Shown in pieces: positions 1-64,000 of a DNA stretch of 64,000 nt. The notes beneath the pieces are model-generated. The model searched no databases, had not been told where the DNA came from, and saw only the letters and a program-made list of their open reading frames with translations. The DNA comes from Pecten maximus (Eukaryota). The position numbers were made by a program, and so were the translations under genes. How positions within the stretch are numbered: the first letter of the stretch is position 1; each line of letters begins with the position of its first letter. The stretch spans positions 42,594,001 through 42,658,000 of the forward strand of contig NC_047019.1 of assembly GCF_902652985.1 (NCBI RefSeq). The letters run 5' to 3'.

Positions 1-3000
1 TCCCACCACACTCAAGGTACTTGCTTCTCCTGGAGAGAGGGCAGACAGCATTCCAGGGGCAGACCATAACACCGACTTTGTTGTCAGGTAGGGTACTCAT
101 TATACCATTGTTTTGGGGTGATGATATCTGGTAAAGTAGAACGTATCAGAACGACTCAGGGGATACACATTATGTGACCCACTCAGGGGGATACACATTA
201 TGTGACTCACTCAGGAGATACACATTATGTGACCCACTCAGGGGATACACATTATGTGACCCACTCAGGGGGATACACATTATGTGACTCACTCAGGAGA
301 TACATATTATGTGACCCACTCAGGGGATACACATTATGTGACTCACTCAGGAGATACATATTATGTGACTCACTCAGGAGATACACATTATGTGACTCAC
401 TCAGGAGATACACATTATGTGACCCACTCAGGGGATACACATTATGTGACCCACTCAGGGGGATACACATTATGTGACCCACTCAGGGGATACACATTAT
501 GTGACCCACTCAGGGGATACACATTATGTGACTCACTCAGGAGATACATATTATGTGACCCACTCAGGGGATACACATTATGTGACCCACTCAGGAGATA
601 CATATTATGTGACCCACTCAGGAGATACACATTATGTGACCCACTCAGGGGATACACATTATGTGACCCACTCAGGGGGATACACATTATGTGACTCACT
701 CAGGGGATACACATTATGTAACTCACTCAGGGGATACACATTATGTGACCCACTCAGGAGATACACATTATGTGACCCACTCAGGGGGATACACATTATG
801 TGACCCACTCAGGGGATACACATTATATGACCCACTCAGGGGACACACATTATGTGACCCACTCAGGGGATACACATTATGTGACCCACTCAGGGGGATA
901 CACATTATGTGACCCACTCAGGGGATACACATTATGTGACCCACTTAGGAGATACATATTATGTGACCCACTCAGGGGGACACACATTATGTGACTCACT
1001 CAGGGGGACACACATTATGTGACCCACTCAGGGGGATACACATTATGTGACCCACTCAGGGGACACACATTATGTGACCCACTCAGGGGATACACATTAT
1101 GTGACCCACTCAGGGGGATACACATTATGTAACCCACTCAGGGGATACACATTATGTGACCCACTCAGGGGGATACACATTATGTGACCCACTCAGGGGA
1201 TACGCATTATGTGACCCACTCTGGGGGATACACATTATGTGACTCACTCTGGGGGATACACATTATGTGACCCACTCAGGGGATACACATTATGTGACCC
1301 ACTCAGGGGGATACACATTATGTGACCCACTCAGGGGACACACATTATGTGACCCACTCAGGGGACACACATTATGTGACCCACTCAGGGGATACACATT
1401 ATGTGACCCACTCAGGGGGATACACATTATGTGACCCACTCAGGGGGATACACATTATGTGACCCACTCTGGGGGATACACATTATGTGACTCCCTCAGG
1501 GGGATACACATTATGTGACCCACTCAGGGGGATACACATTATGTGACTCCCTCAGGGGGATACACATTATGTGACCCACTCAGGGGATACACATTATGTG
1601 ACCGACTCAGGGGGATACACATGATGTGACCGACTCAGGGGGATACACATTATGTGACCCACTCAGGGGGATACACATTATGTGACCCACTCAGGGGGAT
1701 ACACATTATGTGACCCACTCAGGGGATACACATTATGTGACCCACTCAGGGGATACACATTATGTGACCCACTCAGGAGATACATATTATGTGACCCACT
1801 CAGGGGGATACACATTATGTGACCCACTCAGGGGATACACATTATGTGACCCACTCAGGAGATACATATTATGTGACCCACTCAGGGGATACACATTATG
1901 TGACCCACTCAGGAGATACATATTATGTGACCCACTCAGGAGATACACATTATGTGACCCACTCAGGGGATACACATTATGTGACCCACTCAGGGGGATA
2001 CACATTATGTGACTCCCTCTGGGGATACACATTATGTGACCCACTCAGGAGATACACATTATGTGACCCACTCAGGAGATACACATTATGTGACCCACTC
2101 AGGGGGATATACATTATGTGACCCACTCAGGGGGATACACATTATGTGACCCACTCAGGGGGATACACATTATGTGACCCACTCAGGGGGATACACATTA
2201 TGTGACTCACTCAGGGGATACACATTATGTAACTCACTCAGGGGATACACATTATGTGACCCACTCAGGAGATACACATTATGTGACCCACTCAGGGGAT
2301 ACACATTATGTGACCCACTCAGGGGATACACATTATGTGACCCACTCAGGGGGATACACATTATGTGACCCACTCAGGGGATACACATTATGTGACCCAC
2401 TCAGGGGGATACACATTATGTGACCCACTCAGGGGATACACATTATGTGACCCACTCAGGGGACACACATTATGTGACCCACTCAGGGGATACACATTAT
2501 GTGACCCACTTAGGAGATACATATTATGTGACCCACTCAGGGGGACACACATTATGTGACTCACTCAGGGGGACACACATTATGTGACCCACTCAGGGGG
2601 ATACACATTATGTGACCCACTCAGGGGACACACATTATGTGACCCACTCAGGGGATACACATTATGTAACCCACTCAGGGGATACACATTATGTGACCCA
2701 CTCAGGGGGATACACATTATGTGACCCACTCAGGGGATACGCATTATGTGACCCACTCTGGGGGATACACATTATGTGACTCACTCTGGGGGATACACAT
2801 TATGTGACCCACTCAGGGGATACACATTATGTGACCCACTCAGGGGATACACATTATGTGACCCACTCAGGGGACACACATTATGTGACCCACTCAGGGG
2901 ACACACATTATGTGACCCACTCAGGGGATACACATTATGTGACCCACTCTGGGGGATACACATTATGTGACCCACTCAGGGGGATACACATTATGTGACC

Positions 3001-6000
3001 CACTCTGGGGGATACACATTATGTGACCCACTCAGGGGGATACACATTATGTGACCCACTCAGGGGGACACACATTATGTGACCCACTCAGGGGGACACA
3101 CATTATGTGACCCACTCAGGGGACACACATTATGTGACCCACTCAGGGGATACACATTATGTGACCCACTCAGGGGATACACATTATGTGACCCACTCAG
3201 GGGATACACATTATGTGACCCACTCTGGGGATACACATTATGTGACCCACTCAGGGGATACACATTATGTGACCCACTCAGGGGAATACACATTATGTGA
3301 CCCACTCAGGGGATACACATTATGTCACCCACTCTGGGGGATACACATTATGTGACCCACTCAGGGGGATACACATTATGTGACCCACTCAGGGGGACAC
3401 ACATTATGTGACCCACTCAGGGGGACACACATTATGTGACCCACTCAGGGGACACACATTATGTGACCCACTCAGGGGATACACATTATGTGACCCACTC
3501 AGGGGATACACATTATGTGACCCACTCAGGGGATACACATTATGTGACCCACTCTGGGGATACACATTATGTGACCCACTCAGGGGATACACATTATGTG
3601 ACCCACTCAGGGGAATACACATTATGTGACCCACTCAGGGGATACACATTATGTCACCCACTCTGGGGGATACACATTATGTGACCCACTCAGGGGGATA
3701 CACATTATGTGACCCACTCAGGGGATACACATTATGTGACCCACTCTGGAGATACACATTATGTGACCCACTCAGGGGATACACATTATGTGACCCACTC
3801 AGGGGATACACATTATGTGACCCACTCAGTCCTCAGTGTATGATAATGTATATATCCAGTGTTACAGTCCTCGGTGTATGATAATGTATATATCCAGTGT
3901 TACAGTCCTCAGTGTATGATAATGTATATATCCAGTGTTACAGTCCTCGGTGTATGATAATGTATATATCCAGTGTTACAGTCCTCGGTGTATGATAATG
4001 TATATATCCAGTGTTACAGTCCTCAGTATATGATAATGTATATATCCAGTGTTACAGTCCTCGGTGTATGATAATGTATATATCCAGTGTTACAGTCCTC
4101 GGTGTATGATAATGTATATATCCAGTGTTACAGTCCTCGGTGTATTATAATGTATATATCCAGTGTTACAATCCTCCGTGTATTATAATGTATATATCCA
4201 GTGTTACAGTCCTCGGTGTATGATAGTGTATATATCCAGTGTTACAGTCCTCGGTGTATGATAATGTATATATCCAGTGTTACAGTCCTCGGTGTATTAT
4301 AATGTATATATCCAGTGTTACAGTTAACTGTTCATTGTCGTGTCCTCCTTGTAGGTTGATATCCTCAGTATTACGCCTCTGTGAGGTAGAGAAGCGGGCA
4401 CTTCAAGCTAAGATGACTTCATCACTGAGTCCACAAGTGAGCGCCAGTATGATGTGGTTTCTACGGCGATGGTCACAATGCTATCTCCTGCCAGATGAAA
4501 ACTATTACTCACAGGTATGTAAGGCTGAGCAAGAAAGAACTTAACAGCAAATCTATAGAAAAAATGATTAATCTAGAAATTAATTCCACCTAGAAATTAC
4601 TATGGTTATCAGAATTGATACATGCAAGAAATGAAGTAATTATTTGATGTTAAAATGTATGACCTTTGACCTTCAGACCCCAAAGCTTTCATACACTGGT
4701 AAAGTGAATCCCTTGGGCCCATGTGTAAGTACTGGTAGTTAGTGGGTACAGCATGCAGTCTGATACATGTGCTGAGGTGACTGCTAAGATCAAAAAGCTT
4801 ACACCTTCGGAATCACAGAGGATCTAGCCACCATTGCTTTCCAGCATCATAACATGTAGCAGACATAGACTCATTATAGAATAATGCCTCTGCAGGTCAC
4901 ACCTCTATGCTGCTTTGTGTCATGTTTAATAACGTGTTGTATGGGAATGCTGTCATCATTAACCTTGTACCAAGTCCCTTTGTGTATTTATATTAACCTG
5001 GTCCTATAAGTAACACCCTGTTTTAGTGATACATTCTTTAACTTCTATATTCTACTTCCCTGACCATTGTACTGGGAGAACTCACCACCAGACAGTAATG
5101 TGTTTGTATTGTGTTAATTTTCAATGAGAATTTAACAGGGATATAAATGTTGCCAAGTAATATAGAAGTATAATTATTAATGTCAATATCCATGGTTACA
5201 GTATCTGTATATGTCATATATAAAGCATGAGGAAAGAAGTATGCATGACAAATGATGGTAAAAGCATGATATACATTATATATCTTAAAAAAATTATATA
5301 TAAAGTAAGTATTCATGGAACAGACTGTTTCTATAGATACCCACTTATACCCTAATATGGTAGTCCAGACAAATTCATTAGGGTGTTAAACAATATGCTG
5401 ATCTCCAAATCAAACCTACTATCTTTATCTTCATAATTCAAATGTTATATCTATGGAACATATGGACCATGATCTCAGACAGGTAATATCTATACAGTAC
5501 AGTTTCCTATTCTATATCAGGTGACCCTGTACCTGTGTCTATATATAACCTCCTGACAGGTAATATCTATACAGTACAGTTTCCTATTCTGTATCAGGTG
5601 ACCCCGTACCTGTGTCTATATATAACCTCCTGACAGGTAATATCTATACAGTACAGTTTCCTATTCTGTATCAGGTGACCTCGTACCTGTGTGTGTATAT
5701 ACCCTCCTGACAGGTAATATCTATACAGTACAGTTTCCTATTCTGTATCAGGTGACCCCGTACCTGTGTCTGTATATACCCTCCTGACAGGTAATATCTA
5801 TACAGTACAGTTTCCTATTCTGTATCAGGTGACCCCGTACCTGTGTCTATATATAACCTCCTGACAGGTAATATCTATACAGTACAGTTTCCTATTCTGT
5901 ATCAGGTGACCCCGTACCTGTGTCTGTATATAACCTCCTGACAGGTAATATCTATACAGTACAGTTTCCTATTCTGTATCAGGTGACCCCGTACCTGTGT

Positions 6001-9000
6001 CTATATATAACCTCCTGACAGGTAATATCTATACAGTACAGTTTCCTATTCTGTATCAGGTGACCCCATACCTGTGTCTATATATAACCTCCTGACAGGT
6101 AATATCTATACAGTACAGTTTCCTATTCTGTATCAGGTGACCCCGTACCTGTGTCTATATATAACCTCCTGACAGGTAATATCTATACAGTACAGTTTCC
6201 TATTCTGTATCAGGTGACACCGTACCTGTGTCTATATATAACCTCCTGACAGGTAATATCTATACAATACCATTTCCTATTCTGTATCAGGTGACACCGT
6301 ACCTGTGTCTATATATAACCTCCTGACAGGTAATATCTATACAGTACAGTTTCCTATTCTGTATCAGGTGACACCGTACCTGTGTCTATATATAACCTCC
6401 TGACAGGTAATATCTATACAATACCATTTCCTATTCTGTATCAGGTGAGCCCGGCCATTTTGTCTGCATTTGGACGCGACTCTGAAGGTGCCCAGTGGAC
6501 AGTACAGTTTCTACTTGAGAAGATCCTCAGCAACTTATCGTGTTGGTTAGGGGAGGCTGGCATATTAGAGGATACATTGTCTCTCCTCAACTCAATGGTG
6601 GACAACAGAATCAGGTAGAGAATATCGATTTATCAAAACAGAAACAATATATCATCTAGGCTCTAACATGTTAATAATTCCTGATGAAAGGTAAACATAG
6701 AGAATAAAGGGCATTCCCCTATTGTCATTGGGAGGGAGGAAAGTACTTTATATAGTTACAATATTATTGTTACATTAACTCTATCTTTAAAATGTTTACA
6801 ACAGGGCTGAATATGTAACGAAGTGCAGTTTATTGTGGACGCTTGCCAAGCAGGAGGCTGAACACAAGCCGCCCCTCAGTCTGTTGCCATTCTCGTGTAA
6901 GAGGATGTTACTGCGGTCCCTTGTACAGGCAGGATCAGGGGTGGAGGAGAGCTGGAAGGACCAGTACTGGGCTTGTGTAAGTTCTCACTATGTATCAGTA
7001 GCCTCCCTTTATAACCACATCTCCCCTTATAAATATACCAGTAATCTCCCCTTACACCCATATCAGTAATCTCCCCTTATAAATATACCAGTTATCTCCC
7101 CTTACACCCATAACAGTAATCTCCCTTTATAACCACATCTCCCCTTATAAATATACCAGTAATCTCCCCTTATAAATATACCAGTAATCTCCCCTTACAC
7201 CCATATCAGTAATCTCCCTTTATAACCACATCTCCCCTTACACCCATAACAGTAATCTCCCTTTATAACCACATCTGTGATCTCCCCTAACACCCATAAC
7301 AGTAATCTCCCCTAACACCCATAACAGTAATCTCCCCTAACACCCATAACAGTAATCTCCCCTAACACCCATAACAGTAATCTCCCTTTATAACCACATC
7401 TGTGACCTCCCCTTATAAATATACCAGTAATCTCCCCTTACACCCATATCAGTAATCTCCCTTTATAACCACATCTGTGACCTCCCCTTACAACCATAAC
7501 AGTAATCTCCCCTTTCACCCATATCAGTGATTTCTCCTTTACAACCATATCACTGATCTACTTTGACACCCATATTGGTAATCTTCTTTTACAATCATAA
7601 CACTAATCTCCCCTTTATAACTTAATCAGTAATCTCCCCTTAAAACCATATCAGTAATCTCCCTTTTATAACTATACCAGTAATCTCCCCTTGAAACCAT
7701 ATCAGTAATTTGCCCTTATTACCATAACAGTAATTTCCCCTTATTACCATAACAATGATCTCCCCTTATTACCATAACAGTAATCTCCCCTTACAACCAT
7801 GGTGATCTCAAGAGTTCAACAATTCATTTGTATCATATAATAGGTATCAATTTAAGGAGACAAAAAACAAGTGAAGGGTAACAGTAACATTTTTGTGTTC
7901 CAGGTACTCACTTCCATACACACCAGATTTTATGAGACAGTATGTCATGAACATTTTGCCAAGATGTCGTATGTAACCAGCATGAAGGACAGAATTATCG
8001 ATCTGCTGGAGTGTCTGTGTGGTATTGCCCAGGGCGCACGTATCGATAACATGGAGCGTATCTTCAACTTCTTCCATCCTCTTATGACAGACTCTGTAAA
8101 ACTTCTAGGTAAATATTGGGTCTAGCTTACGGGATCAGTATTATAATATTATGTTAAAATGTGTCGTTCCAGAGTTGTCTGGAGACAGTTTTTTTTAGGC
8201 TTTGTCTGATGCCTAATCCATTTGTAATAAATGCTATTATTTTTTCAATAACATTTGTTGAAATACGGATTGAAAATATAATGACAAAGAATTAAAGTAA
8301 TTATATACACTCATCTGTACTTACATGATCACTGCTATTCCAGCAAGTCTAGTACTTACTTTAAAAACATGATCACTACTATTCCGGCAAGTCTAGTACT
8401 TACTTTAAAAACATGATCACTGCTATTCCAGCAAGTCTAGTACTTACTTTAAAAACATGATCACTGCTATTCCAGCAAGTCTAGTACTTACTTTAAAAAC
8501 ATGATCACTGCTATTCCAGCAAGTCTAGTACTTACTTTAAAACATGATCACTGCTATTCCGGCAAGTCTAGTACTTACTTTAAAAACATGATCACTGCTA
8601 TTCCGGCTAATCTAGTACTTACTTTAAAACATGATCACTACTATTCCAGCAAGTCTAGTACTTACTTTAAAAACATGATCACTACTATTCCGCCAAGTAT
8701 ACGAAAGTATTTCCAAATAAATCACCTGTAAAGTATGTACAATGTACTACTTTTCCATTTAGTGATATCAAATAGAATTGAAGTAAGTAAAACAAGCTTA
8801 TAATCAACACAAACAAAACTCATGCTTTGATGATAGTAGGTTATTTTAAAAACCATAGATAACTGTTACAGTTGATGAAAAAAATAGATATTGATACAGG
8901 AAACCGCCGGTTAGTTTGAACAAATCAAATAAATATTGGTAATCCTGTTCGAACTGTTTGAAATATAAAACTTAATTTAAAACTGTCCAAGTCAGCATCG

Positions 9001-12000
9001 CCAAAATTACGAAAGTTTGAATTATCCCAGTCAACATGGCAAACTGTTCGGCCCGCTAGGTATACTAGTTGCTTTAGCTTGAATGATACGAGATAATTTT
9101 TAACATGTTTTGCAGTTGATCAGAATTGATATAATTCTAGAATTACTTACATGTAACTGATTATCAACTCCGCTGCCTCCATGTCTACAGCGATCTGGTG
9201 CTGCCATTGTGAAGGCACCATAAACAGTACATGTGTATTGTGTAAAAGTCGAAATGTTCACAGCGTGGAAATCTCCGCGAAAATATCCACACACGAATAT
9301 AATAACCCATGAAAATATTGGCATGCGAATATTTCCACTAAATAAACTAAATACTCTAAAATCCAAGACGCAAGTTCCTGATGGTAAACCATGTCGCCAT
9401 TTGAATGTCATATCGTCTGTGATGTGTAACTTTGTCATGGTCGGTCAAGTGTTTGAGAAATGGCTATACATACTAATTTGAGTAATGAGTAAAATGTAGT
9501 ATTTTGTCTTATTTAATGTTGATTGATCAACTTTCTTCATTTGTTTTACAATTTACAACCTGAGATATTTTCTATTGACAGACATGTACGTTAGTTTATG
9601 ACCTTTTCTATTGACAGACGTTTACCATGGTTATGACCTTTTCTATTGACAGACGTTTACCATGGTTATGACCTTTTCTATTGACAGACGTTTACCATGG
9701 TTATGACCTTTTCTATTGACAGACGTTTACCATGATTATGAGGATGTCGTACAGCTGGTGATCAAGTTTTTCTCTGAGGCAGTTCAAGCAATGCTGTGTT
9801 ATCTAGGCGAGGTAAGACAAATCTGGATTTCAGTAGCAACGATAAAGACAAGCTTGCTTAGATATTCTGAAAAGTATGGAGTCTGAAAATAAGATCATCC
9901 TCACCTTATACAGCATTACATCATCATAGTATACAGTGTTATATTGTCACATGGTACAAGGTGTTTTGTTCACTATTACAACTTGCAGCATTTAACGGCC
10001 TGTCACACTGAGTTGCACATTGAAATTGCTTTCATGCATAGTCATGCACACAATACACACTTCATTTTCATCTCATTCAGTTTTGTTAGTTTTATGTACG
10101 CTATCACAGTACAGCCAAGTTCGCCTGATAGTAATGTGCATGCACATTTTGTTTGCATTGGATTAGCATTTCATATACAGTAATATTCTGATCTCTTGGT
10201 ACGTGCTATGAGTTGTGTATATTGGACATATACATAGCATACTTGCAGAATGAACAATTATCAATGTACATGAAAATGTATTGCACAAATTAGTAGGTCC
10301 TGTGATCAGGTATCACATTGTACTTATTTGGAACTTCGACAGATCCACAGATGACATACTAGTCAAACATACAGGGTACACTCAAGATTTGGTATAAATA
10401 TGATGGGTCCTCATAGCAGGAGACAGTGGCCTATTTGATAAATCAGGAGTATGCTCATAATACGTTTGTCATTCTTCGGTCACTTTTACTGGGGATTGAT
10501 GGGGATTTTCATTGTTGTTCTAGTCATAAGTAGAATCTCAAAAAATGATTTTTTAATTTTCAATTTTCAGAGGGATTCCAAGAAAATGTATGAACTTTGC
10601 CTGTCACTGACACAAACTTATTCAAAGCACAATATTGGTAAGCTGACGACTTAGCTAATGTAGTTTTGGTGAAAAATGTTCAATTTTAAATGTTCTGTAT
10701 GATATGAAATATTTGTGGGTACTTTAATTCTGTCATGGTTTCAAGGTCCACTGATTATTGAACATCACCTTGTATACTGGGAGATATTTTAGGTACATTG
10801 TACGTGACACTAAAGAGCTAAAGCTTTGTGTTACTGACATAGATTTCCAAGTGAAAATATGGCACAATAAATATGTTTGGAAGTAGATTGAGGGCAAATT
10901 ATAAAGCATAATTAAAAAAAAGGGTATAATCTGGGAAGTGAGATGGGAAAGGAAATTACACTGGGGACCATAGAGTTTATATGGGAAAGGAAATTACACT
11001 GGGGACCATAGAGTTTATATGGGAAAGGAAATTACACTGGGGACCATAGAGTTTATATGGGAAAGGAAATTACACCGGGGACTGTAGGGTTTATATGGGA
11101 AAGGAAATTACACTGGGGACCATAGAGTTTATATGGGAAAGGAAATTACACCGGGGACTGTAGGGTTTATATGGGAAAGGAAATTACACCGGGGACTGTA
11201 GGGTTTATATGGGAAAGGAAATTACACCGGGGACTGTAGGGTTTATATGGGAAAGGAAATTACACTGGGGACCATAGAGTTTATATGGGAAAGGAAATTA
11301 CACTGGGGACCATAGAGTTTATATGGGAAAGGAAATTACACTGGGGACCATAGAGTTTATATGGGAAAGGAAATTACACCGGGGACTGTAGGGTTTATAT
11401 GGGAAAGGAAATTACACCGGGGACTGTAGGGTTTATATGGGAAAGGAAATTACACCGGGGACTGTAGGGTTTATATGGGAAAGGAAATTACACCGGGGAC
11501 TGTAGGGTTTATATGGGAAAGGAAATTACACCGGGGACTGAAGGGGTTTATATGGGAAAGGAAATTACACCGGGGACTGTAGGGTTTATATGGGAAAGGA
11601 AATTACACCGGGGACTGTAGGGTTTATATGGGAAAGGAAATTACACCGGGGACTGTAGGGTTTATATGGGAAAGGAAATTACACCGGGGACTGTAGGGTT
11701 TATATGGGAAAGGAAATTACACCGGGGACTGTAGGGTTTATATGGGAAAGGAAATTACACCGGGGACTGTAGGGTTTATATGGGAAAGGAAATTACACTG
11801 GGGACCATAGAGTTTATATGGGAAAGGAAATTACACTGGGAACCGTAGGTTTTATCTCAGGAAGTGAGATGGGAAAGGAAATTACACTGGGAACCGTAGG
11901 GTTTATATGGGAAAGGAAATTACACTGGGAACCGTAGGGTTTATATGGGAAAGGAAATTACACTGGGGACCGTAGGGTTTATATGGGAAAGGAAATTACA

Positions 12001-15000
12001 CTGGAGACCATAGGGTTTAACTGTACTTTTAAATATCAATTTCTGATTCTGGCATAATAACACTGCCTATTATTGGCCGATTTGTTTTGTCCCATCAGCT
12101 GTGATTGGCTGTTTTGTTTTATGGCTTTGCTTCTGATTGGTTTAAGGTAAACGTATATTTGATGCCAGTGAAGAGGAGGAGGATCGCTACAATGATATTA
12201 TGTTGGTGATGGAAATGCTTACGAATCTTCTGTCCAAGGATTTCATTGACTTCAGTGACCCAGGTTATCTTAGTTTAATTCCTTATTTTCCTATAACTCC
12301 ACTGTTTATGGGAAATCAATGTTGAATATCAGTAAAACAAGAAATTTGTTTGTTGTTTTCTCCATCCCTTTATTTTCAATTCTTCAAAATATGCGATATC
12401 TGTGTCAATCAAAAATAGTTTCCAGACAATAATTTGTTACTCACACTTCTGAATTCTTAATTTAAAAACTTGAAGGGATTGTATCAGTAGACCTAATACA
12501 GAAGGAGAGTTTCTGAAGGGATTGTATCAATAGACCTAATACAGAAGGAGAGTTTCTGACATGAAATGGGATCGTGACATCTTTATAAGAACTCTCTAAT
12601 ATAAGTGTTTGTAATACAGATGATGATTCCGTGCCTGGAGACAAAGTGGAAGCGTCGGACGTAGCCCTTTATGGACTTAACACTGTGATACCCCTAATGA
12701 ACGCCGATCTGCTTAAGGTGACCACTCTTACATGTATATTGTAGTGTAAATAGCAACTCTACTCTACTATTTAGCTTTGAGAATCATGTTTAGTTAATAT
12801 CAGAGATGGAGTGCTATCAAGTTTCTACTGAAAATGCCTTTTTAATTTCTAAGTCATATGATATTTCACCATATTAAAAATCCAAGTGAGTGATACAGGT
12901 CCTCCTAGCCTCTTATTTAAAGACCCAGAATGCTGTATATATTTGTTGGATGAAAATTACAGTAACTTGACTGCATCAGTTTTTGAAATATGGAAAAAAA
13001 TAGGTAAAAACTGACGATGATACCCTCCATTGTTCTACACCCTAACACTTGTTGTCGGTTATTTGTGTTTCAGTACCCAACCCTGTGTTCTCAGTACTTC
13101 AAACTTGTGGCATTCCTCGCCGAGCTACATCCAGAGAAGTTTGCCAGTATTCCAGAGGATATGTTCAAAAACCTAGTGGCATCAGTTGACTTGGGATTTT
13201 CATCGTATCCTTTGCTACTCTGAAGTTTTGATTCACAGCACAAAGATAATTTTATCTTAACACACAACACAGGGTGATAATTGTACTGGGTTTAGAAACC
13301 TGGTGTCTGTTCACATTATGCTAATTAGAAATTTACTGGCTATATATAGAAATGAATTGACTATATATAGAAATGTATTGACTATATATAGAAATGAAGT
13401 GACTATACATGTATATAGAAATGTACTGACTATATATAGAAATGTACTGACTACCTATATATAGAAATGAATTGACTATATATAGAAATGTACTGACTGT
13501 ATATAGAAATGTACTGACTATACCGGTATATAGAAATGAATTGACTATATATAGAAATGTACTGACTGTATATAGAAATGTACTGACTATATATAGAAAT
13601 GTACTGACTATATATAGAAATGTACTGACTATATATAGAAATGTACTGACTATATATAGAAATGTACTGACTATGTATAGAAATGTACTGACTATATATA
13701 GAAATGTACTGACTATATATAGAAATGTACGGACTATACCTGTCCGGTATATAGAAATGTACTGACTATATATAGAAATGTACTGACTATATATAGAAAT
13801 GTACTGACTATATATAGAAATGTACTGACTATATATAGAAATGTACTGACTATATATAGAAATGTACTGACTATACCGGTATATAGAAATGTATGACTGT
13901 ATATAGAAATGTACTGACTATGCCGGTATATAGAAATGTACTGACTATGCCGGTATATAGAAATGTACTGACTATGTATAGAAATGTACTGACTATATAT
14001 AGAAATGTACTGACTATATATAGAAATGAACTGACTATATATAGAAATGTACTGACTATACCGGTATATAGAAATGTATGACTATATATAGAAATGTACT
14101 GACTATATATAGAAATGTACTGACTATATATAGAAATGTACTGACTAGTAATCATTATTTTCCTGACTATACACCAGCTACGGGTCAGACATCACCAAAC
14201 TCAGCATAGAGATTGTCACAGAACTAGCATCCTACGTGTACCAGGAGAACCAGGTTGGCACACAGATCCACTCAACTTTGTGTCACTTCCTCAAGGTAGG
14301 TACCGGTATTATTATACCATATACAGCCTATATGAGTGAGACATAACGTCTGTGAGCTTTGTTTTACATTGTATGTAGAGATGGAAGGAAATCTGGTGGT
14401 GTTGTAGGAGAAATGAAAGTATTAATGTTGTTGAGAAGAATGGTATTGACTTAAAACAAATCTAGACGTAAAAGCAGTATTATTCCCAAAGCAGCTGTAC
14501 AGGGAAAAATGAAGTTTGGTTTCATCCAGTTTTCTCATCTTTATTTACCTTTACAAACTAACATTGATAGAGTGACATGACAGTTGGTGTGCATATTTTA
14601 TGTAGGTCATTGTTGACACCTCAATATTTTCCTTGGTTTCAGTCTGTGTTCAATATGCTGTTTCTGGAAACGTTTAACATGGACCTTTTGGAGACAGCTA
14701 GTACTGGGCTTTTCTGTCTGATCTGTTGTCATCAGGTATGTATACGTCATGTCTGATCTGTTGTCACCAGGTATGTATAAGTCATGTCTGATCTGTTGTC
14801 ATCAGGTATGTATACGTCATGTCTGATCTGTTGTCATCAGGTATGTATACGTCATGTCTGATCTGTTGTCACCAGGTATGTATACGTCATGTCTGATCTG
14901 TTGTCACCAGGTATGTATACGTCATGTCTGATCTGTTGTCATCAGGTATGTATACGTCATGTCTGATCTGTTGTCATCAGGTATGTATACGTCATGTCTG

Positions 15001-16103
15001 ATCTGTTGTCATCAGGTATGTATACGTCATGTCTGATCTGTTGTCATCAGGTATGTATACGTCACATCTGATCTGTTGTCATCAGGTTCGTATATGTCAT
15101 GTCTGTCTGTCCATACATTTTTGGATTCTGTACATTATCTCATGGCACTCATCCAGTGCTTCAGCAAAAAGTGCTGCTTGCTTAAGTGAGGCCTAGAAAT
15201 CAAAGGTCAAGGTCACTATAAATATAAATAGAAATCAATTTTGAACAATATTATGAGTGACGTAGTGCCAATTGCACTCAGACAGGTCAAGGTCATCGTT
15301 ACTGAAAGTAGGACAAGTAACATTCTGTTAAAATGCATCACTAAAGTCCCATACAGAAGGCCAAACGTTCTGAAATTTCAAACTAATATTGATTATTATT
15401 GGATTTTAAAAAGTTCCTGGAGTCAAAGTCTCTGATACTGATCTAAAACATTGTGAAGCATAATTTTACATAACTTCAACAGGTTAAACAATATTTAATT
15501 ATTTTTGTTTGAACTGACTGAAGGTTGATTGTAAGGCTCTAACAGAAGGCCTGACTTTCTCAAATTTCTCATAATATACACTCTTGATAAAGAGATATGG
15601 GGTTTACATCTATTAGATTTTGATGGTCATCATTCAAGGTTAAAGGGTCAAAAGATCACACTCGACCACATCTGATATGAAATGTGTGTGCAAGACATCT
15701 CAGCCAATTTAGTTCGCCATATTTTCATAAGTAAAGGTAATGTATAACATGATTTGTTTATCTGGAGCACATCAACAGTACTCGGCTATCACTGTACCAC
15801 TACAATATAACACGTACATTACAGGGACCTTTCTGACATGGCTGTACTCTAGTTTGTTTTACATATAATAGTGAGTGACAAATTGTTTTTGTTTTTTTCC
15901 AACAGGAGCAGTATCGAGAGTTGGTGAACCAGTTACTTCAGAACCAAACCGATCCCACCTACAAACAACGCCTCCTGGAGGCTTTCAACAACCTTACTCC
16001 ACCTACACTCACAATGACTATCAACCGCCAGAGCAAGATCGCATTCATGCATAACTTTGATCAGTTTCTGACAAATGTGCGTGGATTTCTGTGTGTGAAG
16101 TAG
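1..16103 (+). CDS. XPO4: Exportin-4, 3' part (13 exons; 5' end outside window)
   Basis: Exons 1-87, 4355-4514, 6445-6614, 6805-6976, 7904-8108, 9723-9811, 10571-10637, 12147-12263, 12620-12717, 13074-13204, 14178-14295, 14643-14735, 15906-16103. All are GT-AG with consistent phases. The spliced peptide (LASPGERADSIPG, AFGRDSEGAQW, LCGIAQG, ELHPEKF, TNLLSKDFIDFSD, C-terminal NVRGFLCVK*) matches the recalled vertebrate XPO4 C-terminal half. Confidence 0.95.
153..3829. repeat. 27/28-bp minisatellite (ACTCAGGGG[G]ATACACATTATGTGACCC), about 135 copies
   Basis: Directly visible; explains all THSGDTHYV and CDPLRGYTL ORFs. Confidence 0.98.
3829..4323. repeat. 38-bp minisatellite (GTCCTCGGTGTATGATAATGTATATATCCAGTGTTACA), about 13 copies
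   Basis: Directly visible; abuts the previous array and ends about 30 bp before an XPO4 acceptor. Confidence 0.97.
5477..6448. repeat. 77-bp minisatellite containing an XPO4 splice acceptor, 13 acceptor copies
   Basis: TTTCCTATTCTGTATCAG|GTGA recurs every 77 bp from 5520 to 6444. Confidence 0.97.
6995..7800. repeat. Degenerate ~25-bp tandem repeat (CAGTAATCTCCCCTTA core)
   Basis: Directly visible; degenerates toward the 3' end. Confidence 0.9.
8323..8697. repeat. 44-bp minisatellite (ACATGATCACTGCTATTCCAGCAAGTCTAGTACTTACTTTAAAA), about 8.5 copies
   Basis: Directly visible. Confidence 0.96.
9568..9741. repeat. 35-bp tandem repeat spanning an XPO4 acceptor and exon start, 5 copies
   Basis: TTTTCTATTGACAG|AC with the AG ending at 9581, 9617, 9652, 9687 and 9722. 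Confidence 0.95.
10943..12019. repeat. 38-bp minisatellite (ATGGGAAAGGAAATTACACYGGGGACYRTAGRGTTTAT), about 28 copies, two variants
   Basis: Directly visible. Confidence 0.97.
13205..14177 (+). other. U12-type (minor spliceosome) GT-AG intron of XPO4
   Basis: Donor GTATCCTTT at 13205. Branch-like TTTTCCTGAC at 14158-14167 with its A 11 nt from the AG, and no polypyrimidine tract. Splicing restores the frame (LGFSS-YGSDIT). Confidence 0.88.
13340..14146. repeat. 21-bp minisatellite (CTATATATAGAAATGTACTGA) inside the U12 intron
   Basis: Directly visible; source of the RNVLTIY ORFs. Confidence 0.97.
14715..15105. repeat. 35-bp tandem repeat spanning an XPO4 exon end and donor, 11 copies
   Basis: TGTCTGATCTGTTGTCATCAG|GTATGTATACGTCA with GT every 35 bp from 14736 to 15086. 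Confidence 0.97.
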
Positions 16104-16419
16104 TGTGGACTATATAAGTTCCCACAAAATGTTATTTGTGATTTGTTTGAATCGAATAAATATTGTTAAAAGTTATTTTCCAAGGCGGCAACCTATGAAG
16201 AGATGGACTTCAATCTTGGATATATTCACAGGAATGGAATTGATGGAAGATCTAACCTCTTGCATTAATTATATATACTGTATTCTATTTTAGCAGACCC
16301 TACAAGGTTACTCAACTTTGTGAACAGAAAACCTCCCATTCCTCATGTCTTTCAGAATGAATATTATCAAAAAGGTGGAAGTTGGAAGGAAACATATGTT
16401 GGAACAGCGCTTCCTTGTA

Positions 16420-17121
16420 AACAGGTGTAGAAGATGACCGGTAGTAACTAGTCATGACTCTTAATACCACTCCTCCCTGGTCAACAGGTGTAGAAGATGT
16501 CCGGTAGTAACTAGTCATGACTCTTAATACCACTCCTCCCTGGTCAACAGGTGTAGAAGATGACCGGTAGTAACTAGTCATGACTCTTAATACCACTCCT
16601 CCCTGGTCAACAGGTGTAGAAGATGTCCGGTAGTAACTAGTTATGGCTCTCAATACCACTCCTCCCTGGTCAACAGGTGTAGAAGATGACCGGTAATTAC
16701 TAGTCATGACTCTCAATACCACTCCTCCCTGGTCAACAGGTGTAGAAGATGACCGGTAGTAACTAGTCATGACTCTCAATACCACTCCTCCCTGGTCAAC
16801 AGGTGTAGAAGATGACCGGTAGTAACAAGTTATGGCTCTCAATACCGCTCCTCCCTGGTCAACAGATGTAGAAGATGACCGGTAGTAACTAGTCATGACT
16901 CTCAATACCACTCCTCCCTGGTCAACAGGTGTAGAAGATGACCGGTAGTAACTAGTTATGACTCTCAATACCACTCCTCCCTGGTCAACAGGTGTAGAAG
17001 ATGACCGGTAGTAACTAGTCATGACTCTCAATACCACTCCTCCCTGGTCAACAGGTGTAGAAGATGACCGGTAGTAACTAGTCATGACTCTCAATACCGC
17101 TCCCTGGTCAACAGGTGTAGA
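16420..17121. repeat. 63-bp minisatellite downstream of the XPO4 stop, about 11 copies
   Basis: Directly visible; gives the 21-aa periodic antisense ORF 16312-17094. Confidence 0.96.
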
Positions 17122-18089
17122 ATATACAGCTTCAAGCAGGGGACTGGTGTTATATGGCCCTCTTTACAATGATACCATCAACCTTGTATTATAGTTTGTA
17201 TTTTGTTTAGTGTAATGTCTGCTCTTCCAAATTGAACCATATTTTGAAATTGAAATAGTGAAGTTTTTAATGAATTTTATCTGTTTCCGATACATTAACC
17301 TTAGAATTAGTGATGCAGAATTTGTACTATTGGTTCATAATTAGTACATTTCTCAAATATCGTTTAGTCTTTTCTTCGTTATGTTGACTGTAAGGAGAAA
17401 GACAAATTGTTTGATTATATATTTTCACTATTTCCAATTTCTATTGGTCAAGTTGAAAAATGTTAAATTATTTTCAGGTGAACTCTTTCGTATGCAATAT
17501 TCATGTGCATACTAGAAATTCTGAATGCTCTGTTTCAAGAAGGAAATGAGAAGTATAATACTGCTGTGAACGAACACTTTATTGGTTCTACATCCTAATT
17601 AAATTTGAAGCACTATATGTTGATGTATTTCTGTACTAGGAGTACAGACAGGTTATCTCCTACAATTATGATGAAAAAAAAACCCCAGAAATTAGTGCTT
17701 TTAGCCGAGTGATAATGCAGATACTGCCGAGGGCTAGACGAAAGTTTTCTATAGGTGAAGGACATCAACACTAAGGTTGTCATTGGTTATAGCTCAGGTA
17801 ACCCGACAAGTTGTGTAGTCATAGGGTCAACATTCCACCTCAAAAAGTTACTTTGGTGAAAATGGATATGAAAATAGGATTATTACATGTATTAACCTCT
17901 GTTTCAGGTCTGTTAATGTTACAATATCCAGGTTAATTAATATCAGTATTCACCTCAGTCAGAATGGAACATCTATATCATTGATGGTATCAGGTGTTTG
18001 TCAGTGACCTACATCTTGTGTTCTTACCTGTAAAGGCAGAGTCCTAATATGTACCGGGGAAGGTGATGTACTGGTCCTAATACGTAAGT

Positions 18090-19490
18090 GGTATACCATT
18101 CCTAATATATAGGTGGCATACCAGTCCTAATATATAGGTGGTATAACAGTCCTAATATATAGGTGGCATACCAGTCCTTATATATAGGTGGTATACCAGT
18201 CCTAATATATAGGTGGCATACCAGTCCTTATATATAGGTGGTATACCAGTCCTAATATATAGGTGGTATACCAGTCCTTATATATAGGTGGTATACCAGT
18301 CCTAATATATAGGTGGTATACCAGTCCTAATATATAGGTGGCATACCAGTCCTTATATATAGGTGGTATACCAGTCCTAATATATAGGTGGTATACCAGT
18401 CCTAATATATAGGTGGCATACCAGTCCTTATATATATGTGGTATACCAGTCCTAATATATAGGTGGCATACCAGTCCTTATATATAGGTGGTATACCAGT
18501 CCTTATATATAGGTGGTATACCAGTCCTAATATATAGGTGGCATACCAGTCCTAATATATAGGTGGTATACCAGTCCTAATATATAGGTGGTATACCAGT
18601 CCTAATATATAGGTGGCATACCAGTCCTAATATATAGGTGGCATACCAGTCCTTATATATAGGTGGTATACCAGTCCTAATATATAGGTGGTATACCAGT
18701 CCTAATATATAGGTGGTATACCAGTCCTAATATATAGGTGGTATACCAGTCCTTATATATAGGTGGTATACCAGTCCTAATATATATGTGGTATACCAGT
18801 CCTTATATATGTGGTATACCAGTCCTAATATATAGGTGGTATACCAGTCCTAATATATTGGTGGTATACCAGTTCTAATATATAGGTGGTATACCAGTCC
18901 TTATATATAGGTGGTATACCAGTCCTAATATATAGGTGGTATACCAGTCCTTATATATAGGTGGTATACCAGTCCTAATATATAGGTGGTATACCAGTCC
19001 TTATATATGTGGTATACCAGTCCTAATATATAAGTGGTATACCAGTCCTAATATATAGGTGGTATACCAGTCCTTATATATAGGTAGTATACAAGTCCCA
19101 ATATGTAGATGGTATACAAGTCCTAATATATAGGTGGTATACCAGTCCTAATATATAGGTGGTATACCAGTCCTAATATATAGGTGGTATACAAGTCCTA
19201 ATATATAGGTGGTATACAAGTCCTAATATATAGGTGGTATACCAGTCCTTATATATAGGTGGTATACCAGTCCTTATATATAGGTGGTATACCAGTCCTA
19301 ATATATAGGTGGTATACCAGTCCTAATATATAGGTGGTATACCAGTCCTAATATATAGGTGGTATACCAGTCCTTATATATAGGTGGTATACCAGTCCTA
19401 ATATATAGGTGGTATACCAGTCCTAATATATAGGTGGTATACTAGTTCTTATGATTAGGGAGTATACCAGTCTAATACGTAGGTGGTATA
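18090..19490. repeat. 25-bp minisatellite (CCAGTCCTAATATATAGGTGGTATA), about 55 copies
   Basis: Directly visible. Confidence 0.97.
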
Positions 19491-19573
19491 ATTTACTGGA
19501 GAACAACTAAATTTCCATGTGTTCATAGTTGATTAGATCAAAATACTCTGTTTATCACATGACATAACTGTTT

Positions 19574-19710
19574 TATTTATATTTATGTTTACTGTGTTGT
19601 GTATATGTATTTATATTTATGTTTACTGTGTTGTGTATATGTATTTATATTTATGTTTACTGTGTTGTGTATATGTATTTATATTTATGTTTACTGTGTT
19701 GTATATATGT
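19574..19710. repeat. 34-bp tandem repeat, about 4 copies
   Basis: TATTTATATTTATGTTTACTGTGTTGTGTATATG repeated. Confidence 0.9.
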
Positions 19711-20749
19711 GATAGTCTTGTGATCTATGTGTTTTTTAAGGTAGGATCATGTAGTCAGTAGTTGGATGAACTCTGTGATTTCAGCATGTAACATACTCAT
19801 GCTGATGAAGTTTGTGTTTGAGAATGATTACGAGGGTGAGTGTTGTAATTGTGGAGTGAGGTTGGAGAAGAGATGTTTTATGATAGTGTGTGTGTGATAG
19901 ATCTATCAAAACCATGTTTATTTCTGTGTAGTTAACACAAGGTTGCCAACAGCGATTAGAGTTCAGTTTTATTAGTAGACACTCTGTGTTCCTTTTAACA
20001 GTGCATTACTTGCCCGGGGTGATGTTGTTTGGGATGATAATATATGCAATATTTTATGCACCATAATGAATACTCTTTTATACATTAGTGTTAAAACCAG
20101 GTCTAGCACAAAGCCATGGGGTCTGGTGTAACATTGATGTGTTGTATGTTTTATATCAGTGTTGAAGGAATCACAGTAGTGTAGATGGTCCTCTGGTTTA
20201 GGTTGATGTTTTAGGACGGTTGATACACGTTTACAGATGTATATATGTAGTGTTGCATTGTTTAGAATATTACCTGTATGTTTTGGAATGACATAGATCC
20301 TGCATTATCTGCCCTTTTATCTTCTCTTGATATCATAAGTAAGTTCATGTGGCCAAATAACAGTAGTAATGTTACTGTTTTATCTTCTCTTGATATCATA
20401 AGTAAGTTCACGTGGCCAAATAACAGTAGTAATGTTACTGAATTATCTCCCCTTGTATTGTATTATCTCCCCTGTTACATCATTACGTCACTATGACACT
20501 ATTAAAAGTGATCACAATGGAGATAGCCACACTGTGAGGCTTGAAAATGTACTTGATAAAAAATATGCTGTTGTTATTTTTGATGTGTTTACAGTTTAGG
20601 GCCTGCTTGTACAACCGATTTGCATCAGACATTCCATGTATATAAAATACTGGCCTCACAGATAGGATGGTCTTAACTAGTAGCCTTGCAGCTAATGCTA
20701 ACAGCTGTTTAGGTGTGCTTTCTATTAGTGCAATATGAAACATTTATCT

Positions 20750-21025
20750 GACGGATGCCAGACTATTATACTGTAAGAACAGTGTATATTGTCTATGCTG
20801 TAAATCAGACGGATGCCAGACTATTATACTGTAAGAACAGTGTATATTGTCTATGCTGTAAATCAGACGGATGCCAGACTATCATACTGTTAAAACAGTG
20901 TATATTGTCTATGCTGTAAATCAGACGGATGCCAGACTATTATACTGTAAGAACAGTGTATATTGTCTATGCTGTAAATCAGACGGATGCCAGACTATTA
21001 TACTGTAAGAACAGTGTATATTGTC
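20750..21025. repeat. 58-bp tandem repeat, about 4.8 copies
   Basis: GACGGATGCCAGACTATTATACTGTAAGAACAG... repeated; a degenerate repeat region follows to about 21510. Confidence 0.93.
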
Positions 21026-21654
21026 TCTTTATGCTGTAATTGTGGCCCTATGATATGTCTTATTTAACTTTTATTGTAATTAGGGCCCTGTGTAATGTAT
21101 ACTGCCACTGTATGGTAATTGAGGCCTGGTGTCATGCTTACTGCCACTGTATGCTACAATTGTGACCCTATGACATGTATCATGGCACTGTATAGTAATT
21201 GAGGCCATGTATCATGTATATTGCTACTGTAGGCTGTAGGCTGTAACCGTTGCCCTGTGACATGTATCATGTAACTGTATAGTAATTGAGGCCCTGTGTC
21301 ATGTATACTACTACTATAGGTTGCAATTGTGGCCCTATGACATGTATCATGCCACTGTATAGTAATTGAGGCCATGTATCATGTATATTGCTACTGTAGG
21401 CTATAATCAAGGCCCCGTGACATGTATCATGTAACTGTATAGTAAATGAGGCCCTGCGTCATGAATACTGTCAGTGTAGTCTGCAGTTGTGGCTCTGTAA
21501 CATGTATCATGTCCCCATAGGAAGTAATCACTGCTACTGGTTGTGGAATTGGTACCAGTATAACAAAGTCTACAGCAGGTGCAGCCATATGATGGAGAAA
21601 ACTGTCAGTGTTTGCTCTATATATACAGTACCATGTCACATATCCTCACCATAT

Positions 21655-22695
21655 TCAGCTATGTGCACTGTCTTGTTGTCCACATTCAGCCCTGTGTGCT
21701 GTAGTGTTGTCCACATTCAGTCGTGTGTGCTGTAGTGTTGGCCACGTTCAGTCCTGTGTGCTGTAGTATTGTCGACATTGAGTCCTGTGTGCTGTAGTGT
21801 TGTCCACATTCAGCCATGTGTGCTGTAGTGTTGTCCAGATTCAGCCCTATGTGCTGTAGTGTTGTCCACATACAGCCCTGTGTGCTGTAGTGTTGTCCAC
21901 ATTCAGCCCTGTGTGTTGTAGTGTTGTCCACGTTCAGCCCTATGTGCTGTAGTGTTGTCCACATTCAGTCGTGTGTGTTGTAGTGTTGTCCACATTCAGC
22001 CCTGTGTGTTGTAGTGTTGTCCACATTCAGCCCTGTGTGCTGAAATGTTGTCCACATTCAGTCGTGTGTGTTGTAGTGTTGTCCACATTCAGCCCTGTGT
22101 GCTGTAGTATTGTCCCTATTCAGCCATGTGTGCTGTAATGTCCACAGTCAGCCCTGTGTGCTGTAGTGTTGTCCACATTCAGCCATGTGTGCTGTAGTGT
22201 TGTCCACATTCAGCCATGTGTGCTGTAGTGTTGTCCACATTCAGCCCTGTGTGCTGTAGTGTTGTCCACATTCAGTCCTGTGTGTTGTAGTGTTGTCCAC
22301 ATTCAGCCCTATGTGCTGTAGTATTGTCCACATTCAGCCCTATGTGCTGTAGTGTTGTCCACATTCAGCCCTGTGTGCTGTAGTGTTGTCCACATTCAGC
22401 CCTGTGTGCTGTAGTGTTGTCCACATTCAGCCCTGTGTGCTGTAGTGTTGTCCACATTCAGCCCTGTGTGCTGTAGTGTTGTCCACATTCAGCCCTGTGT
22501 GCTGTAGTATTGTCCACATTCAGCCCTGTGTGCTGTAGTGTTGTCCACATTCAGCCCTATGTGCTGTAGTGTTGTCCACATTCAGCCCTGTGTGCTGTAG
22601 TGTTGTCCACGTTCAGCCCTGTGTGCTGTAGTGTTGTCCACATTCAGCCCTGTGTGCTGTAGTGTTGTCCATATTCAGCCGTTTGTTGAAGTGTT
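21655..22695. repeat. 31-bp minisatellite (TGTGTGCTGTAGTGTTGTCCACATTCAGCCC), about 33 copies
   Basis: Directly visible. Confidence 0.97.
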
Positions 22696-23297
22696 GTCAC
22701 TGGAGGTTTTGAATTCGGCCATGTTGAGTGAATGATCACAGTCTGAAATGTTGTTCCATATCAAGAATATTTGATTTTAGGTTTTAAATTGGGTATTAAG
22801 CTTCATTTTGGTTGTTGAGCTGTGTCCATTAGATGCTTTCACTTCAAATTGTGTTGCTTTCAGTTCACTGTGCCATTTTTTGGCCCATCCGTACACGTTT
22901 TTTGTTTTGTTTTTGTTTTTTTTTTAAATATTAGCATTGATTTAAGATGTATACATAACTAATGTAATAAAATGCTCACAGCTTTCAAGACCAATCCCAT
23001 TGTGATTCTTTCCTGATTGCACGATACTCACATTTTCATCATAGGTGCAGATAAGACTGATAGTTTTAGTAAGATTATAATTCTTGTACGGAATTTGATA
23101 GCAACATGCACATGAAGTTAGATAAGAAAACTAAGACCGATATTAAAGACAGATATTAAATACATAAATGTACATATTTACATGTCAGTCATAAATATAC
23201 ATTATAAATCGTTGCGACTCTCATACATCTTCATAATACAGTTCATGCGGGTAATTTGGTAACATTTAAAAATTCCATGAAACACTTAAGATACAGA

Positions 23298-26065
23298 TAC
23301 CTCGCTATATACATGTAAATCATTAGTACCACGCTATATACATGTAAACCACTCATACCTTGCTATATACATGTAAATCACTCGTACCTCGCTATATACA
23401 TGTAAATCACTCGTACCTCGCTGTATACCTGTAAACCACTCATACCTCGCTGTATACATATAAATCACTCGTACCTCGCTATATACATGTAAACCACTCA
23501 TATCTCGCTGTATACCTGTAAATCACTCAAACCTCGCTATATACATATAAATCACTCATATCTCGCTGTATACATGTAAATCACTCGTACCACACTATAT
23601 ACATGTAAATCACTCATACCTCGCTATATACATGTAAATCACTCGTACCTCGCTGTATACATGTAAACCACTCATACCTCGCTGTATACATGTAAATCAC
23701 TCATACCTCGCTATATACATATAAATCACTCATACCTCGCTGTATACATGTAAATCACTCATACCTCGCTATATACATGTAAATCACTCGTACCAAGCTA
23801 TATGCATGTAAATCACTCGTACCTCGCTATATACATGTAAACCACTCATATCTCGCTGTATACCTGTAAATCACTCAAACCTCGCTATATACATATAAAT
23901 CACTCATATCTCGCTGTATACATGTAAATCACTCGTACCAAGCTAAATACATGTATGTAAATCACTCATACCAAGCTATATACATGTAAATCACTCGTAC
24001 CAAGCTATATACATGTAAATCACTCGTACCTCGCTGTATACATGTAAACCACTCATACCTCGCTGTATACATGTAAATCACTCATACCTCGCTATATACA
24101 TATAAATCACTCATACCTCGCTGTATACATGTAAATCACTCATACCTCGCTATATACCTGTAAATCACTCATATCTCGCTGTATACCTGTAAATCACTCA
24201 TACCTCGCTATATACATGTAAATCACTCATACCTCGCTGTATACATGTAAACCACTCATACCTCGCTGTATACCTGTAAACCACTCATACCTCGCTGTAT
24301 ACCTGTAAATCACTCATATCTCGCTGTATACCTGTAAACCACTCATATCTCGCTGTATATATGTAAACCACTCATACCTCGCTGTATACATGTAAATCAC
24401 TCATACCTCGCTGTATACATGTAAATCACTCATATCTCGCTGTATACCTGTAAATCACTCATACCTCGCTGTATACCTGTAAATCACTCATACCTCGCTG
24501 TATACATGTAAATCACTCATACCTCGCTATATACATGTAAATCACTCATACCTCGCTGTATACATGTAAACCACTCATACCTCGCTGTATACATGTAAAC
24601 CACTCATACCTCGCTGTATACATGTAAATCACTCATACCTCGCTATATACATATAAATCACTCATACCTCGCTGTATACATGTAAACCACTCATACCTCG
24701 CTGTATACCTGTAAACCACTCATACCTCGCTGTATACCTGTAAATCACTCATATCTCGCTGTATACCTGTAAACCACTCATATCTCGCTGTATATATGTA
24801 AACCACTCATACCTCGCTGTATACATGTAAATCACTCATACCTCGCTGTATACATGTAAATCACTCATATCTCGCTGTATACCTGTAAATCACTCATACC
24901 TCGCTGTATACCTGTAAATCACTCATACCTCGCTGTATACATGTAAATCACTCATACCTCGCTATATACATGTAAATCACTCATACCTCGCTGTATACAT
25001 GTAAACCACTCATACCTCGCTTTATACATATAAATCACCAGTACCTCGCTGTATACATGTAAATCACTCGTACCTCGCTTTATACATGTAAACCACTCAT
25101 ACCTCGCTGTATACATATAAATCACTCGTACCTCGCTGTATACATGTAAACCACTCATACCTCGCTGTATACATGTAAATCACTCATACCTCGCTGTATA
25201 CATATAAATCACTCGTACCTCGCTGTATACATGTAAACCACTCATACCTCGCTGTATACATGTAAATCACTCATACCTCGCTATATACATATAAATCACT
25301 CATACCTCGCTGTATACCTGTAAATCACTCATATCTCGCTGTATACATGTAAATCACTCGTACCAATCTCGCTGTATACATGTAAATCACTCGTACCAAT
25401 CTCGCTGTATACATGTAAACCACTCATACCTCGCTGTATACCTGTAAATCACTCATATCTCGCTGTATACATGTAAATCACTCATATCTCGCTGTATACA
25501 TGTAAATCACTCGTACCAATCTCGCTGTATACATGTAAATCACTCGTACCAATCTCGCTGTATACATGTAAACCACTCATACCTCGCTGTATACCTGTAA
25601 ATCACTCATATCTCGCTGTATACATGTAAACCACTCATACCTCGCTGTATACCTGTAAATCACTCATATCTCGCTGTATACATGTAAACCACTCATACCT
25701 CGCTGTATACCTGTAAATCACTCATATCTCGCTGTATACATGTAAATCACCCATATCTCGCTGTATACATGTAAACCACTCATACCTCGCTATATACATG
25801 TAAATCACTCATACCTCACTGTATACCTGTAAATCACTCGTACCAATCTCGCTGTATACATGTAAATCACTCGTACCAATCTCGCTGTATACATGTAAAT
25901 TACTCATACCTCGCTGTATACCTGTAAATCACTCATACCTCGCTGTATACATGTAAATCACTCGTACCACGCTGTATACATGTAAATCACTCATATCTCG
26001 CTGTATACATGTAAATCACTCATATCTCGCTGTATAACGTTAAGCTTACATGTAAATTACTCAAA
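23298..26065. repeat. 29-bp minisatellite (TACCTCGCTGTATACATGTAAATCACTCA), about 95 copies
   Basis: Directly visible. Confidence 0.98.
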
Positions 26066-26491
26066 TCTCCGTAACTTACTCTATTATGTTACAGTTCTTA
26101 CACACGAAGTACACATAATTTGTTTAGCTGATAACTTAAACAAAGACCCGCCAAAAACATTTGACACATCCACAAAATAAAAAGGACTCTTTCATGGATT
26201 GGTTTATGTCCGGTGTTCACGATAGAAAACGGTGACTGCAATGAAAACATGATCACGTTGTACAAGATAAAAAGGCAGATAGCCAGATACAGAGGCCACC
26301 AATCGTAATGTTCCGCTTTCTTGTAAAGACTTGTAGGTAGCAGTGTTTAATTCATAGTCAGGTTTTCTCCGACTTAGTTCGATTAAAAAATAATACGTCT
26401 TCGTGTTTAATCGCCACTTACATGCCTAACAAGAATGTCGAAATGTATGGAGACCTGAAAACATATATTTGGCATAAACTTATTAAGTGGT

Positions 26492-27425
26492 TCAGTTAGA
26501 CGCGCTCGATTGTTCCTGAAACTCGTACATGGCGCTGGGGTTGATCCTACGCTTAGTATTACTCGTGAGACTCGCCCTGGCCTTAAGTCTGCTGGGGAAC
26601 CACATACCACATACCTGGCGAAACTTCTTTATCCGGATACTGTAAATTACAGGGTTTATAGCACTGTTGGCGTAACCGATCCACAACAGAACCAGGTGCC
26701 TGGTCCTGCTCACTGTCCCCTCGGACTGGGAAATTAGTATGTTTAGGGCGTACGGAGTCCAACACAAGACAAACGTGATGAAGAGGATAAGGATGGTTTT
26801 GAATGCTCTGGTTTTAAAACTCATGTCGAGGCTTACCCTAAACGACCTTTGTAAAACGGGTATCCCCAGTCTGCCATTGTTACTGATGACACTTACGCTG
26901 AAGTCCATGTTCGGATGGTTGTGAACCCTACTCTTGTTCTTACGAACCGATCCTAATATTTGTATGAACGAGAACGCCATTACTATGACGGGAATGAAGT
27001 ATGTGATACACAGCTTTAAAATCATGAATCCAATGTCACGTGCTTGACCGTCAAATGTAAGACGACAAATCGCGTGACTCCGGATAAATTTGTAGTCACC
27101 CCATCCAACCGTTGACGGAAACGCCATCACCATAGATATCAACCAAGAGGCGACCATCAATATCTTGGCGCGACATGTTGTCAGTTTGTCTTTTCGCTGA
27201 ACAATTATCATATATCTGTCCATGCTGATGGTAAGAATCATGAACACCCCCACAGATACGAAAGTGTCCAGCAGAAATAGCATCGCCTTACACGATTCTG
27301 GGCCTAGAACGTGCTCCTTCCAGAACAATGCAGAAAACGAAAACGTCATCGAGAAGGTCGCGGTACATATGTCACTAAACGCCATGTTGGTGAGGAGTAG
27401 ATTAATGGCAGACCTCATTGCCGAC
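26492..27425 (-). CDS. Class A orphan GPCR of the GPR45/GPR63 (PSP24) family, 5'-partial; TM1 and N-terminus fall in the gap
   Basis: The frame is open up to the gap (SAMRSAINLLL...AFSD). Motifs DRYMIIVQRKDKL, SLDMSFKTRAF, CWTPY, NPVIY-SIRIKKF and TKRRINPSA match recalled GPR63/GPR45 signatures. No intron in the visible part. Confidence 0.9.
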
Positions 27426-27525
27426 NNNNNNNNNNNNNNNNNNNNNNNNNNNNNNNNNNNNNNNNNNNNNNNNNNNNNNNNNNNNNNNNNNNNNNNNNNN
27501 NNNNNNNNNNNNNNNNNNNNNNNNN
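27426..27525. other. Assembly gap (100 N)
   Basis: Run of N; a round placeholder size. Confidence 1.
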
Positions 27526-28415
27526 GAACATGCTATCTACGTCCCAGGTTGAATACAGGAAAAAATATTTTATGCATGTCCCTGGTTGAATAGAGTAAAA
27601 AAGGAACATGTGATATATGTCCCAGGTTGAATACAGGAAAAAGGAACATGTTGTATACGTCCCTTGTTGAATACAGGAAAAGGGAACATGTTATATACGT
27701 CCCTTGTTGAATACAGGAAAAGGGGACATGTTATGTACGTCCCTTGCTGAATACAAGAAAAAGGAACATGTTATATACGTCCCTTGATGAATACAGGAAA
27801 AGGGAACATGTTATGTACGTCCCTTGATGAATACAGGAAAAAGGAACATGTTATGTACGTCCCTTGTTGAATACAGGAAAAAGGAACATGTTATGTATGC
27901 CCCTTGTTGAATACGGGAAAAAGGAATACGTTATGTACGCCCCTTGTTGAATACAGGAAAAAGGAATACGTTATGTACGTCCCTTGGTGAATACAGGAAA
28001 AAGGAATACGTTATGTACGTCCCTTGTTGAATACAGGAAAAAGGAATACGTTATGTACGTCCCTTGGTGAATACAGGAAAAAGGAATACGTTATGTACGT
28101 CCCTTGGTGAATACAGGGAAAGGGAACATGTTATGTACGCCCCTTGTTGAATACAGGAAAAAGGAATACGTTATGTACGTCCCTTGGTGAATACAGGGAA
28201 AGGGAACATGTTAGTCACGCCCCTTGGTGAATACAGGGAAAGGAACATGTTATGTACGTCCTAGGTTCAAAACAGGAAAAAGGAACATGTTGTATACGTC
28301 CCTTGATGAATACAGGAAAAAGGGAACATGTTATGTACGCCCCTTGTTGAATACAGGAAAGGGGAACATGTTATAGACGTCCCTGCTTGAATACAGGAAC
28401 ATGTTGAATACAGGG
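27526..28415. repeat. 40-bp minisatellite (GAACATGTTATGTACGTCCCTTGTTGAATACAGGAAAAAG), about 22 copies, running into the gap
   Basis: Directly visible. Confidence 0.96.
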
Positions 28416-31400
28416 ACAAGAGTAGAAGTGTAAGTCTTCTTAAAGGTCATATGAAGACGTTTGATAAGATGGATTGGATCAATGAATTCTTCGATGATGC
28501 GACAAAGATTTTCCGTAAGGCCGTGATATCATTAAAACGACTAATTATCCCTTAAAAGATTTAAACGAGTGGTGTCGCTTAAACGACTAAGTGATTTCAC
28601 AAAATGGGAATAAAAAGTAAAATGGTAACACTGGTTTAAACCAGGTATGCAGTATCTCGGGGGCGCGCAGATAGGTAGCTCCAAGGACTTGTACACAATC
28701 AATTGTTTGTCTATAAAATTTGGATTTTAAGAACAAACTAATACGTAAGATAGCGTCACACCATAACGTTACTTATTTTATAGCAATATTAGTACAGAGC
28801 ATGACGTTTGGAAGGCCATTCCAAGTTAGCATGTGTTACAAAAACCGTTTACCGATAGGTTTCTCGTTTCTTGTCTAGAACTTAAACCCTTGTGGCGCTG
28901 CAGACTTCGAGTCACAGATACTGCCTTCGTCTGTCAAAGTAGAGAGTCTGTGTTGGAGCATGAGCATTTTTTCGTGGTTAAGTATAACAATATAAATCAA
29001 TATCATAAACGGATCAATCATATCGTCTCTATTCCTAGGTTGGCCGGCACAGTGTTTAAAGACAAACAGGCCTATACTAGAACATATGGTGCTGATGTCG
29101 GGCGCGTGCTTCATAGAACACCATAGAAGTACTGTTTTCATTCAGGTTTGGTGCTTTGAAAAAAAATACAAGATGGAACTTCTATTTTCACGATTTTAGG
29201 CCTTCGGTCACATGCCTCTAATTTAAACAAAACATCCTCTATTCGAGAGACCTCTGAACTTCATGACTTCATATTCTGGCGTGGTCCAACTACCGTTTGA
29301 TGAGGAGTGGCCACCAACACCTTTTAAACACTCCCCTCACCAATAATGGGGTTTCGATCTTCCCAATGAATTCCGGCATGTGACCGTGTAACATTTAAAA
29401 GGAATTCTCGAGCAAGAAGGGCTCCATTTTTAGTAACCGGTACATTTACAATTCACTTGTTTCAGGGTTTAACAAAGTTGAAAATTGTCCTAAAGTATTA
29501 CACAGCATGCCGTCAATCGTCTGTCTGTGAAAGTCCAGAACAGCACACTGGAGTGAAGGCATCCAATAGAACTGTAGGCTGTCAATATATACATTGAACC
29601 CGTTATCATGGGTATATTGACAAACGAAGTGTATATAATTTAGTAAGAGGGTTTAACCAATTTGGGGAGGCGTGGGGTCCAAAGAAGAAATTTGTGTAAA
29701 ATTCTATAATTATTGTCCTGTAGAACAAAAGTTGATCCGTTTTATTTTTTATTGTGACATTCAAAGTGTACCAAGTTAAAACGTGTCGGATTTCTTAAGC
29801 ATTTAATCCCCCCCCCCCAAAAAAAAACCCCAACAACATTGCTGTCTTACGAAATGTGTAAACATCAGTTGAAGGAATGACCTTGAATATGGGTCAAGGT
29901 TATTTATTCTCGCAAAGTCGTCTAATTTCACACTACAAGATATAAGCCAAATGCATTGGCCTTTCAGTTAATCAGTGTTTTTTCAAAGTTAACCCCTGTA
30001 ACCTTAAGTATGGGTCAGTCATTTTTTCATGAAATTTGTTTCATCCCAGGAATCTACTAGCCAAGTATCATGCTTCTGAGCACTTAGGTTAATCTACAAT
30101 ATTGAACTCTTTGACCTTGAATATAGGTAAGGTCATTTACTTCCCCCAACTGTAATGCTTCATAAAGGAAACTGTAGTGGCACAATGTAATGACCTCTTG
30201 GTTATTGAAGAATTGTATGAATGAAAATGTTGACACATGACGATTGTACAACTAGACCTACACTTGGCCCTATAGGTCAGAGTGGCGTATATTTGCCATA
30301 TCATCAACCTGCAGTGATCCAAAACCTGGTATTAGTTCATCAAAATCAAGGATGTTTAAAGAAGTCATCAAGTAAAAGAACTCTGAATGAATTTTTATCA
30401 AGTGCTTGTATTTAAATGATATTGTGTGCTATTATTAAACCTTGTTTTAGCACCCAAAACTAAATAAACTTATGTACTTCCACAAAATGGTTCATGATTT
30501 AGGTAGTCTGGGTATAGACAACTACAGGTTGACCAGACAAATTCAGGCGAGTTGGTGAGACTGTCATTTGTGCCCTCATTCAAGACAATAAGTCTGAAAT
30601 CACTTCCAAATCCCCTTTGCTAGTTAACAACCAAAATACATTGTAGATTGACTATGGTCCTTCTGATCACAATGTACTTGTTGTAAAGAAGTATTAAAAA
30701 CAAAGGTAACAGCGTCATTCATTCAATATTGTATTACTTTTTTTTTGGACAAAATCTGCGATCACATAAAGGAATTCAAAAGGTTACATGACTTTGAAGG
30801 TGAAAAGCTGAAAAAGTATAAATAATCCACTCACACACACGATGAGACTTTTTCTGACGTCCTAATCAACAGACTGGACATACAGCAGGTCCATTATAGC
30901 ACTAGGTTGTACCGGTAGCTGAACAATTAATAGCATTATGTGAAATAAACTTCTGACAGTCAGTTTTTGATCAACAACTCAATGAACAGAACTAGTATTC
31001 TGTTTTTGTTCTAAACTCGACTAAACAAAACCCCCATCTGTATGTTTTTGACCAACACTTCCTCCCGATTATGGACTATTTAGACACAAAGTAATGGAAT
31101 ATTTTACTGAATGACAAGTATATCACAGTAAAGCTGGTAATTCAGCTAGGATACGTATAGCTGGGTAGTCCGTCCCTTCCTTTGTCTAGACAAACCATGA
31201 TCAGTACTACAAACAATTCTTTCATTAACAGTCAAACTTCCATTTTTGTTGGTTCACCAATAAGGGGACATTTGTAAGATTGGAGTATCCTCACAAATTG
31301 ATGAAATGGAAGGTTTTCTTCATAGTTTTTTTTGCAAGGTTGATTTGAATTGTGACAGATATCATGATGTTCCTCACAAGCCAATGAAAGTTCAATACAC

Positions 31401-31568
31401 ACATCAGCACTCGCCTTTCTTTCTCTTACACATCTACAAACATACTACATATTTCATCCCTAAACATTCTCTGAACAAAATCTAGAGCGCTCTCAAAACC
31501 AAAGGAGGGGGTTATATATAAAAAATGGAAGCAGTCATGAATGTCCTTTCAATGATTTTTTCATTACT

Positions 31569-34500
31569 TTAGTCATCATCCCAGTTCTTGTTCTCCTTTG
31601 CCTTTGGTCCACCAGCTGGCTTAGCCATGATGATCTGTAAACATACAACATTCTGTATCAAACATTGAAAGTTGGAGGCGGGGAACTTCTCCTTTATCAG
31701 ATGTGTTAAATCTTAAGGTATATCTTCTATATTTTATATCTTAGAGCAGGAAATATTTGTAAAATCACTAGTTACATCTCCTGTTTGATGTCTTAGTGCA
31801 GGGAATATTGGTAAAATAAGGTATATATCTTTATCTTATGTCTGAGCAGGGAATAATCATTATGTATTTTACCTGGTCCACTTTGAGTACAGTGCAGGCA
31901 GCTGCAGTGGCAAACTTGATTCCCCAGTATTTGTTGATATACAGATCTAAGATTTCCTTTTCCACAGCATCGGCTACATCTACTGGACTGGCCTGAATGG
32001 AAGGTAACCATGTATAAAGTTAATTTCAGAACACAATTGGAAAATACTATTGTCACTCTTTTCTGCCAAATGAACTACATTTTTTTCTAGTCTATGTTTT
32101 ATTTCCAAATAATAAATGATTTTTCTTAACCCTACCTAATCAGAAAATATTAAAAGCTCTTCAGCGACCAAAAGTTGCAAGGATGTAATAAAACATTTTA
32201 AACTGATGGACTTTAAAACTTACAGAAGTACTGTGTACTTTAGAAATGTGGATTTATTTTATCATACAATTACCATTATTGTTATAACACATATCTGGAC
32301 TATTACCTCTATGTCCACTCCAACATTCTTTTTACCCTCCTGGTGAGCAGCGTAGAGTTTTGACAATACCTCTGTTGCCTGTAATAACAATTGTATGGTT
32401 AGTTAGTTTACATTTGGAATGAGGCCTTCAATTGTTTTTATTAAAATGTTCATAAAAATTTCTTCGAAGATCTGCCATTTGCATCTTTCCCCAATAGACA
32501 GGTCATAGCAGACTACAACAAGGCCAGGGGGCAATGGGAGAGTTTGATCAAGGGGAACAACCCTTACAACAGTTTTTCAAGGCTCATCACTGCAGTGAAA
32601 ATATAAGTTATATCAGTTTAATGATAATCTTCTATATTTCACAGGCAAAAATGTAATAAACATGTTTATCATATGTAGCATTTAAACTGTTTGGTAAAGT
32701 ATGGTGTGGGTCACTTTTGTTGTAAATAGCACTTGTAGCTTATCTACAGTTCTGAGGATGTCATGTGGTTATCACAGGAAGGCCCCCAACTTTTACCCTC
32801 CATAGTCGTTAAGATTTAAGTAATACAGATGTCTGTTGCAGCTGTTCTATTTAACTATTTGGTCATACATTTAACACATTCCTTGTATATTTTCACACCT
32901 CAATTTCACAACACTGGTACTGTCCATCTCACTGTTCAGCTTCAGGAACAAACAATTTATTTGAAGAAGATTTTAACCTCTTCCAAACATGATCATTTCC
33001 CACCCTCTGTTATGCTCTTGACTAAAATGTTGTATCTATGCAAACTGAACTTTTCACTTATTAAAACAGCTTTCTTTAATATATAACTATATATGATTGA
33101 TGAAGATGTATTGGCGTCAATTTATGATGAACTTGTAAATGTTACTTACCTTTGCCCCTGCATTCTCCGATATAGCTCGTGGAATTACTTCTAAAGATTC
33201 AGCAAACTTCATAATGGCATATTGCTCTAGACCAGGTTGACCCTTCAAAACCAAAATTCTTAGTTACTTCTGTATCTATAATGACTCTTTAAATTAGTAC
33301 TAAAATACCTAGGCCTGTTTGATTTTTTAATATATTTCAAGCATATATCTTGACAGACCTGCTGATATTAATGCATGCCATGAAAGTCCAAATGTTTATA
33401 TCATGATTAAACAAATATGGCCCCGGTTTTGGTTATTATTGTACAGGATTTGTATTTATTAGATATTTTTTAGCTATATTTGCGGTTTGGAAAATAAGGG
33501 AAACATCAAAATTGAATGTGTTGATTTTGCGAGTCAGTTGGTATTGATAGTCAAAAGGGCAGTAATGTAACTTCATCATTAACAAAGAGAGCTCATTTTC
33601 AAATCTCATTCTGATCATGGCATTGTCCATATAATGATCACCTGTCATATAAATTTCCGTTTGTTCCCTGTGAAACCTATTGTGACCGGGGACAATACTG
33701 ACCCTATAAAATTGATATAAAGAGATAGATACAGTACTCATTACAAATAAATAAGGATTTCAACTATACACACCTCTCCATATGTAGTCAATTGTTTGGC
33801 CAATTCTATTTCCGTGGCACCAGCTCCTGGTACAACTCTAACATCCTGCGAGTAATTAATGCAAATTATATTTTTCCTCAATCTAAATATATACTACAGT
33901 ATTAGAATTCATCGTATTTGAAAACAAAAATGTTGACTCTTCGAAGATATTTCAAGTTATCATTAGCTTCAGAAAAGGTTTTATGAAGCTGTTGCCCTTA
34001 CCTTTGTTAATGCCTTGAATGTATTGACACCGTCATCAACAGCACGAACAACATCATCTAGGATATTATCTGTGGAGCCTCGGACAATGATGGTCGACAC
34101 AGCACTCTCCTCCTTGTCTGCCAAGGCAATAATGATCTTATATATCAGAAGAATGAACTTAGCTTACAAAATATCAAGACAATTTATGTGAACATAACTT
34201 ATACTTTAAATCAGTTTTCAATAATAATAAAAAAAAAAGAGTTTTAATTTATATATTCCAGGAGAAATGTACAGAAAAGGAAATAAATATCTTATAGAAC
34301 CTTAGCTGAGAAAGCTCTTGTTTATATACCTTGTTTGAACACAATAACCGAAGTGTCTCCTATCTCATCTACAAACACATGATCACAGTATCCACTTTCA
34401 TCTGTCGTTGGTGGGGTCTGAAATATTGTACAAAATTAATCTATATTACCAAGTCAATCTCAAAACAAAATACACTTTCTCTCAATCAAAATATTCTGTT

Positions 34501-37500
34501 AATTAATTGTATACACCTAAGTGATTTACAGCAATAAAACTGTTGATACTTACAATCCTAGGAAGGGGTGTGGCTCCTATAGACTTGCATAGTCTCCTCA
34601 GGTCCCACTTAGACATAAGCCTCACTACCATCAGCTGGTATTTGTTACAGAAATGGAGAGCAAGCTCTCCTACCTTTCCTCCAGATACCACCACTTTACA
34701 GCCAGTATCAGCTATAGCTTTAATTTGCTGTGAAAAGAAAAAAACGTCTTTTTAAAAAGATGTTTTTAAATAAAATGTCCAACTGGTAATTTGACATTTT
34801 TTATGAACATAATGAAATTTTTTTGGAACATGCTTCACCATTAGATGATAAATGTCTGTTACTGAAGTTGACTAAGTAATTTTTGCTAACAGCATCTGAT
34901 CGATTTCAAAAACAAAGAATTTACAACTTACTTCTTCCATTAAATTTTCTTCTCCTTTGCTAAATGCTAGCAGTTCGTCAGCAGACCTGATGGATATTTT
35001 ACCCTAAAAAAGACCCACACATTATGTTTAGTAATATATATCATTAAATAGGTATGATCATTAAGCAAGAAATACATTAATACATTAACTGTTACAGAGC
35101 ACAAAATGGATATTTTTACCAGGTGGCCTATTTGGCTACCAAGTCATAAAAGATTAACACAATCGCAAATTCACAAAAACATTTTAGGGGCCATACAGAC
35201 GCCTTACAGGTCAATAACTGGTCGCCAATGGTGAATTTAAGGCGCCATTGCCACTTAAATAGGTGCCACTTTGAGCCTTGGAACAAACCTTAAAATTGTG
35301 CATAAATTTATCAACATCATATGTTTGATGTGAAGCTATAGGCTGGATAGATTATTGTGGCATTTTGCCTAATTTGATACCTACAGTATACCGATAAAAT
35401 AGCAGATGCCCATAGGTCACCTGGCTACTCCGGTGACCTAAAATATCAATATCAAAAGTGATTTCCTAGTCAGACAATAACAATTAAGTAACAAGAGGCT
35501 CAGAGAGCCTGCATCGCTCACATGGATATTTCAGTAATTATGGCAGAATACTCATTTGAGTTATATTAAAAAAAATTTCCTTCTATTTTTGAACTGCCTC
35601 TCCCAACAATGGTCAAGTTACAGGTGGACCAAATCTTGTCATTCTTGAAAAAGCAAAAGGATTCGAAAGTTTTTTACTCTATTTCCCCAATATGACCCAG
35701 CCCCTCTTGGGCCAAGGGAAAGACATCCTCTGTTTATACACAAGATCTCCTTTGCCCAATAATGCTCCAGACCAAATTTCATAAAAATCCATTCAGGCAT
35801 TCAGGATTAGTAGGGATTTTAAGGATTTACTTCGATTACCCTATTGGGCCCAAGGTGAGCCAAAAATTGATGGAAATTCCAGTTGGTTCTTACCGAAGTT
35901 TCTGTCTGCATGGAATCAAGGGGACAGGAGTAGACAACCACTTTACAGTTCTCTGCCTTGGTTAGGTCTCCCTCTACCAGACGTTTAAACACCATTCCTC
36001 TTATCACTGTGGAGTTGTTGATTCCACTCCCCTACAAAGGTCAAATTTATACACATAAAAGTCTACAAAGGTCAAATTTATACACGTAAAATTCCACATG
36101 TCTACACCATATATATATTTCATACGAGTTTTATACAGTTTAATATTATACATTATTTTCCAGGGTACTGGGTAATTATGATCGGATAGTAGTTGATAAT
36201 GAAGTAAATGTGATACATCTTCATCTTCTAGATTTACCATAATTAAAGGTTAATTTTGATGAATGACGCTGTAATTAAAGACTTACCAGAATTTTGGAGG
36301 TTCTGACATTATCTACATTGAAGCTCACTTTCTGAGGTAAAATGGATACTGAAAGTCAATAAAAGTCGCATGTAAATCTTAATATTTAATCATTTTCACA
36401 TGGTGAGGCAATTGCTTGAATCATCTCTAAAATATATAAAGCAGCCAATATTATATACAGCCCTATGGTAAGCAGCATTTCCTGTGTCCATACCATATTT
36501 AATCTTGCTGTTCTCTTGTGTCTTTCGTACAGTCCTTTGAAGAAAGAGTGCTTGTAAAATATGTCTTCATTCATAATGATTCTAAATCAAATGTTAATAA
36601 TGAAGCAAGGTATGCCATATTTACCGAGAACATAAAGGTACCAAAGTTTTACTGTAAACAGATGGGCCCCTAGAATTATTTTCTTGGCTGGTGGTAGTGC
36701 ATCCTTGCCCCGACCTCTCCAAATTTTGACAATTTTTAGTGCCTATACTTACTGCAGGCATCCACAACAAGGTTTGCCAGGAAGTCTTCATTTCCATACT
36801 GCTTGCTCATTATAGCAGATTTGACAATCTTTTGAACATCTGCTTTATTTCTCAGGTTCTTTATTTCTCCACAAACAAGATCTAAAACAAACAAGCACAG
36901 CCGCTGATTAATTTGGAAACCTAACTAAATGTTTAATCTGTAAAATACATACATATTTCAGTGGCCCCATTATTTTAGCACTTTTCACACTCTTGAAATT
37001 GACCACTACAAGTTTTAAGAAGAATAAAGAGAAAGCTTTGTGAGTTTGACAGGGACGGTTGATACAATTATTTTATGAAACAACTTGTTTTATTTTTTAT
37101 CGAACATATTTTTTTCATTTCAGATTTTTTTGTTTACCATTATAAAGTATCATACCTGGAAGGAGATCTTGAGCTTTCTTAGCAGCTAACTCATATCCAT
37201 CAGTCACCTCTGTCACAGACAAACCCTACAAACACGATAAATATTGCGATGTTAAATCACACAGCAAGGCAATATACAAATTGATCAAACCAGATTGTAA
37301 TTAGAAACAAAACAGAATTACTTCCTTTTCTTTTAATAATCACTTATAAATTATACTGTTTCAATACGGTAATCATTGTATGCAGTTTTTCATAAAAAAT
37401 CTGCTTCTGCTTACAATGCAGTTTTTTGTACTTGTATTAATGGAATGCTACTCTGTGTTTTGATAATGACAATGCACAGGGAAAAGATCCCCTAAAAGTA

Positions 37501-40500
37501 CAAATGTCTGAAGTAACACATTTTATACTGTGTTGAATTTAACATTACAAAGTCATAAAGGAAAAGTCTGAAATCTGATTTTTCTGGATGAAAATGAAAC
37601 CTACCATCCTCAGCAGACTTTCTGCCTGCTCCAAGAGAGCTCCAGCAAAGACAAGAGTGAAGTTGGTACCATCTCCAACTTCCTGCTCCTGTTGATGTGA
37701 TGCAATTACCAACATCTTGGCTGCTGGGTGCTGAACCTCCAGTTCTCGTAGGATGGTGGCAGCATCATTGGTCACAAAGAGCTTTTCTAACTGGTTGATG
37801 ACCATCTTATTCTGGCCTGTAACATGAAATATTACACAAAACTTTGTTTACACTTCATTACATATTTTACACAGCCTACTTCCATCATAAAGAATTGTCT
37901 GAATTTCTTCTATGTGTTTGCCGACATTGCAATTTTAATACCCTACTAATTGGTTATTCATCTTCAACTAGAAACTTAAACGTTAATAAACAGTAGTTTG
38001 ACAGTCAGACTATTGTAATTTTAAACCTCTGCTAATTCATCTTCAACTAGTAACTTAAACATTAATTAAATAACAGTAGTTTGATAGACTAGATAAATCT
38101 TCATGAGCTTTAACACTGTAACATGTAGATCTCCCATAAAAAGACTGGGCTGTTACCGAAATACCTTGGACTGTCCTGTTCATGCTACAAATCTTACCTA
38201 GTGGGCCCAAGGCTGATCGTGTGGTCCTCGCTAACTCCTTACAAGCGTCTATGTTCCGATAGACAGCCTCTTCTAGTCCACTATAGTGCTACATGATTAA
38301 AAGAGAAACACATTTGATAAAGTTACCATTTCAATTTTCGAAATTATCCGTGTTTCCTGCGATGGAATAAATAAACATAATTGCACAGAAAATCCACAAA
38401 ACCCTACTGCTGTGCAATTCGCACCGAAATATTCTGCCACACCTCCACTTCATTCAGATATCATACACATGTGACACCACAGACAACCATAAACAGATCA
38501 TAGCATGGCGAGTGATTAGGTTATTAGTTTTGCTGTGATGATATAACTAGTTAATGAAATCAGAATATAAACAAGAGATCCCAGAGGAATCTTGGCGCCC
38601 ACCATTGAATGATCTTCATAGGTTCCATGTCAGATTGATCTTTTCTCTACTTTTCCCTTCATTTTATATATTAATTACTAATCTGTGCAAATTGAGACAT
38701 CCCTCCAGTACTTTTCAAACAAGGGAATCCTAGCTATATAAGAAATTTGAGATTTAACGATAATGGCTGTTTGTTTGCCAGGTTGTTTTCAGGACAGACT
38801 GGTCCAAAAATGCAATACAAGGGACCAAGGGGAACCTACTTATGAAATTTGAGAAAGATCCATTCAGTACTTTGAGAAATAGAGATAACAAACTTCAATT
38901 GTCAAAATCCAAGATGGCGGTCTGTCGGCCATATTGTTTTCCAATTGATCTCAAAATGCAATAAGCATAACGAGGCACCAAGGGGAACCTCAATTCGAAA
39001 TTTGAGAAAGATCCCTTCAGTACTTTCTCAGAAATAGCGATAACAAACTTCAATTGTCAAAATCCAAGATGGCTGCCTGTCGGCCATGTTATTTTCAGAT
39101 TGGTCTCAAAATGCAACATGCATAACTAAGCACCAAGGGAAACTTACATATGAAATTTGAGAAAGATCACTTCAGTACTTTCTCAGAAATAGCGATAACA
39201 AACTTCAATTGTCAAAATCCAAGATGGCTGCCTGACGGCCATGTTGTTATCCGATTGGTCTCAAATCGCAATATGCATAACTATGCACCAAGGGGAACCT
39301 ACATATGAAATTTGAGAAAGATCCCTTCAGTACTTTCTCAGAAATAGTGATAACAAACTTCAATTGTCAAAATCCAAGATGGCTGCCTGTCGGCCATGTT
39401 GTTATCCGATTGGTCTCAAAATGCAATATGCATAACTAGGCACCAAGGGGAACCTTCATATGAAATTTGAGAAAGATCCCTTCAGTACTTTCTCAGAAAT
39501 AGCGATAACAAACTTCAATTGTCAAAATCCAAGATGGCTGCCTGTCGGCCATGTTATTTTCAGATTGGTCTCAAAACGCAATATGCATAACTAGGCACCA
39601 AGGGGAACCTACATATGAAATTTGAGAAAGATCCCTTCAGTACTTTCTGAGAAATAGCGATAACAAGAATTGTTTACGGACGGAGGGACGGAGGGACGGA
39701 CGGACGACGGACCACGGACGCAGGGCGATTTGAATAGCCCACCATCATCAGATGGTGGGCTAAAAACTTAAAAAATATTACACACAAAAATGAACTCACT
39801 CATGCACAAAGTCACATCAATATGAGCACCACATACAGGGCAGTGTAACAATATTTCCACATTTACTGATAGGCAACTTTTTATGATGTTTACTATCTTG
39901 ATGTGTCCTCATTTTCTCAATGAATCCAATTTCAGTGGCCCATTAGCTAATCGCTATCTCAGAGAGTCGTGTCAGTCATTTTTTGTTTTTTGTTTGTGAA
40001 CAGATTGCCTGTGCATGCTTGTACTGAAAGGCTTAGGCAGTGAACAATTTTCGCACTTACCTGAATTTACATTTTCAAAGCTTTAATTTTTACTAGTTGA
40101 TGAAAATACAAGATTCTCGTTTATATTTATCCTTATAGGATAAACTCATTTCAACGATATAATGCCCCATCAACGATGCATAAACACAGGTTAAGTTATT
40201 ATCTGGGAGTGCTACCTTTTGATCACTGCCAAAAACAGATTTTTTTAACTACAGAAAGGGGAGGTGGTGACATTAGATGGAAATCAGTGGGTCTCTTAGT
40301 GTAGAACTTCGCGTTGAGTATGGATACCTCAGAGGTATGCCGGGCAGTTAGAGCAAATAAACTATGTGTAGTTATAAACAAGGGATGATAAGATTTGTCC
40401 TGATGAAGACCCTGTGATAGGGTCGAAACTAGTAGACCAATAAAATCTTGGCAATGCTCGAGAATGTTGTGGTTACTATCCCTTGTTTATAAGATCTTTT

Positions 40501-41093
40501 TTAGATCATAAAATGTCAGCCCTTTCAAACATACACCAATTGCAATCTGTCACGGATTTGTTTGTCAAATGTTGAAAACATCCAACAAGCTAAATCAGCA
40601 CTGGGACTTGATAAACATGGCAATTTTTTTTTTGATTGTCATATTCGAAAACTTGAATTGTGTTACATTGTTGGCAAACAACAGAAAATGAAGACTAATG
40701 TCATAAAATCTATAAATAAGTATGTTGTCCCGATTATCAATTATAATTGATATCTAATCAGAAAGGCAACTGATTCCTGATGATAGATTGAGACATTGGT
40801 TTTAAAAACCAGAAGTGCAAGTTATACTTTCACTTAAAAGAGAATGGAAGTTCTATGTCATTTAACTCTCAACTGCAACTTCTTACCAATCATGCTATTT
40901 GACTATAATTAATTGCCAAAAAAAAAATATATAACTGTTTAGCAATAAAGATTATAACGTTGAAAAGGTGAAATGGAAAAATAAAGATATGAAATTACTT
41001 GGGGCAAACTTGGCTTCTGAAAAATGGGTTTATTCAACCCCGGAGAAAAGGAAAAGTTTTACAATTACTGAATCTTTTCTTACACTATGACAA

Positions 41094-41129
<36 letters not shown>

Positions 41130-44100
41130 GTAAATGTGTCATTGTAAAATTTTAATGTAAAATGGCTAATTGTTTTCCCGTTTGCCTGGGCCTGTGAGGG
41201 GTGTGTCCCTGTGGGTCCAATGATTGGTCAGTGAAGTAAGCTGGTACTCACGGCCTCCGTCCAATCCCCGATTTACCCAGGGTCCCCTAGGTCCCGGTTT
41301 AGGTTTGAATCACAGAAGTTTTATTCATTCGAGATACTTTGGCTTGCGTGTCAACTTTGTTTTTTGTCACGTCAAGTCGGAAGTTCGGAGCCTAAGTCGG
41401 GCACATACGACCGAACTTTCATTACGATGGTATCAATCACGAGCATATTCGAGTAACAGAAGATCAGGAGAATCAATTCTTCGACACGAAACCTGATTAA
41501 GCTGTATAATTACGAACTCTCGATTTATTTCCCATTGTGTTGGGAACTCCGAGCTACGAGTCCAACGATCCGATTTGTGTTGAGAACATCGATTTACGCA
41601 CTTGTTAATATGGCCGGTGAATGGTGAATGAACTTGATTGGGTCATGCAGAGAAATCGTAGAACCAAATCCCGAATTGATTATCGATCCTTACACGAAGG
41701 GAATTGGAACAGTAGTGTGTCCGATATATCTGAAACGAACCCTCAAGAACTGTCTATAAACATTGCAAATCAAGAGGACCTATTTTTCGCTTCGTGTGCA
41801 GGAATGGCTGAAGGGGGTAAATCTGTCACGCCCCGGGCTTATCGCAGTCTAGAGAACGTTTGCATCGAGTCTCCTTTGGTTAGTGATGTGGACAAGCGCC
41901 TTGAGGAGGCAGACCGGGAGATCGCGCTGTTAGAGAAAAAACTGGAGTCGGCCAGATTGAACAGTGCATTAAAGGACAGAAGGAAGAAGCGGGATGATCT
42001 TCAGAGGCAGTTAGATGACATCCAGCAGGATCAGCCTCAATCAGCAGCGACTGGCCTTGGTTCAGGTATGCCTAACGACATAGACTTGATTAAACTGAGA
42101 AAAATGGACCAGCTGGTCAGCAGATCGAGCAAGAAGATGTCCAGGGTGTTGCCGGAATTTTCCGGTAGTGATACTGACTCTGACACTCTATCAGTCGCCT
42201 CATCGGCTTCCTACAATAGCTTTAAACGAGCACGTAAGGGTGAAAAACTCAGATCTGGTTTGAAAGCTAAAGCTGGAGACGTCGTGAAATTCCCTCAAGC
42301 TTATCCCCACCACTTTCTTCAATACAAATATGTAAGTAAGAATCCCCAGTTTCAAGATCTCACCTTTAAATTATTTGTGGCGGGAGAGCTTGAGATAATT
42401 TCCAAGACGAGCTCTGCTTCAGAGAAGGAAGGAAGGACAGTATTCCTTCAGAAAATTGTGTATTATAGCAATATTTATGAATGGAAAGCCTTGCTTGCAT
42501 GGTATGCGGCATGGCTTCGCAAGATAGAGTTGGGTGAGAGATCATGGTCAGATGATCCCTCAAGTATTGAAGTCCCAATTTTGGCGAAACATGTGTTGAT
42601 GCAAAAAAATGAGAAACCCAGAAATAGTGGTCCGATTCAGTCGGACTCTGGGAGAGTTTGGTTTTGTGTAATGTTTCAGAAAAATCGTTGTAGCGAAAGA
42701 GGGGATCATGATGGCGACATACGGGGTGTCAAAAGGCATTTGCTACATATCTGTGCCACATGTTGGAAAAAAGATGGGGTAAAAAGACAACATCCTGAAT
42801 CAGCAGAGACATGTCCAAATGCCTTGTGACTAACCGTCCCGTCTGTAGGTATTGAGATAGATCCAGACACCTCAATTATAGAACCCGAGTATGTGCCTTT
42901 TGAATTTGGAGGTAATTTGTTTGTATCGGGTGGCCAAGATATTGATTATAGACATATACCTATAGACGCTGTAGATGATATAGTTTCTGAGGTACCCGAA
43001 GAAACTGTTAGAAATTTACAGGTTCAATCCTGCTTTAATTTTAATACCCAAAGGACCCCTGTTAAGTCAAATTTTAACATCAGATATATGAAAGACAGGT
43101 TAGAGTTGTACTCGGATCTAGAGGTTTTAAAATTTTTAGAGTTTGGTTTTCCCATAGGGTTAGACAACCACCTCTTAATTCATCGCCAGGAGGCTACTTC
43201 AGAGGTAAGTTCTTCTATCAAGTACAGAAATCACAAAGGAGCTACAGACTTTCCTCAGGAAATAAGTGAGTATTTACGTATTGAGTTGGCAAATGAGTCG
43301 GTGTTAGGTCCATTTGAGGAAAATCCGTTTTCCTTACCCATGGTGATTTCCCCCTTAAACTCAGTTCCAAAGAGGGATTCTGAGGAAAGACGCATAATTT
43401 TGGATTTGAGCTTTCCGGACTCTAAGTCAGTAAATAGTTGTATCCCCAAGACTTCATATTTAGGGGACCCCATCTCATTGTCATACCCCAGGGTAGATGA
43501 CCTGGTAGAGATTATCAAGGAGAAAGGGAGGGGTTGTTGTCTTTTCAAGAGAGACCTTAGGAAGGCTTACAGACAAATTCCCATCGACCCGGGAGATATT
43601 CGTTTTTTAGGTTTCTCTTGGGAAGGTAAGATGTATTTTGATCGGGTCTTATCTATGGGTTTGCGTTCGGCAGCGTACATTTGTCAAAGAGTCACAAGTC
43701 TGATTTCGTTCTTAATGCTGCAGGACGGTTTTCTGGTCCTCAATTATCTAGATGATTTTGCAGGGGCTGAGTGCCCGGACATGGCAGATTTGGCTTTCTG
43801 GAGACTTGGTTCCCTTCTCTCTGATTGTGGCTTTATCGAATCGGAGAAGAAGGCAGAGCCTCCTGCCACTCGTATGGTTTTTTTGGGTGTCTTGTTTGAC
43901 ACAGTCAGGATGGTCTTAGAGGTCCCTGATTTTAGGTTGCAGGAAATAGGAATCTTAACCTGCGAATGGTTGAAAAAGGAAAGGGCTTCCTTAAAGGAGA
44001 TTCAATCCCTGCTGGGAAAATTACAGTTTGTCGCTGCCTGTGTTCGTCCAGGTCGACTTTTTGTTAGCCGTATATTGAACTGGCTCCGGTCGATTGGTCA

Positions 44101-46955
44101 GGACAGTCATCGTTCCTGGAGTATTTCAGAAGAGGTGAGAAAGGACATATTGTGGTGGCACATTTTTCTGGCACAGTATAACGGTGTGTCCATTATGTTT
44201 CTGGAACAATGGTCCACTCCAGACACTGAGTTTGCCTCAGATGCTTGTCTCACAGGCGGGGGAGGCTACTTCATGGGTAGATACTTTCATACAGAGTTCC
44301 CAGACACCATCCTTCAACTGTCCCCATGTATAAACATCCTAGAGTTGTTAACAGTTATGGTGAGTATAAAACTCTGGGCCAGTGCCTTTAAAGGTAAGAG
44401 AATTGTCATACTATGTGACAACGAAGCCACGGTATCGGTCCTCAACTCAGGTAGGTCCAGAATTCAATTTATGCAGAGCTGTCTCAGAGAGATATGTTAC
44501 TTTGCTGCTAGTTTTGAATTTGAGATCAGGGCGCAACACATCTCTGGAATTCAAAATCGACTACCAGACCATTTATCCAGGTGGCATTTAGATGTTATAC
44601 ACCAGCAGGAGTTCATCCGTTTGACCAAGGAAGTTGACCTGGTAGAGGAGGTAGTACCCTCTAGCATGTTCTCCTTCTCCCACTCTTGGTAGATTATCTA
44701 TACATAGTAGTTGAGACAGGGTATATATATAGTGATGTATCCCTCTCTTGGTGGTTTACCTTTTTCTTCAGTTTTGTACATATGTTGACACTATATACAT
44801 AGCAGTGTATCTTTTCCTAGTTTATAAGGTAAATTTTAGCGATATCAGGCTTTTATGACTCCTGTTTCATCCTTCCAGACACTGCCTGGTCACAGCTTAG
44901 GAAAGATCTCAAGGTGTCCGCTAGAGCAGCCTTCGCTGAGGGTACTTATAGAAATTTCCGTACACAATGGAAAGCTTATTTTCTGTTTTGCGAAGCGTTC
45001 CGGAAACAGCCGTTGCCGGTAAGCACGGAGATTATATGCCTTTACGCTCAGTTTTTAAGTCGGACTTTCATCAGTGTCGATTCTATTCGCAACTATATAG
45101 CGGGAGTCAAAACTCTTCACATGTTGCTAAACTTAAAGTATGACATTAGACAATATGAACTGAACTTAGTTTTGAAAGGTTTGTCGAGGTTGAACCCACA
45201 TTGTCCCTCTCAAGCGAAACCTATCACCCCTCAGATTCTCGGTAAGATACATCAGCGACTAGATCATGATGATCCAGAGGACACCACTCTGTGGTGTATG
45301 TTTTTATTCAGTTTCTATCTCATGCTGCGGAAGTCTAATTTAATGCCTAATAGTAGTCACAAATTTGACCCTAGTAAACATCTTTTACGACAGGATATTT
45401 TAGTAGAGGATGGGGTCCTCTTGGTTGTCGTAAAGTGGTCTAAGACCAATCAATTCGGACATCGGATCGTGCGTTCCCCTCTGGTGGCCATTCCTGGGTC
45501 CCCACTTTGTCCTTTACATGCCTTTGTTCGCATGACTGATCTAAACCCTGCACGTCCCAGGGCCCCAGCCTTCCTTAAGACTACAGGAAAGAAAATTGTC
45601 CCCTTTTGTTACCCACAATTTCAGCAGAGGCTACGGGAACTTATTCTTAGTGTAGGCCTAGATGCTGCCTCGTTCTCTTCGCATAGTTTTCGCAGGGGAG
45701 GGGCCACTTGGGCCTTTTCTTTGGGGATTCCAGGGGAGTTAATTCAGGTGCAGGGGGATTGGGCCAGCGACGCCTACAAAACGTATATCAGTTTTTCCTT
45801 AGAGGATAGGCTTCAGGTTTGCAGAAACATGAGAGATGCAATTTTAGCATTGCATCATTAACCAAGTTATCAGCCTCCCGCAGTTTTTTCGGGCTTGGTG
45901 GCCGGAGGCTTGGCGGCCCCTCAAACTGCTTGTATTTGTGTTTAATATGTTTGCTTATTAACATGCTTATTCATAAGTATTATTAATTTGCTTAATTTGA
46001 GCTTTGTTTGATTTGAGCTATGTTTAATTTGAGCTATGTTTAATTTGAGCTATGTTTAATTTGAGTTTTGTTTAATTGAGCTTTGTTTAAATTGATCTTC
46101 ATTTATTTGAGTTTGATCATGTAGATGCTTAAAGCTGTGTGTTCGATAACAAGCTTGCATGTAGTGCTAGAGGTGTATTTCCTTTTGGGGTTGCCTTGCT
46201 TATGCCATTTGCATACCAGAGACATTTAAGTAAAGTGGAGCATGGCACCCTAACTGGCTGACGCCTTCTAATGTGTTATACAATAAATTGTTACGGGCAT
46301 ACAGTTGTTATGTTGTAAATATCGTTGACCAGGCAGGGGAGAGAATTACGTTTACTTAATCCCATGTAATTTATTTTATTATACCGACATGTGGGAACAG
46401 TTTTGGAAAATAAATTTTGTATCTTGTGCACTATACTACAATATTCTAGAAAGAATCAGGCATGGATTCATTGTGTAATGATACTGCTCAGATAGGGGAG
46501 GTTACTCTTCCCAAACTTCAACAATCCCTTACAGCATGTAAAAACATGCGGACGGATTATCATTCATGAAGGATCATGATTTTACCAATTTTACCATTTT
46601 GAAATAAATAATGGAACCCTAGATAAAAGAAATGTATACTAAAAATAAATGTTATGCTATTTCACTATAATATCGTATATCTTATGTATGGTCCAAGTGG
46701 AAAGCCTTCAAGAATGTTCTGGAAATCATAAACACAAACAGCATGAACAGCATGGTTGTCACATGGTTTCAATGGTTCATGGAAAACAGACGATTAAACG
46801 TGAAAGAGATTTCTGTGTGATTTCAGAAAATGTCGAACTAACAAACCAATACGCAATTTACTCAATTTTGAATAAAGATAGAAAATATATATTACCTTAG
46901 CACCATCTTTCAACATCTGGGCAAAGCCCGGTGCTGTCGGTACGTGCATCGCCAT
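31569..46955 (-). CDS. CCT8: T-complex protein 1 subunit theta (chaperonin CCT8), complete, 16 exons, 544 aa
   Basis: Exons 46896-46955, 38198-38288, 37605-37816, 37156-37225, 36753-36881, 36287-36348, 35894-36031, 34932-35003, 34554-34727, 34330-34417, 34002-34117, 33774-33845, 33150-33242, 32307-32378, 31873-31992, 31569-31634 (1635 nt, all GT-AG, phases consistent). Peptides MAMHVPTAPGFAQMLKDGAK, TNDAATIL, EVGDGTNF, VPGAGATE and IIMAKPAGGPK...WDDD*. Confidence 0.97.
35490..35866 (+). mobile_element. Degenerate non-autonomous Helentron-type (HINE-like) element
   Basis: Starts AACAAGAGGCTCAGAGAGCCTGCATCGCTCAC (short hairpin plus subterminal motif) and ends GGTGAGCCAAAAA. The terminus resembles the reverse-oriented one at 60875-60910. 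Confidence 0.55.
38569..39766 (+). mobile_element. Non-autonomous Helentron-type (HINE-like) element with about 6 internal 155-bp repeats
   Basis: 5' hairpin (AGATCCCAGAGGAATCT) and subterminal GCCCACCAT; 155-bp tandem units (marker at 38891, 39046, 39201, 39356, 39511); GACG microsatellite; 3' palindrome TAGCCCACCATC-ATCA-GATGGTGGGCTA; A-rich flanks. Confidence 0.8.
40390..40449 (+). ncRNA. Minimal type I hammerhead ribozyme (Penelope/retrozyme-like)
   Basis: Stem I AAGATTT-GTC / GAC-(CAATA)-AAATCTT; core CTGATGA+A 40400-40407; stem II GACCCT/AGGGTC; GAAA 40425-40428; stem III C-TA-G; GTA cleavage triplet 40432-40434. Confidence 0.82.
41094..41128. repeat. 35-nt poly-G run
   Basis: Directly visible, immediately left of the retrotransposon. 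Confidence 0.9.
41621..42829 (+). CDS. Gag-like ORF1 (coiled coil plus C-terminal Cys/His zinc finger)
   Basis: 402 aa; heptad region RLEEADREIALLEKKLE; WFCVMFQKNRC...H...HICATC...H...CP at the C-terminus. Confidence 0.85.
   Translation: MVNELDWVMQRNRRTKSRIDYRSLHEGNWNSSVSDISETNPQELSINIANQEDLFFASCAGMAEGGKSVTPRAYRSLENVCIESPLVSDVDKRLEEADREIALLEKKLESARLNSALKDRRKKRDDLQRQLDDIQQDQPQSAATGLGSGMPNDIDLIKLRKMDQLVSRSSKKMSRVLPEFSGSDTDSDTLSVASSASYNSFKRARKGEKLRSGLKAKAGDVVKFPQAYPHHFLQYKYVSKNPQFQDLTFKLFVAGELEIISKTSSASEKEGRTVFLQKIVYYSNIYEWKALLAWYAAWLRKIELGERSWSDDPSSIEVPILAKHVLMQKNEKPRNSGPIQSDSGRVWFCVMFQKNRCSERGDHDGDIRGVKRHLLHICATCWKKDGVKRQHPESAETCPNAL
42830..44692 (+). CDS. Reverse transcriptase - RNase H (pol); frame open from the gag stop, first ATG at 43088
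   Basis: RIILDLS, KRDLRKAYRQIP, MGLRSA, YLDD, FLG; RNase H residues SDAC, LELL, CDN, LPDHLSR. Confidence 0.95.
   Translation, partial: LTVPSVGIEIDPDTSIIEPEYVPFEFGGNLFVSGGQDIDYRHIPIDAVDDIVSEVPEETVRNLQVQSCFNFNTQRTPVKSNFNIRYMKDRLELYSDLEVLKFLEFGFPIGLDNHLLIHRQEATSEVSSSIKYRNHKGATDFPQEISEYLRIELANESVLGPFEENPFSLPMVISPLNSVPKRDSEERRIILDLSFPDSKSVNSCIPKTSYLGDPISLSYPRVDDLVEIIKEKGRGCCLFKRDLRKAYRQIPIDPGDIRFLGFSWEGKMYFDRVLSMGLRSAAYICQRVTSLISFLMLQDGFLVLNYLDDFAGAECPDMADLAFWRLGSLLSDCGFIESEKKAEPPATRMVFLGVLFDTVRMVLEVPDFRLQEIGILTCEWLKKERASLKEIQSLLGKLQFVAACVRPGRLFVSRILNWLRSIGQDSHRSWSISEEVRKDILWWHIFLAQYNGVSIMFLEQWSTPDTEFASDACLTGGGGYFMGRYFHTEFPDTILQLSPCINILELLTVMVSIKLWASAFKGKRIVILCDNEATVSVLNSGRSRIQFMQSCLREICYFAASFEFEIRAQHISGIQNRLPDHLSRWHLDVIHQQEFIRLTKEVDLVEEVVPSSMFSFSHSW
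44881..45861 (+). CDS. Tyrosine recombinase; frame open from 44833, first ATG only at 45121
   Basis: Catalytic set LRKSN (R), WSKTNQ (K), HSFRRGGA (HxxR), GDW and AYKTY (Y); N-terminal core-binding-like region TYRNFRTQWKAYFLFC. Confidence 0.95.
   Translation, partial: TAWSQLRKDLKVSARAAFAEGTYRNFRTQWKAYFLFCEAFRKQPLPVSTEIICLYAQFLSRTFISVDSIRNYIAGVKTLHMLLNLKYDIRQYELNLVLKGLSRLNPHCPSQAKPITPQILGKIHQRLDHDDPEDTTLWCMFLFSFYLMLRKSNLMPNSSHKFDPSKHLLRQDILVEDGVLLVVVKWSKTNQFGHRIVRSPLVAIPGSPLCPLHAFVRMTDLNPARPRAPAFLKTTGKKIVPFCYPQFQQRLRELILSVGLDAASFSSHSFRRGGATWAFSLGIPGELIQVQGDWASDAYKTYISFSLEDRLQVCRNMRDAILALHH
45992..46100. repeat. 16-bp tandem repeat (TTAATTTGAGCTATGT), about 7 copies, in the retrotransposon 3' region
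   Basis: Directly visible. Confidence 0.9.
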
Positions 46956-47164
46956 GATTGCGTCCCAGAATGCCAAGGTGCGCGATTACGGAAATATCCG
47001 AGATTTGCCGACAGTGTGCGGAAATAGATTGTTCGAGAGCGCATGCGATCATTAGGTTGACAAGAGCAGAAGACAATACACAAATTTTGAGTTTGTTGTG
47101 GTGTCATACAGGACAAATACATGCGAGGATCACAAAATCTGTGCTGGTATACATCTCGAAAAAT
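46956..47164. promoter_or_regulatory. Bidirectional promoter region for CCT8 and macoilin
   Basis: 209 bp between divergent ATGs; CpG-rich; NRF1-like GCGCATGCG 47039-47047; two ETS-like CGGAAAT at about 46989 and 47019. Confidence 0.8.
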
Positions 47165-50100
47165 ATGAAGAGGAGAAATGCTGACTGCGGCAAGCTACGA
47201 CGCCTTCCAAAGCGAAGCAAAATAACGGAAGGTTTCTACGGAAGGTACATTCCCCATTTCAATATGGCAGCAAGCTGAACTGCAAAATTATCATATGGAG
47301 ACAATTTTGACAGATATTCTGCTGAAGCCAAAACTGTCAACAAAATATGTATTGTATGTTAAAATATTTTGACTTTCTGACCATAACCACAGCGATCCTG
47401 CACCACACTACACTGTTGTTTGTCCTAAATACACTTAATATTCTCACTATACGAGACCGTTTGCATTAATTCGGTCCATGTTGCAACATCACATGGAAAT
47501 CAGCTGCTGTCTTACCGTTAATCCGCGAGTAGCAAGCTGATAATGCTTGACAGTCATGTTTGTTGTAAGTTGACAAAAAAGATGTGCAAGTTTCATGAAT
47601 ATGCTCATATGATGACCATTGCTGTAATCAAATCGCTATTAATTAATGTGTAGATATCCATATTTCAGCACAATACAATATAGCATGGTGTTTGAAGCAG
47701 TATGAACCTAGAGTAAATGTTGTAGTATTGGATTTAAAAAAGTTTTTTGAGATTTATTTTAGATATATTGTAATAACTTTATTAAAAAATCCTAAAAATT
47801 GTGATTGTACATGTGGTATGCAGCTTGTACACAACACCTGATTACTTACAATGGTCACCATGACAGTTATATACCTGCCCTTTATCATAATTTAGTAGTC
47901 CAGATCTGTTTTAATGATTTAAACAAATGACATTTCAATGAATATTGAGGTGGCACTTTTTATTTTGATTTGATTTTGACATTCAAACAACAAACAAACA
48001 AACTGTAGACCTATCATTACAAAAAATATTGATGTATTGTCAATTCTCATCTTCCCATATGATAAAGATTCTTTTTTTTCAGAGAATTGATGCAAAGGTA
48101 GACACTGAAAAAAATTCACCAACCACTTTAAATAACCCTCTCATGCCTCTGCAATTCCCCCCACAGGAATTCAATGTTAGCGTCATGACTGACAGAATTG
48201 GTCATAAATTAAATAAATAAGAATAATAATAGCTGTGGCAAAACCTGTTTATGATGATAAAATTGTTATTTTACAGGATATCTCTGTCTTTAACTCTTCC
48301 TTTCAATTTTCGCAAGTCGAGAGCAGCCATTTTGCCTATGGCTGTATTGTGTAATACACAAAACAAATACCCCCAGATTTCTGAAAAAAACATCCTTTTG
48401 GTTTATTTTCACGTTGATTGGCTTCTTTTGCTGTAAACAATGATTCAATCTTGCAAAAAAAGTCCAACAAGAAGTATCTTCAAAAAAGAAAATGGACAAA
48501 GTTGACATTGTTGTATATTTTGAGAAGAAAAAAAAAAGAACAAAACAAGTGACAGTCAATGCAAGACAGCTATAAAAAGAATGACCATAGTGATAATGTT
48601 ACACTATGTTGTCAAATTTGGCAAGAATCATGTCATCAATAGGTAGAGTCAGCTGCATATTTTGTAGTTTTGTAACTCACTTCTCTAAAATAGCAAACCT
48701 ATTTGAACATACATACCTATAAAGAAACAGTTTTCCATTTTCCAATAACTGATAAACAAAATTGTTTTTCTAACAGTCAGTTGCATTATAATCAGACTGG
48801 TTTTTGTACATGGATGTGTATGAACTATCTTCTGGTTATAGGGATTTGCAATTTCAGTATTAAAATGCAGACACACTTTGAAGAAAGGAAAATACATTAT
48901 ATTGGAAATAATTAACACTAACTAACTTACTTAAAATGGTAAAATTAAACCATTTTAAATGTAGGGCATAGACCTAGGAATTTCATTACAGAAGTAGTAT
49001 AGGTTCATGTTTACCTGTGATCACTTTTTAACGTCAGGATGCCTTTGGTACCTGCCGTTATAGTCGTGATGGGAAAATGTTGTTAGTGACACTTTTGTTT
49101 TTTCCAGCTAACAATTCCTCTTTTCTGTCATACAAATGATATACATCCGCAGCCTAATATAGTTCCTATTTTGATAGCAGTTATTGACACGATTCAACTG
49201 ATGTAAACCGTATTTACTGCAATTATTTGAAATGAATGTTTGATGTTCTAGACTATTTTAGAGTATAAATATAAACATTTTCCTCGTCAGTATATGCAAT
49301 TTTGTTGGCGTAGGATTACGTAGTTCTGTCTCGATCCTGCCTTGAAAACGAAAGTAAAAAAAATCAGTTTGATCGTCGTGGAAATTTACATGCATTCACA
49401 GAGAAACTATCCACATGTCTTAGACTCATATGTTCATCCTGAGTTCATATGCAGGAACATTTATTATAAGCCTAAAACCAACCCTATTTACGTAGTCAAA
49501 TGCACCCGAACATTCCACGAGATAACTTCAGCTGTCACGTGACTCATCACAAGTCCAACGACCGTTCGCAGTTTCATATTCATTTGTATGTCGCTATAAT
49601 ACGCAAGAAATATCACCAGGAATTGAAGGCAGGTTGTAACAAACTACATTGCCGTTTTTCGTGAGGATTTTATTAAATAAGGTTATTATTTGTTTATTTG
49701 AAAATAATCTAATGATTATGATCCATGACTGATGTACTGGCGTCGATGTCAAAATGTCAACGGACAACGCGACTGTAATTTTCTATCAGAGTTAAAATAT
49801 GTTACTAGGGGTCATAAAATAGATGTTTGCTAGGCCTAATTAACATCTTATAGTATAAATATAAAATAAAAAAAAACTTAGGCTGTGTACATCTTTGATT
49901 GTACAACATGTTCTGTTAATAAACCGATTTGTCAATTTGAGTAAGAAGATTGAAATTTTTCGCTTTATTACTTTGCAGCACTTTTCTGTACCTGAAGTTT
50001 CTAATGGTTTGGGCCCTTGTGCTGATGGCAGATTTCATCTTGGAATTTCGTTTTGAGTACCTGTGGCCATTTTGGCTTCTAGTCAGGAGTGTGTATGATT

Positions 50101-53100
50101 CATTCAAATACCAAGGATTGGTACGTATTGTATCTATTTATTATTTGGTAAAGTCATTACTTTTTGTGTTATTTAGAATTTGAATGTGTTAATTCCAATT
50201 GAATTTACTACATTATTGTTGTAATGTATTGAAATTGGTGGGGTATACATACTTCACCTTCATTTCACTTTTGCCTATGGTTATGAGAGCATGGCTAGTC
50301 TTGTCTTGCAGCTGCTACCGAGTATGAAAGCGTATACATAAGGTCATTGGCAAAATCAAGGTCATTTTAGATGGTTGTTTCATATAAGGGTCCACTGTAT
50401 ACCATTACTCACCTCTTCTCATGATTTCTTCATGATCATCAGCCAGACTTTGTTGAGTAGGAACATGAAGATGGCAAGTAGGAGCAGAAACAGAAATAAC
50501 AAATTAAACATCTATGTATCTGGAAAAGACTCTACTGGCTGGACGACACTGCATTGAGTTCATCCATAGACATTCATATTGGTTCATGATGATGTGGGAA
50601 AGTTAGAGATTACCTGTCATCAGTGGGTAATTTCCTGGTTTTGATTGAAATTATAAAAGAGTTCTGGCTCTGGTATTGATTCTCGCATTATTAGCCCACC
50701 ATCATTAGATAATGGGCTATTCAAATGGTCCGTAAACAATCCTTGTTATCATTATTTTATGAAAAGTACCAGAGGGATATTCCTCAAACTTCATGTGTAG
50801 GTTCCTCTTGGTCCCTAGTTGTGCCATTTGAAGTAAGATTTTTGATCAGAAAAAATAAAATGGCCCACAGGTGGCAATCTTGGATTTTGAGAATTGAAGT
50901 TTGTCTTCACTATATGTCTAGTAGTATTTCTGAAACTTTATGTGTAGGGGATGTTCCCCTTGGTCCCCAGTTATGCCAATTGAATTTGGATTTTTGATAA
51001 AAAAACCACTAAATGGCTGATAGATGTCCATCAAGGATTTTAAGAATCGATGTTTGTCATCACTCTTTCTTTAAAAGTTCTTGAGGGATATTCCTCAAAC
51101 TTCATGTGTAGGTGTCTTGGTCCTTAGTTGTGCCTTATGAATTTAGATTTTGGATCAGAAAAGCAAAATGGCTGACAGACGGCCATCTTGGATTTTGATA
51201 ATTGAAGTTTGTTATCACTATTTCTTGAAAAGTACTGGAGGGATATTATCAGATTAGTAAGAGAAAAAAAAGAAAGAAGTGAAAAGTAGAGAGAAGATCA
51301 GTCTGAAATAGAACCAATAAAGATCATTCATTGGTGGGTGCCAAGACCCTTCTGGGATCTCCTGTATCATCATTAGGGTATAGATTCCATCATTCAATAT
51401 ATTTTTGTTAATATATGATATTTATATATATATATATATGTGTAACAGAAACAAAGAGTCTGAGAAACTTCCATGTGAAGAAGCTAGCCCTATGACTAAA
51501 TAATGTTGATGATTTGTCATTCCCTCGTGGCGAGCTGGCAAGGGATCTCTACCGACTTCATAGCGGTCCAATTATTCTTAAACCTCATACACTTACAGCC
51601 ATCATCTTTTGTACGAGTTTGCATTTCAATCACATGGAGTCAAATGAAGCCACTGATGTATGCTATTAATTGATCGTCTACTACCAACTTTATTAATGAT
51701 CCAATTTTCCTGAAACTTCTTACACTTACTCACAATTACCATCATATCTCTGTACAAGTTTGTGTTTTAACCACTTTGTTTAAAAAATTGGTCATTGTTA
51801 CTGTGATAGAGTTTCACCATCCTCACTCTAAAGACTTCATTAATGATACCATTTTTCCTGAATCTTCATGCACTGACTCACAATGCAATTCTATCATCTC
51901 TTTACAAGTTGGCATTTCAACCATTAGTGGTAAAAAATGAGGTCAATGATGTTACAATTAAAATTTTTAGGTCAATGGTCTGCCAACTTCAATAATGACC
52001 TAATTTTCCTGAAACTTCATACCATACTCTTTACAACTGTCATTTTTGTAGGAAATTGAATTTCAGCCACCTGGGGTCTAATTGAGGTCAGTGCTACTAT
52101 AAATAGATTGTCAACATCCTCTCTCTACCAACTTTCATTAATTACCTGATTGTCTTGATCAGAAATTTAATACACTTGTACAGCCATCACTTGTTGCTTA
52201 AGTTAAGGTTTCACCCACCTGGGCTTAAAATTGAGGGATCATCCTTTGTACAAGGTTTCACCCACCTGGGACCAAAATTGAGTCCATTAATTATTGTTAC
52301 CGGTAATATAACTAGATTTCTAATGTTCTTGCTCTACAAACTTCATTAATTTTCTCACAGTCCTGGAAGCTTAAGTCTTACCCCATTTTACTTGCAACCA
52401 TCATACTTTGGGCAAATTTAGGTTTTAGTCTCCTCGGGTAAAAATTGCTGATAGTCTTGATCTGCTACTATAAATAGATGTTCAACATCCTTACTCTACT
52501 AGGATTGAAATTGAAGTTGCTTTTACTTTTACCTTCATCATCCTCGCTCTACCAGTCTTGTTAATTTTCAAACTCTTGCTCAAAAATATTATCAGTTGTT
52601 ATGCTATTTAATAGTGTTTTTGTGAGCAACATATTTAGTGAAGAGAACATTATTATCTTTTTCTTGTATAGGTCAATGTTGAATAGCAACAGGATTTGTG
52701 TCACTTAAAGTATACAAGAAATCAGAATTTCAATCAAAGATGTGCAGGACATTTAACTTTTCTTACACTCTTCTATGATGAAATATTTTGTCATATCCTA
52801 ACCTGGACTAATGAATATGCCAACAAGCACAGTTGTGGTTGAATGAAAGACTTGGGAAATGTACATGTAGTGTCCCAAAACTGGCAGCCATATCATGTCT
52901 ACATGATTGTCAGATGATAATACATGATGATGTGTTATGTACATGATATACTGGTCGTTCGATATCTACCTATAACATTTATAGTCTAGGGGGAAGTAAC
53001 TTTTCCGGATATTGTCAGGGCATCCATTAACCCGAGACCTCGGGTCAAAGACGTAGCAAAATTTAATTTGACGCACGACTTTTGCATGCCATGCGTCAAT

Positions 53101-56100
53101 CTGATGCTTCACATTTTGACCACCACTGTAATTAGTCTATGTGTTGTCCAATACCCAGGCTTAACAAAGGGTATATTTGCTATGGTCAGAGACACTAATT
53201 AGTAGAATACCCCAAGGAGTCAATTAAAAGAGCCACTCAACTGTGACTAATCCAACTGTTGCTGCTGATTGCCAAATTGGGGCACAGGTGAAGTATCCAC
53301 TGTACCTACCTGTAGTGGCCGATCTGCACTTTGTTCTAAGCAATAACATTTAAATGATTGAAATAAGTAAGCTATAGAAGAGTCCCATCCCAACAAATAA
53401 ATGTAACATATGTTTTTGATAACTTCTAAGTATGTACATAACAAGAATGAGATCGTAAGCAGGCCTAGTTTGCAGCATGCCAACACAGGCGACAGCCATT
53501 TTGTTGTTAACCTGAATAACCTTACATGACCTCGATCTGCAGTTCATTTGAAAGGGTGGGAAGCGTAAATCATTCATGTTACATTTTGGCGGCAAATATG
53601 ATAACAGGATTAGCATACAAAAATTACCTCTAGAGGCTGAGCAGATTAAAAAAAAGATAAAAAAAAATAAAAAGATGGTTTTACAAATTATGCTTAACCA
53701 ATGTAACACATTTAAACATAATTTCAGCAAGAAAACTGTGATACAAGTCTTTTTGTTAAAAGAAATTTATTTCAGTTATTCAAATTAAATAAAAAAAAAT
53801 AATTATGTTTTAATTGTACTTAATTCAAACAAAAAAAATACATTGTATAATTAAAAGAAAAGTGTAAATTTTAAAAATACTTTTATTTATTTAATAAAAA
53901 CACATATTAGATAATAAATTAAGATGAACTAAATTCTTTTGAATATAATTTTTGAAAAAAGACATTTTTATCAGTTTGCATTTGGAAACGATTAACCGTC
54001 AAGTTTGAGAATTTCACATTTTGACTCTCAGGATTTTGATTTGACTCTCAGGATTTCAGAGCTGAGGGTCACTGACTCTTGAGATTTTAATCCTACTGGA
54101 TGCCCTGTATTGTGTTTGATTTTATATTTCGTTTTATTAGTTTGTCCTGATAAATGTATCCGTTAAATGTTTTTGTTGGTTGTTATTATTGTTGGAGAAA
54201 ATGGAGTAAAATAAAAATGATGTACCTTATGATAGTAAATCCACACGTACATGTTTTAGAAGGAAAACCTCTCAGCCAAGCCCCCCCATGGTCATGCATG
54301 GTAAAATGCAAAATCAATTCATCATCACATTTTTTTCCTGAAAAGTCTCAAAAAGCCCAAGGTCATGATATTATTAGGGCAGTATATGTAACTGTAGCTA
54401 ATTAGCTATATATAGCTATGCTTGGATAAATGGCTATCTAATGACCATATGCATGTTGTCCTACATTCAAGTCACAGGCTAGGGATCAAATGTGATAAAA
54501 ATCTTTTATACAATTTAAACAAATTCTCAATAACCAAGGAGCCAATAAGGTCATCATATTGGTTGTAGTATGCTTTGATGATGTTAAAAAGATATGATTT
54601 GCTCAAATAAACCTACTTTCATGGTTGCAGGGGTCAATAGATCTTCTTAATAAAGAATTTATCCTAGAGTGGAACGATAAATCATGTGCACACATGTACA
54701 TGTACATACAGATAAAAATTGATATTCTGCATTATAAATGTAAACAGTGCAGTATATTGTTTATAGTAATCTTATGACCCATATAATTATAAGTTTCTTC
54801 TCAATAACCAAGTATTTCAGCATCATGTTATCAGACTAGTTGCATACTAGGATATATATACCTATAAAAATTCCAATTGTTGTCTAAATTCTTTTGGTTA
54901 TGAAATAGATTTACAGTGTTGATTTTCCTTTATGATTAACGGAAACACTAAGCTAGTGTACCAGTATTTTGTAGGTAAAATAAATAATTTATAGCTTGCA
55001 CACATATATAACTGTTTAATTGTGATCATTGGGCTTTTGCAATATATTGCATTTAAAAATTGGCACCAATACCCAGCGCTTTTATCTAACTAGCCATCCA
55101 AGTTATGTTGAAAGAAAATTATTAAGTGCACTGTATGCTTTACATTATAACAAACCTCATATTCTCATTCAGAGGACTCAAGTGGTCTTATAAGAACACT
55201 GAAAACATCTTTGGTGTAACCATAAAATCAGCATCTGGATGACATTACAAAACATATAGCTTTGTTACTCAACTAAGTATATATCTATGTGTCTAAAAAA
55301 AAATTTAAGTGTAGGGGTAGATGATGTAAATCTAATTCTCCTCTATTCTATTTTTAACTTGGTCAAACACAGCCAGAGTTGCAATAGCTTCATAATGCAA
55401 ATAAATCACCTAATTAGTGTTTGATATGATGCATTTTATTTGCATTTCCAATAATGATGTGCTTTAAAATTTGTAGTTGCAAACTCCTAAAAGCCCACAA
55501 AGTATACAAAATAGTGGGGGAAATACAAACTTGCACACAAAATTTGAAAAATAATGTGATGAATAGTCCAATCTGAATCACTTGAGTTAGGTATGCATGT
55601 ACAGTACAATGTAGCTAGCTATAGGTACATTGTAAAAGAACATATAATATCTTATTTTGTTGGGAGTTGAATTGAAACTTGAAGGGGAATGATATGGCAA
55701 AAGGGGCTATAGATTTGTACTGTTTCTCCTTCATCTTTAAGGCCTAAAGATGTTTAGTTCTTCATCTACAAAGCCTAAAGATATTTTGAACTGTTTCTCA
55801 TTCATTTTAAATAAATTTAGAAGGCATCTAGGTTAATTGTAAGGAAAATACTGTACTGTTAGATTATTTGTTAGATATCTCCAGGTTTTTTACCAATGGA
55901 GTTCATGTTGTTTTGTTTTTCTTTGCAGGCTTTTTCAGTGTTCTTTGTGTGTATCGCAGTAACTTCAGATGTCATTTGCTACCTCTTTATTCCTGTACAG
56001 TGGCTATTCTTTGCGGCCAGTACATATGTTTGGGTACAATATGTATGGCATACAGGTAAGCTATGATTGATACTCGTTGAATAAATTCAAAGATATGACC

Positions 56101-59100
56101 TGCTTTTCTATGTAGCTACATTTGCATTATTGAATACATGTATTAATACAGTTTAATCAGTTAGATATATACAATTGATCTGTTTATCAGGCTGTTCGTC
56201 TTGATTTATGCATAATTTAGTAATATTAGTAGTATGTCCTGTGAATCCAATGAAATCGGAGGAATACAGGTGTTGCATAACTTCAAAGTATGCTATAGTA
56301 CACGTCATAATCATCAGTCCCAAAAGATAAGTGTAATTTGAAACCTTGTGTTACTTTTGAACATACTGGATTACATGTGTGGTCTTCACTCAATCTCTGT
56401 TGTTGAGGCCACTAAGAGACATATTTGTCTGCTAAAATCAATCGAATTATAGTGTAGGCAACATCTGTAGAACATGCAGCAGAAAGGCCCCGGATTGTCA
56501 TTGATTTCTTTGGATAAACCTAAGGTGAAAAGGTCAGCACAGTAGTGCTCCTAACAGTAACCAGCGGCAACACATTCATCTCTATAATTAGAGACGAGAT
56601 TGTTGTACAAAAACCAGGATGCATTGCCATCCATGTTGTTTTCTAGTATCTAATTAATATAAATAATGACCATATTGGCATTACCAGTAAATTGGGAATT
56701 GCACAAGCCGTGTTTATCACCTAACATTTATTTCAATGGATAGAAGATATATCCATCATCTGCTTCATCAGGAATTAATACAGGTTACTGAAAACTTATG
56801 TCTCAGATTTTTTATGTGTCATGTCATCTTCCATAGTTCAGTTTACTCAAGATGATAAATTATTCTATTTTCATAAAACTTGTGCACAATTTGAACACAA
56901 TTGAACATGTGATTAATTTGATTTGTTGATGGTTTCCTGCACAGTAGCTTGGTAAACTACCCCAATACTTTTATGAAACTTTAACTTACATACACATGTA
57001 TGTATCTTATATACAAATAAAAGGGCTGTCCATTGAATTTAATTAAATATCCAAATATATTAGAATGTCTTAATTTTACTCTGTGACTTCTGGGGTTATT
57101 CTCTCTGTGAAGCAACTTTGTGTATTTGATATATGAATGTATACATTTTAATTTTGTAATTTTGGTTCCAAAAGTATAAGGAAAACAGTTTTGAAGTTCA
57201 TTACCTGAAGAAAGATGACTTGACAAACAAAGCTTCTTCCATAATGATACATGTGAAAAAGATAATTCAACTGGCTAATTTCATATCAGTTTGAAAAGAA
57301 GAAAAAACAGTTTTGATTTCTTTCTACTAATCTCAACAACAGGTAGATCATGTTAAATTTGATAGTAGAATATTAGCTTAATCAAAGCAAAAATATAGTT
57401 AAATTTGATAGTAGAATATTAGATTAATCAAAGCGAAAATATAGTATACTATTCAGTTTCCAAAAAGTGTCTAATTTAGATTGGAATTACATATACTGTA
57501 AAATGAAATAATTCATTTCTCTGTATGTAGGCATTTCATTTGTTATTTATGTACAATCTTACATTTTAAGTATATTTAAAATGAGGACCCTTAATTATAA
57601 GTTTGCTTAATATCCAAAATATTTTAACTTTGTCTGCTTTAATTATTGTCATACCACAATTTGAAAGGACTGCGTAGTAATTATAATTTGGAATTGGTAA
57701 AGCTTGAAATCCATGTCTCATGGCTATTTTCTCTGAATTTTATAATGCAAACTTGAAGTATTAATTCAGTGCAATGTCATTGTAAATGAAGAATTCATCC
57801 AATTTGCTATTTTCCAAGAGGGTGTATTATTCTTGTAATTGATGGATACAGGCCTATGTATGCTGTATATTTTTATGGAAGACTGGAAGAGGCCGCTCCC
57901 TACTTCTGATATCAATTAAAGACCATCCAAAATTCCAAATACATTGTACTGACAAAAATCTGCATTTGCTAAAAAGATTTTTTAATACAAATTTTTAAAG
58001 TTTCAAAACACGGACAGCATATTAATGTCTTTTTTCCCGGTCAGTTTTTAGTAATATCAAAACATGTTTACATTTTCATACCTTTAAAATTTGATTTGAT
58101 TATATTCAGAAATTTCTGTAGAAAGCCCAGGTAGGGCATCAACTCCTTTTTACATGCATAACTGTATAGAGTCATTACTTTTTATTTTGCAGAAAGAGGA
58201 ATTTGTCTTCCTACAGTATCACTATGGTTGCTGTTTGTATACATAGAGGCTTCTGTCAGACTGAGGGAGTTCAAAAGTTTACCATTTAATTTAGATCTCT
58301 GTAGACCATTCGCTGCTCATTGGTAAGAATTGCTGTTGATATCACATCTTTACTCAAATTGAAATCAAATATTGTAAACTCATTATCTGTAGAAAATATC
58401 TTCAAAATAATAAACAATTCATTTAACTGTAATAAAAAAAAAACTAGAAAAAACATAGAAGATACAAATGCATCGGCAGATTTATTGCAACAAAATAGAA
58501 ATTTTTTATTGAAAGTTTCGTTCAATAACCATTACCATTTACAGAGATTTTAATGTCTATAATGGGCAATGCTTGTTCTTCAATTTACAATAAAGACACA
58601 GTATAGATTTTAGATAATTGAGTAAAAACGGCTGGTTAAAACTAATCATTTTACATCCTAATAAAGTGCCATGATAGTGCCTGTCAGCTAACATCATTAC
58701 AGGAATACATTACCAGTCACTAAAGAGAACATGTATATGATTTACAGTGATATAACAATCAGTATTGATGTTGTTCAGTTTAGATCAGATCCAATGTCAT
58801 TATCTTTCTCATACACAAGGAGCGTTATGATAAATGTGCTCAGCTTTTAGCTCCTATATTCTGTGATGTTATGTTGTGTCTGCACTTTATCTGGTCGGGG
58901 CTGTCTCCTACACTTTTTGTCACTAGAACTTTATACTTAAGGAATGATGACTTCAACTAATAGGTAATGTTTAGTGTTTCATGTACCAAAACTAAGTCAC
59001 TCTGACTTACATTTTGACCTTTGACCTACATCAAAGTCAAAGTTTGTCAAAGTTTCATTTCCCACAGTACTTGTCACATGCGCTAGTACATGGTTTCACC

Positions 59101-62100
59101 TATGAGGCAGTGTGGCATGTACTAAAACAAGTCACTGAGACCTATTTTGACCTAGACCTACATCAAAGAAAAAAATCTCCAGACTGTATCTCTAACATTA
59201 TTTGTCACTGGAATTCATTCTAAGGGCAAACGTTCAGCTAGGTGAGGCAGTGTGTCATGTATCAAAAGAAAGTCACTCTGACCTACATTTTGACCTTTGA
59301 CCTACATTGAAGAAAAACAATTTGTCTTGACTTTTGTTCCTAAACAAATTTATTATCTGTGCATTTTTGGCTTATAACTTCACATCGGATGTGGACTGTA
59401 ATTTGCTGAAAATTGTCTTAAGTAAGAAAGTTTTTATTTTATGACTCCATATTAGCATTGACTGAAAATTAAACCTCACATTTATGTCTACCATGAATGA
59501 CAGAACTATGAATAATAATATAATTATATTTTACTTTCAGTATTGGTTATCCAGTTGTCACTTTAGGTTTTGGATTTAAAAGTTACATATCATACAAAAT
59601 GAGATTGGTAAGTATATTTTGATAATGTTCTGTATTTACTATTTTTTCGTTAATGGTAAATATATTTTATATTGTTCTGTATTTACTATTTTTTCTTTAA
59701 TCTCTACCTAAATTATATACATGTAGGTGAAGTATTTTATTATACCATACTGTTGTCAGTATACATGCTATTGGATACCATGTAGCATTGGTTACATCCT
59801 TTCACTAGACTCTGTTTTTGATCTGTATATTAATGCTTCTTTGCATGCAAAAATATCATCTGAGTTCACATTCTAGGGTAAAAATCAAGGTCACAATTAC
59901 CCTAAATATATAGAATTTTAGTGTTGTCATGTCATGATCATTTCTTATCCATTTATTTCTGAAACTTTGTGTACATCTACATGCAACTTTACACACAATA
60001 TGATAAATTCATAATAATTATGATAGCAAATGTTTTGATAATTCAATTAGTTATGTACATTTTTATTTTTTACAGAGAAAACAGAAAGAAGTACAGAGAC
60101 AGAATGACTTTTATATAAATTTAATACAGAAGGCTCTGCCACCAGAGCTGCAAAGCCAGTATATTGAAAAGCAAAAAGGTAAGTTCTTAGGTGAGGAGAG
60201 GAAGGTTGAACAGTGGCATATGATGTCACTAATCAAGACCAAGGTCAGCTTATGCCATACTGTGATGTCCAGCGTCTATCCATCAACAAGTGACCACAGA
60301 TCAGAATTTAACCAAATTTGGTAGAAAGCATTCCTATATGGCTGGGATTGGTGTCGTGGTGTGGCGTACGTTGTCCATCCGTCCGGCTGTCAGGTGTCAA
60401 CTTTTTCCTTTAAACAACTTCTTCTGAATATCCATGAGGCACAAAGACCTGATATTGGTCCTGTAGCATGCTGTGGTGAATGGCTACAAAGTTCAAATGA
60501 ATGACCTTGATCTACATTCAAGGTCACAGGGTCAAATTGGCTAAAATCTTTAAACAACTTCTTCTCTATAACCAAAAGGCCCAGTGACTTGATATTAGGC
60601 CTGTAGCATGCTTGGGTGAAGGGCTGCAGAGCTTGTTTAAATGAAAGACCTTGACCTATATTCAAGGTCACATGAGTCAGATTTGCTTAATTCTTTACTG
60701 GATGATTTTTCCATAGCCAAGAGCCCTGATATTAGGCAAATGGCGTGCTGGAATGAAAGATTAAAAAAATTATTGACTTGAATAAACCTAGTCTACTCTG
60801 ATATTTGAATAAAGTGGTAATCAGCATAGTTTCTACTGAAATGACCTAGATCAACTTCAAAGTTGCTGTATAACCAGGTGAGCGATACAGGCCCATTGGG
60901 CCTCTTGTTTACACAGTAATTGTATGATTTTCTGTTATCCTGATACAGGATAACAGCGTATTAGTGCTTATGGGCAGTAAGGACATTCTATACAGGATTA
61001 CAGTGTATTGGTGTGTGTGGGCTGTAGGGATGTACTACACAGGATTACAATGTATTTGTTTGTGTGGGCCACAGGGACATTATATACAGGATTACAATGT
61101 TTTAATGTGTGTGGGCCGTAGGGACGTACTACACAGGATTGCAATGTATTAGTGTGTTGGGGCTGTAGGGATGTACTACACAGGATTTTTGAAAATAGTG
61201 TGTTATTGTGTGTGGGCCGTAAGGACATTCTATACAAGATTACAATGTATTTGTTTGTGTGGACCATAGGGACATTCTATACAAGATTAAAATGTATTAG
61301 TGTGTGTGGGATGTATGGATGTACTACACAGGATTACAATCTATTTGTTAGTGTGGGCCATAGGGACATTCTATACAGGATTACAATGTATTTGTTTGTG
61401 GGGGCTGTAGGGACGTACTACACAGGATTACAATGTATTTGTTGGTGTGGGCCATAGGGACATTCTATACAGGATTACAATGTATTTGTTTGTGGGGGCT
61501 GTAGGGACGTACTACACAGGATTACAGTGTATTAGTGGGGGCCATGGGGATATTCTATACAGGATTACAATGTATTTGTTTGTGGGGGCTGTAGGGACGT
61601 ACTACACAGGATTACAGTGTATTAGTGGGGGCCATGGGGATATTCTATACAGGATTAGTGTATTGGTGTTTGGGGACATTCTGCATGTTAACATATTTGA
61701 ATATTAAGGGGAAGTGATCATGATGAAACAGCAACTATGAGTTAAAAATTGTGACAGTAAAAATATTTGCGTTTTCAGCTTTACCATCAAAATCAGAGGA
61801 GGATGTAATCTCAAATGGTGTGGCAGGTGGGAAAAAGTCGGGCAGACACGATGATGAAAAAGAAATAAAGCGCCCAAACAAAGTCGTAGATGAGAATGAA
61901 GATGACAACATAGAATTTATAGAGCAAAGTTTACCAAAGAATTCGTCCAAAGCAGATGTCAATAGCTTTGATGAAATTGCTGACAATATATCCAATGACC
62001 AACAGAGTAAATTCAGATCATCAAATAGTATTAGCAAGACACAAGTCAGTAAGCTGAATACAAGCAAGGAAAGCAACAAAAAAGGCAAAAATTATAACAA

Positions 62101-63813
62101 AGAGGCTCCACCAGCTACATTTAGTAATAACAAAGATGAAGTCATTTTAAGGTAAGAAATCAAAGTAATTCCTTATGGCATATAGATTAGGCCACCATTA
62201 CTTCACAGATTGCCCTTCATCCTTGGTCTATCATCTATCCTTCGGACAAGTTTTATTATCCCAGAAAAGGATCATCTTGAAATTTCTCATATATTTGCTA
62301 TGGTGCCTTATTCCTGCACTTTGCAATGTGAGATTTATTAGAAACTAATTACATGACCAACAGACATCTTGGATTCTGAAAGCTAAGGTTGGTTAGACAT
62401 GTGCATATTTCTCAAAAAAAAAAAAAAAAAAAAAACAACAGGAACATCTATCTGAATGTTCCGTAGATGCCTTTTGTACATTGCAATTTGGAACATAATA
62501 CCATAAAGATGACCAAAAGGTAGCTATATCTATAGCTTGCAGCACAAGTGATGTTTTTTAAGAATGTATAGCAGAGTTCTATTTTTAAGCTGACCAGAAA
62601 TTGTGTATGGATGTTCATCTTGGATTTGGAGAGTAAAAACACTTTGTACGTTGTATTTCAAATAATGTACATTACATGGATCTTTCTAATATCTCACATT
62701 TAAGTTCTCTGCGGTTCCTGTGTCATTTTAGGTTTTGAGAGTTGTAGTTTGTACTAACTATTCTATATAATAGATTAAATAAAATCCTGTCAGACTGAAA
62801 GAAGAATTTCACACAATTTTTAATAGCATTTTACCTCAGGATTTATTTACTATTGGTATTATTTTCAATATATGATAAACAGGTCAGATATAAACTTTGC
62901 CCTATTGAATATCATATAATAGTTAGTGCAAAGATTCTGATTGGATCTGTGCTTAGAACCATTAAATATCGTATAATAGTGTGTGCATATTTAATATTTG
63001 TATGATGCATATTATTCATTAAACTTGTTTCATACCATATTGATTTTATTTGCAGACTGGAGAGCGATATTAAAAAAATGAAAGTAGACCTCCAGACAAG
63101 TCGAAATTGTGAACAGGAACTTCGAACACAGATAGGCTCTTTTATGGGTGGTGAAAAATCCATGAGATCCGAACTTTACCAGTTACAGGAAGATAATGAA
63201 AGTCTTCAAAATAAGTATGTATTTCAGTAAACACAATATTGACGATGAAAAGTTTAATGTATTTTCTGCAGTTTCGCTCAGCCACTTCTTTTTTCAGCTA
63301 TAGTGTATCTGTATACCGTGACTTATCACCGTTCTGTAATAAAACAAGGGTATTCTTCATTTGATGTCACTTAAAGTATATTTAGTCACAATAGCATTGT
63401 ATTGTCAGAGGCAAGGGCATTATTTTTGTATTTAGAAACATAAGGTCTTTGAATTCAGTTTTGACTTGAGATGGTGAAGGGTATAGAGGATAGAAGTGTA
63501 GGTTGGGAACATTCAAAGTATTGATATTCATTGATAAAATGTGTTTTAAGATTTAAATACCACAGAATGCAATTGAGATTTGGATAGAATAAAGAGTATG
63601 TTTTGATAAGAATATTACCATTTTTTTCAGACTCCATAATCTTGTCACAAGCAGGCAGCAAGACAAACAGAGCATTATCTTACTAGAAAAGAAACTCAAT
63701 GAGGAAAGGAAAGGCAGAGCAGGAATAGAATTACAATTAACTTCAGAACGGAAAGCTAAAAAGGCAGAGGAGGCAGCTGCAGCTCGGGCAGTTGCCATGG
63801 CAGCAGCAGCCAG
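47165..63813 (+). CDS. MACO1: Macoilin (TMEM57), 5' part (9 exons; continues beyond window)
   Basis: Exons 47165-47244, 49979-50120, 55929-56055, 58193-58322, 59541-59607, 60076-60178, 61779-62151, 63056-63214, 63631-63813. Peptides MKRRNADCGKLRR, TFLYLKFL...EFRFEYLWPFWL, WLFFAASTYVWVQYVWHT, DLCRPFAAHCIGYPVVTLGFGFKSY, then coiled coil. Confidence 0.96.
50691..51365 (-). mobile_element. Second, shorter and more diverged copy of the 38569-39766 HINE-like element
   Basis: Reverse-complement matches to both termini (TTAGCCCACCATC...ATGGGCTA and AGATCATTCATTGGTGGGTGCCAAGACCCTTCTGGGATCTCCTGT), with about 3 degenerate internal units. Confidence 0.8.
51640..52570. repeat. Old degenerate repeat region, probably transposon-derived
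   Basis: Recurrent AATGA..ATTTTCCTGAAACTTC / TTCAACC...AAAA(T)TGAGGTCA motifs. Confidence 0.55.
53016..54107. mobile_element. Non-autonomous TIR DNA transposon, 1092 bp, 6-bp TSD
   Basis: TIR CAGGGCATCCATTA / TACTGGATGCCCTG (13 of 14 match), flanked by TATTGT at 53010-53015 and 54108-54113. Confidence 0.8.
60230..60910 (-). mobile_element. Non-autonomous Helentron-type (HINE-like) element, different family
   Basis: Ends CCAGGTGAGCGATACAGGCCCATTGGGCCTCTTGTT; internal repeats with TGACCTTGA..TCAAGGTCA hairpins. Related fragments lie near 12887-12916 and 29870-30140. Confidence 0.65.
60940..61685. repeat. Degenerate ~47-bp tandem repeat with alternating dimer structure
   Basis: ACAGGATTACA recurs about every 43-54 bp. 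Confidence 0.88.
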
Positions 63814-63891
63814 GTATGTCTATATACTCTTGTGTGCTGTTCAATTTAATTATAAAGCATAAATACTCTACATATTATATATATATGTTTA

Positions 63892-63978
63892 GGGGCTGTC
63901 ATAGCTTAGTCTGTTAGAGTGCTGGCAATGTAATCTCAAAACGAAGATCGGAGGTGCGAGGTTTGATGCTCCACCCAT
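63892..63978 (+). mobile_element. Degenerate tRNA-derived SINE head (or tRNA pseudogene)
   Basis: A-box-like TAGCTTAGTCTG and B-box-like GGTTTGATGC; no intact cloverleaf seen. Confidence 0.4.
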
Positions 63979-64000
63979 TCAGTTTCTGTATTTCAGGAAG

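What the first reader, a model, noticed from the sequence alone, without database searches (positions are those of the whole stretch)
40300..40495. Minimal hammerhead ribozyme enclosed in a 15-bp perfect inverted repeat in CCT8 intron 1
Seen on +: a complete hammerhead core (CTGATGA-A, 6-bp stem II, GAAA, GTA triplet, predicted cut after 40434) with stem III reduced to the palindrome ACTAGT and a bulged stem I overlapping AATAAA. It is nested within TTATAAACAAGGGAT (40372-40386) / ATCCCTTGTTTATAA (40478-40492), with another inverted repeat ATACCTC-A-GAGGTAT upstream. Known: minimal type I hammerheads with a palindromic stem III occur in Penelope-like element pseudo-LTRs and retrozymes, and are thought to cleave as dimers. 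Inference: a solo pLTR or retrozyme-type insert. It is antisense to CCT8, so it would not cut that pre-mRNA, but it is co-oriented with and about 700 bp upstream of the YR retrotransposon and could process + strand transcripts.
Basis: partly seen in the sequence, partly recalled or inferred. Interest (0 to 1): 0.7.

Follow-up and report, generated by a model that had tools for sequence, protein, structure and literature searches.

The report
Penelope hammerhead insert; parent gains gene
This 245-base insert is the broken-off, head-to-head end repeat of a Penelope-type jumping gene, and its self-cutting RNA motif is likely idle at this spot; the parent elements in this scallop genome carry an extra zinc-finger reading frame behind the nuclease, which our searches did not find described for this class.

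Summary
The hammerhead is real (core 40400-40434, compensatory changes across relatives) and lies in intron 1 of CCT8, antisense. It is not a retrozyme and is not tied to the YR element. It is the pseudo-LTR (pLTR) of a Neptune-type Penelope-like element (PLE). The insert (about 40248-40492, 11-12 bp target duplication) is two pLTR pieces joined head to head; the 15-20 bp inverted repeat is their overlap, not a ribozyme stem. 25 of 27 tallied inverted copies pair two fixed 3' ends about 115 nt apart. Copy 5' ends pile up at the 5' edge of the hammerhead, mostly with an extra G (likely capped, uncut RNA); four insertions begin exactly at the predicted cut. This layout is known, and the scan has noted such pLTR hammerheads before on other DNA (2048 notes). 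New here: the parent lineages put a conserved 190-aa two-finger C2H2 ORF directly behind the GIY-YIG stop, also in a second scallop; nuclease-bearing PLEs are described as single-ORF. The local copy is aged, unpaired and promoterless, so likely inert.

The parts
40237..40247 (+). Left copy of the target-site duplication (AT-rich, 11 nt)
   Evidence: matches the right copy with one indel
40248..40391 (-). Long pLTR piece, element-sense on the minus strand: positions about +83 to +221 (C3 of the core = +1); its outer end is 3' end site b; has no hammerhead
40324..40338 (-). Small hairpin (ATACC-loop-GGTAT) between end sites a and b; seen with varying loops in related lineages; candidate protein-binding stem-loop (inferred)
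   Evidence: sequence, read by eye
40372..40391 (.). Left arm of the inverted repeat = part of the long piece that overlaps the short piece
40392..40492 (+). Short pLTR piece, element-sense on the plus strand: about -5 to +102; outer end is 3' end site a; carries an 8-nt deletion
40397..40437 (+). Minimal type I hammerhead: stem I GTC/GAC, core, extra A, 7-bp stem II, palindromic stem III; predicted cut after 40434
40473..40492 (.). Right arm of the inverted repeat = 3' end of the short piece
40492..40503 (+). Right copy of the target-site duplication (12 nt)
38289..46895 (-). CCT8 intron 1 (host context)
41141..46345 (+). Unrelated young tyrosine-recombinase retrotransposon (end approximate); not part of the finding

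Best explanation
The insert is two pieces of the hammerhead-bearing end repeat of a Penelope-like retrotransposon joined head to head inside a target duplication, likely made when the element's enzyme primed two DNA copies, one from each nicked strand, and likely inert where it now sits. Shown: family membership, the head-to-head layout, target duplications, two fixed 3' end sites (a near +100, b near +215), and RT, Zn-linker and GIY-YIG frames in longer copies. Inferred: the element RNA starts, capped, at the G three bases before the core, driven by a promoter in the preceding 3' UTR. The RT-endonuclease nicks both strands of AT-rich DNA about 10-15 bp apart and starts copying internally at site b on one strand and site a on the other. 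Here the b copy stopped 20 nt past site a and the a copy ran to about the RNA start; joining them made the inverted repeat. In the parent the ribozyme would cut only as a dimer through the stem III palindrome, and only part of the time, taking off the cap and the first 35-38 bases. Shown for the parents: a separate N-terminal ORF, the RT-EN ORF and a downstream two-finger C2H2 ORF. Inferred: the last is made by stop-restart translation and acts as a nucleic-acid-binding helper of the element.
For: Family: 64 matches (40 of 59 candidates scored); 16 exact core hits against 0 for the control. Link to RT: L040 and L077 (RVT_1; GIY-YIG). Intact relative L266: pLTR, 748-aa RT-EN, 197-aa ORF2, pLTR. 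Target duplications of 10-20 bp at many copies. Inverted copies pair one a end with one b end in 25 of 27 tallied by eye; none a+a or b+b. This matches the published layout (PMC3846280: an inverted pLTR overlapping by 15 bp, 9-bp TSD; PMC8557442 Fig. 2 legend) and two internal RT starts with both strands extended (PMC11167929). 5' ends: 13 of 26 pieces of a sister family end at -5..+1 (one at a contig start dropped; expected 0.5, Poisson 2e-14). A non-element G precedes GTC in 12 of 13 pieces ending at -3 (6 free of microhomology, p about 4e-4) and in 3 of 3 more. A GTAC..AGG-type box sits at -34..-36 in 10 of 13 lineage representatives and ACGTCA upstream in 10 of 13. Cut-site starts: L016 and L028 at +36; L274 and L280/281 at +34, 3 of 12 pieces. 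Covariation: 4 pairs with two-sided change, 89.6% paired, 0 of 500 shuffles as high on score; palindrome ACTAGT or ACCGGT by lineage.
Against: No cleavage, cap or promoter was tested; only assembled contigs were available, which cannot show starts or strand. Several G junctions can be microhomology with the opposite piece (6 of 12). The window copy itself starts at about -5 without the extra G. The pair counts are among related sequences; the count of pairs with two-sided change did not beat the shuffles (174 of 500). The a-b spacing (about 115 nt) is far longer than the published 30-40 bp tail. No intact master of the window's own lineage was found; L077 is decayed. A stronger palindrome does not predict cut-site starts: 0 of 16 and 0 of 6 in two other ACCGGT lineages. 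ORF2 function is unknown; its C-terminal half has no family or fold match.
Confidence: 0.85

Rival explanations
1. A non-LTR retrozyme monomer: an ORF-less hammerhead repeat that spreads through circular RNA.
For: Short, ORF-less, type I hammerhead with a palindromic stem III; mussel retrozymes exist (PMC7229834, passages); retrozymes may derive from pLTRs (bioRxiv 10.64898/2026.07.22.740005, first part read).
Against: No head-to-tail arrays among the 52 loci parsed; copies are 5'-truncated with fixed 3' ends and continue upstream into UTR, ORF2 and RT; most short copies start before the cut site, not at it.
Confidence: 0.04
2. The copy is a working cis element on plus-strand RNA, for example trimming read-through into the YR element or a CCT8 antisense RNA.
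For: Core intact; same strand as the YR; present in three DNA samples.
Against: 0 of 10 other YR flanks hold it; YR copies are 99-100% alike while the insert is about 80-90% like its kin, so the two arrived separately; no partner for a dimer in the window; upstream promoter motifs missing; stem I predicted sequestered.
Confidence: 0.04
3. Same element, other route: the head-to-head form comes from self-priming on an antisense template or from DNA-level fold-back, and the pile-up at -3 is a stop of the RT rather than the transcription start.
For: PMC3846280 (passage) proposes antisense self-priming for head-to-head PLEs; several junctions are near-palindromic (L005, L126, L172); the copied stem I strands could fold back.
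Against: Both outer ends are the fixed element 3' sites with target duplications; the extra G and the fixed-distance upstream motifs fit a capped start; direct copies (L010, L145, L192, L209, L298) show the same 5' end without inversion.
Confidence: 0.15
4. ORF2 is not part of the PLE but the tail of another transposon or a captured host zinc-finger gene.
For: Earlier scan notes report zinc-finger LINE tails nested in PLEs (e1-9358316, unchecked); databases name the Ylistrum homologues PRDM16-like and EVI1-like.
Against: Its ATG lies -1 to +7 from the EN stop in 9 of 11 loci checked; a hammerhead follows in 22 of 30 ORF2 loci, some overlapping; synonymous sites are saturated while protein identity stays 31-51%; RT and ORF2 homologues have consecutive accessions on an equally long contig in Ylistrum.
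Confidence: 0.07

Closest known systems
[quoted passage not shown]
   Same: Extra base between positions 9 and 10.1, G10.1-C11.1, 7-bp helix II, short helix I, palindromic helix III, mostly single scattered copies, some pairs on opposite strands.
   Different: Nothing in the motif; here copy ends add genomic hints of a start just before stem I and of occasional cutting.
Inverted-pLTR Penelope insertions, e.g. Adineta Pen2a_Av (PMC3846280, passages; PMC8557442 Fig. 2 legend)
   Same: Head-to-head pLTRs, 15-bp overlap, TSD near 10 bp, extension on one arm only.
   Different: The extension (site a to b) is about 115 nt, not 30-40 nt; the insert has no ORF.
PAc (Poseidon, Anolis; PMC11167929, parts 1-2 of 4 read)
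   Same: Two internal RT start sites, AT-rich targets, both strands extended, uncut RNA as main template.
   Different: Poseidon lacks the CX2-5CxxC linker; single ORF starting inside the hammerhead; start sites close together.
Neptune clade of endonuclease-positive PLEs (PMC8557442, passages)
   Same: RT, CX3CxxC linker, C-terminal GIY-YIG with CCHH residues, hammerhead pLTR.
   Different: Described as single-ORF (PMC8557442, PMC6431247 passage); these scallop lineages split off an N-terminal ORF and add a C2H2 ORF behind the nuclease.
Non-LTR retrozymes (PMC7229834, passages)
   Same: Type I hammerhead in a short non-coding repeat.
   Different: Retrozymes are tandem arrays giving circular RNAs; not seen here.

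Membership tests
Type I minimal hammerhead (PLE type) | Core CUGANGA / GAAA / NUH with stems I-III in type I order | tested here: met
   2 of 100 simulations give a hit
Type I minimal hammerhead (PLE type) | Compensatory changes in stems among relatives | tested here: met
   (three stem II pairs change on both sides between lineages); stem I GCC/GGC in L257
Type I minimal hammerhead (PLE type) | Match to an Rfam hammerhead model | tested here: not met
   none at E<=10; the minimal form may lie outside those models (inference)
Type I minimal hammerhead (PLE type) | Self-cleavage as dimer | not testable with these tools
   indirect only: four insertions start at the first base after the cut
Endonuclease-positive PLE (Neptune type) | PLE RT joined to the pLTR family | tested here: met
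Endonuclease-positive PLE (Neptune type) | C-terminal GIY-YIG with CCHH residues | tested here: met
   Pfam GIY-YIG over cut-off in L077, L180, L266; residues read
Endonuclease-positive PLE (Neptune type) | CX2-5CxxC linker between RT and EN | tested here: met
   CX3CxxC in L180 and L266; frameshifted remains in L077
Endonuclease-positive PLE (Neptune type) | pLTRs, 5' truncation, inverted copy, variable TSD, optional tail | tested here: met
   tail longer than published
Endonuclease-positive PLE (Neptune type) | Single ORF | tested here: not met
   three frames in L266; ORF2 in many lineages; hence a variant, Neptune-like rather than canonical
Endonuclease-positive PLE (Neptune type) | RT tree places it in Neptune | not tested
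   no named reference set was at hand
Non-LTR retrozyme | Tandem 150-450 nt repeats each with a hammerhead | tested here: not met
Non-LTR retrozyme | Circular RNA | not testable with these tools
   only contigs of runs were served
Part of the YR (DIRS-order) element | Present upstream of other copies of that family | tested here: not met
   0 of 10 outer flanks

The most novel reading that the evidence does not exclude
The insert marks an undescribed scallop clade of three-ORF, nuclease-bearing Penelope elements that make a two-finger C2H2 protein by stop-restart translation behind the nuclease, start their capped RNA at the first base of the hammerhead, and use that ribozyme as a dimer-dependent self-decapping switch whose cut and uncut products are both copied into the genome.
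Probability: 0.5. Interest if true: 0.65.

Novelty: new variant of a known kind. Interest (0 to 1): 0.45.

Why it matters
The motif at these coordinates is ordinary: a dead pLTR hammerhead. The family adds two things. First, endonuclease-bearing PLEs are described as single-ORF; a conserved downstream zinc-finger ORF with an intact full-length copy (L266) is a testable accessory factor in a class whose cycle is poorly known. Second, what the PLE hammerhead does in the cell is open (PMC11167929 found no reads ending at the cut). Here genomic copy ends sit at a likely capped start just before stem I and, in four insertions, exactly at the cut, which gives base-exact predictions for CAGE, 5' RACE and in vitro priming.

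Tried and rejected
Rfam scan: no hammerhead. Link to the YR element: none. Retrozyme arrays: none among fetched loci. First pair count used a misaligned structure string and was discarded; redone on a new alignment of 24 sequences that left out 14 of the 33 earlier rows (junction-cut or redundant) and added 5. A constrained monomer hammerhead could not be scored because ViennaRNA forbids the 2-nt loop. Idea that the G-C-richer palindrome predicts cut-site starts: holds in the L266 lineage only, not in two others (0 of 16, 0 of 6); rejected as a rule. Empty-site allele: not seen in four runs; contigs cannot prove absence. Expression: one contig of a run guessed to be RNA and one of an RNA run cross the EN-ORF2 border of L266 at depth under 5; no evidence of one transcript. 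Atlas search of the ORF2 C-terminal half: no usable hit. AATAAA behind the cut as poly(A) signal: common in the family but displaced or changed in other lineages; not testable. Luense et al. (PMC5785218) is not held; known only through the review PMC6765202. Paper searches for an extra ORF: 0 papers; listings; two read by passages in 107, 108; nothing relevant; for copy ends at the cut: (0 papers). Repbase, Dfam, subscription journals and supplements (e.g. those of PMC8557442) were not seen and may hold such elements. No complex or structure prediction was run.

Full report
Observation. The sequence is as described. A hammerhead descriptor finds this one site on either strand of the window; 2 of 100 simulated windows give a hit. 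Rfam does not score it. CCT8 exons lie on the minus strand; exon 2 is 38198-38288 and exon 1 is most likely 46955-46896, so the motif is antisense in intron 1. One protein encoded in G000 is identical to an NCBI Pecten maximus protein, so the genome is taken to be that scallop.

It is a dispersed repeat with an inner inversion. A search of G000 gave 64 matches (40 of 59 candidates scored). In most loci the left part of the query and the hammerhead part match on opposite strands, which means that the family unit reads: hammerhead, about 100 nt to end site a, about 115 nt more to end site b. In the window, 40248-40391 is the b-ended piece on the minus strand (+83 to about +221, C3 = +1) and 40392-40492 is the a-ended piece on the plus strand (about -5 to +102). 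The 15-20 bp inverted repeat is the stretch present in both pieces. An 11-12 nt AT-rich direct repeat with one indel flanks the insert; relatives have 10-20 bp duplications. The small hairpin at 40324-40338 belongs to the a-to-b segment. The copy is aged: about 80-90% like its kin, with an 8-nt deletion and a 5-6 nt insertion. Contigs of other samples cross the inner junction and both borders.

The parent is a Penelope-like element. Longer copies run upstream of the hammerhead into a 3' UTR and RT (L040). L077 holds decayed RT, linker and GIY-YIG. L090 shows the pLTR running into an N-terminal frame. A looser pattern found a young sister family (30 hits, control 0) with the same layout. L266 (G000:C18, minus strand) is a full-length related copy: a 408-nt 5' repeat that keeps about 305 nt upstream of the hammerhead, a 748-aa RT-CX3CxxC-GIY-YIG frame, and a 3' pLTR ending at site a. 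These are the marks of Neptune-type PLEs given in PMC8557442 (passages); no tree was built.

Ribozyme structure is kept. On 24 sequences 89.6% of cells pair, 4 of 14 pairs change on both sides, and no shuffle of 500 reached the covariation score; the number of such pairs alone did not beat the shuffles (174 of 500), and the rows are related. GTC/GAC of stem I is nearly fixed and changes to GCC/GGC in L257; the stem III palindrome is ACTAGT in some lineages and ACCGGT in others. The middle two bases cannot pair within one molecule, so keeping the palindrome points to pairing between two ribozymes, as proposed in PMC4209133 (parts 1-2 read) and reviewed in PMC6765202 (passages). In the window context stem I is predicted not to form (P=0.00 for 40372-40492; 0.77-0.93 for the isolated motif).

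How the insert was likely made. Of 27 inverted insertions tallied by eye, 25 have one arm ending at a and one at b (window families 15 of 17, sister 8 of 8, L266 lineage 2 of 2); the two exceptions have one b arm and a short arm. Inverted copies were not tallied. PMC11167929 (parts 1-2 read) reports two internal RT start sites, cleavage and extension of both strands, AT-rich targets and uncut RNA as main substrate. PMC3846280 (passages) describes an inverted pLTR with a 15-bp overlap, a one-sided tail and a 9-bp TSD, and proposes antisense self-priming instead. I favour priming from both nicks; this step is inferred.

What copy 5' ends say. In the sister family, sampled by a motif downstream of the cut, 13 of 26 pieces end at -5..+1 (27 found, one at a contig start dropped, two re-read by eye across a 2-nt insertion); 0.5 were expected from the rate just downstream (P 2e-14). 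In the window families 17 of 69 listed pieces do so (biased by how loci were found; one duplicate locus not counted). Where the end is exactly -3, a G replaces the element's T in 12 of 13 cases; six of the twelve could come from the opposite piece, the six clean ones give p about 4e-4; 3 of 3 more in another lineage. An extra G at full-length 5' ends is read as a copied cap for L1 and SVA (PMC2912911, passage). A GTAC..AGG-type box lies at -34..-36 in 10 of 13 lineage representatives and ACGTCA upstream in 10 of 13, which fits a promoter in the preceding UTR; PMC2377424 (passages) places Penelope's promoter in the pLTR but inside the transcribed region, so the parallel is partial. Four insertions start at the first base after the predicted cut: L016 and L028 (+36), L274 with a perfect TSD and both arms of L280/281 (+34; 3 of 12 pieces). 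Against: at most 1 of 26 in the sister family, 0 of 16 and 0 of 6 in two other lineages. So cutting likely happens, but most templates were uncut. Earlier scan notes reached like readings on other genomes; I had both ideas in my notes before reading them, and they are no independent support.

The local copy is likely inert. CCT8 pre-mRNA carries the antisense strand. The plus-strand piece lacks the upstream motifs and has no partner. None of 10 other outer 5' flanks of the YR family holds pLTR sequence, and those YR copies are mostly 99-100% alike, far younger than the insert.

The unexpected part: an extra ORF. Behind the GIY-YIG stop the parent lineages carry a frame of about 190 aa with two C2H2 fingers (Pfam) and an acidic, serine-rich tail ending in a conserved T-x-C-x-D-E motif. 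Its ATG is -1 to +7 from the EN stop in 9 of 11 loci checked. A protein search of G000 gave 47 matches (150 of 298 candidates scored); of 30 fetched loci, some overlapping, 22 have a hammerhead and 12 an EN match within the fetched flank. Between lineages synonymous sites are saturated while identity stays 31-51%. The window's own lineage has ORF2 remains (L077, L089, L090), 62-65% like Ylistrum XP_060073404.1, whose neighbour accession XP_060073403.1 is the RT-EN protein, 63-68% like L077, on a contig of the same length; adjacency there is inferred from accessions. About ten further homologues that match along most of ORF2 exist, one named from Argopecten. The N-terminal domain is also a separate, overlapping frame in L266 and L090; an ORF1 split by a frameshift is mentioned for some PLEs in PMC8557442 (Fig. 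1 legend). That paper and PMC6431247 (passage) call EN-bearing PLEs single-ORF. Searches found no description of a downstream zinc-finger ORF, nor did scan notes; Repbase, Dfam, subscription papers and supplements were not seen.

Verdict. The flagged motif is a real but known kind of ribozyme in a known kind of insertion, likely without function here. The family it belongs to is a new variant: a Neptune-like PLE with an accessory C2H2 ORF, and with copy ends that make the ribozyme's role testable. Interest 0.45.

Noticed in passing
L266:2240-6640 (G000:C18:7266740-7271140, minus strand): Apparently intact full-length three-ORF PLE (N-terminal ORF, 748-aa RT-EN, 197-aa C2H2 ORF) with both pLTRs; best candidate for biochemistry. 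Its core reads CTGAAGA and its palindrome ACCGGT.
   Followed up: yes
window 41141-46345: Young YR retrotransposon with three open frames (402, 620, 342 aa); at least 8 other copies, most 99-100% alike, carry a second 223-nt terminal repeat 4.7 or 5.2 kb downstream, which the window copy lacks (split direct repeats, Ngaro type; label recalled).
   Followed up: partly
window 38700-39770: 155-bp tandem array ending in a GACG microsatellite; resembles Helentron-linked bivalve satellites (recalled, untested).
   Followed up: no
L054, L055, L056, L067, L069, L072, L084: One internally deleted PLE copy (N-terminal part joined to RT, then UTR) recurs on several unplaced contigs with the same 3' flank; likely spread as part of a larger duplication, some copies interrupted by later insertions.
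   Followed up: partly
L040:1075-1500 and L044, L049: Internally deleted copies with short joined pieces of ORF, suggesting template jumps or non-autonomous derivatives.
   Followed up: no
window 40438-40443 and family: AATAAA sits 3-4 nt behind the cut in the window families; if used as poly(A) signal, cutting would separate it from the upstream RNA. Displaced in other lineages.
   Followed up: partly
window 26492-27532 (-): Intronless rhodopsin-family GPCR frame (Pfam 7tm_1, E 6e-40).
   Followed up: no
L090:4300-4900 (-): A different Cys/His-rich frame follows the truncated N-terminal ORF; probably another element.
   Followed up: no
L089:999-4860 and 6190-6740: A decayed three-part PLE of one lineage lies about 1.4 kb upstream of a truncated copy of the window's lineage, on the same strand.
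   Followed up: no

What the first reader, a model, noticed from the sequence alone, without database searches (positions are those of the whole stretch)
42820..42900. Gag stop of the YR retrotransposon is an in-frame UGA-CUA readthrough context that overlaps a branch-point-like motif
Seen: gag (41621) and pol share one frame, separated only by TGA 42827-42829, followed by CTA ACC GTC... with no further stop until 44692 (a 1023-aa fusion if read through). Pol has no ATG until 43088. Known: UGA followed by CUA is the leaky context of alphavirus nsP3/nsP4 and of metazoan UGA-CUAG readthrough genes. Also seen: the same bases read TGACTAAC, a near-consensus branch point, followed by CGTCCCGTCTGTAG|G (AG ending 42848). 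Inference: a single 8-nt motif could drive pol expression by readthrough, by splicing, or both. DIRS-order elements are usually described with overlapping or frame-shifted ORFs, and I do not know of this arrangement being described for them.
Basis: partly seen in the sequence, partly recalled or inferred. Interest (0 to 1): 0.78.

Follow-up and report, generated by a model that had tools for sequence, protein, structure and literature searches.

The report
Leaky stop joins Ngaro gag-pol
A jumping gene in a shellfish-like genome has its coat gene and its copying-enzyme gene in one reading frame, split by a single stop codon whose 'leaky' context recurs in many distant relatives, so ribosomes likely read through the stop now and then; the element's splicing, seen in transcript contigs, joins the coat gene to the recombinase instead.

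Summary
Observation confirmed: gag (41621-42829) and pol (42830-44692) share one frame across TGA-CTA. It is not a private mutation: 13 of 13 close matches keep TGACTA. All 7 of 7 in-frame families in this genome and 7 in-frame loci from other samples read TGA-C, against 1 of 28 families with shifted gag/pol. The in-frame group is not one clade (AU p 1e-32). Codons right after the stop change synonymously while the proposed AG at 42847-8 is lost in sister copies. No junction at 42849 was listed in 8 runs. Instead, 2 runs of one study show a GT-AG splice 42065|44879 that joins gag in frame to the start-less recombinase; that acceptor is kept in 8 of 8 elements tested. Best reading: a Ngaro-type element making Gag-Pol by UGA-C(UA) readthrough (inferred, not measured; 0.85) and Gag-YR by splicing. 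The branch-point reading of the stop is probably coincidence. No 3' stem-loop found. Eight literature searches found no report of this for YR elements. The scan noted similar junctions before, in protist and diatom elements.

The parts
41141..41363 (+). A1 split direct repeat (223 nt)
   Evidence: Repeated as A2 near the 3' end of full-length copies
41621..42829 (+). gag-like ORF, 402 aa, coiled coil and C-terminal Cys/His cluster, ends in TGA
   Evidence: homologous ORFs precede pol in relatives
42827..42832 (+). TGA CTA: in-frame gag stop with type II readthrough context
   Evidence: motif definition in PMC3159437 and PMC4615788
42827..42848 (+).
   Evidence: AG not conserved; no junction listed; branch A to AG 15 nt
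42830..44692 (+). pol ORF (RT + RNase H, no methyltransferase), 620 aa; first in-frame ATG at 43088 lies inside a conserved N-terminal block
42066..44878 (+). 2813-nt GT-AG intron (donor CAG|GTATGC at 42065/6; pyrimidine tract and CAG ending 44878) that removes the gag 3' part and all of pol
   Evidence: Joint in contigs of runs X1 and X2; joined frame open, 475 aa
44833..45861 (+). Tyrosine recombinase ORF without an ATG at its start; coding exon begins at 44879
45019..45020 (+). Second donor GT inside YR, used to splice out to sequence outside the element
   Evidence: Loose ends at 45018 in runs X1, X2, X4
45913..46347 (+). B repeat (435 nt); this copy ends here and lacks A2-B2

Best explanation
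This is a Ngaro-type tyrosine-recombinase retrotransposon whose gag and pol lie in one frame across a conserved UGA-CUA, and whose reverse transcriptase is likely made as a Gag-Pol fusion by occasional stop-codon readthrough, while a GT-AG splice seen in transcript contigs joins the first 148 codons of gag in frame to the recombinase. Shown: the frame, conservation of the stop and its +4 C, the structure of the element, the gag-YR splice junction. Inferred: that ribosomes read through; that leakiness comes from the primary context (UGA-C, mostly UGA-CUA, often CAA before it) and not from a nearby stem-loop; that this sets a high Gag to Gag-Pol ratio. The element would thus make three proteins from one promoter: Gag and Gag-Pol from unspliced RNA, Gag(N)-YR from spliced RNA.
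For: (1) 11 near-identical copies, this one included, have TGA CTA ACC in frame; two further damaged matches keep TGACTA. (2) The sister family (56% pol identity) has in-frame TGA CTA G; 8 of its 9 places with the junction keep TGA. (3) Of 35 hand-picked families in this genome, 7 have gag and pol in frame and all 7 read TGA-C (5 TGA-CTA); 1 of 28 shifted families does (Fisher p 1.2e-6, not corrected for kinship). (4) 7 of 15 loci from other samples have in-frame TGA-C (CAA, CCG, CTG, CAG, CAA, CTC, CTA). (5) In-frame elements sit at three places on the RT/RH tree, at least 3 changes; monophyly rejected, p-AU 1e-32. (6) Codons just after the stop evolve like coding sequence: 3 synonymous and 0 replacement changes in the first 5 codons between this family and L014; 4 and 0 in the first 8 codons between L049 and L034. 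(7) Internal AUG start fails: in 5 of 14 in-frame elements the first Met falls at window-pol position 238-276, inside RT; here it cuts a conserved block and two out-of-frame AUGs come first. (8) UGA-C is the leakiest tetranucleotide and UGA-CUA a type II readthrough motif (PMC4615788 passages, PMC3159437 Introduction). (9) 7 of 8 runs cover the TGA and none shows a changed base in it.
Against: Readthrough was not measured. No 3' structure: z 0.02, 0.84, -1.23 for 60/100/150 nt, and nothing better in 6 other families. Two damaged copies (L014, L038) have TTA in place of TGA, though sister copies keep TGA. One outside family (L188, L190, L191) has TGA-C with pol in the +1 frame; two damaged loci (L186, L189) have no stop between gag and pol. 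In Tca2, a gag-UGA-pol junction did not direct readthrough in a yeast reporter (PMC2194720 abstract). The 42848 AG is in phase with the real donor, so a rare splice is not excluded. The gag-YR joint comes from 2 runs of one study whose RNA status is a guess, and many such transcripts splice on from 45018 to outside exons.
Confidence: 0.85

Rival explanations
1. Pol is made by splicing from the gag donor (42065) to the AG at 42848, with TGACTAAC as branch point, giving Gag(1-148)-Pol; alone or beside readthrough.
For: The AG is phase 1 and fits the real donor, with 10 of 15 pyrimidines upstream; the element does splice; in the sister family the CTAG itself is a phase-1 YAG.
Against: AG absent at this place in L013, L014, L015, L017; codons that would be intronic are conserved; no conserved acceptor after the stop in 14 elements, whereas the YR acceptor is at the same place and phase in 8 of 8; branch A only 15 nt from the AG (usual 18-40 nt, recalled); no junction in 8 runs, 6 with contigs that bridge 42849; splicing would not need gag and pol in frame or the stop to be UGA-C.
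Confidence: 0.05
2. Ribosomes stop at UGA and restart in pol (reinitiation at an AUG or a near-cognate codon, or a separate pol transcript from an internal promoter as found in Tca2).
For: Tca2 junction has a minor promoter (PMC2194720 abstract); a neighbouring group of families with pol in the -1 frame has an ATG at or just after the gag stop in L121 and L123.
Against: First in-frame Met lies inside RT in 5 of 14 elements; out-of-frame AUGs at 42891 and 42975 would catch scanning ribosomes; restart does not explain strict in-frame UGA-C.
Confidence: 0.06
3. The TGA is a nonsense mutation in a once-fused gag-pol, carried along by a non-autonomous family.
For: Two damaged copies have TTA here; two outside loci are fused.
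Against: Same in-frame UGA-C in 14 of 14 elements, many only about 28% alike in pol, on separate branches; pol and YR are intact in most young copies.
Confidence: 0.01
4. The stop is recoded in another way: A-to-I editing to Trp or selenocysteine insertion.
For: The stop is always UGA.
Against: No changed base at 42827-42829 in the 7 runs that cover it; no SECIS among 2 weak Rfam matches in the element; the +4 C points to leakiness.
Confidence: 0.03

Closest known systems
Ngaro superfamily of tyrosine-recombinase retrotransposons (order DIRS; PMC3783388, PMC9210276, PMC8547959)
   Same: gag, RT/RNase H, YR in that order; split direct repeats A1...B1 A2 B2; no methyltransferase; relatives carry the SGNH hydrolase ORF
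   Different: Described Ngaro ORFs overlap in different frames (PMC9210276 passage); here gag and pol are in frame across UGA-CUA, YR does not overlap pol and is reached by a splice; no hydrolase ORF in this family
Alphavirus and tobravirus type II readthrough (UGA-CUA / UGA-CGG; PMC3159437) and metazoan UGA-CUAG genes (PMC4615788)
   Same: Stop and 3' context; polymerase placed behind a leaky stop
   Different: No 3' stem-loop signal found here; +7 is A in this family, G in the sister family; a retrotransposon, not a virus
MuLV gag-UAG-pol readthrough (PMC3159437 Introduction)
   Same: Gag-Pol fusion made through the gag stop
   Different: MuLV uses UAG plus a pseudoknot; here UGA-C with no detected structure, and no protease or DDE integrase
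Candida albicans Tca2 LTR retrotransposon (PMC2194720)
   Same: gag and pol in frame, split by UGA
   Different: LTR element; its junction alone did not give readthrough in yeast reporters

Membership tests
Ngaro YR retrotransposons | Split direct repeats A1 ... B1 A2 B2 | tested here: met
   8 of 10 fetched copies show all four repeats with the whole body (A 223, B 435 nt); L166 lacks A1 and L177 has an internal deletion; the window copy has A1 and one B only
Ngaro YR retrotransposons | gag, RT/RNase H, YR ORFs on one strand | tested here: met
   RVT_1 above cut-off; Phage_integrase weak, E 0.0018, below cut-off; gag has no Pfam family and is assigned by position and Cys/His cluster; RNase H families hit relatives
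Ngaro YR retrotransposons | No methyltransferase domain after RNase H | tested here: met
   pol ends about 45 residues after the last RNase H motif; no MT family in Pfam scans
Ngaro YR retrotransposons | SGNH hydrolase ORF (optional) | tested here: inconclusive
   Absent from this family; present in 4 of 4 relatives' fourth ORFs scanned
Ngaro YR retrotransposons | RT/RH groups with reference Ngaro elements | not testable with these tools
   No named reference set held; the family is a long, distinct clade among this genome's YR elements
DIRS-like / PAT-like | Inverted terminal repeats with ICR, or MT domain | tested here: not met
   No inverted termini, no MT
Type II stop-codon readthrough sites | In-frame UGA followed by CUA or CGG | tested here: met
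   TGA CTA; 6 of 14 in-frame elements TGA-CTA, all 14 TGA-C
Type II stop-codon readthrough sites | 3' stem-loop within about 150 nt (frequent, not obligatory) | tested here: not met
   z-scores from -1.2 to +1.7 in 7 families; long-range pairing not tested
Type II stop-codon readthrough sites | Measured readthrough above a tight-stop control | not testable with these tools
   Needs reporter assay, ribosome profiling or proteomics
U2 3' splice site at 42848 | Junction reads and a conserved branch point, tract and AG | tested here: not met
   No joint in 8 runs of contigs; AG not conserved

The most novel reading that the evidence does not exclude
A widespread, undescribed expression plan for Ngaro retrotransposons: one promoter gives Gag, Gag-Pol by structure-free UGA-C readthrough, and Gag-YR by a conserved phase-1 splice; the gag-pol junction has switched repeatedly between readthrough and +1 or -1 shifted frames, with one family showing a UCC-UGA junction that may be a +1 frameshift at the same stop.
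Probability: 0.6. Interest if true: 0.75.

Novelty: new variant of a known kind. Interest (0 to 1): 0.62.

Why it matters
The papers read here on YR retrotransposons describe their ORFs but not how the start-less pol and YR are translated. This family is young (copies 99-100% alike), appears transcribed, and offers a testable answer for both: readthrough for pol and splicing for YR. It would add a large natural set of UGA-C sites in animals that seem to lack a 3' structure, useful for readthrough rules. It also means that annotation pipelines wrongly treat such elements as broken or truncate Pol at an internal Met.

Tried and rejected
3' stem-loop: folding of 60, 100 and 150 nt after the stop in 7 families gave no z below -1.3. 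SECIS or other Rfam element: only 2 chance-level matches. Fused 968-aa ORF L066 as a 'sense codon' counter-example: it is a near-copy of the +1 family L070 on the tree, so most likely a frameshifted copy. Viral contigs: no relative. No run is on record as RNA among the holders; runs X1-X7 are guessed RNA, X16 and X18 unknown; all are contigs, so depth says nothing on levels and rare junctions can be lost. The careful tree did not finish; quick trees were used. The root is unknown, so gain versus loss of readthrough cannot be told. A paper recalled as a survey of gag-pol recoding in LTR elements was not held. No structure or complex prediction was run: it would not bear on the question. A 955-aa predicted protein (P0100) has gag and pol joined with Trp at the matching place, as if a gene caller read TGA as Trp; its DNA was not seen, so it is not counted.

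Full report
Observation. The window has a 402-aa ORF from ATG 41621 to TGA 42827-42829, followed in the same frame by a 620-aa ORF to 44692, and a 342-aa ORF without a start at 44833-45861. The junction reads TGA CTA ACC GTC CCG TCT GTA GGT. The first in-frame ATG is 43088; two out-of-frame ATGs come earlier, at 42891 and 42975. Pfam gives RT for the second ORF and a weak phage-integrase match for the third.

What the element is. Comparison with 10 fetched copies shows split direct repeats: A1 (41141-41363), then B1 (45913-46347), A2 and B2. The window copy stops after one B, as a B1-B2 recombination would leave it (cause inferred). There is no methyltransferase, and relatives carry an SGNH-type fourth ORF (4 of 4 scanned). 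These are the Ngaro features given in PMC3783388 (Introduction read) and PMC9210276 (passages). The closest named proteins come from scallops and mussels; 836 proteins passed E 1e-40 among 7996 scored.

The stop is fixed, not private. A DNA search of the own genome gave 18 matches, 12 at 97% or more, this copy included. Eleven have TGA CTA ACC in frame; the twelfth (L011) and the 85% match L013 are damaged but keep TGACTA. A sister family at 56% pol identity ends gag with TGA CTA GGC in frame; 8 of 9 places of that group with the junction keep TGA and one damaged copy has TTA. One damaged relative of the window family (L014) also has TTA, while its sister L015 keeps TGA.

The context recurs across distant families. 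From 142 pol matches I fetched 80 stretches and classed the gag/pol frame. I then picked by hand one member per family with a readable gag end, 35 in all; broken loci, near-duplicates, one unclear locus (L084) and the fused L066 were left out. Seven families have gag and pol in frame and all seven read TGA-C: five TGA-CTA, one TGA-CAA, one TGA-CTC; five have CAA before the stop. Of 28 families with pol in the +1 or -1 frame, one has TGA-C; of 40 pol stops, four. Of 15 loci from other samples, 7 have in-frame TGA-C, 3 lack the junction, 3 (one family) have TGA-C with pol in the +1 frame, and 2 damaged ones have no stop between gag and pol. On quick RT/RH trees the in-frame elements fall in three places, need at least 3 changes of state, and are rejected as one clade (p-AU 1e-32). 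The Fisher values (1.2e-6 own genome; 2.8e-10 with outside loci) ignore kinship; the tree is unrooted, so gain and loss cannot be told apart.

The bases right after the stop are coding. Between the window family and L014 the first five codons after the stop keep L-T-V-P-S with three synonymous changes, and the sixth changes GTA to ATT, which removes the proposed AG. Between L049 and L034 the first eight codons keep L-G-P-G-G-R-K-S with four synonymous changes. Under the splice model the window family's first six codons would be intron. An internal AUG start also fails: the first Met lies inside RT in 5 of 14 in-frame elements, and in the window family it falls within a conserved N-terminal block.

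Splicing exists but serves YR. Contigs of 8 runs from 4 studies were laid on 41100-46400. Runs X1 and X2 (one study, RNA status guessed) show a joint that removes 42066-44878 with GT..AG ends. The joined frame is open for 475 aa: gag codons 1-148 plus YR. The donor at 42065 also appears as a loose end in X1, X2, X3 and X5. A phase-1 YAG with 9-13 of 15 pyrimidines lies at the matching place before YR in 8 of 8 elements with a YR N-terminal match; 2 further loci gave no such match. No joint into 42849 is listed in any run; six have contigs that bridge it, and seven cover the TGA with no changed base. Contigs drop rare forms, so this lowers but does not remove the splice rival; the 42848 AG is in phase with the donor. 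TGACTAAC is mostly a by-product of TGA-CTA; it recurs in one other family, directly followed by AG.

Mechanism. Shown: frame, conservation, coding signature, gag-YR splice. Inferred: near-cognate decoding of UGA at a few percent gives a 1023-aa Gag-Pol. UGA-C is the leakiest context and UGA-CUA a type II motif (PMC4615788 passages; PMC3159437 abstract and Introduction). Unlike alphaviruses, no local 3' structure was found in 7 families. Tca2 warns that an in-frame UGA junction need not work in a simple reporter (PMC2194720 abstract).

Novelty. Eight full-text searches and passages of six papers that deal with YR elements or zebrafish TEs (PMC8547959, PMC6681497, PMC3783388, PMC9210276, PMC7192593, PMC4157794; also PMC9341512) gave no report of readthrough or of a gag-YR splice in DIRS-order elements. 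I saw passages, not whole texts, and no supplements; the Goodwin and Poulter papers, the Poulter and Butler review and Repbase entry notes were not seen and may mention it. Earlier scan notes report in-frame gag-stop-pol junctions in protist and diatom Ngaro elements and a predicted gag-YR intron; these are unchecked AI notes, consulted after my reading was set. Verdict: a real feature, a new variant of a known mechanism in a group where it seems undescribed; readthrough 0.85; branch-point role 0.05; interest 0.62.

Noticed in passing
L188:600, L190:208, L191:994: One outside family ends gag with TCC TGA C while pol continues in the +1 frame; this resembles the antizyme +1 frameshift site UCC-UGA (recalled), a possible switch from readthrough to frameshift at the same stop.
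   Followed up: partly
L087, L119, L120, L121, L123 gag ends: A clade nested among the readthrough families has pol in the -1 frame; L123 has an ATGA start-stop overlap and L121 an ATG 5 nt after the stop, which suggests termination-reinitiation.
   Followed up: no
window 42065 and 45018: Both donors splice to the same outside sequences in transcript contigs (two different ones, in two studies), so some copies probably form chimeric transcripts with host exons.
   Followed up: no
window 41094-41128: A run of about 35 G lies just before the element's 5' end.
   Followed up: no
window 45962-46108: 16-nt tandem repeat inside the B repeat; copy number varies between B1 and B2 in some copies.
   Followed up: no
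window 38807-39794 and 50688-51365: Arrays of a 155-nt unit in opposite orientation on either side of the element, probably a common bivalve tandem or Helitron-like repeat.
   Followed up: no
L192, L193: Contigs filed in bacterial genome bins carry this eukaryotic retrotransposon, most likely host contamination of the bins.
   Followed up: no

Follow-up and report, generated by a model that had tools for sequence, protein, structure and literature searches.

A retroelement in the 64,000-nucleotide stretch of Pecten maximus DNA analysed here (the window) raises the question of how its enzymes are expressed. Its tyrosine recombinase (YR) frame follows the pol stop and contains no ATG before position 45121, as the original prediction had noted and as was confirmed on rechecking; a start at this ATG would cost the protein 80 residues of the core-binding region. 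The prediction proposed one solution for both enzymes, i.e. a phase-1 donor in gag that is alternatively spliced to an acceptor before pol and to another before YR, placing the same 148-residue Gag N-terminus on either product. The sites on which it was built are all present: the donor CAG/GTATGC at 42065/42066 follows 148 codons of Gag and is in phase 1, weaker donors of the same phase occur at 41816/41817 and 42233/42234, and the AG dinucleotides ending at 42848 and 44878 both require a phase-1 donor. Further phase-1 GT sites in gag are found at 42239, 42335 and 42533. Both joined frames are open, corresponding to 475 aa for Gag-N/YR and 762 aa for Gag-N/pol. The features of the element are collected in Table 1.

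Table 1. Positions, in window coordinates, of the features of the element and of its proposed expression signals.
Feature	Position	Strand	Remarks
Whole element	41141-46347		Young Ngaro-type tyrosine-recombinase retrotransposon
A1 split direct repeat, 223 bp, element 5' end	41141..41363	+	Recurs as A2 after B1; ends set by flanks
gag ORF, 402 aa	41621..42829	+	N-terminal motif, coiled coil, conserved core, C-terminal Cys/His cluster
Exon 1 coding part, 148 codons + G	41621..42065	+	Common to Gag and Gag-N/YR
Predicted long helix/coiled coil, Gag aa 85-136	41873..42028	+	AlphaFold pLDDT about 70-80, rest low confidence
Donor CAG/GTATGC, phase 1, used in RNA	42063..42071	+	To 44879 in run X1; in both X1 and X3 also to acceptors of the host
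Intron of YR mRNA, 2813 nt (Gag C-terminal part, all of pol, spacer)	42066..44878	+	GT..AG; retained in genomic RNA
Originally predicted pol acceptor, AG 42848	42826..42849	+	Present, weak, not conserved, no use seen
gag stop UGA-CUA, in frame with pol	42827..42833	+	Likely readthrough site
pol ORF, 620 codons: linker, RT, RNase H	42830..44692	+	RVT_1 Pfam; RT_RNaseH in 8/21 aligned homologs
13-bp stem, 42840-42852 with 42956-42968, 10 nt past UGA	42840..42968	+	Possible stimulator
YR stop-to-stop frame	44833-45861	+	
YR acceptor, phase 1	44851..44878	+	TGAC branch-like motif, pyrimidine tract, CAG
YR exon, core-binding and catalytic domains	44879..45861	+	Phage_integrase E 0.0018
Second donor CCG/GTAAGC, within YR	45016..45024	+	Host exon joined in run X1
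B repeat, 435 bp	45913..46347	+	Single B in window copy, without A2-spacer-B2

About a dozen copies of the element, with 98–100% identity, are present in the P. maximus genome, and they start and finish with ATT. The sister copies have the layout A1 (223 bp)-ORFs-B1 (435 bp)-A2-36 bp-B2, the A1 sequence being found again as A2 behind B1 in the surrounding stretches of 10 of 12 other copies; the window copy has likely lost A2, spacer and B2 by recombination between B1 and B2. This layout is the arrangement of split direct repeats, A1-[ORFs]-B1-A2-B2, by which Ngaro elements of the order DIRS are defined in the available parts of PMC8547959 and PMC6681497. The repeats are direct, without DIRS1-like inverted terminal repeats or an internal complementary region, and the ORFs follow each other on one strand in the order gag, RT/RNase H, YR, as in Ngaro. 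Neither pol nor any of 21 homologs aligned with it gives a Pfam match to a methyltransferase domain, and the pol C-terminus extends ∼40 aa beyond the last RNase H motif. By its repeats, gene order and absence of a methyltransferase the element is a Ngaro-like member, placed in a YR tree that holds unnamed relatives only. Unlike Xenopus Ngaro, as described in the accessible text of PMC9210276, it has no SGNH hydrolase ORF. A 16-nt tandem repeat within the B repeat (45962–46108) differs in copy number between element copies, and a search against Rfam gave no match within the element. In two deleted copies, L059 and L062, A1 is joined to internal positions at short microhomologies rather than at splice sites. 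The element is located between a TCP-1/cpn60 chaperonin gene (34500–38300, minus strand) and a macoilin gene (49900–64000, plus strand), which are divergent. Tandem repeats of 155 bp lie on both sides of it in opposite orientation (38700–39700 and 50700–51300), and a rhodopsin-family GPCR ORF that looks intronless (26492–27532, minus strand) adjoins an assembly gap of 100 N.

The reading frames already limit how the enzymes can be made. The pol and YR frames do not overlap: the distance from the pol stop (44692) is 140 nt to the opening of the YR frame (44833) and 186 nt to the YR acceptor (44878). From residue 5 onward, YR shows a weak match to Cre residues 22–132 (E 0.14), and the acceptor falls at the beginning of this weakly matched Cre-like core-binding region. 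At the other junction, gag and pol share one frame and are parted by a single TGA followed by CTA, a feature that the original prediction had missed; the first ATG of the pol frame is located at 43088. Searches of gag against Pfam returned only weak coiled-coil matches; the pattern of the predicted coiled coil is also present in bivalve gene models, and an AlphaFold model of the Gag-N/YR fusion is of low confidence (mean pLDDT 40.8). The TAG stop of pol closes a pyrimidine-rich, acceptor-like tract (44670–44692), behind which further stops follow in the YR frame.

Evidence for splicing was sought in assembled contigs of four runs or studies (X1, X3, X7 and X16 among the labels), none of which is on record as RNA and whose RNA nature was guessed; in such contigs rare forms are dropped, the strand is absent and depths are rough. 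In X1 a contig joins 42062 to 44876, which after a shift of 3 nt corresponds to 42065/44879 with GT..AG boundaries and skips 2813 nt, exactly the junction foreseen for YR. Approximate depths in X1 are 63.9 for the joint, 43.6 for the unspliced contig and 120.8 for the 5' exon. The joint was thus seen in one of four transcript-like runs; in X16 the element is spanned unspliced, and the contigs of X7 stop short of YR. All 11 genomic copies that contain exon 1 continue through 42300, past the donor, and the joint is therefore not a genomic deletion in the assembly. A processed copy was likewise rejected as its source, as no genomic copy ends at 42065 and none of 21 matches begins at 44879. With its joint present in RNA and lacking in DNA, the skipped segment is a spliceosomal GT-AG intron.

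The spliced RNA in X1 originates from a sister copy whose YR is disrupted, because all 13 substitutions, the loss of 23 nt within YR and the 3' flank agree with the copy on C6 (L061; G000:C6:22758239-22764100, where G000 is the own genome), the most expressed copy in X1. The deletion, located between two CAG repeats, shifts the YR frame of this copy, and an NCBI model of 228 aa (P0122) matches it. Some of the RNA of this copy leaves the element once more, at 45018, and continues in a host exon. The unattached ends at 42065 that occur in both X1 and X3 start directly behind canonical host acceptors, which means that both hold spliced RNA and that the gag donor is used in two studies. Chimeric element-host RNAs hence arise from the gag donor (X1 and X3) and from the donor at 45018 (X1); the host exons include L192 (G000:C3615:17802, minus strand) and L193 (G000:C5:14224820, plus strand), and no element copy is found near these two in the flanking stretches examined. 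For a distant family, L066, a splice had been predicted beforehand; in the three covering runs, X1, X2 and X3, the contigs cross its donor and acceptor unbroken, and X16 barely covers this locus.

The same joint is found in gene models. The best match of YR, XP_033729484.1 (475 aa), shows the exact Gag148/YR join, and all eight NCBI models in its cluster (P0001) share the join SAATGLGS-D-TAW; the RNA seen in X1 may also underlie these models. In three other bivalve models (P0002, P0003 and P0129), which come from Argopecten, Mizuhopecten and Mytilus trossulus, YR is preceded by a comparable N-terminal motif and a coiled coil, and by this resemblance their N-terminal parts are probably spliced Gag parts. 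A separate case is P0229, an ENA protein of 955 aa known from the protein alone, which has full Gag in frame with Pol and reads W-L at the join, as if the gene caller had read TGA as Trp.

Conservation in relatives was examined by taking as acceptor the best-scoring site between 120 nt before and 45 nt after the YR start, with splice matrices made of generic metazoan frequencies rather than trained on P. maximus. On this scale the YR acceptor of the window element scores 6.5 and the pol acceptor only 2.7. From metagenomes, 80 of 120 confirmed loci were taken, forming 72 families (<80% nucleotide identity); the YR start is usable in 49 of these, the end of gag is available in 49, and gag is complete in 22. 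The YR acceptor is in phase 1 in 43 of the 49 families, as compared with 86/224 null windows (binomial 1e-12, for families that share ancestry). These acceptors are mostly located no more than 8 nt away from the homologous site, and the trait is spread over the whole YR tree, with a median pairwise identity of 35%. In the own genome, where 6 of 44 loci were left out because their YR start was not usable, 21 of 25 families show phase 1 (null windows within YR, 43/101), or 21 of 22 if three families of degenerate copies (phases 2, 0 and 2) are omitted; the remaining miss is L091, and two of the degenerate copies nearly share the acceptor sequence of L064, the closest family. The top gag donor is in phase 1 in 21 of 22 metagenome gags (null 38/63, p 2e-4, which is weaker evidence) and in 11 of 13 own-genome gags, the mis-called L065 and L078 being omitted. 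Donor positions are not strictly homologous and are scattered, most of them falling downstream of the coiled coil and upstream of the conserved core. Counting against the splice scheme, an in-frame ATG precedes YR residue 12 in 16 of 48 relatives. In many loci, including L116, L117, L137, L139, L140, L147, L177 and others from metagenomes, a branch-point-like motif often lies within the codons at the very end of pol (His-Asp/Asn-Trp-stop), and the acceptor follows 15–25 nt past the pol stop. A T-R-A-Y motif occurs upstream in 29 of 43, a count made without a null.

For pol, the relatives point to a different mechanism. The gag frame ends with TGA-C in 48 of 49 relatives; at the same loci this context is found at 2 of the 56 stops of pol and at 1 of the 43 stops of YR. 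A single in-frame stop separates gag from pol in 42 of the 49, with an open linker of 19–242 codons, over which the alternative frames stay open in 2 of 84 cases. In these 42 the +4 nucleotide is invariably C, TGA-CT is found in 32, and the triplet after TGA is CTA in 14, CTG in 11 and CGG in 2. UGA-CUA and UGA-CGG are given as the type II readthrough motif in the available part of PMC13517186, with UGA CUA ACC as the Sindbis context, to which the window sequence is identical. It is therefore likely, as judged from these sequences, that pol is expressed by UGA readthrough. In the window the stop codon is followed by a 13-bp stem that covers the originally predicted pol acceptor AG; its value of -18.2 compares with a control minimum of -11.1, and the fold of the whole region has z = -1.1. 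A general 3' readthrough stem across relatives was tried and rejected, as no enrichment was observed at 44 junctions (p=0.74). More distant own-genome families use other arrangements: L066, L069 and L079 have a -1 gag-pol overlap with an A-AAA-AAC/G motif, and L084, L085, L091 and L107 a +1 overlap with no clear signal; an in-frame stop is found in L064, L070 and L110.

Could pol nevertheless be spliced as originally proposed, the one donor serving two acceptors? The AG at 42848 is in the correct phase and is preceded by the branch-point-like TGACTAAC, and a minor pol splice could escape detection, since rare isoforms drop out of contigs. However, a joint to 42849 is absent in all four runs, and an X1 contig runs unbroken from 42036 to 44905. 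The best acceptors near the pol start are distributed over the three phases as 17/16/16 in 49 relatives, i.e. at random, and L064 has an in-frame TGA-CTAG without the matching acceptor. Neither is there a protein of the Gag-N/RT type: a query with Gag 1–148 against proteins of 260–2000 aa gave one match among 633 candidates, which is the YR fusion, and no Gag-N match was found in 120 pol homologs. The two-acceptor scheme is thus very unlikely as a whole. Its YR half stands, at the exact sites proposed, on RNA, gene models and a phase match that exceeds the one-in-three chance the prediction had allowed for; the phase match at pol, where the acceptor is weak and not conserved, does not. Pol could also be made without readthrough while YR is spliced, through an internal promoter, reinitiation or a non-canonical bypass of UGA. 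The readthrough reading is drawn from sequence, and its putative stimulatory stem is not general. Moreover, in the accessible text of PMC2194720, the gag-UGA-pol flank of Candida Tca2 alone gave no readthrough in reporters, and the junction can hold a minor promoter. Against this alternative, the strict TGA-C context and the long in-frame linkers are what readthrough would lead one to expect, and in 25 of the 42 in-frame relatives the first ATG lies past the conserved pol start. Expression of pol by one of these other routes is accordingly considered unlikely.

The explanation that we regard as least probable of all dispenses with the splice: YR would be reached from pol by programmed ribosomal frameshifting, and the observed joint would be cryptic noise of one broken copy. 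According to a quotation in PMC13003380, Poulter and Butler (2015) called frameshifting from pol 'probable' for Ngaro YR, and the available part of PMC3783388 describes YR as either in frame or frameshifted. The joint does come from one defective copy, and the test in L066 was negative. The end of pol is overlapped by the YR frame in 24 of 48 relatives, in 17 of them in -1, a trait that is described for Ngaro in print but does not define the group. The window element lacks this trait, and a pol-to-YR frameshift is impossible in it because an in-frame stop and 140 nt intervene. The frame of YR relative to pol varies among the 48 relatives (-1 in 23, 0 in 16, +1 in 9) whereas the acceptor phase is near-constant, and an in-phase slippery heptamer is present in only one of them. 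Small overlaps of pol and YR, including the printed ones, can be attributed to the acceptor, which is often located 15–30 nt past the pol stop.

The preferred reading combines splicing of the gag donor at 42065 to YR at 44879, likely expression of pol by readthrough of UGA-CUA, and a coiled coil that is predicted to carry YR into the particle; we estimate its probability at about three in four. A single promoter would in this way give rise to three proteins that all start with Gag. Unspliced RNA from A1 would serve as genome and direct the synthesis of Gag (402 aa), with occasional readthrough to Gag-Pol (about 1023 aa), and removal of the 2813-nt intron would yield Gag-N/YR (475 aa). The predicted helix of Gag residues 85–136 could then load YR into the Gag particle. 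Such a role may be proposed by analogy with the orthoretroviruses, in which Pol is packaged through Gag-Gag contacts, according to the available text of PMC7828637. The absence of spliced copies among the 11 genomic copies with exon 1 fits a spliced RNA that would be kept out of reverse transcription.

Drosophila copia and plant Ty1/copia elements splice out pol to set protein ratios, and their spliced RNA makes Gag only, whereas here part of Gag is fused to a downstream enzyme. Single in-frame stops comparable to that of the window element occur in Moloney MLV (UAG), Candida Tca2 (UGA) and the alphaviruses (UGA-CUA); different from these systems, the stop is here combined with a spliced integrating enzyme and a general downstream structure is absent. 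Foamy viruses (Spumaretrovirinae) also produce a retroelement enzyme from a spliced subgenomic RNA. Their Pol, however, carries no Gag and needs an RNA scaffold for packaging, as stated in the accessible part of PMC7828637, whereas here YR is the spliced enzyme and keeps a Gag N-terminus, and RT is not spliced. The difference from Ngaro in print, where YR is assigned to frameshifting in the available text of PMC13003380, is that YR is spliced from inside gag and that pol likely depends on UGA readthrough. Neither a spliced Gag-recombinase fusion nor UGA readthrough in Ngaro is reported in the literature searched, which comprised titles and the starts of abstracts. Splicing is unmentioned in the available parts of PMC3783388, PMC9210276 and PMC8547959, and in those of PMC6681497, PMC4157794, PMC7192593 and PMC9341512 it concerns other matters. 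The separate ingredients are known, namely splicing of foamy pol and readthrough in retroviruses and Tca2; their combination in Ngaro is unreported in the literature searched.

In the parts of the literature examined, expression of an ATG-less YR in YR retrotransposons has so far been guessed, as frameshifting, and not shown. A defined splice and a leaky stop would give the actual products, a 475-aa Gag-N/YR and a Gag-Pol of ∼1023 aa, and constructs made from the bare YR ORF would miss the N-terminus. The integration step would be placed under the control of host splicing, with handles on particle assembly. Because host exons, too, are joined to the active gag donor by splicing, insertions create chimeric transcripts. 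Many 'uncharacterized' bivalve RefSeq genes would be fusions of this kind. Whether the plan extends to animal Ngaro elements in general is, in our judgement, evenly balanced: it would consist of a spliced Gag-N/YR with a phase-1 intron, conserved at YR identities of ∼25–35%, a clade-specific recoding for Gag-Pol by either UGA-C readthrough or -1 frameshifting, and a coil that loads YR. If this is true, the integrating enzyme would be uncoupled from Pol across animals and dosed by host splicing.
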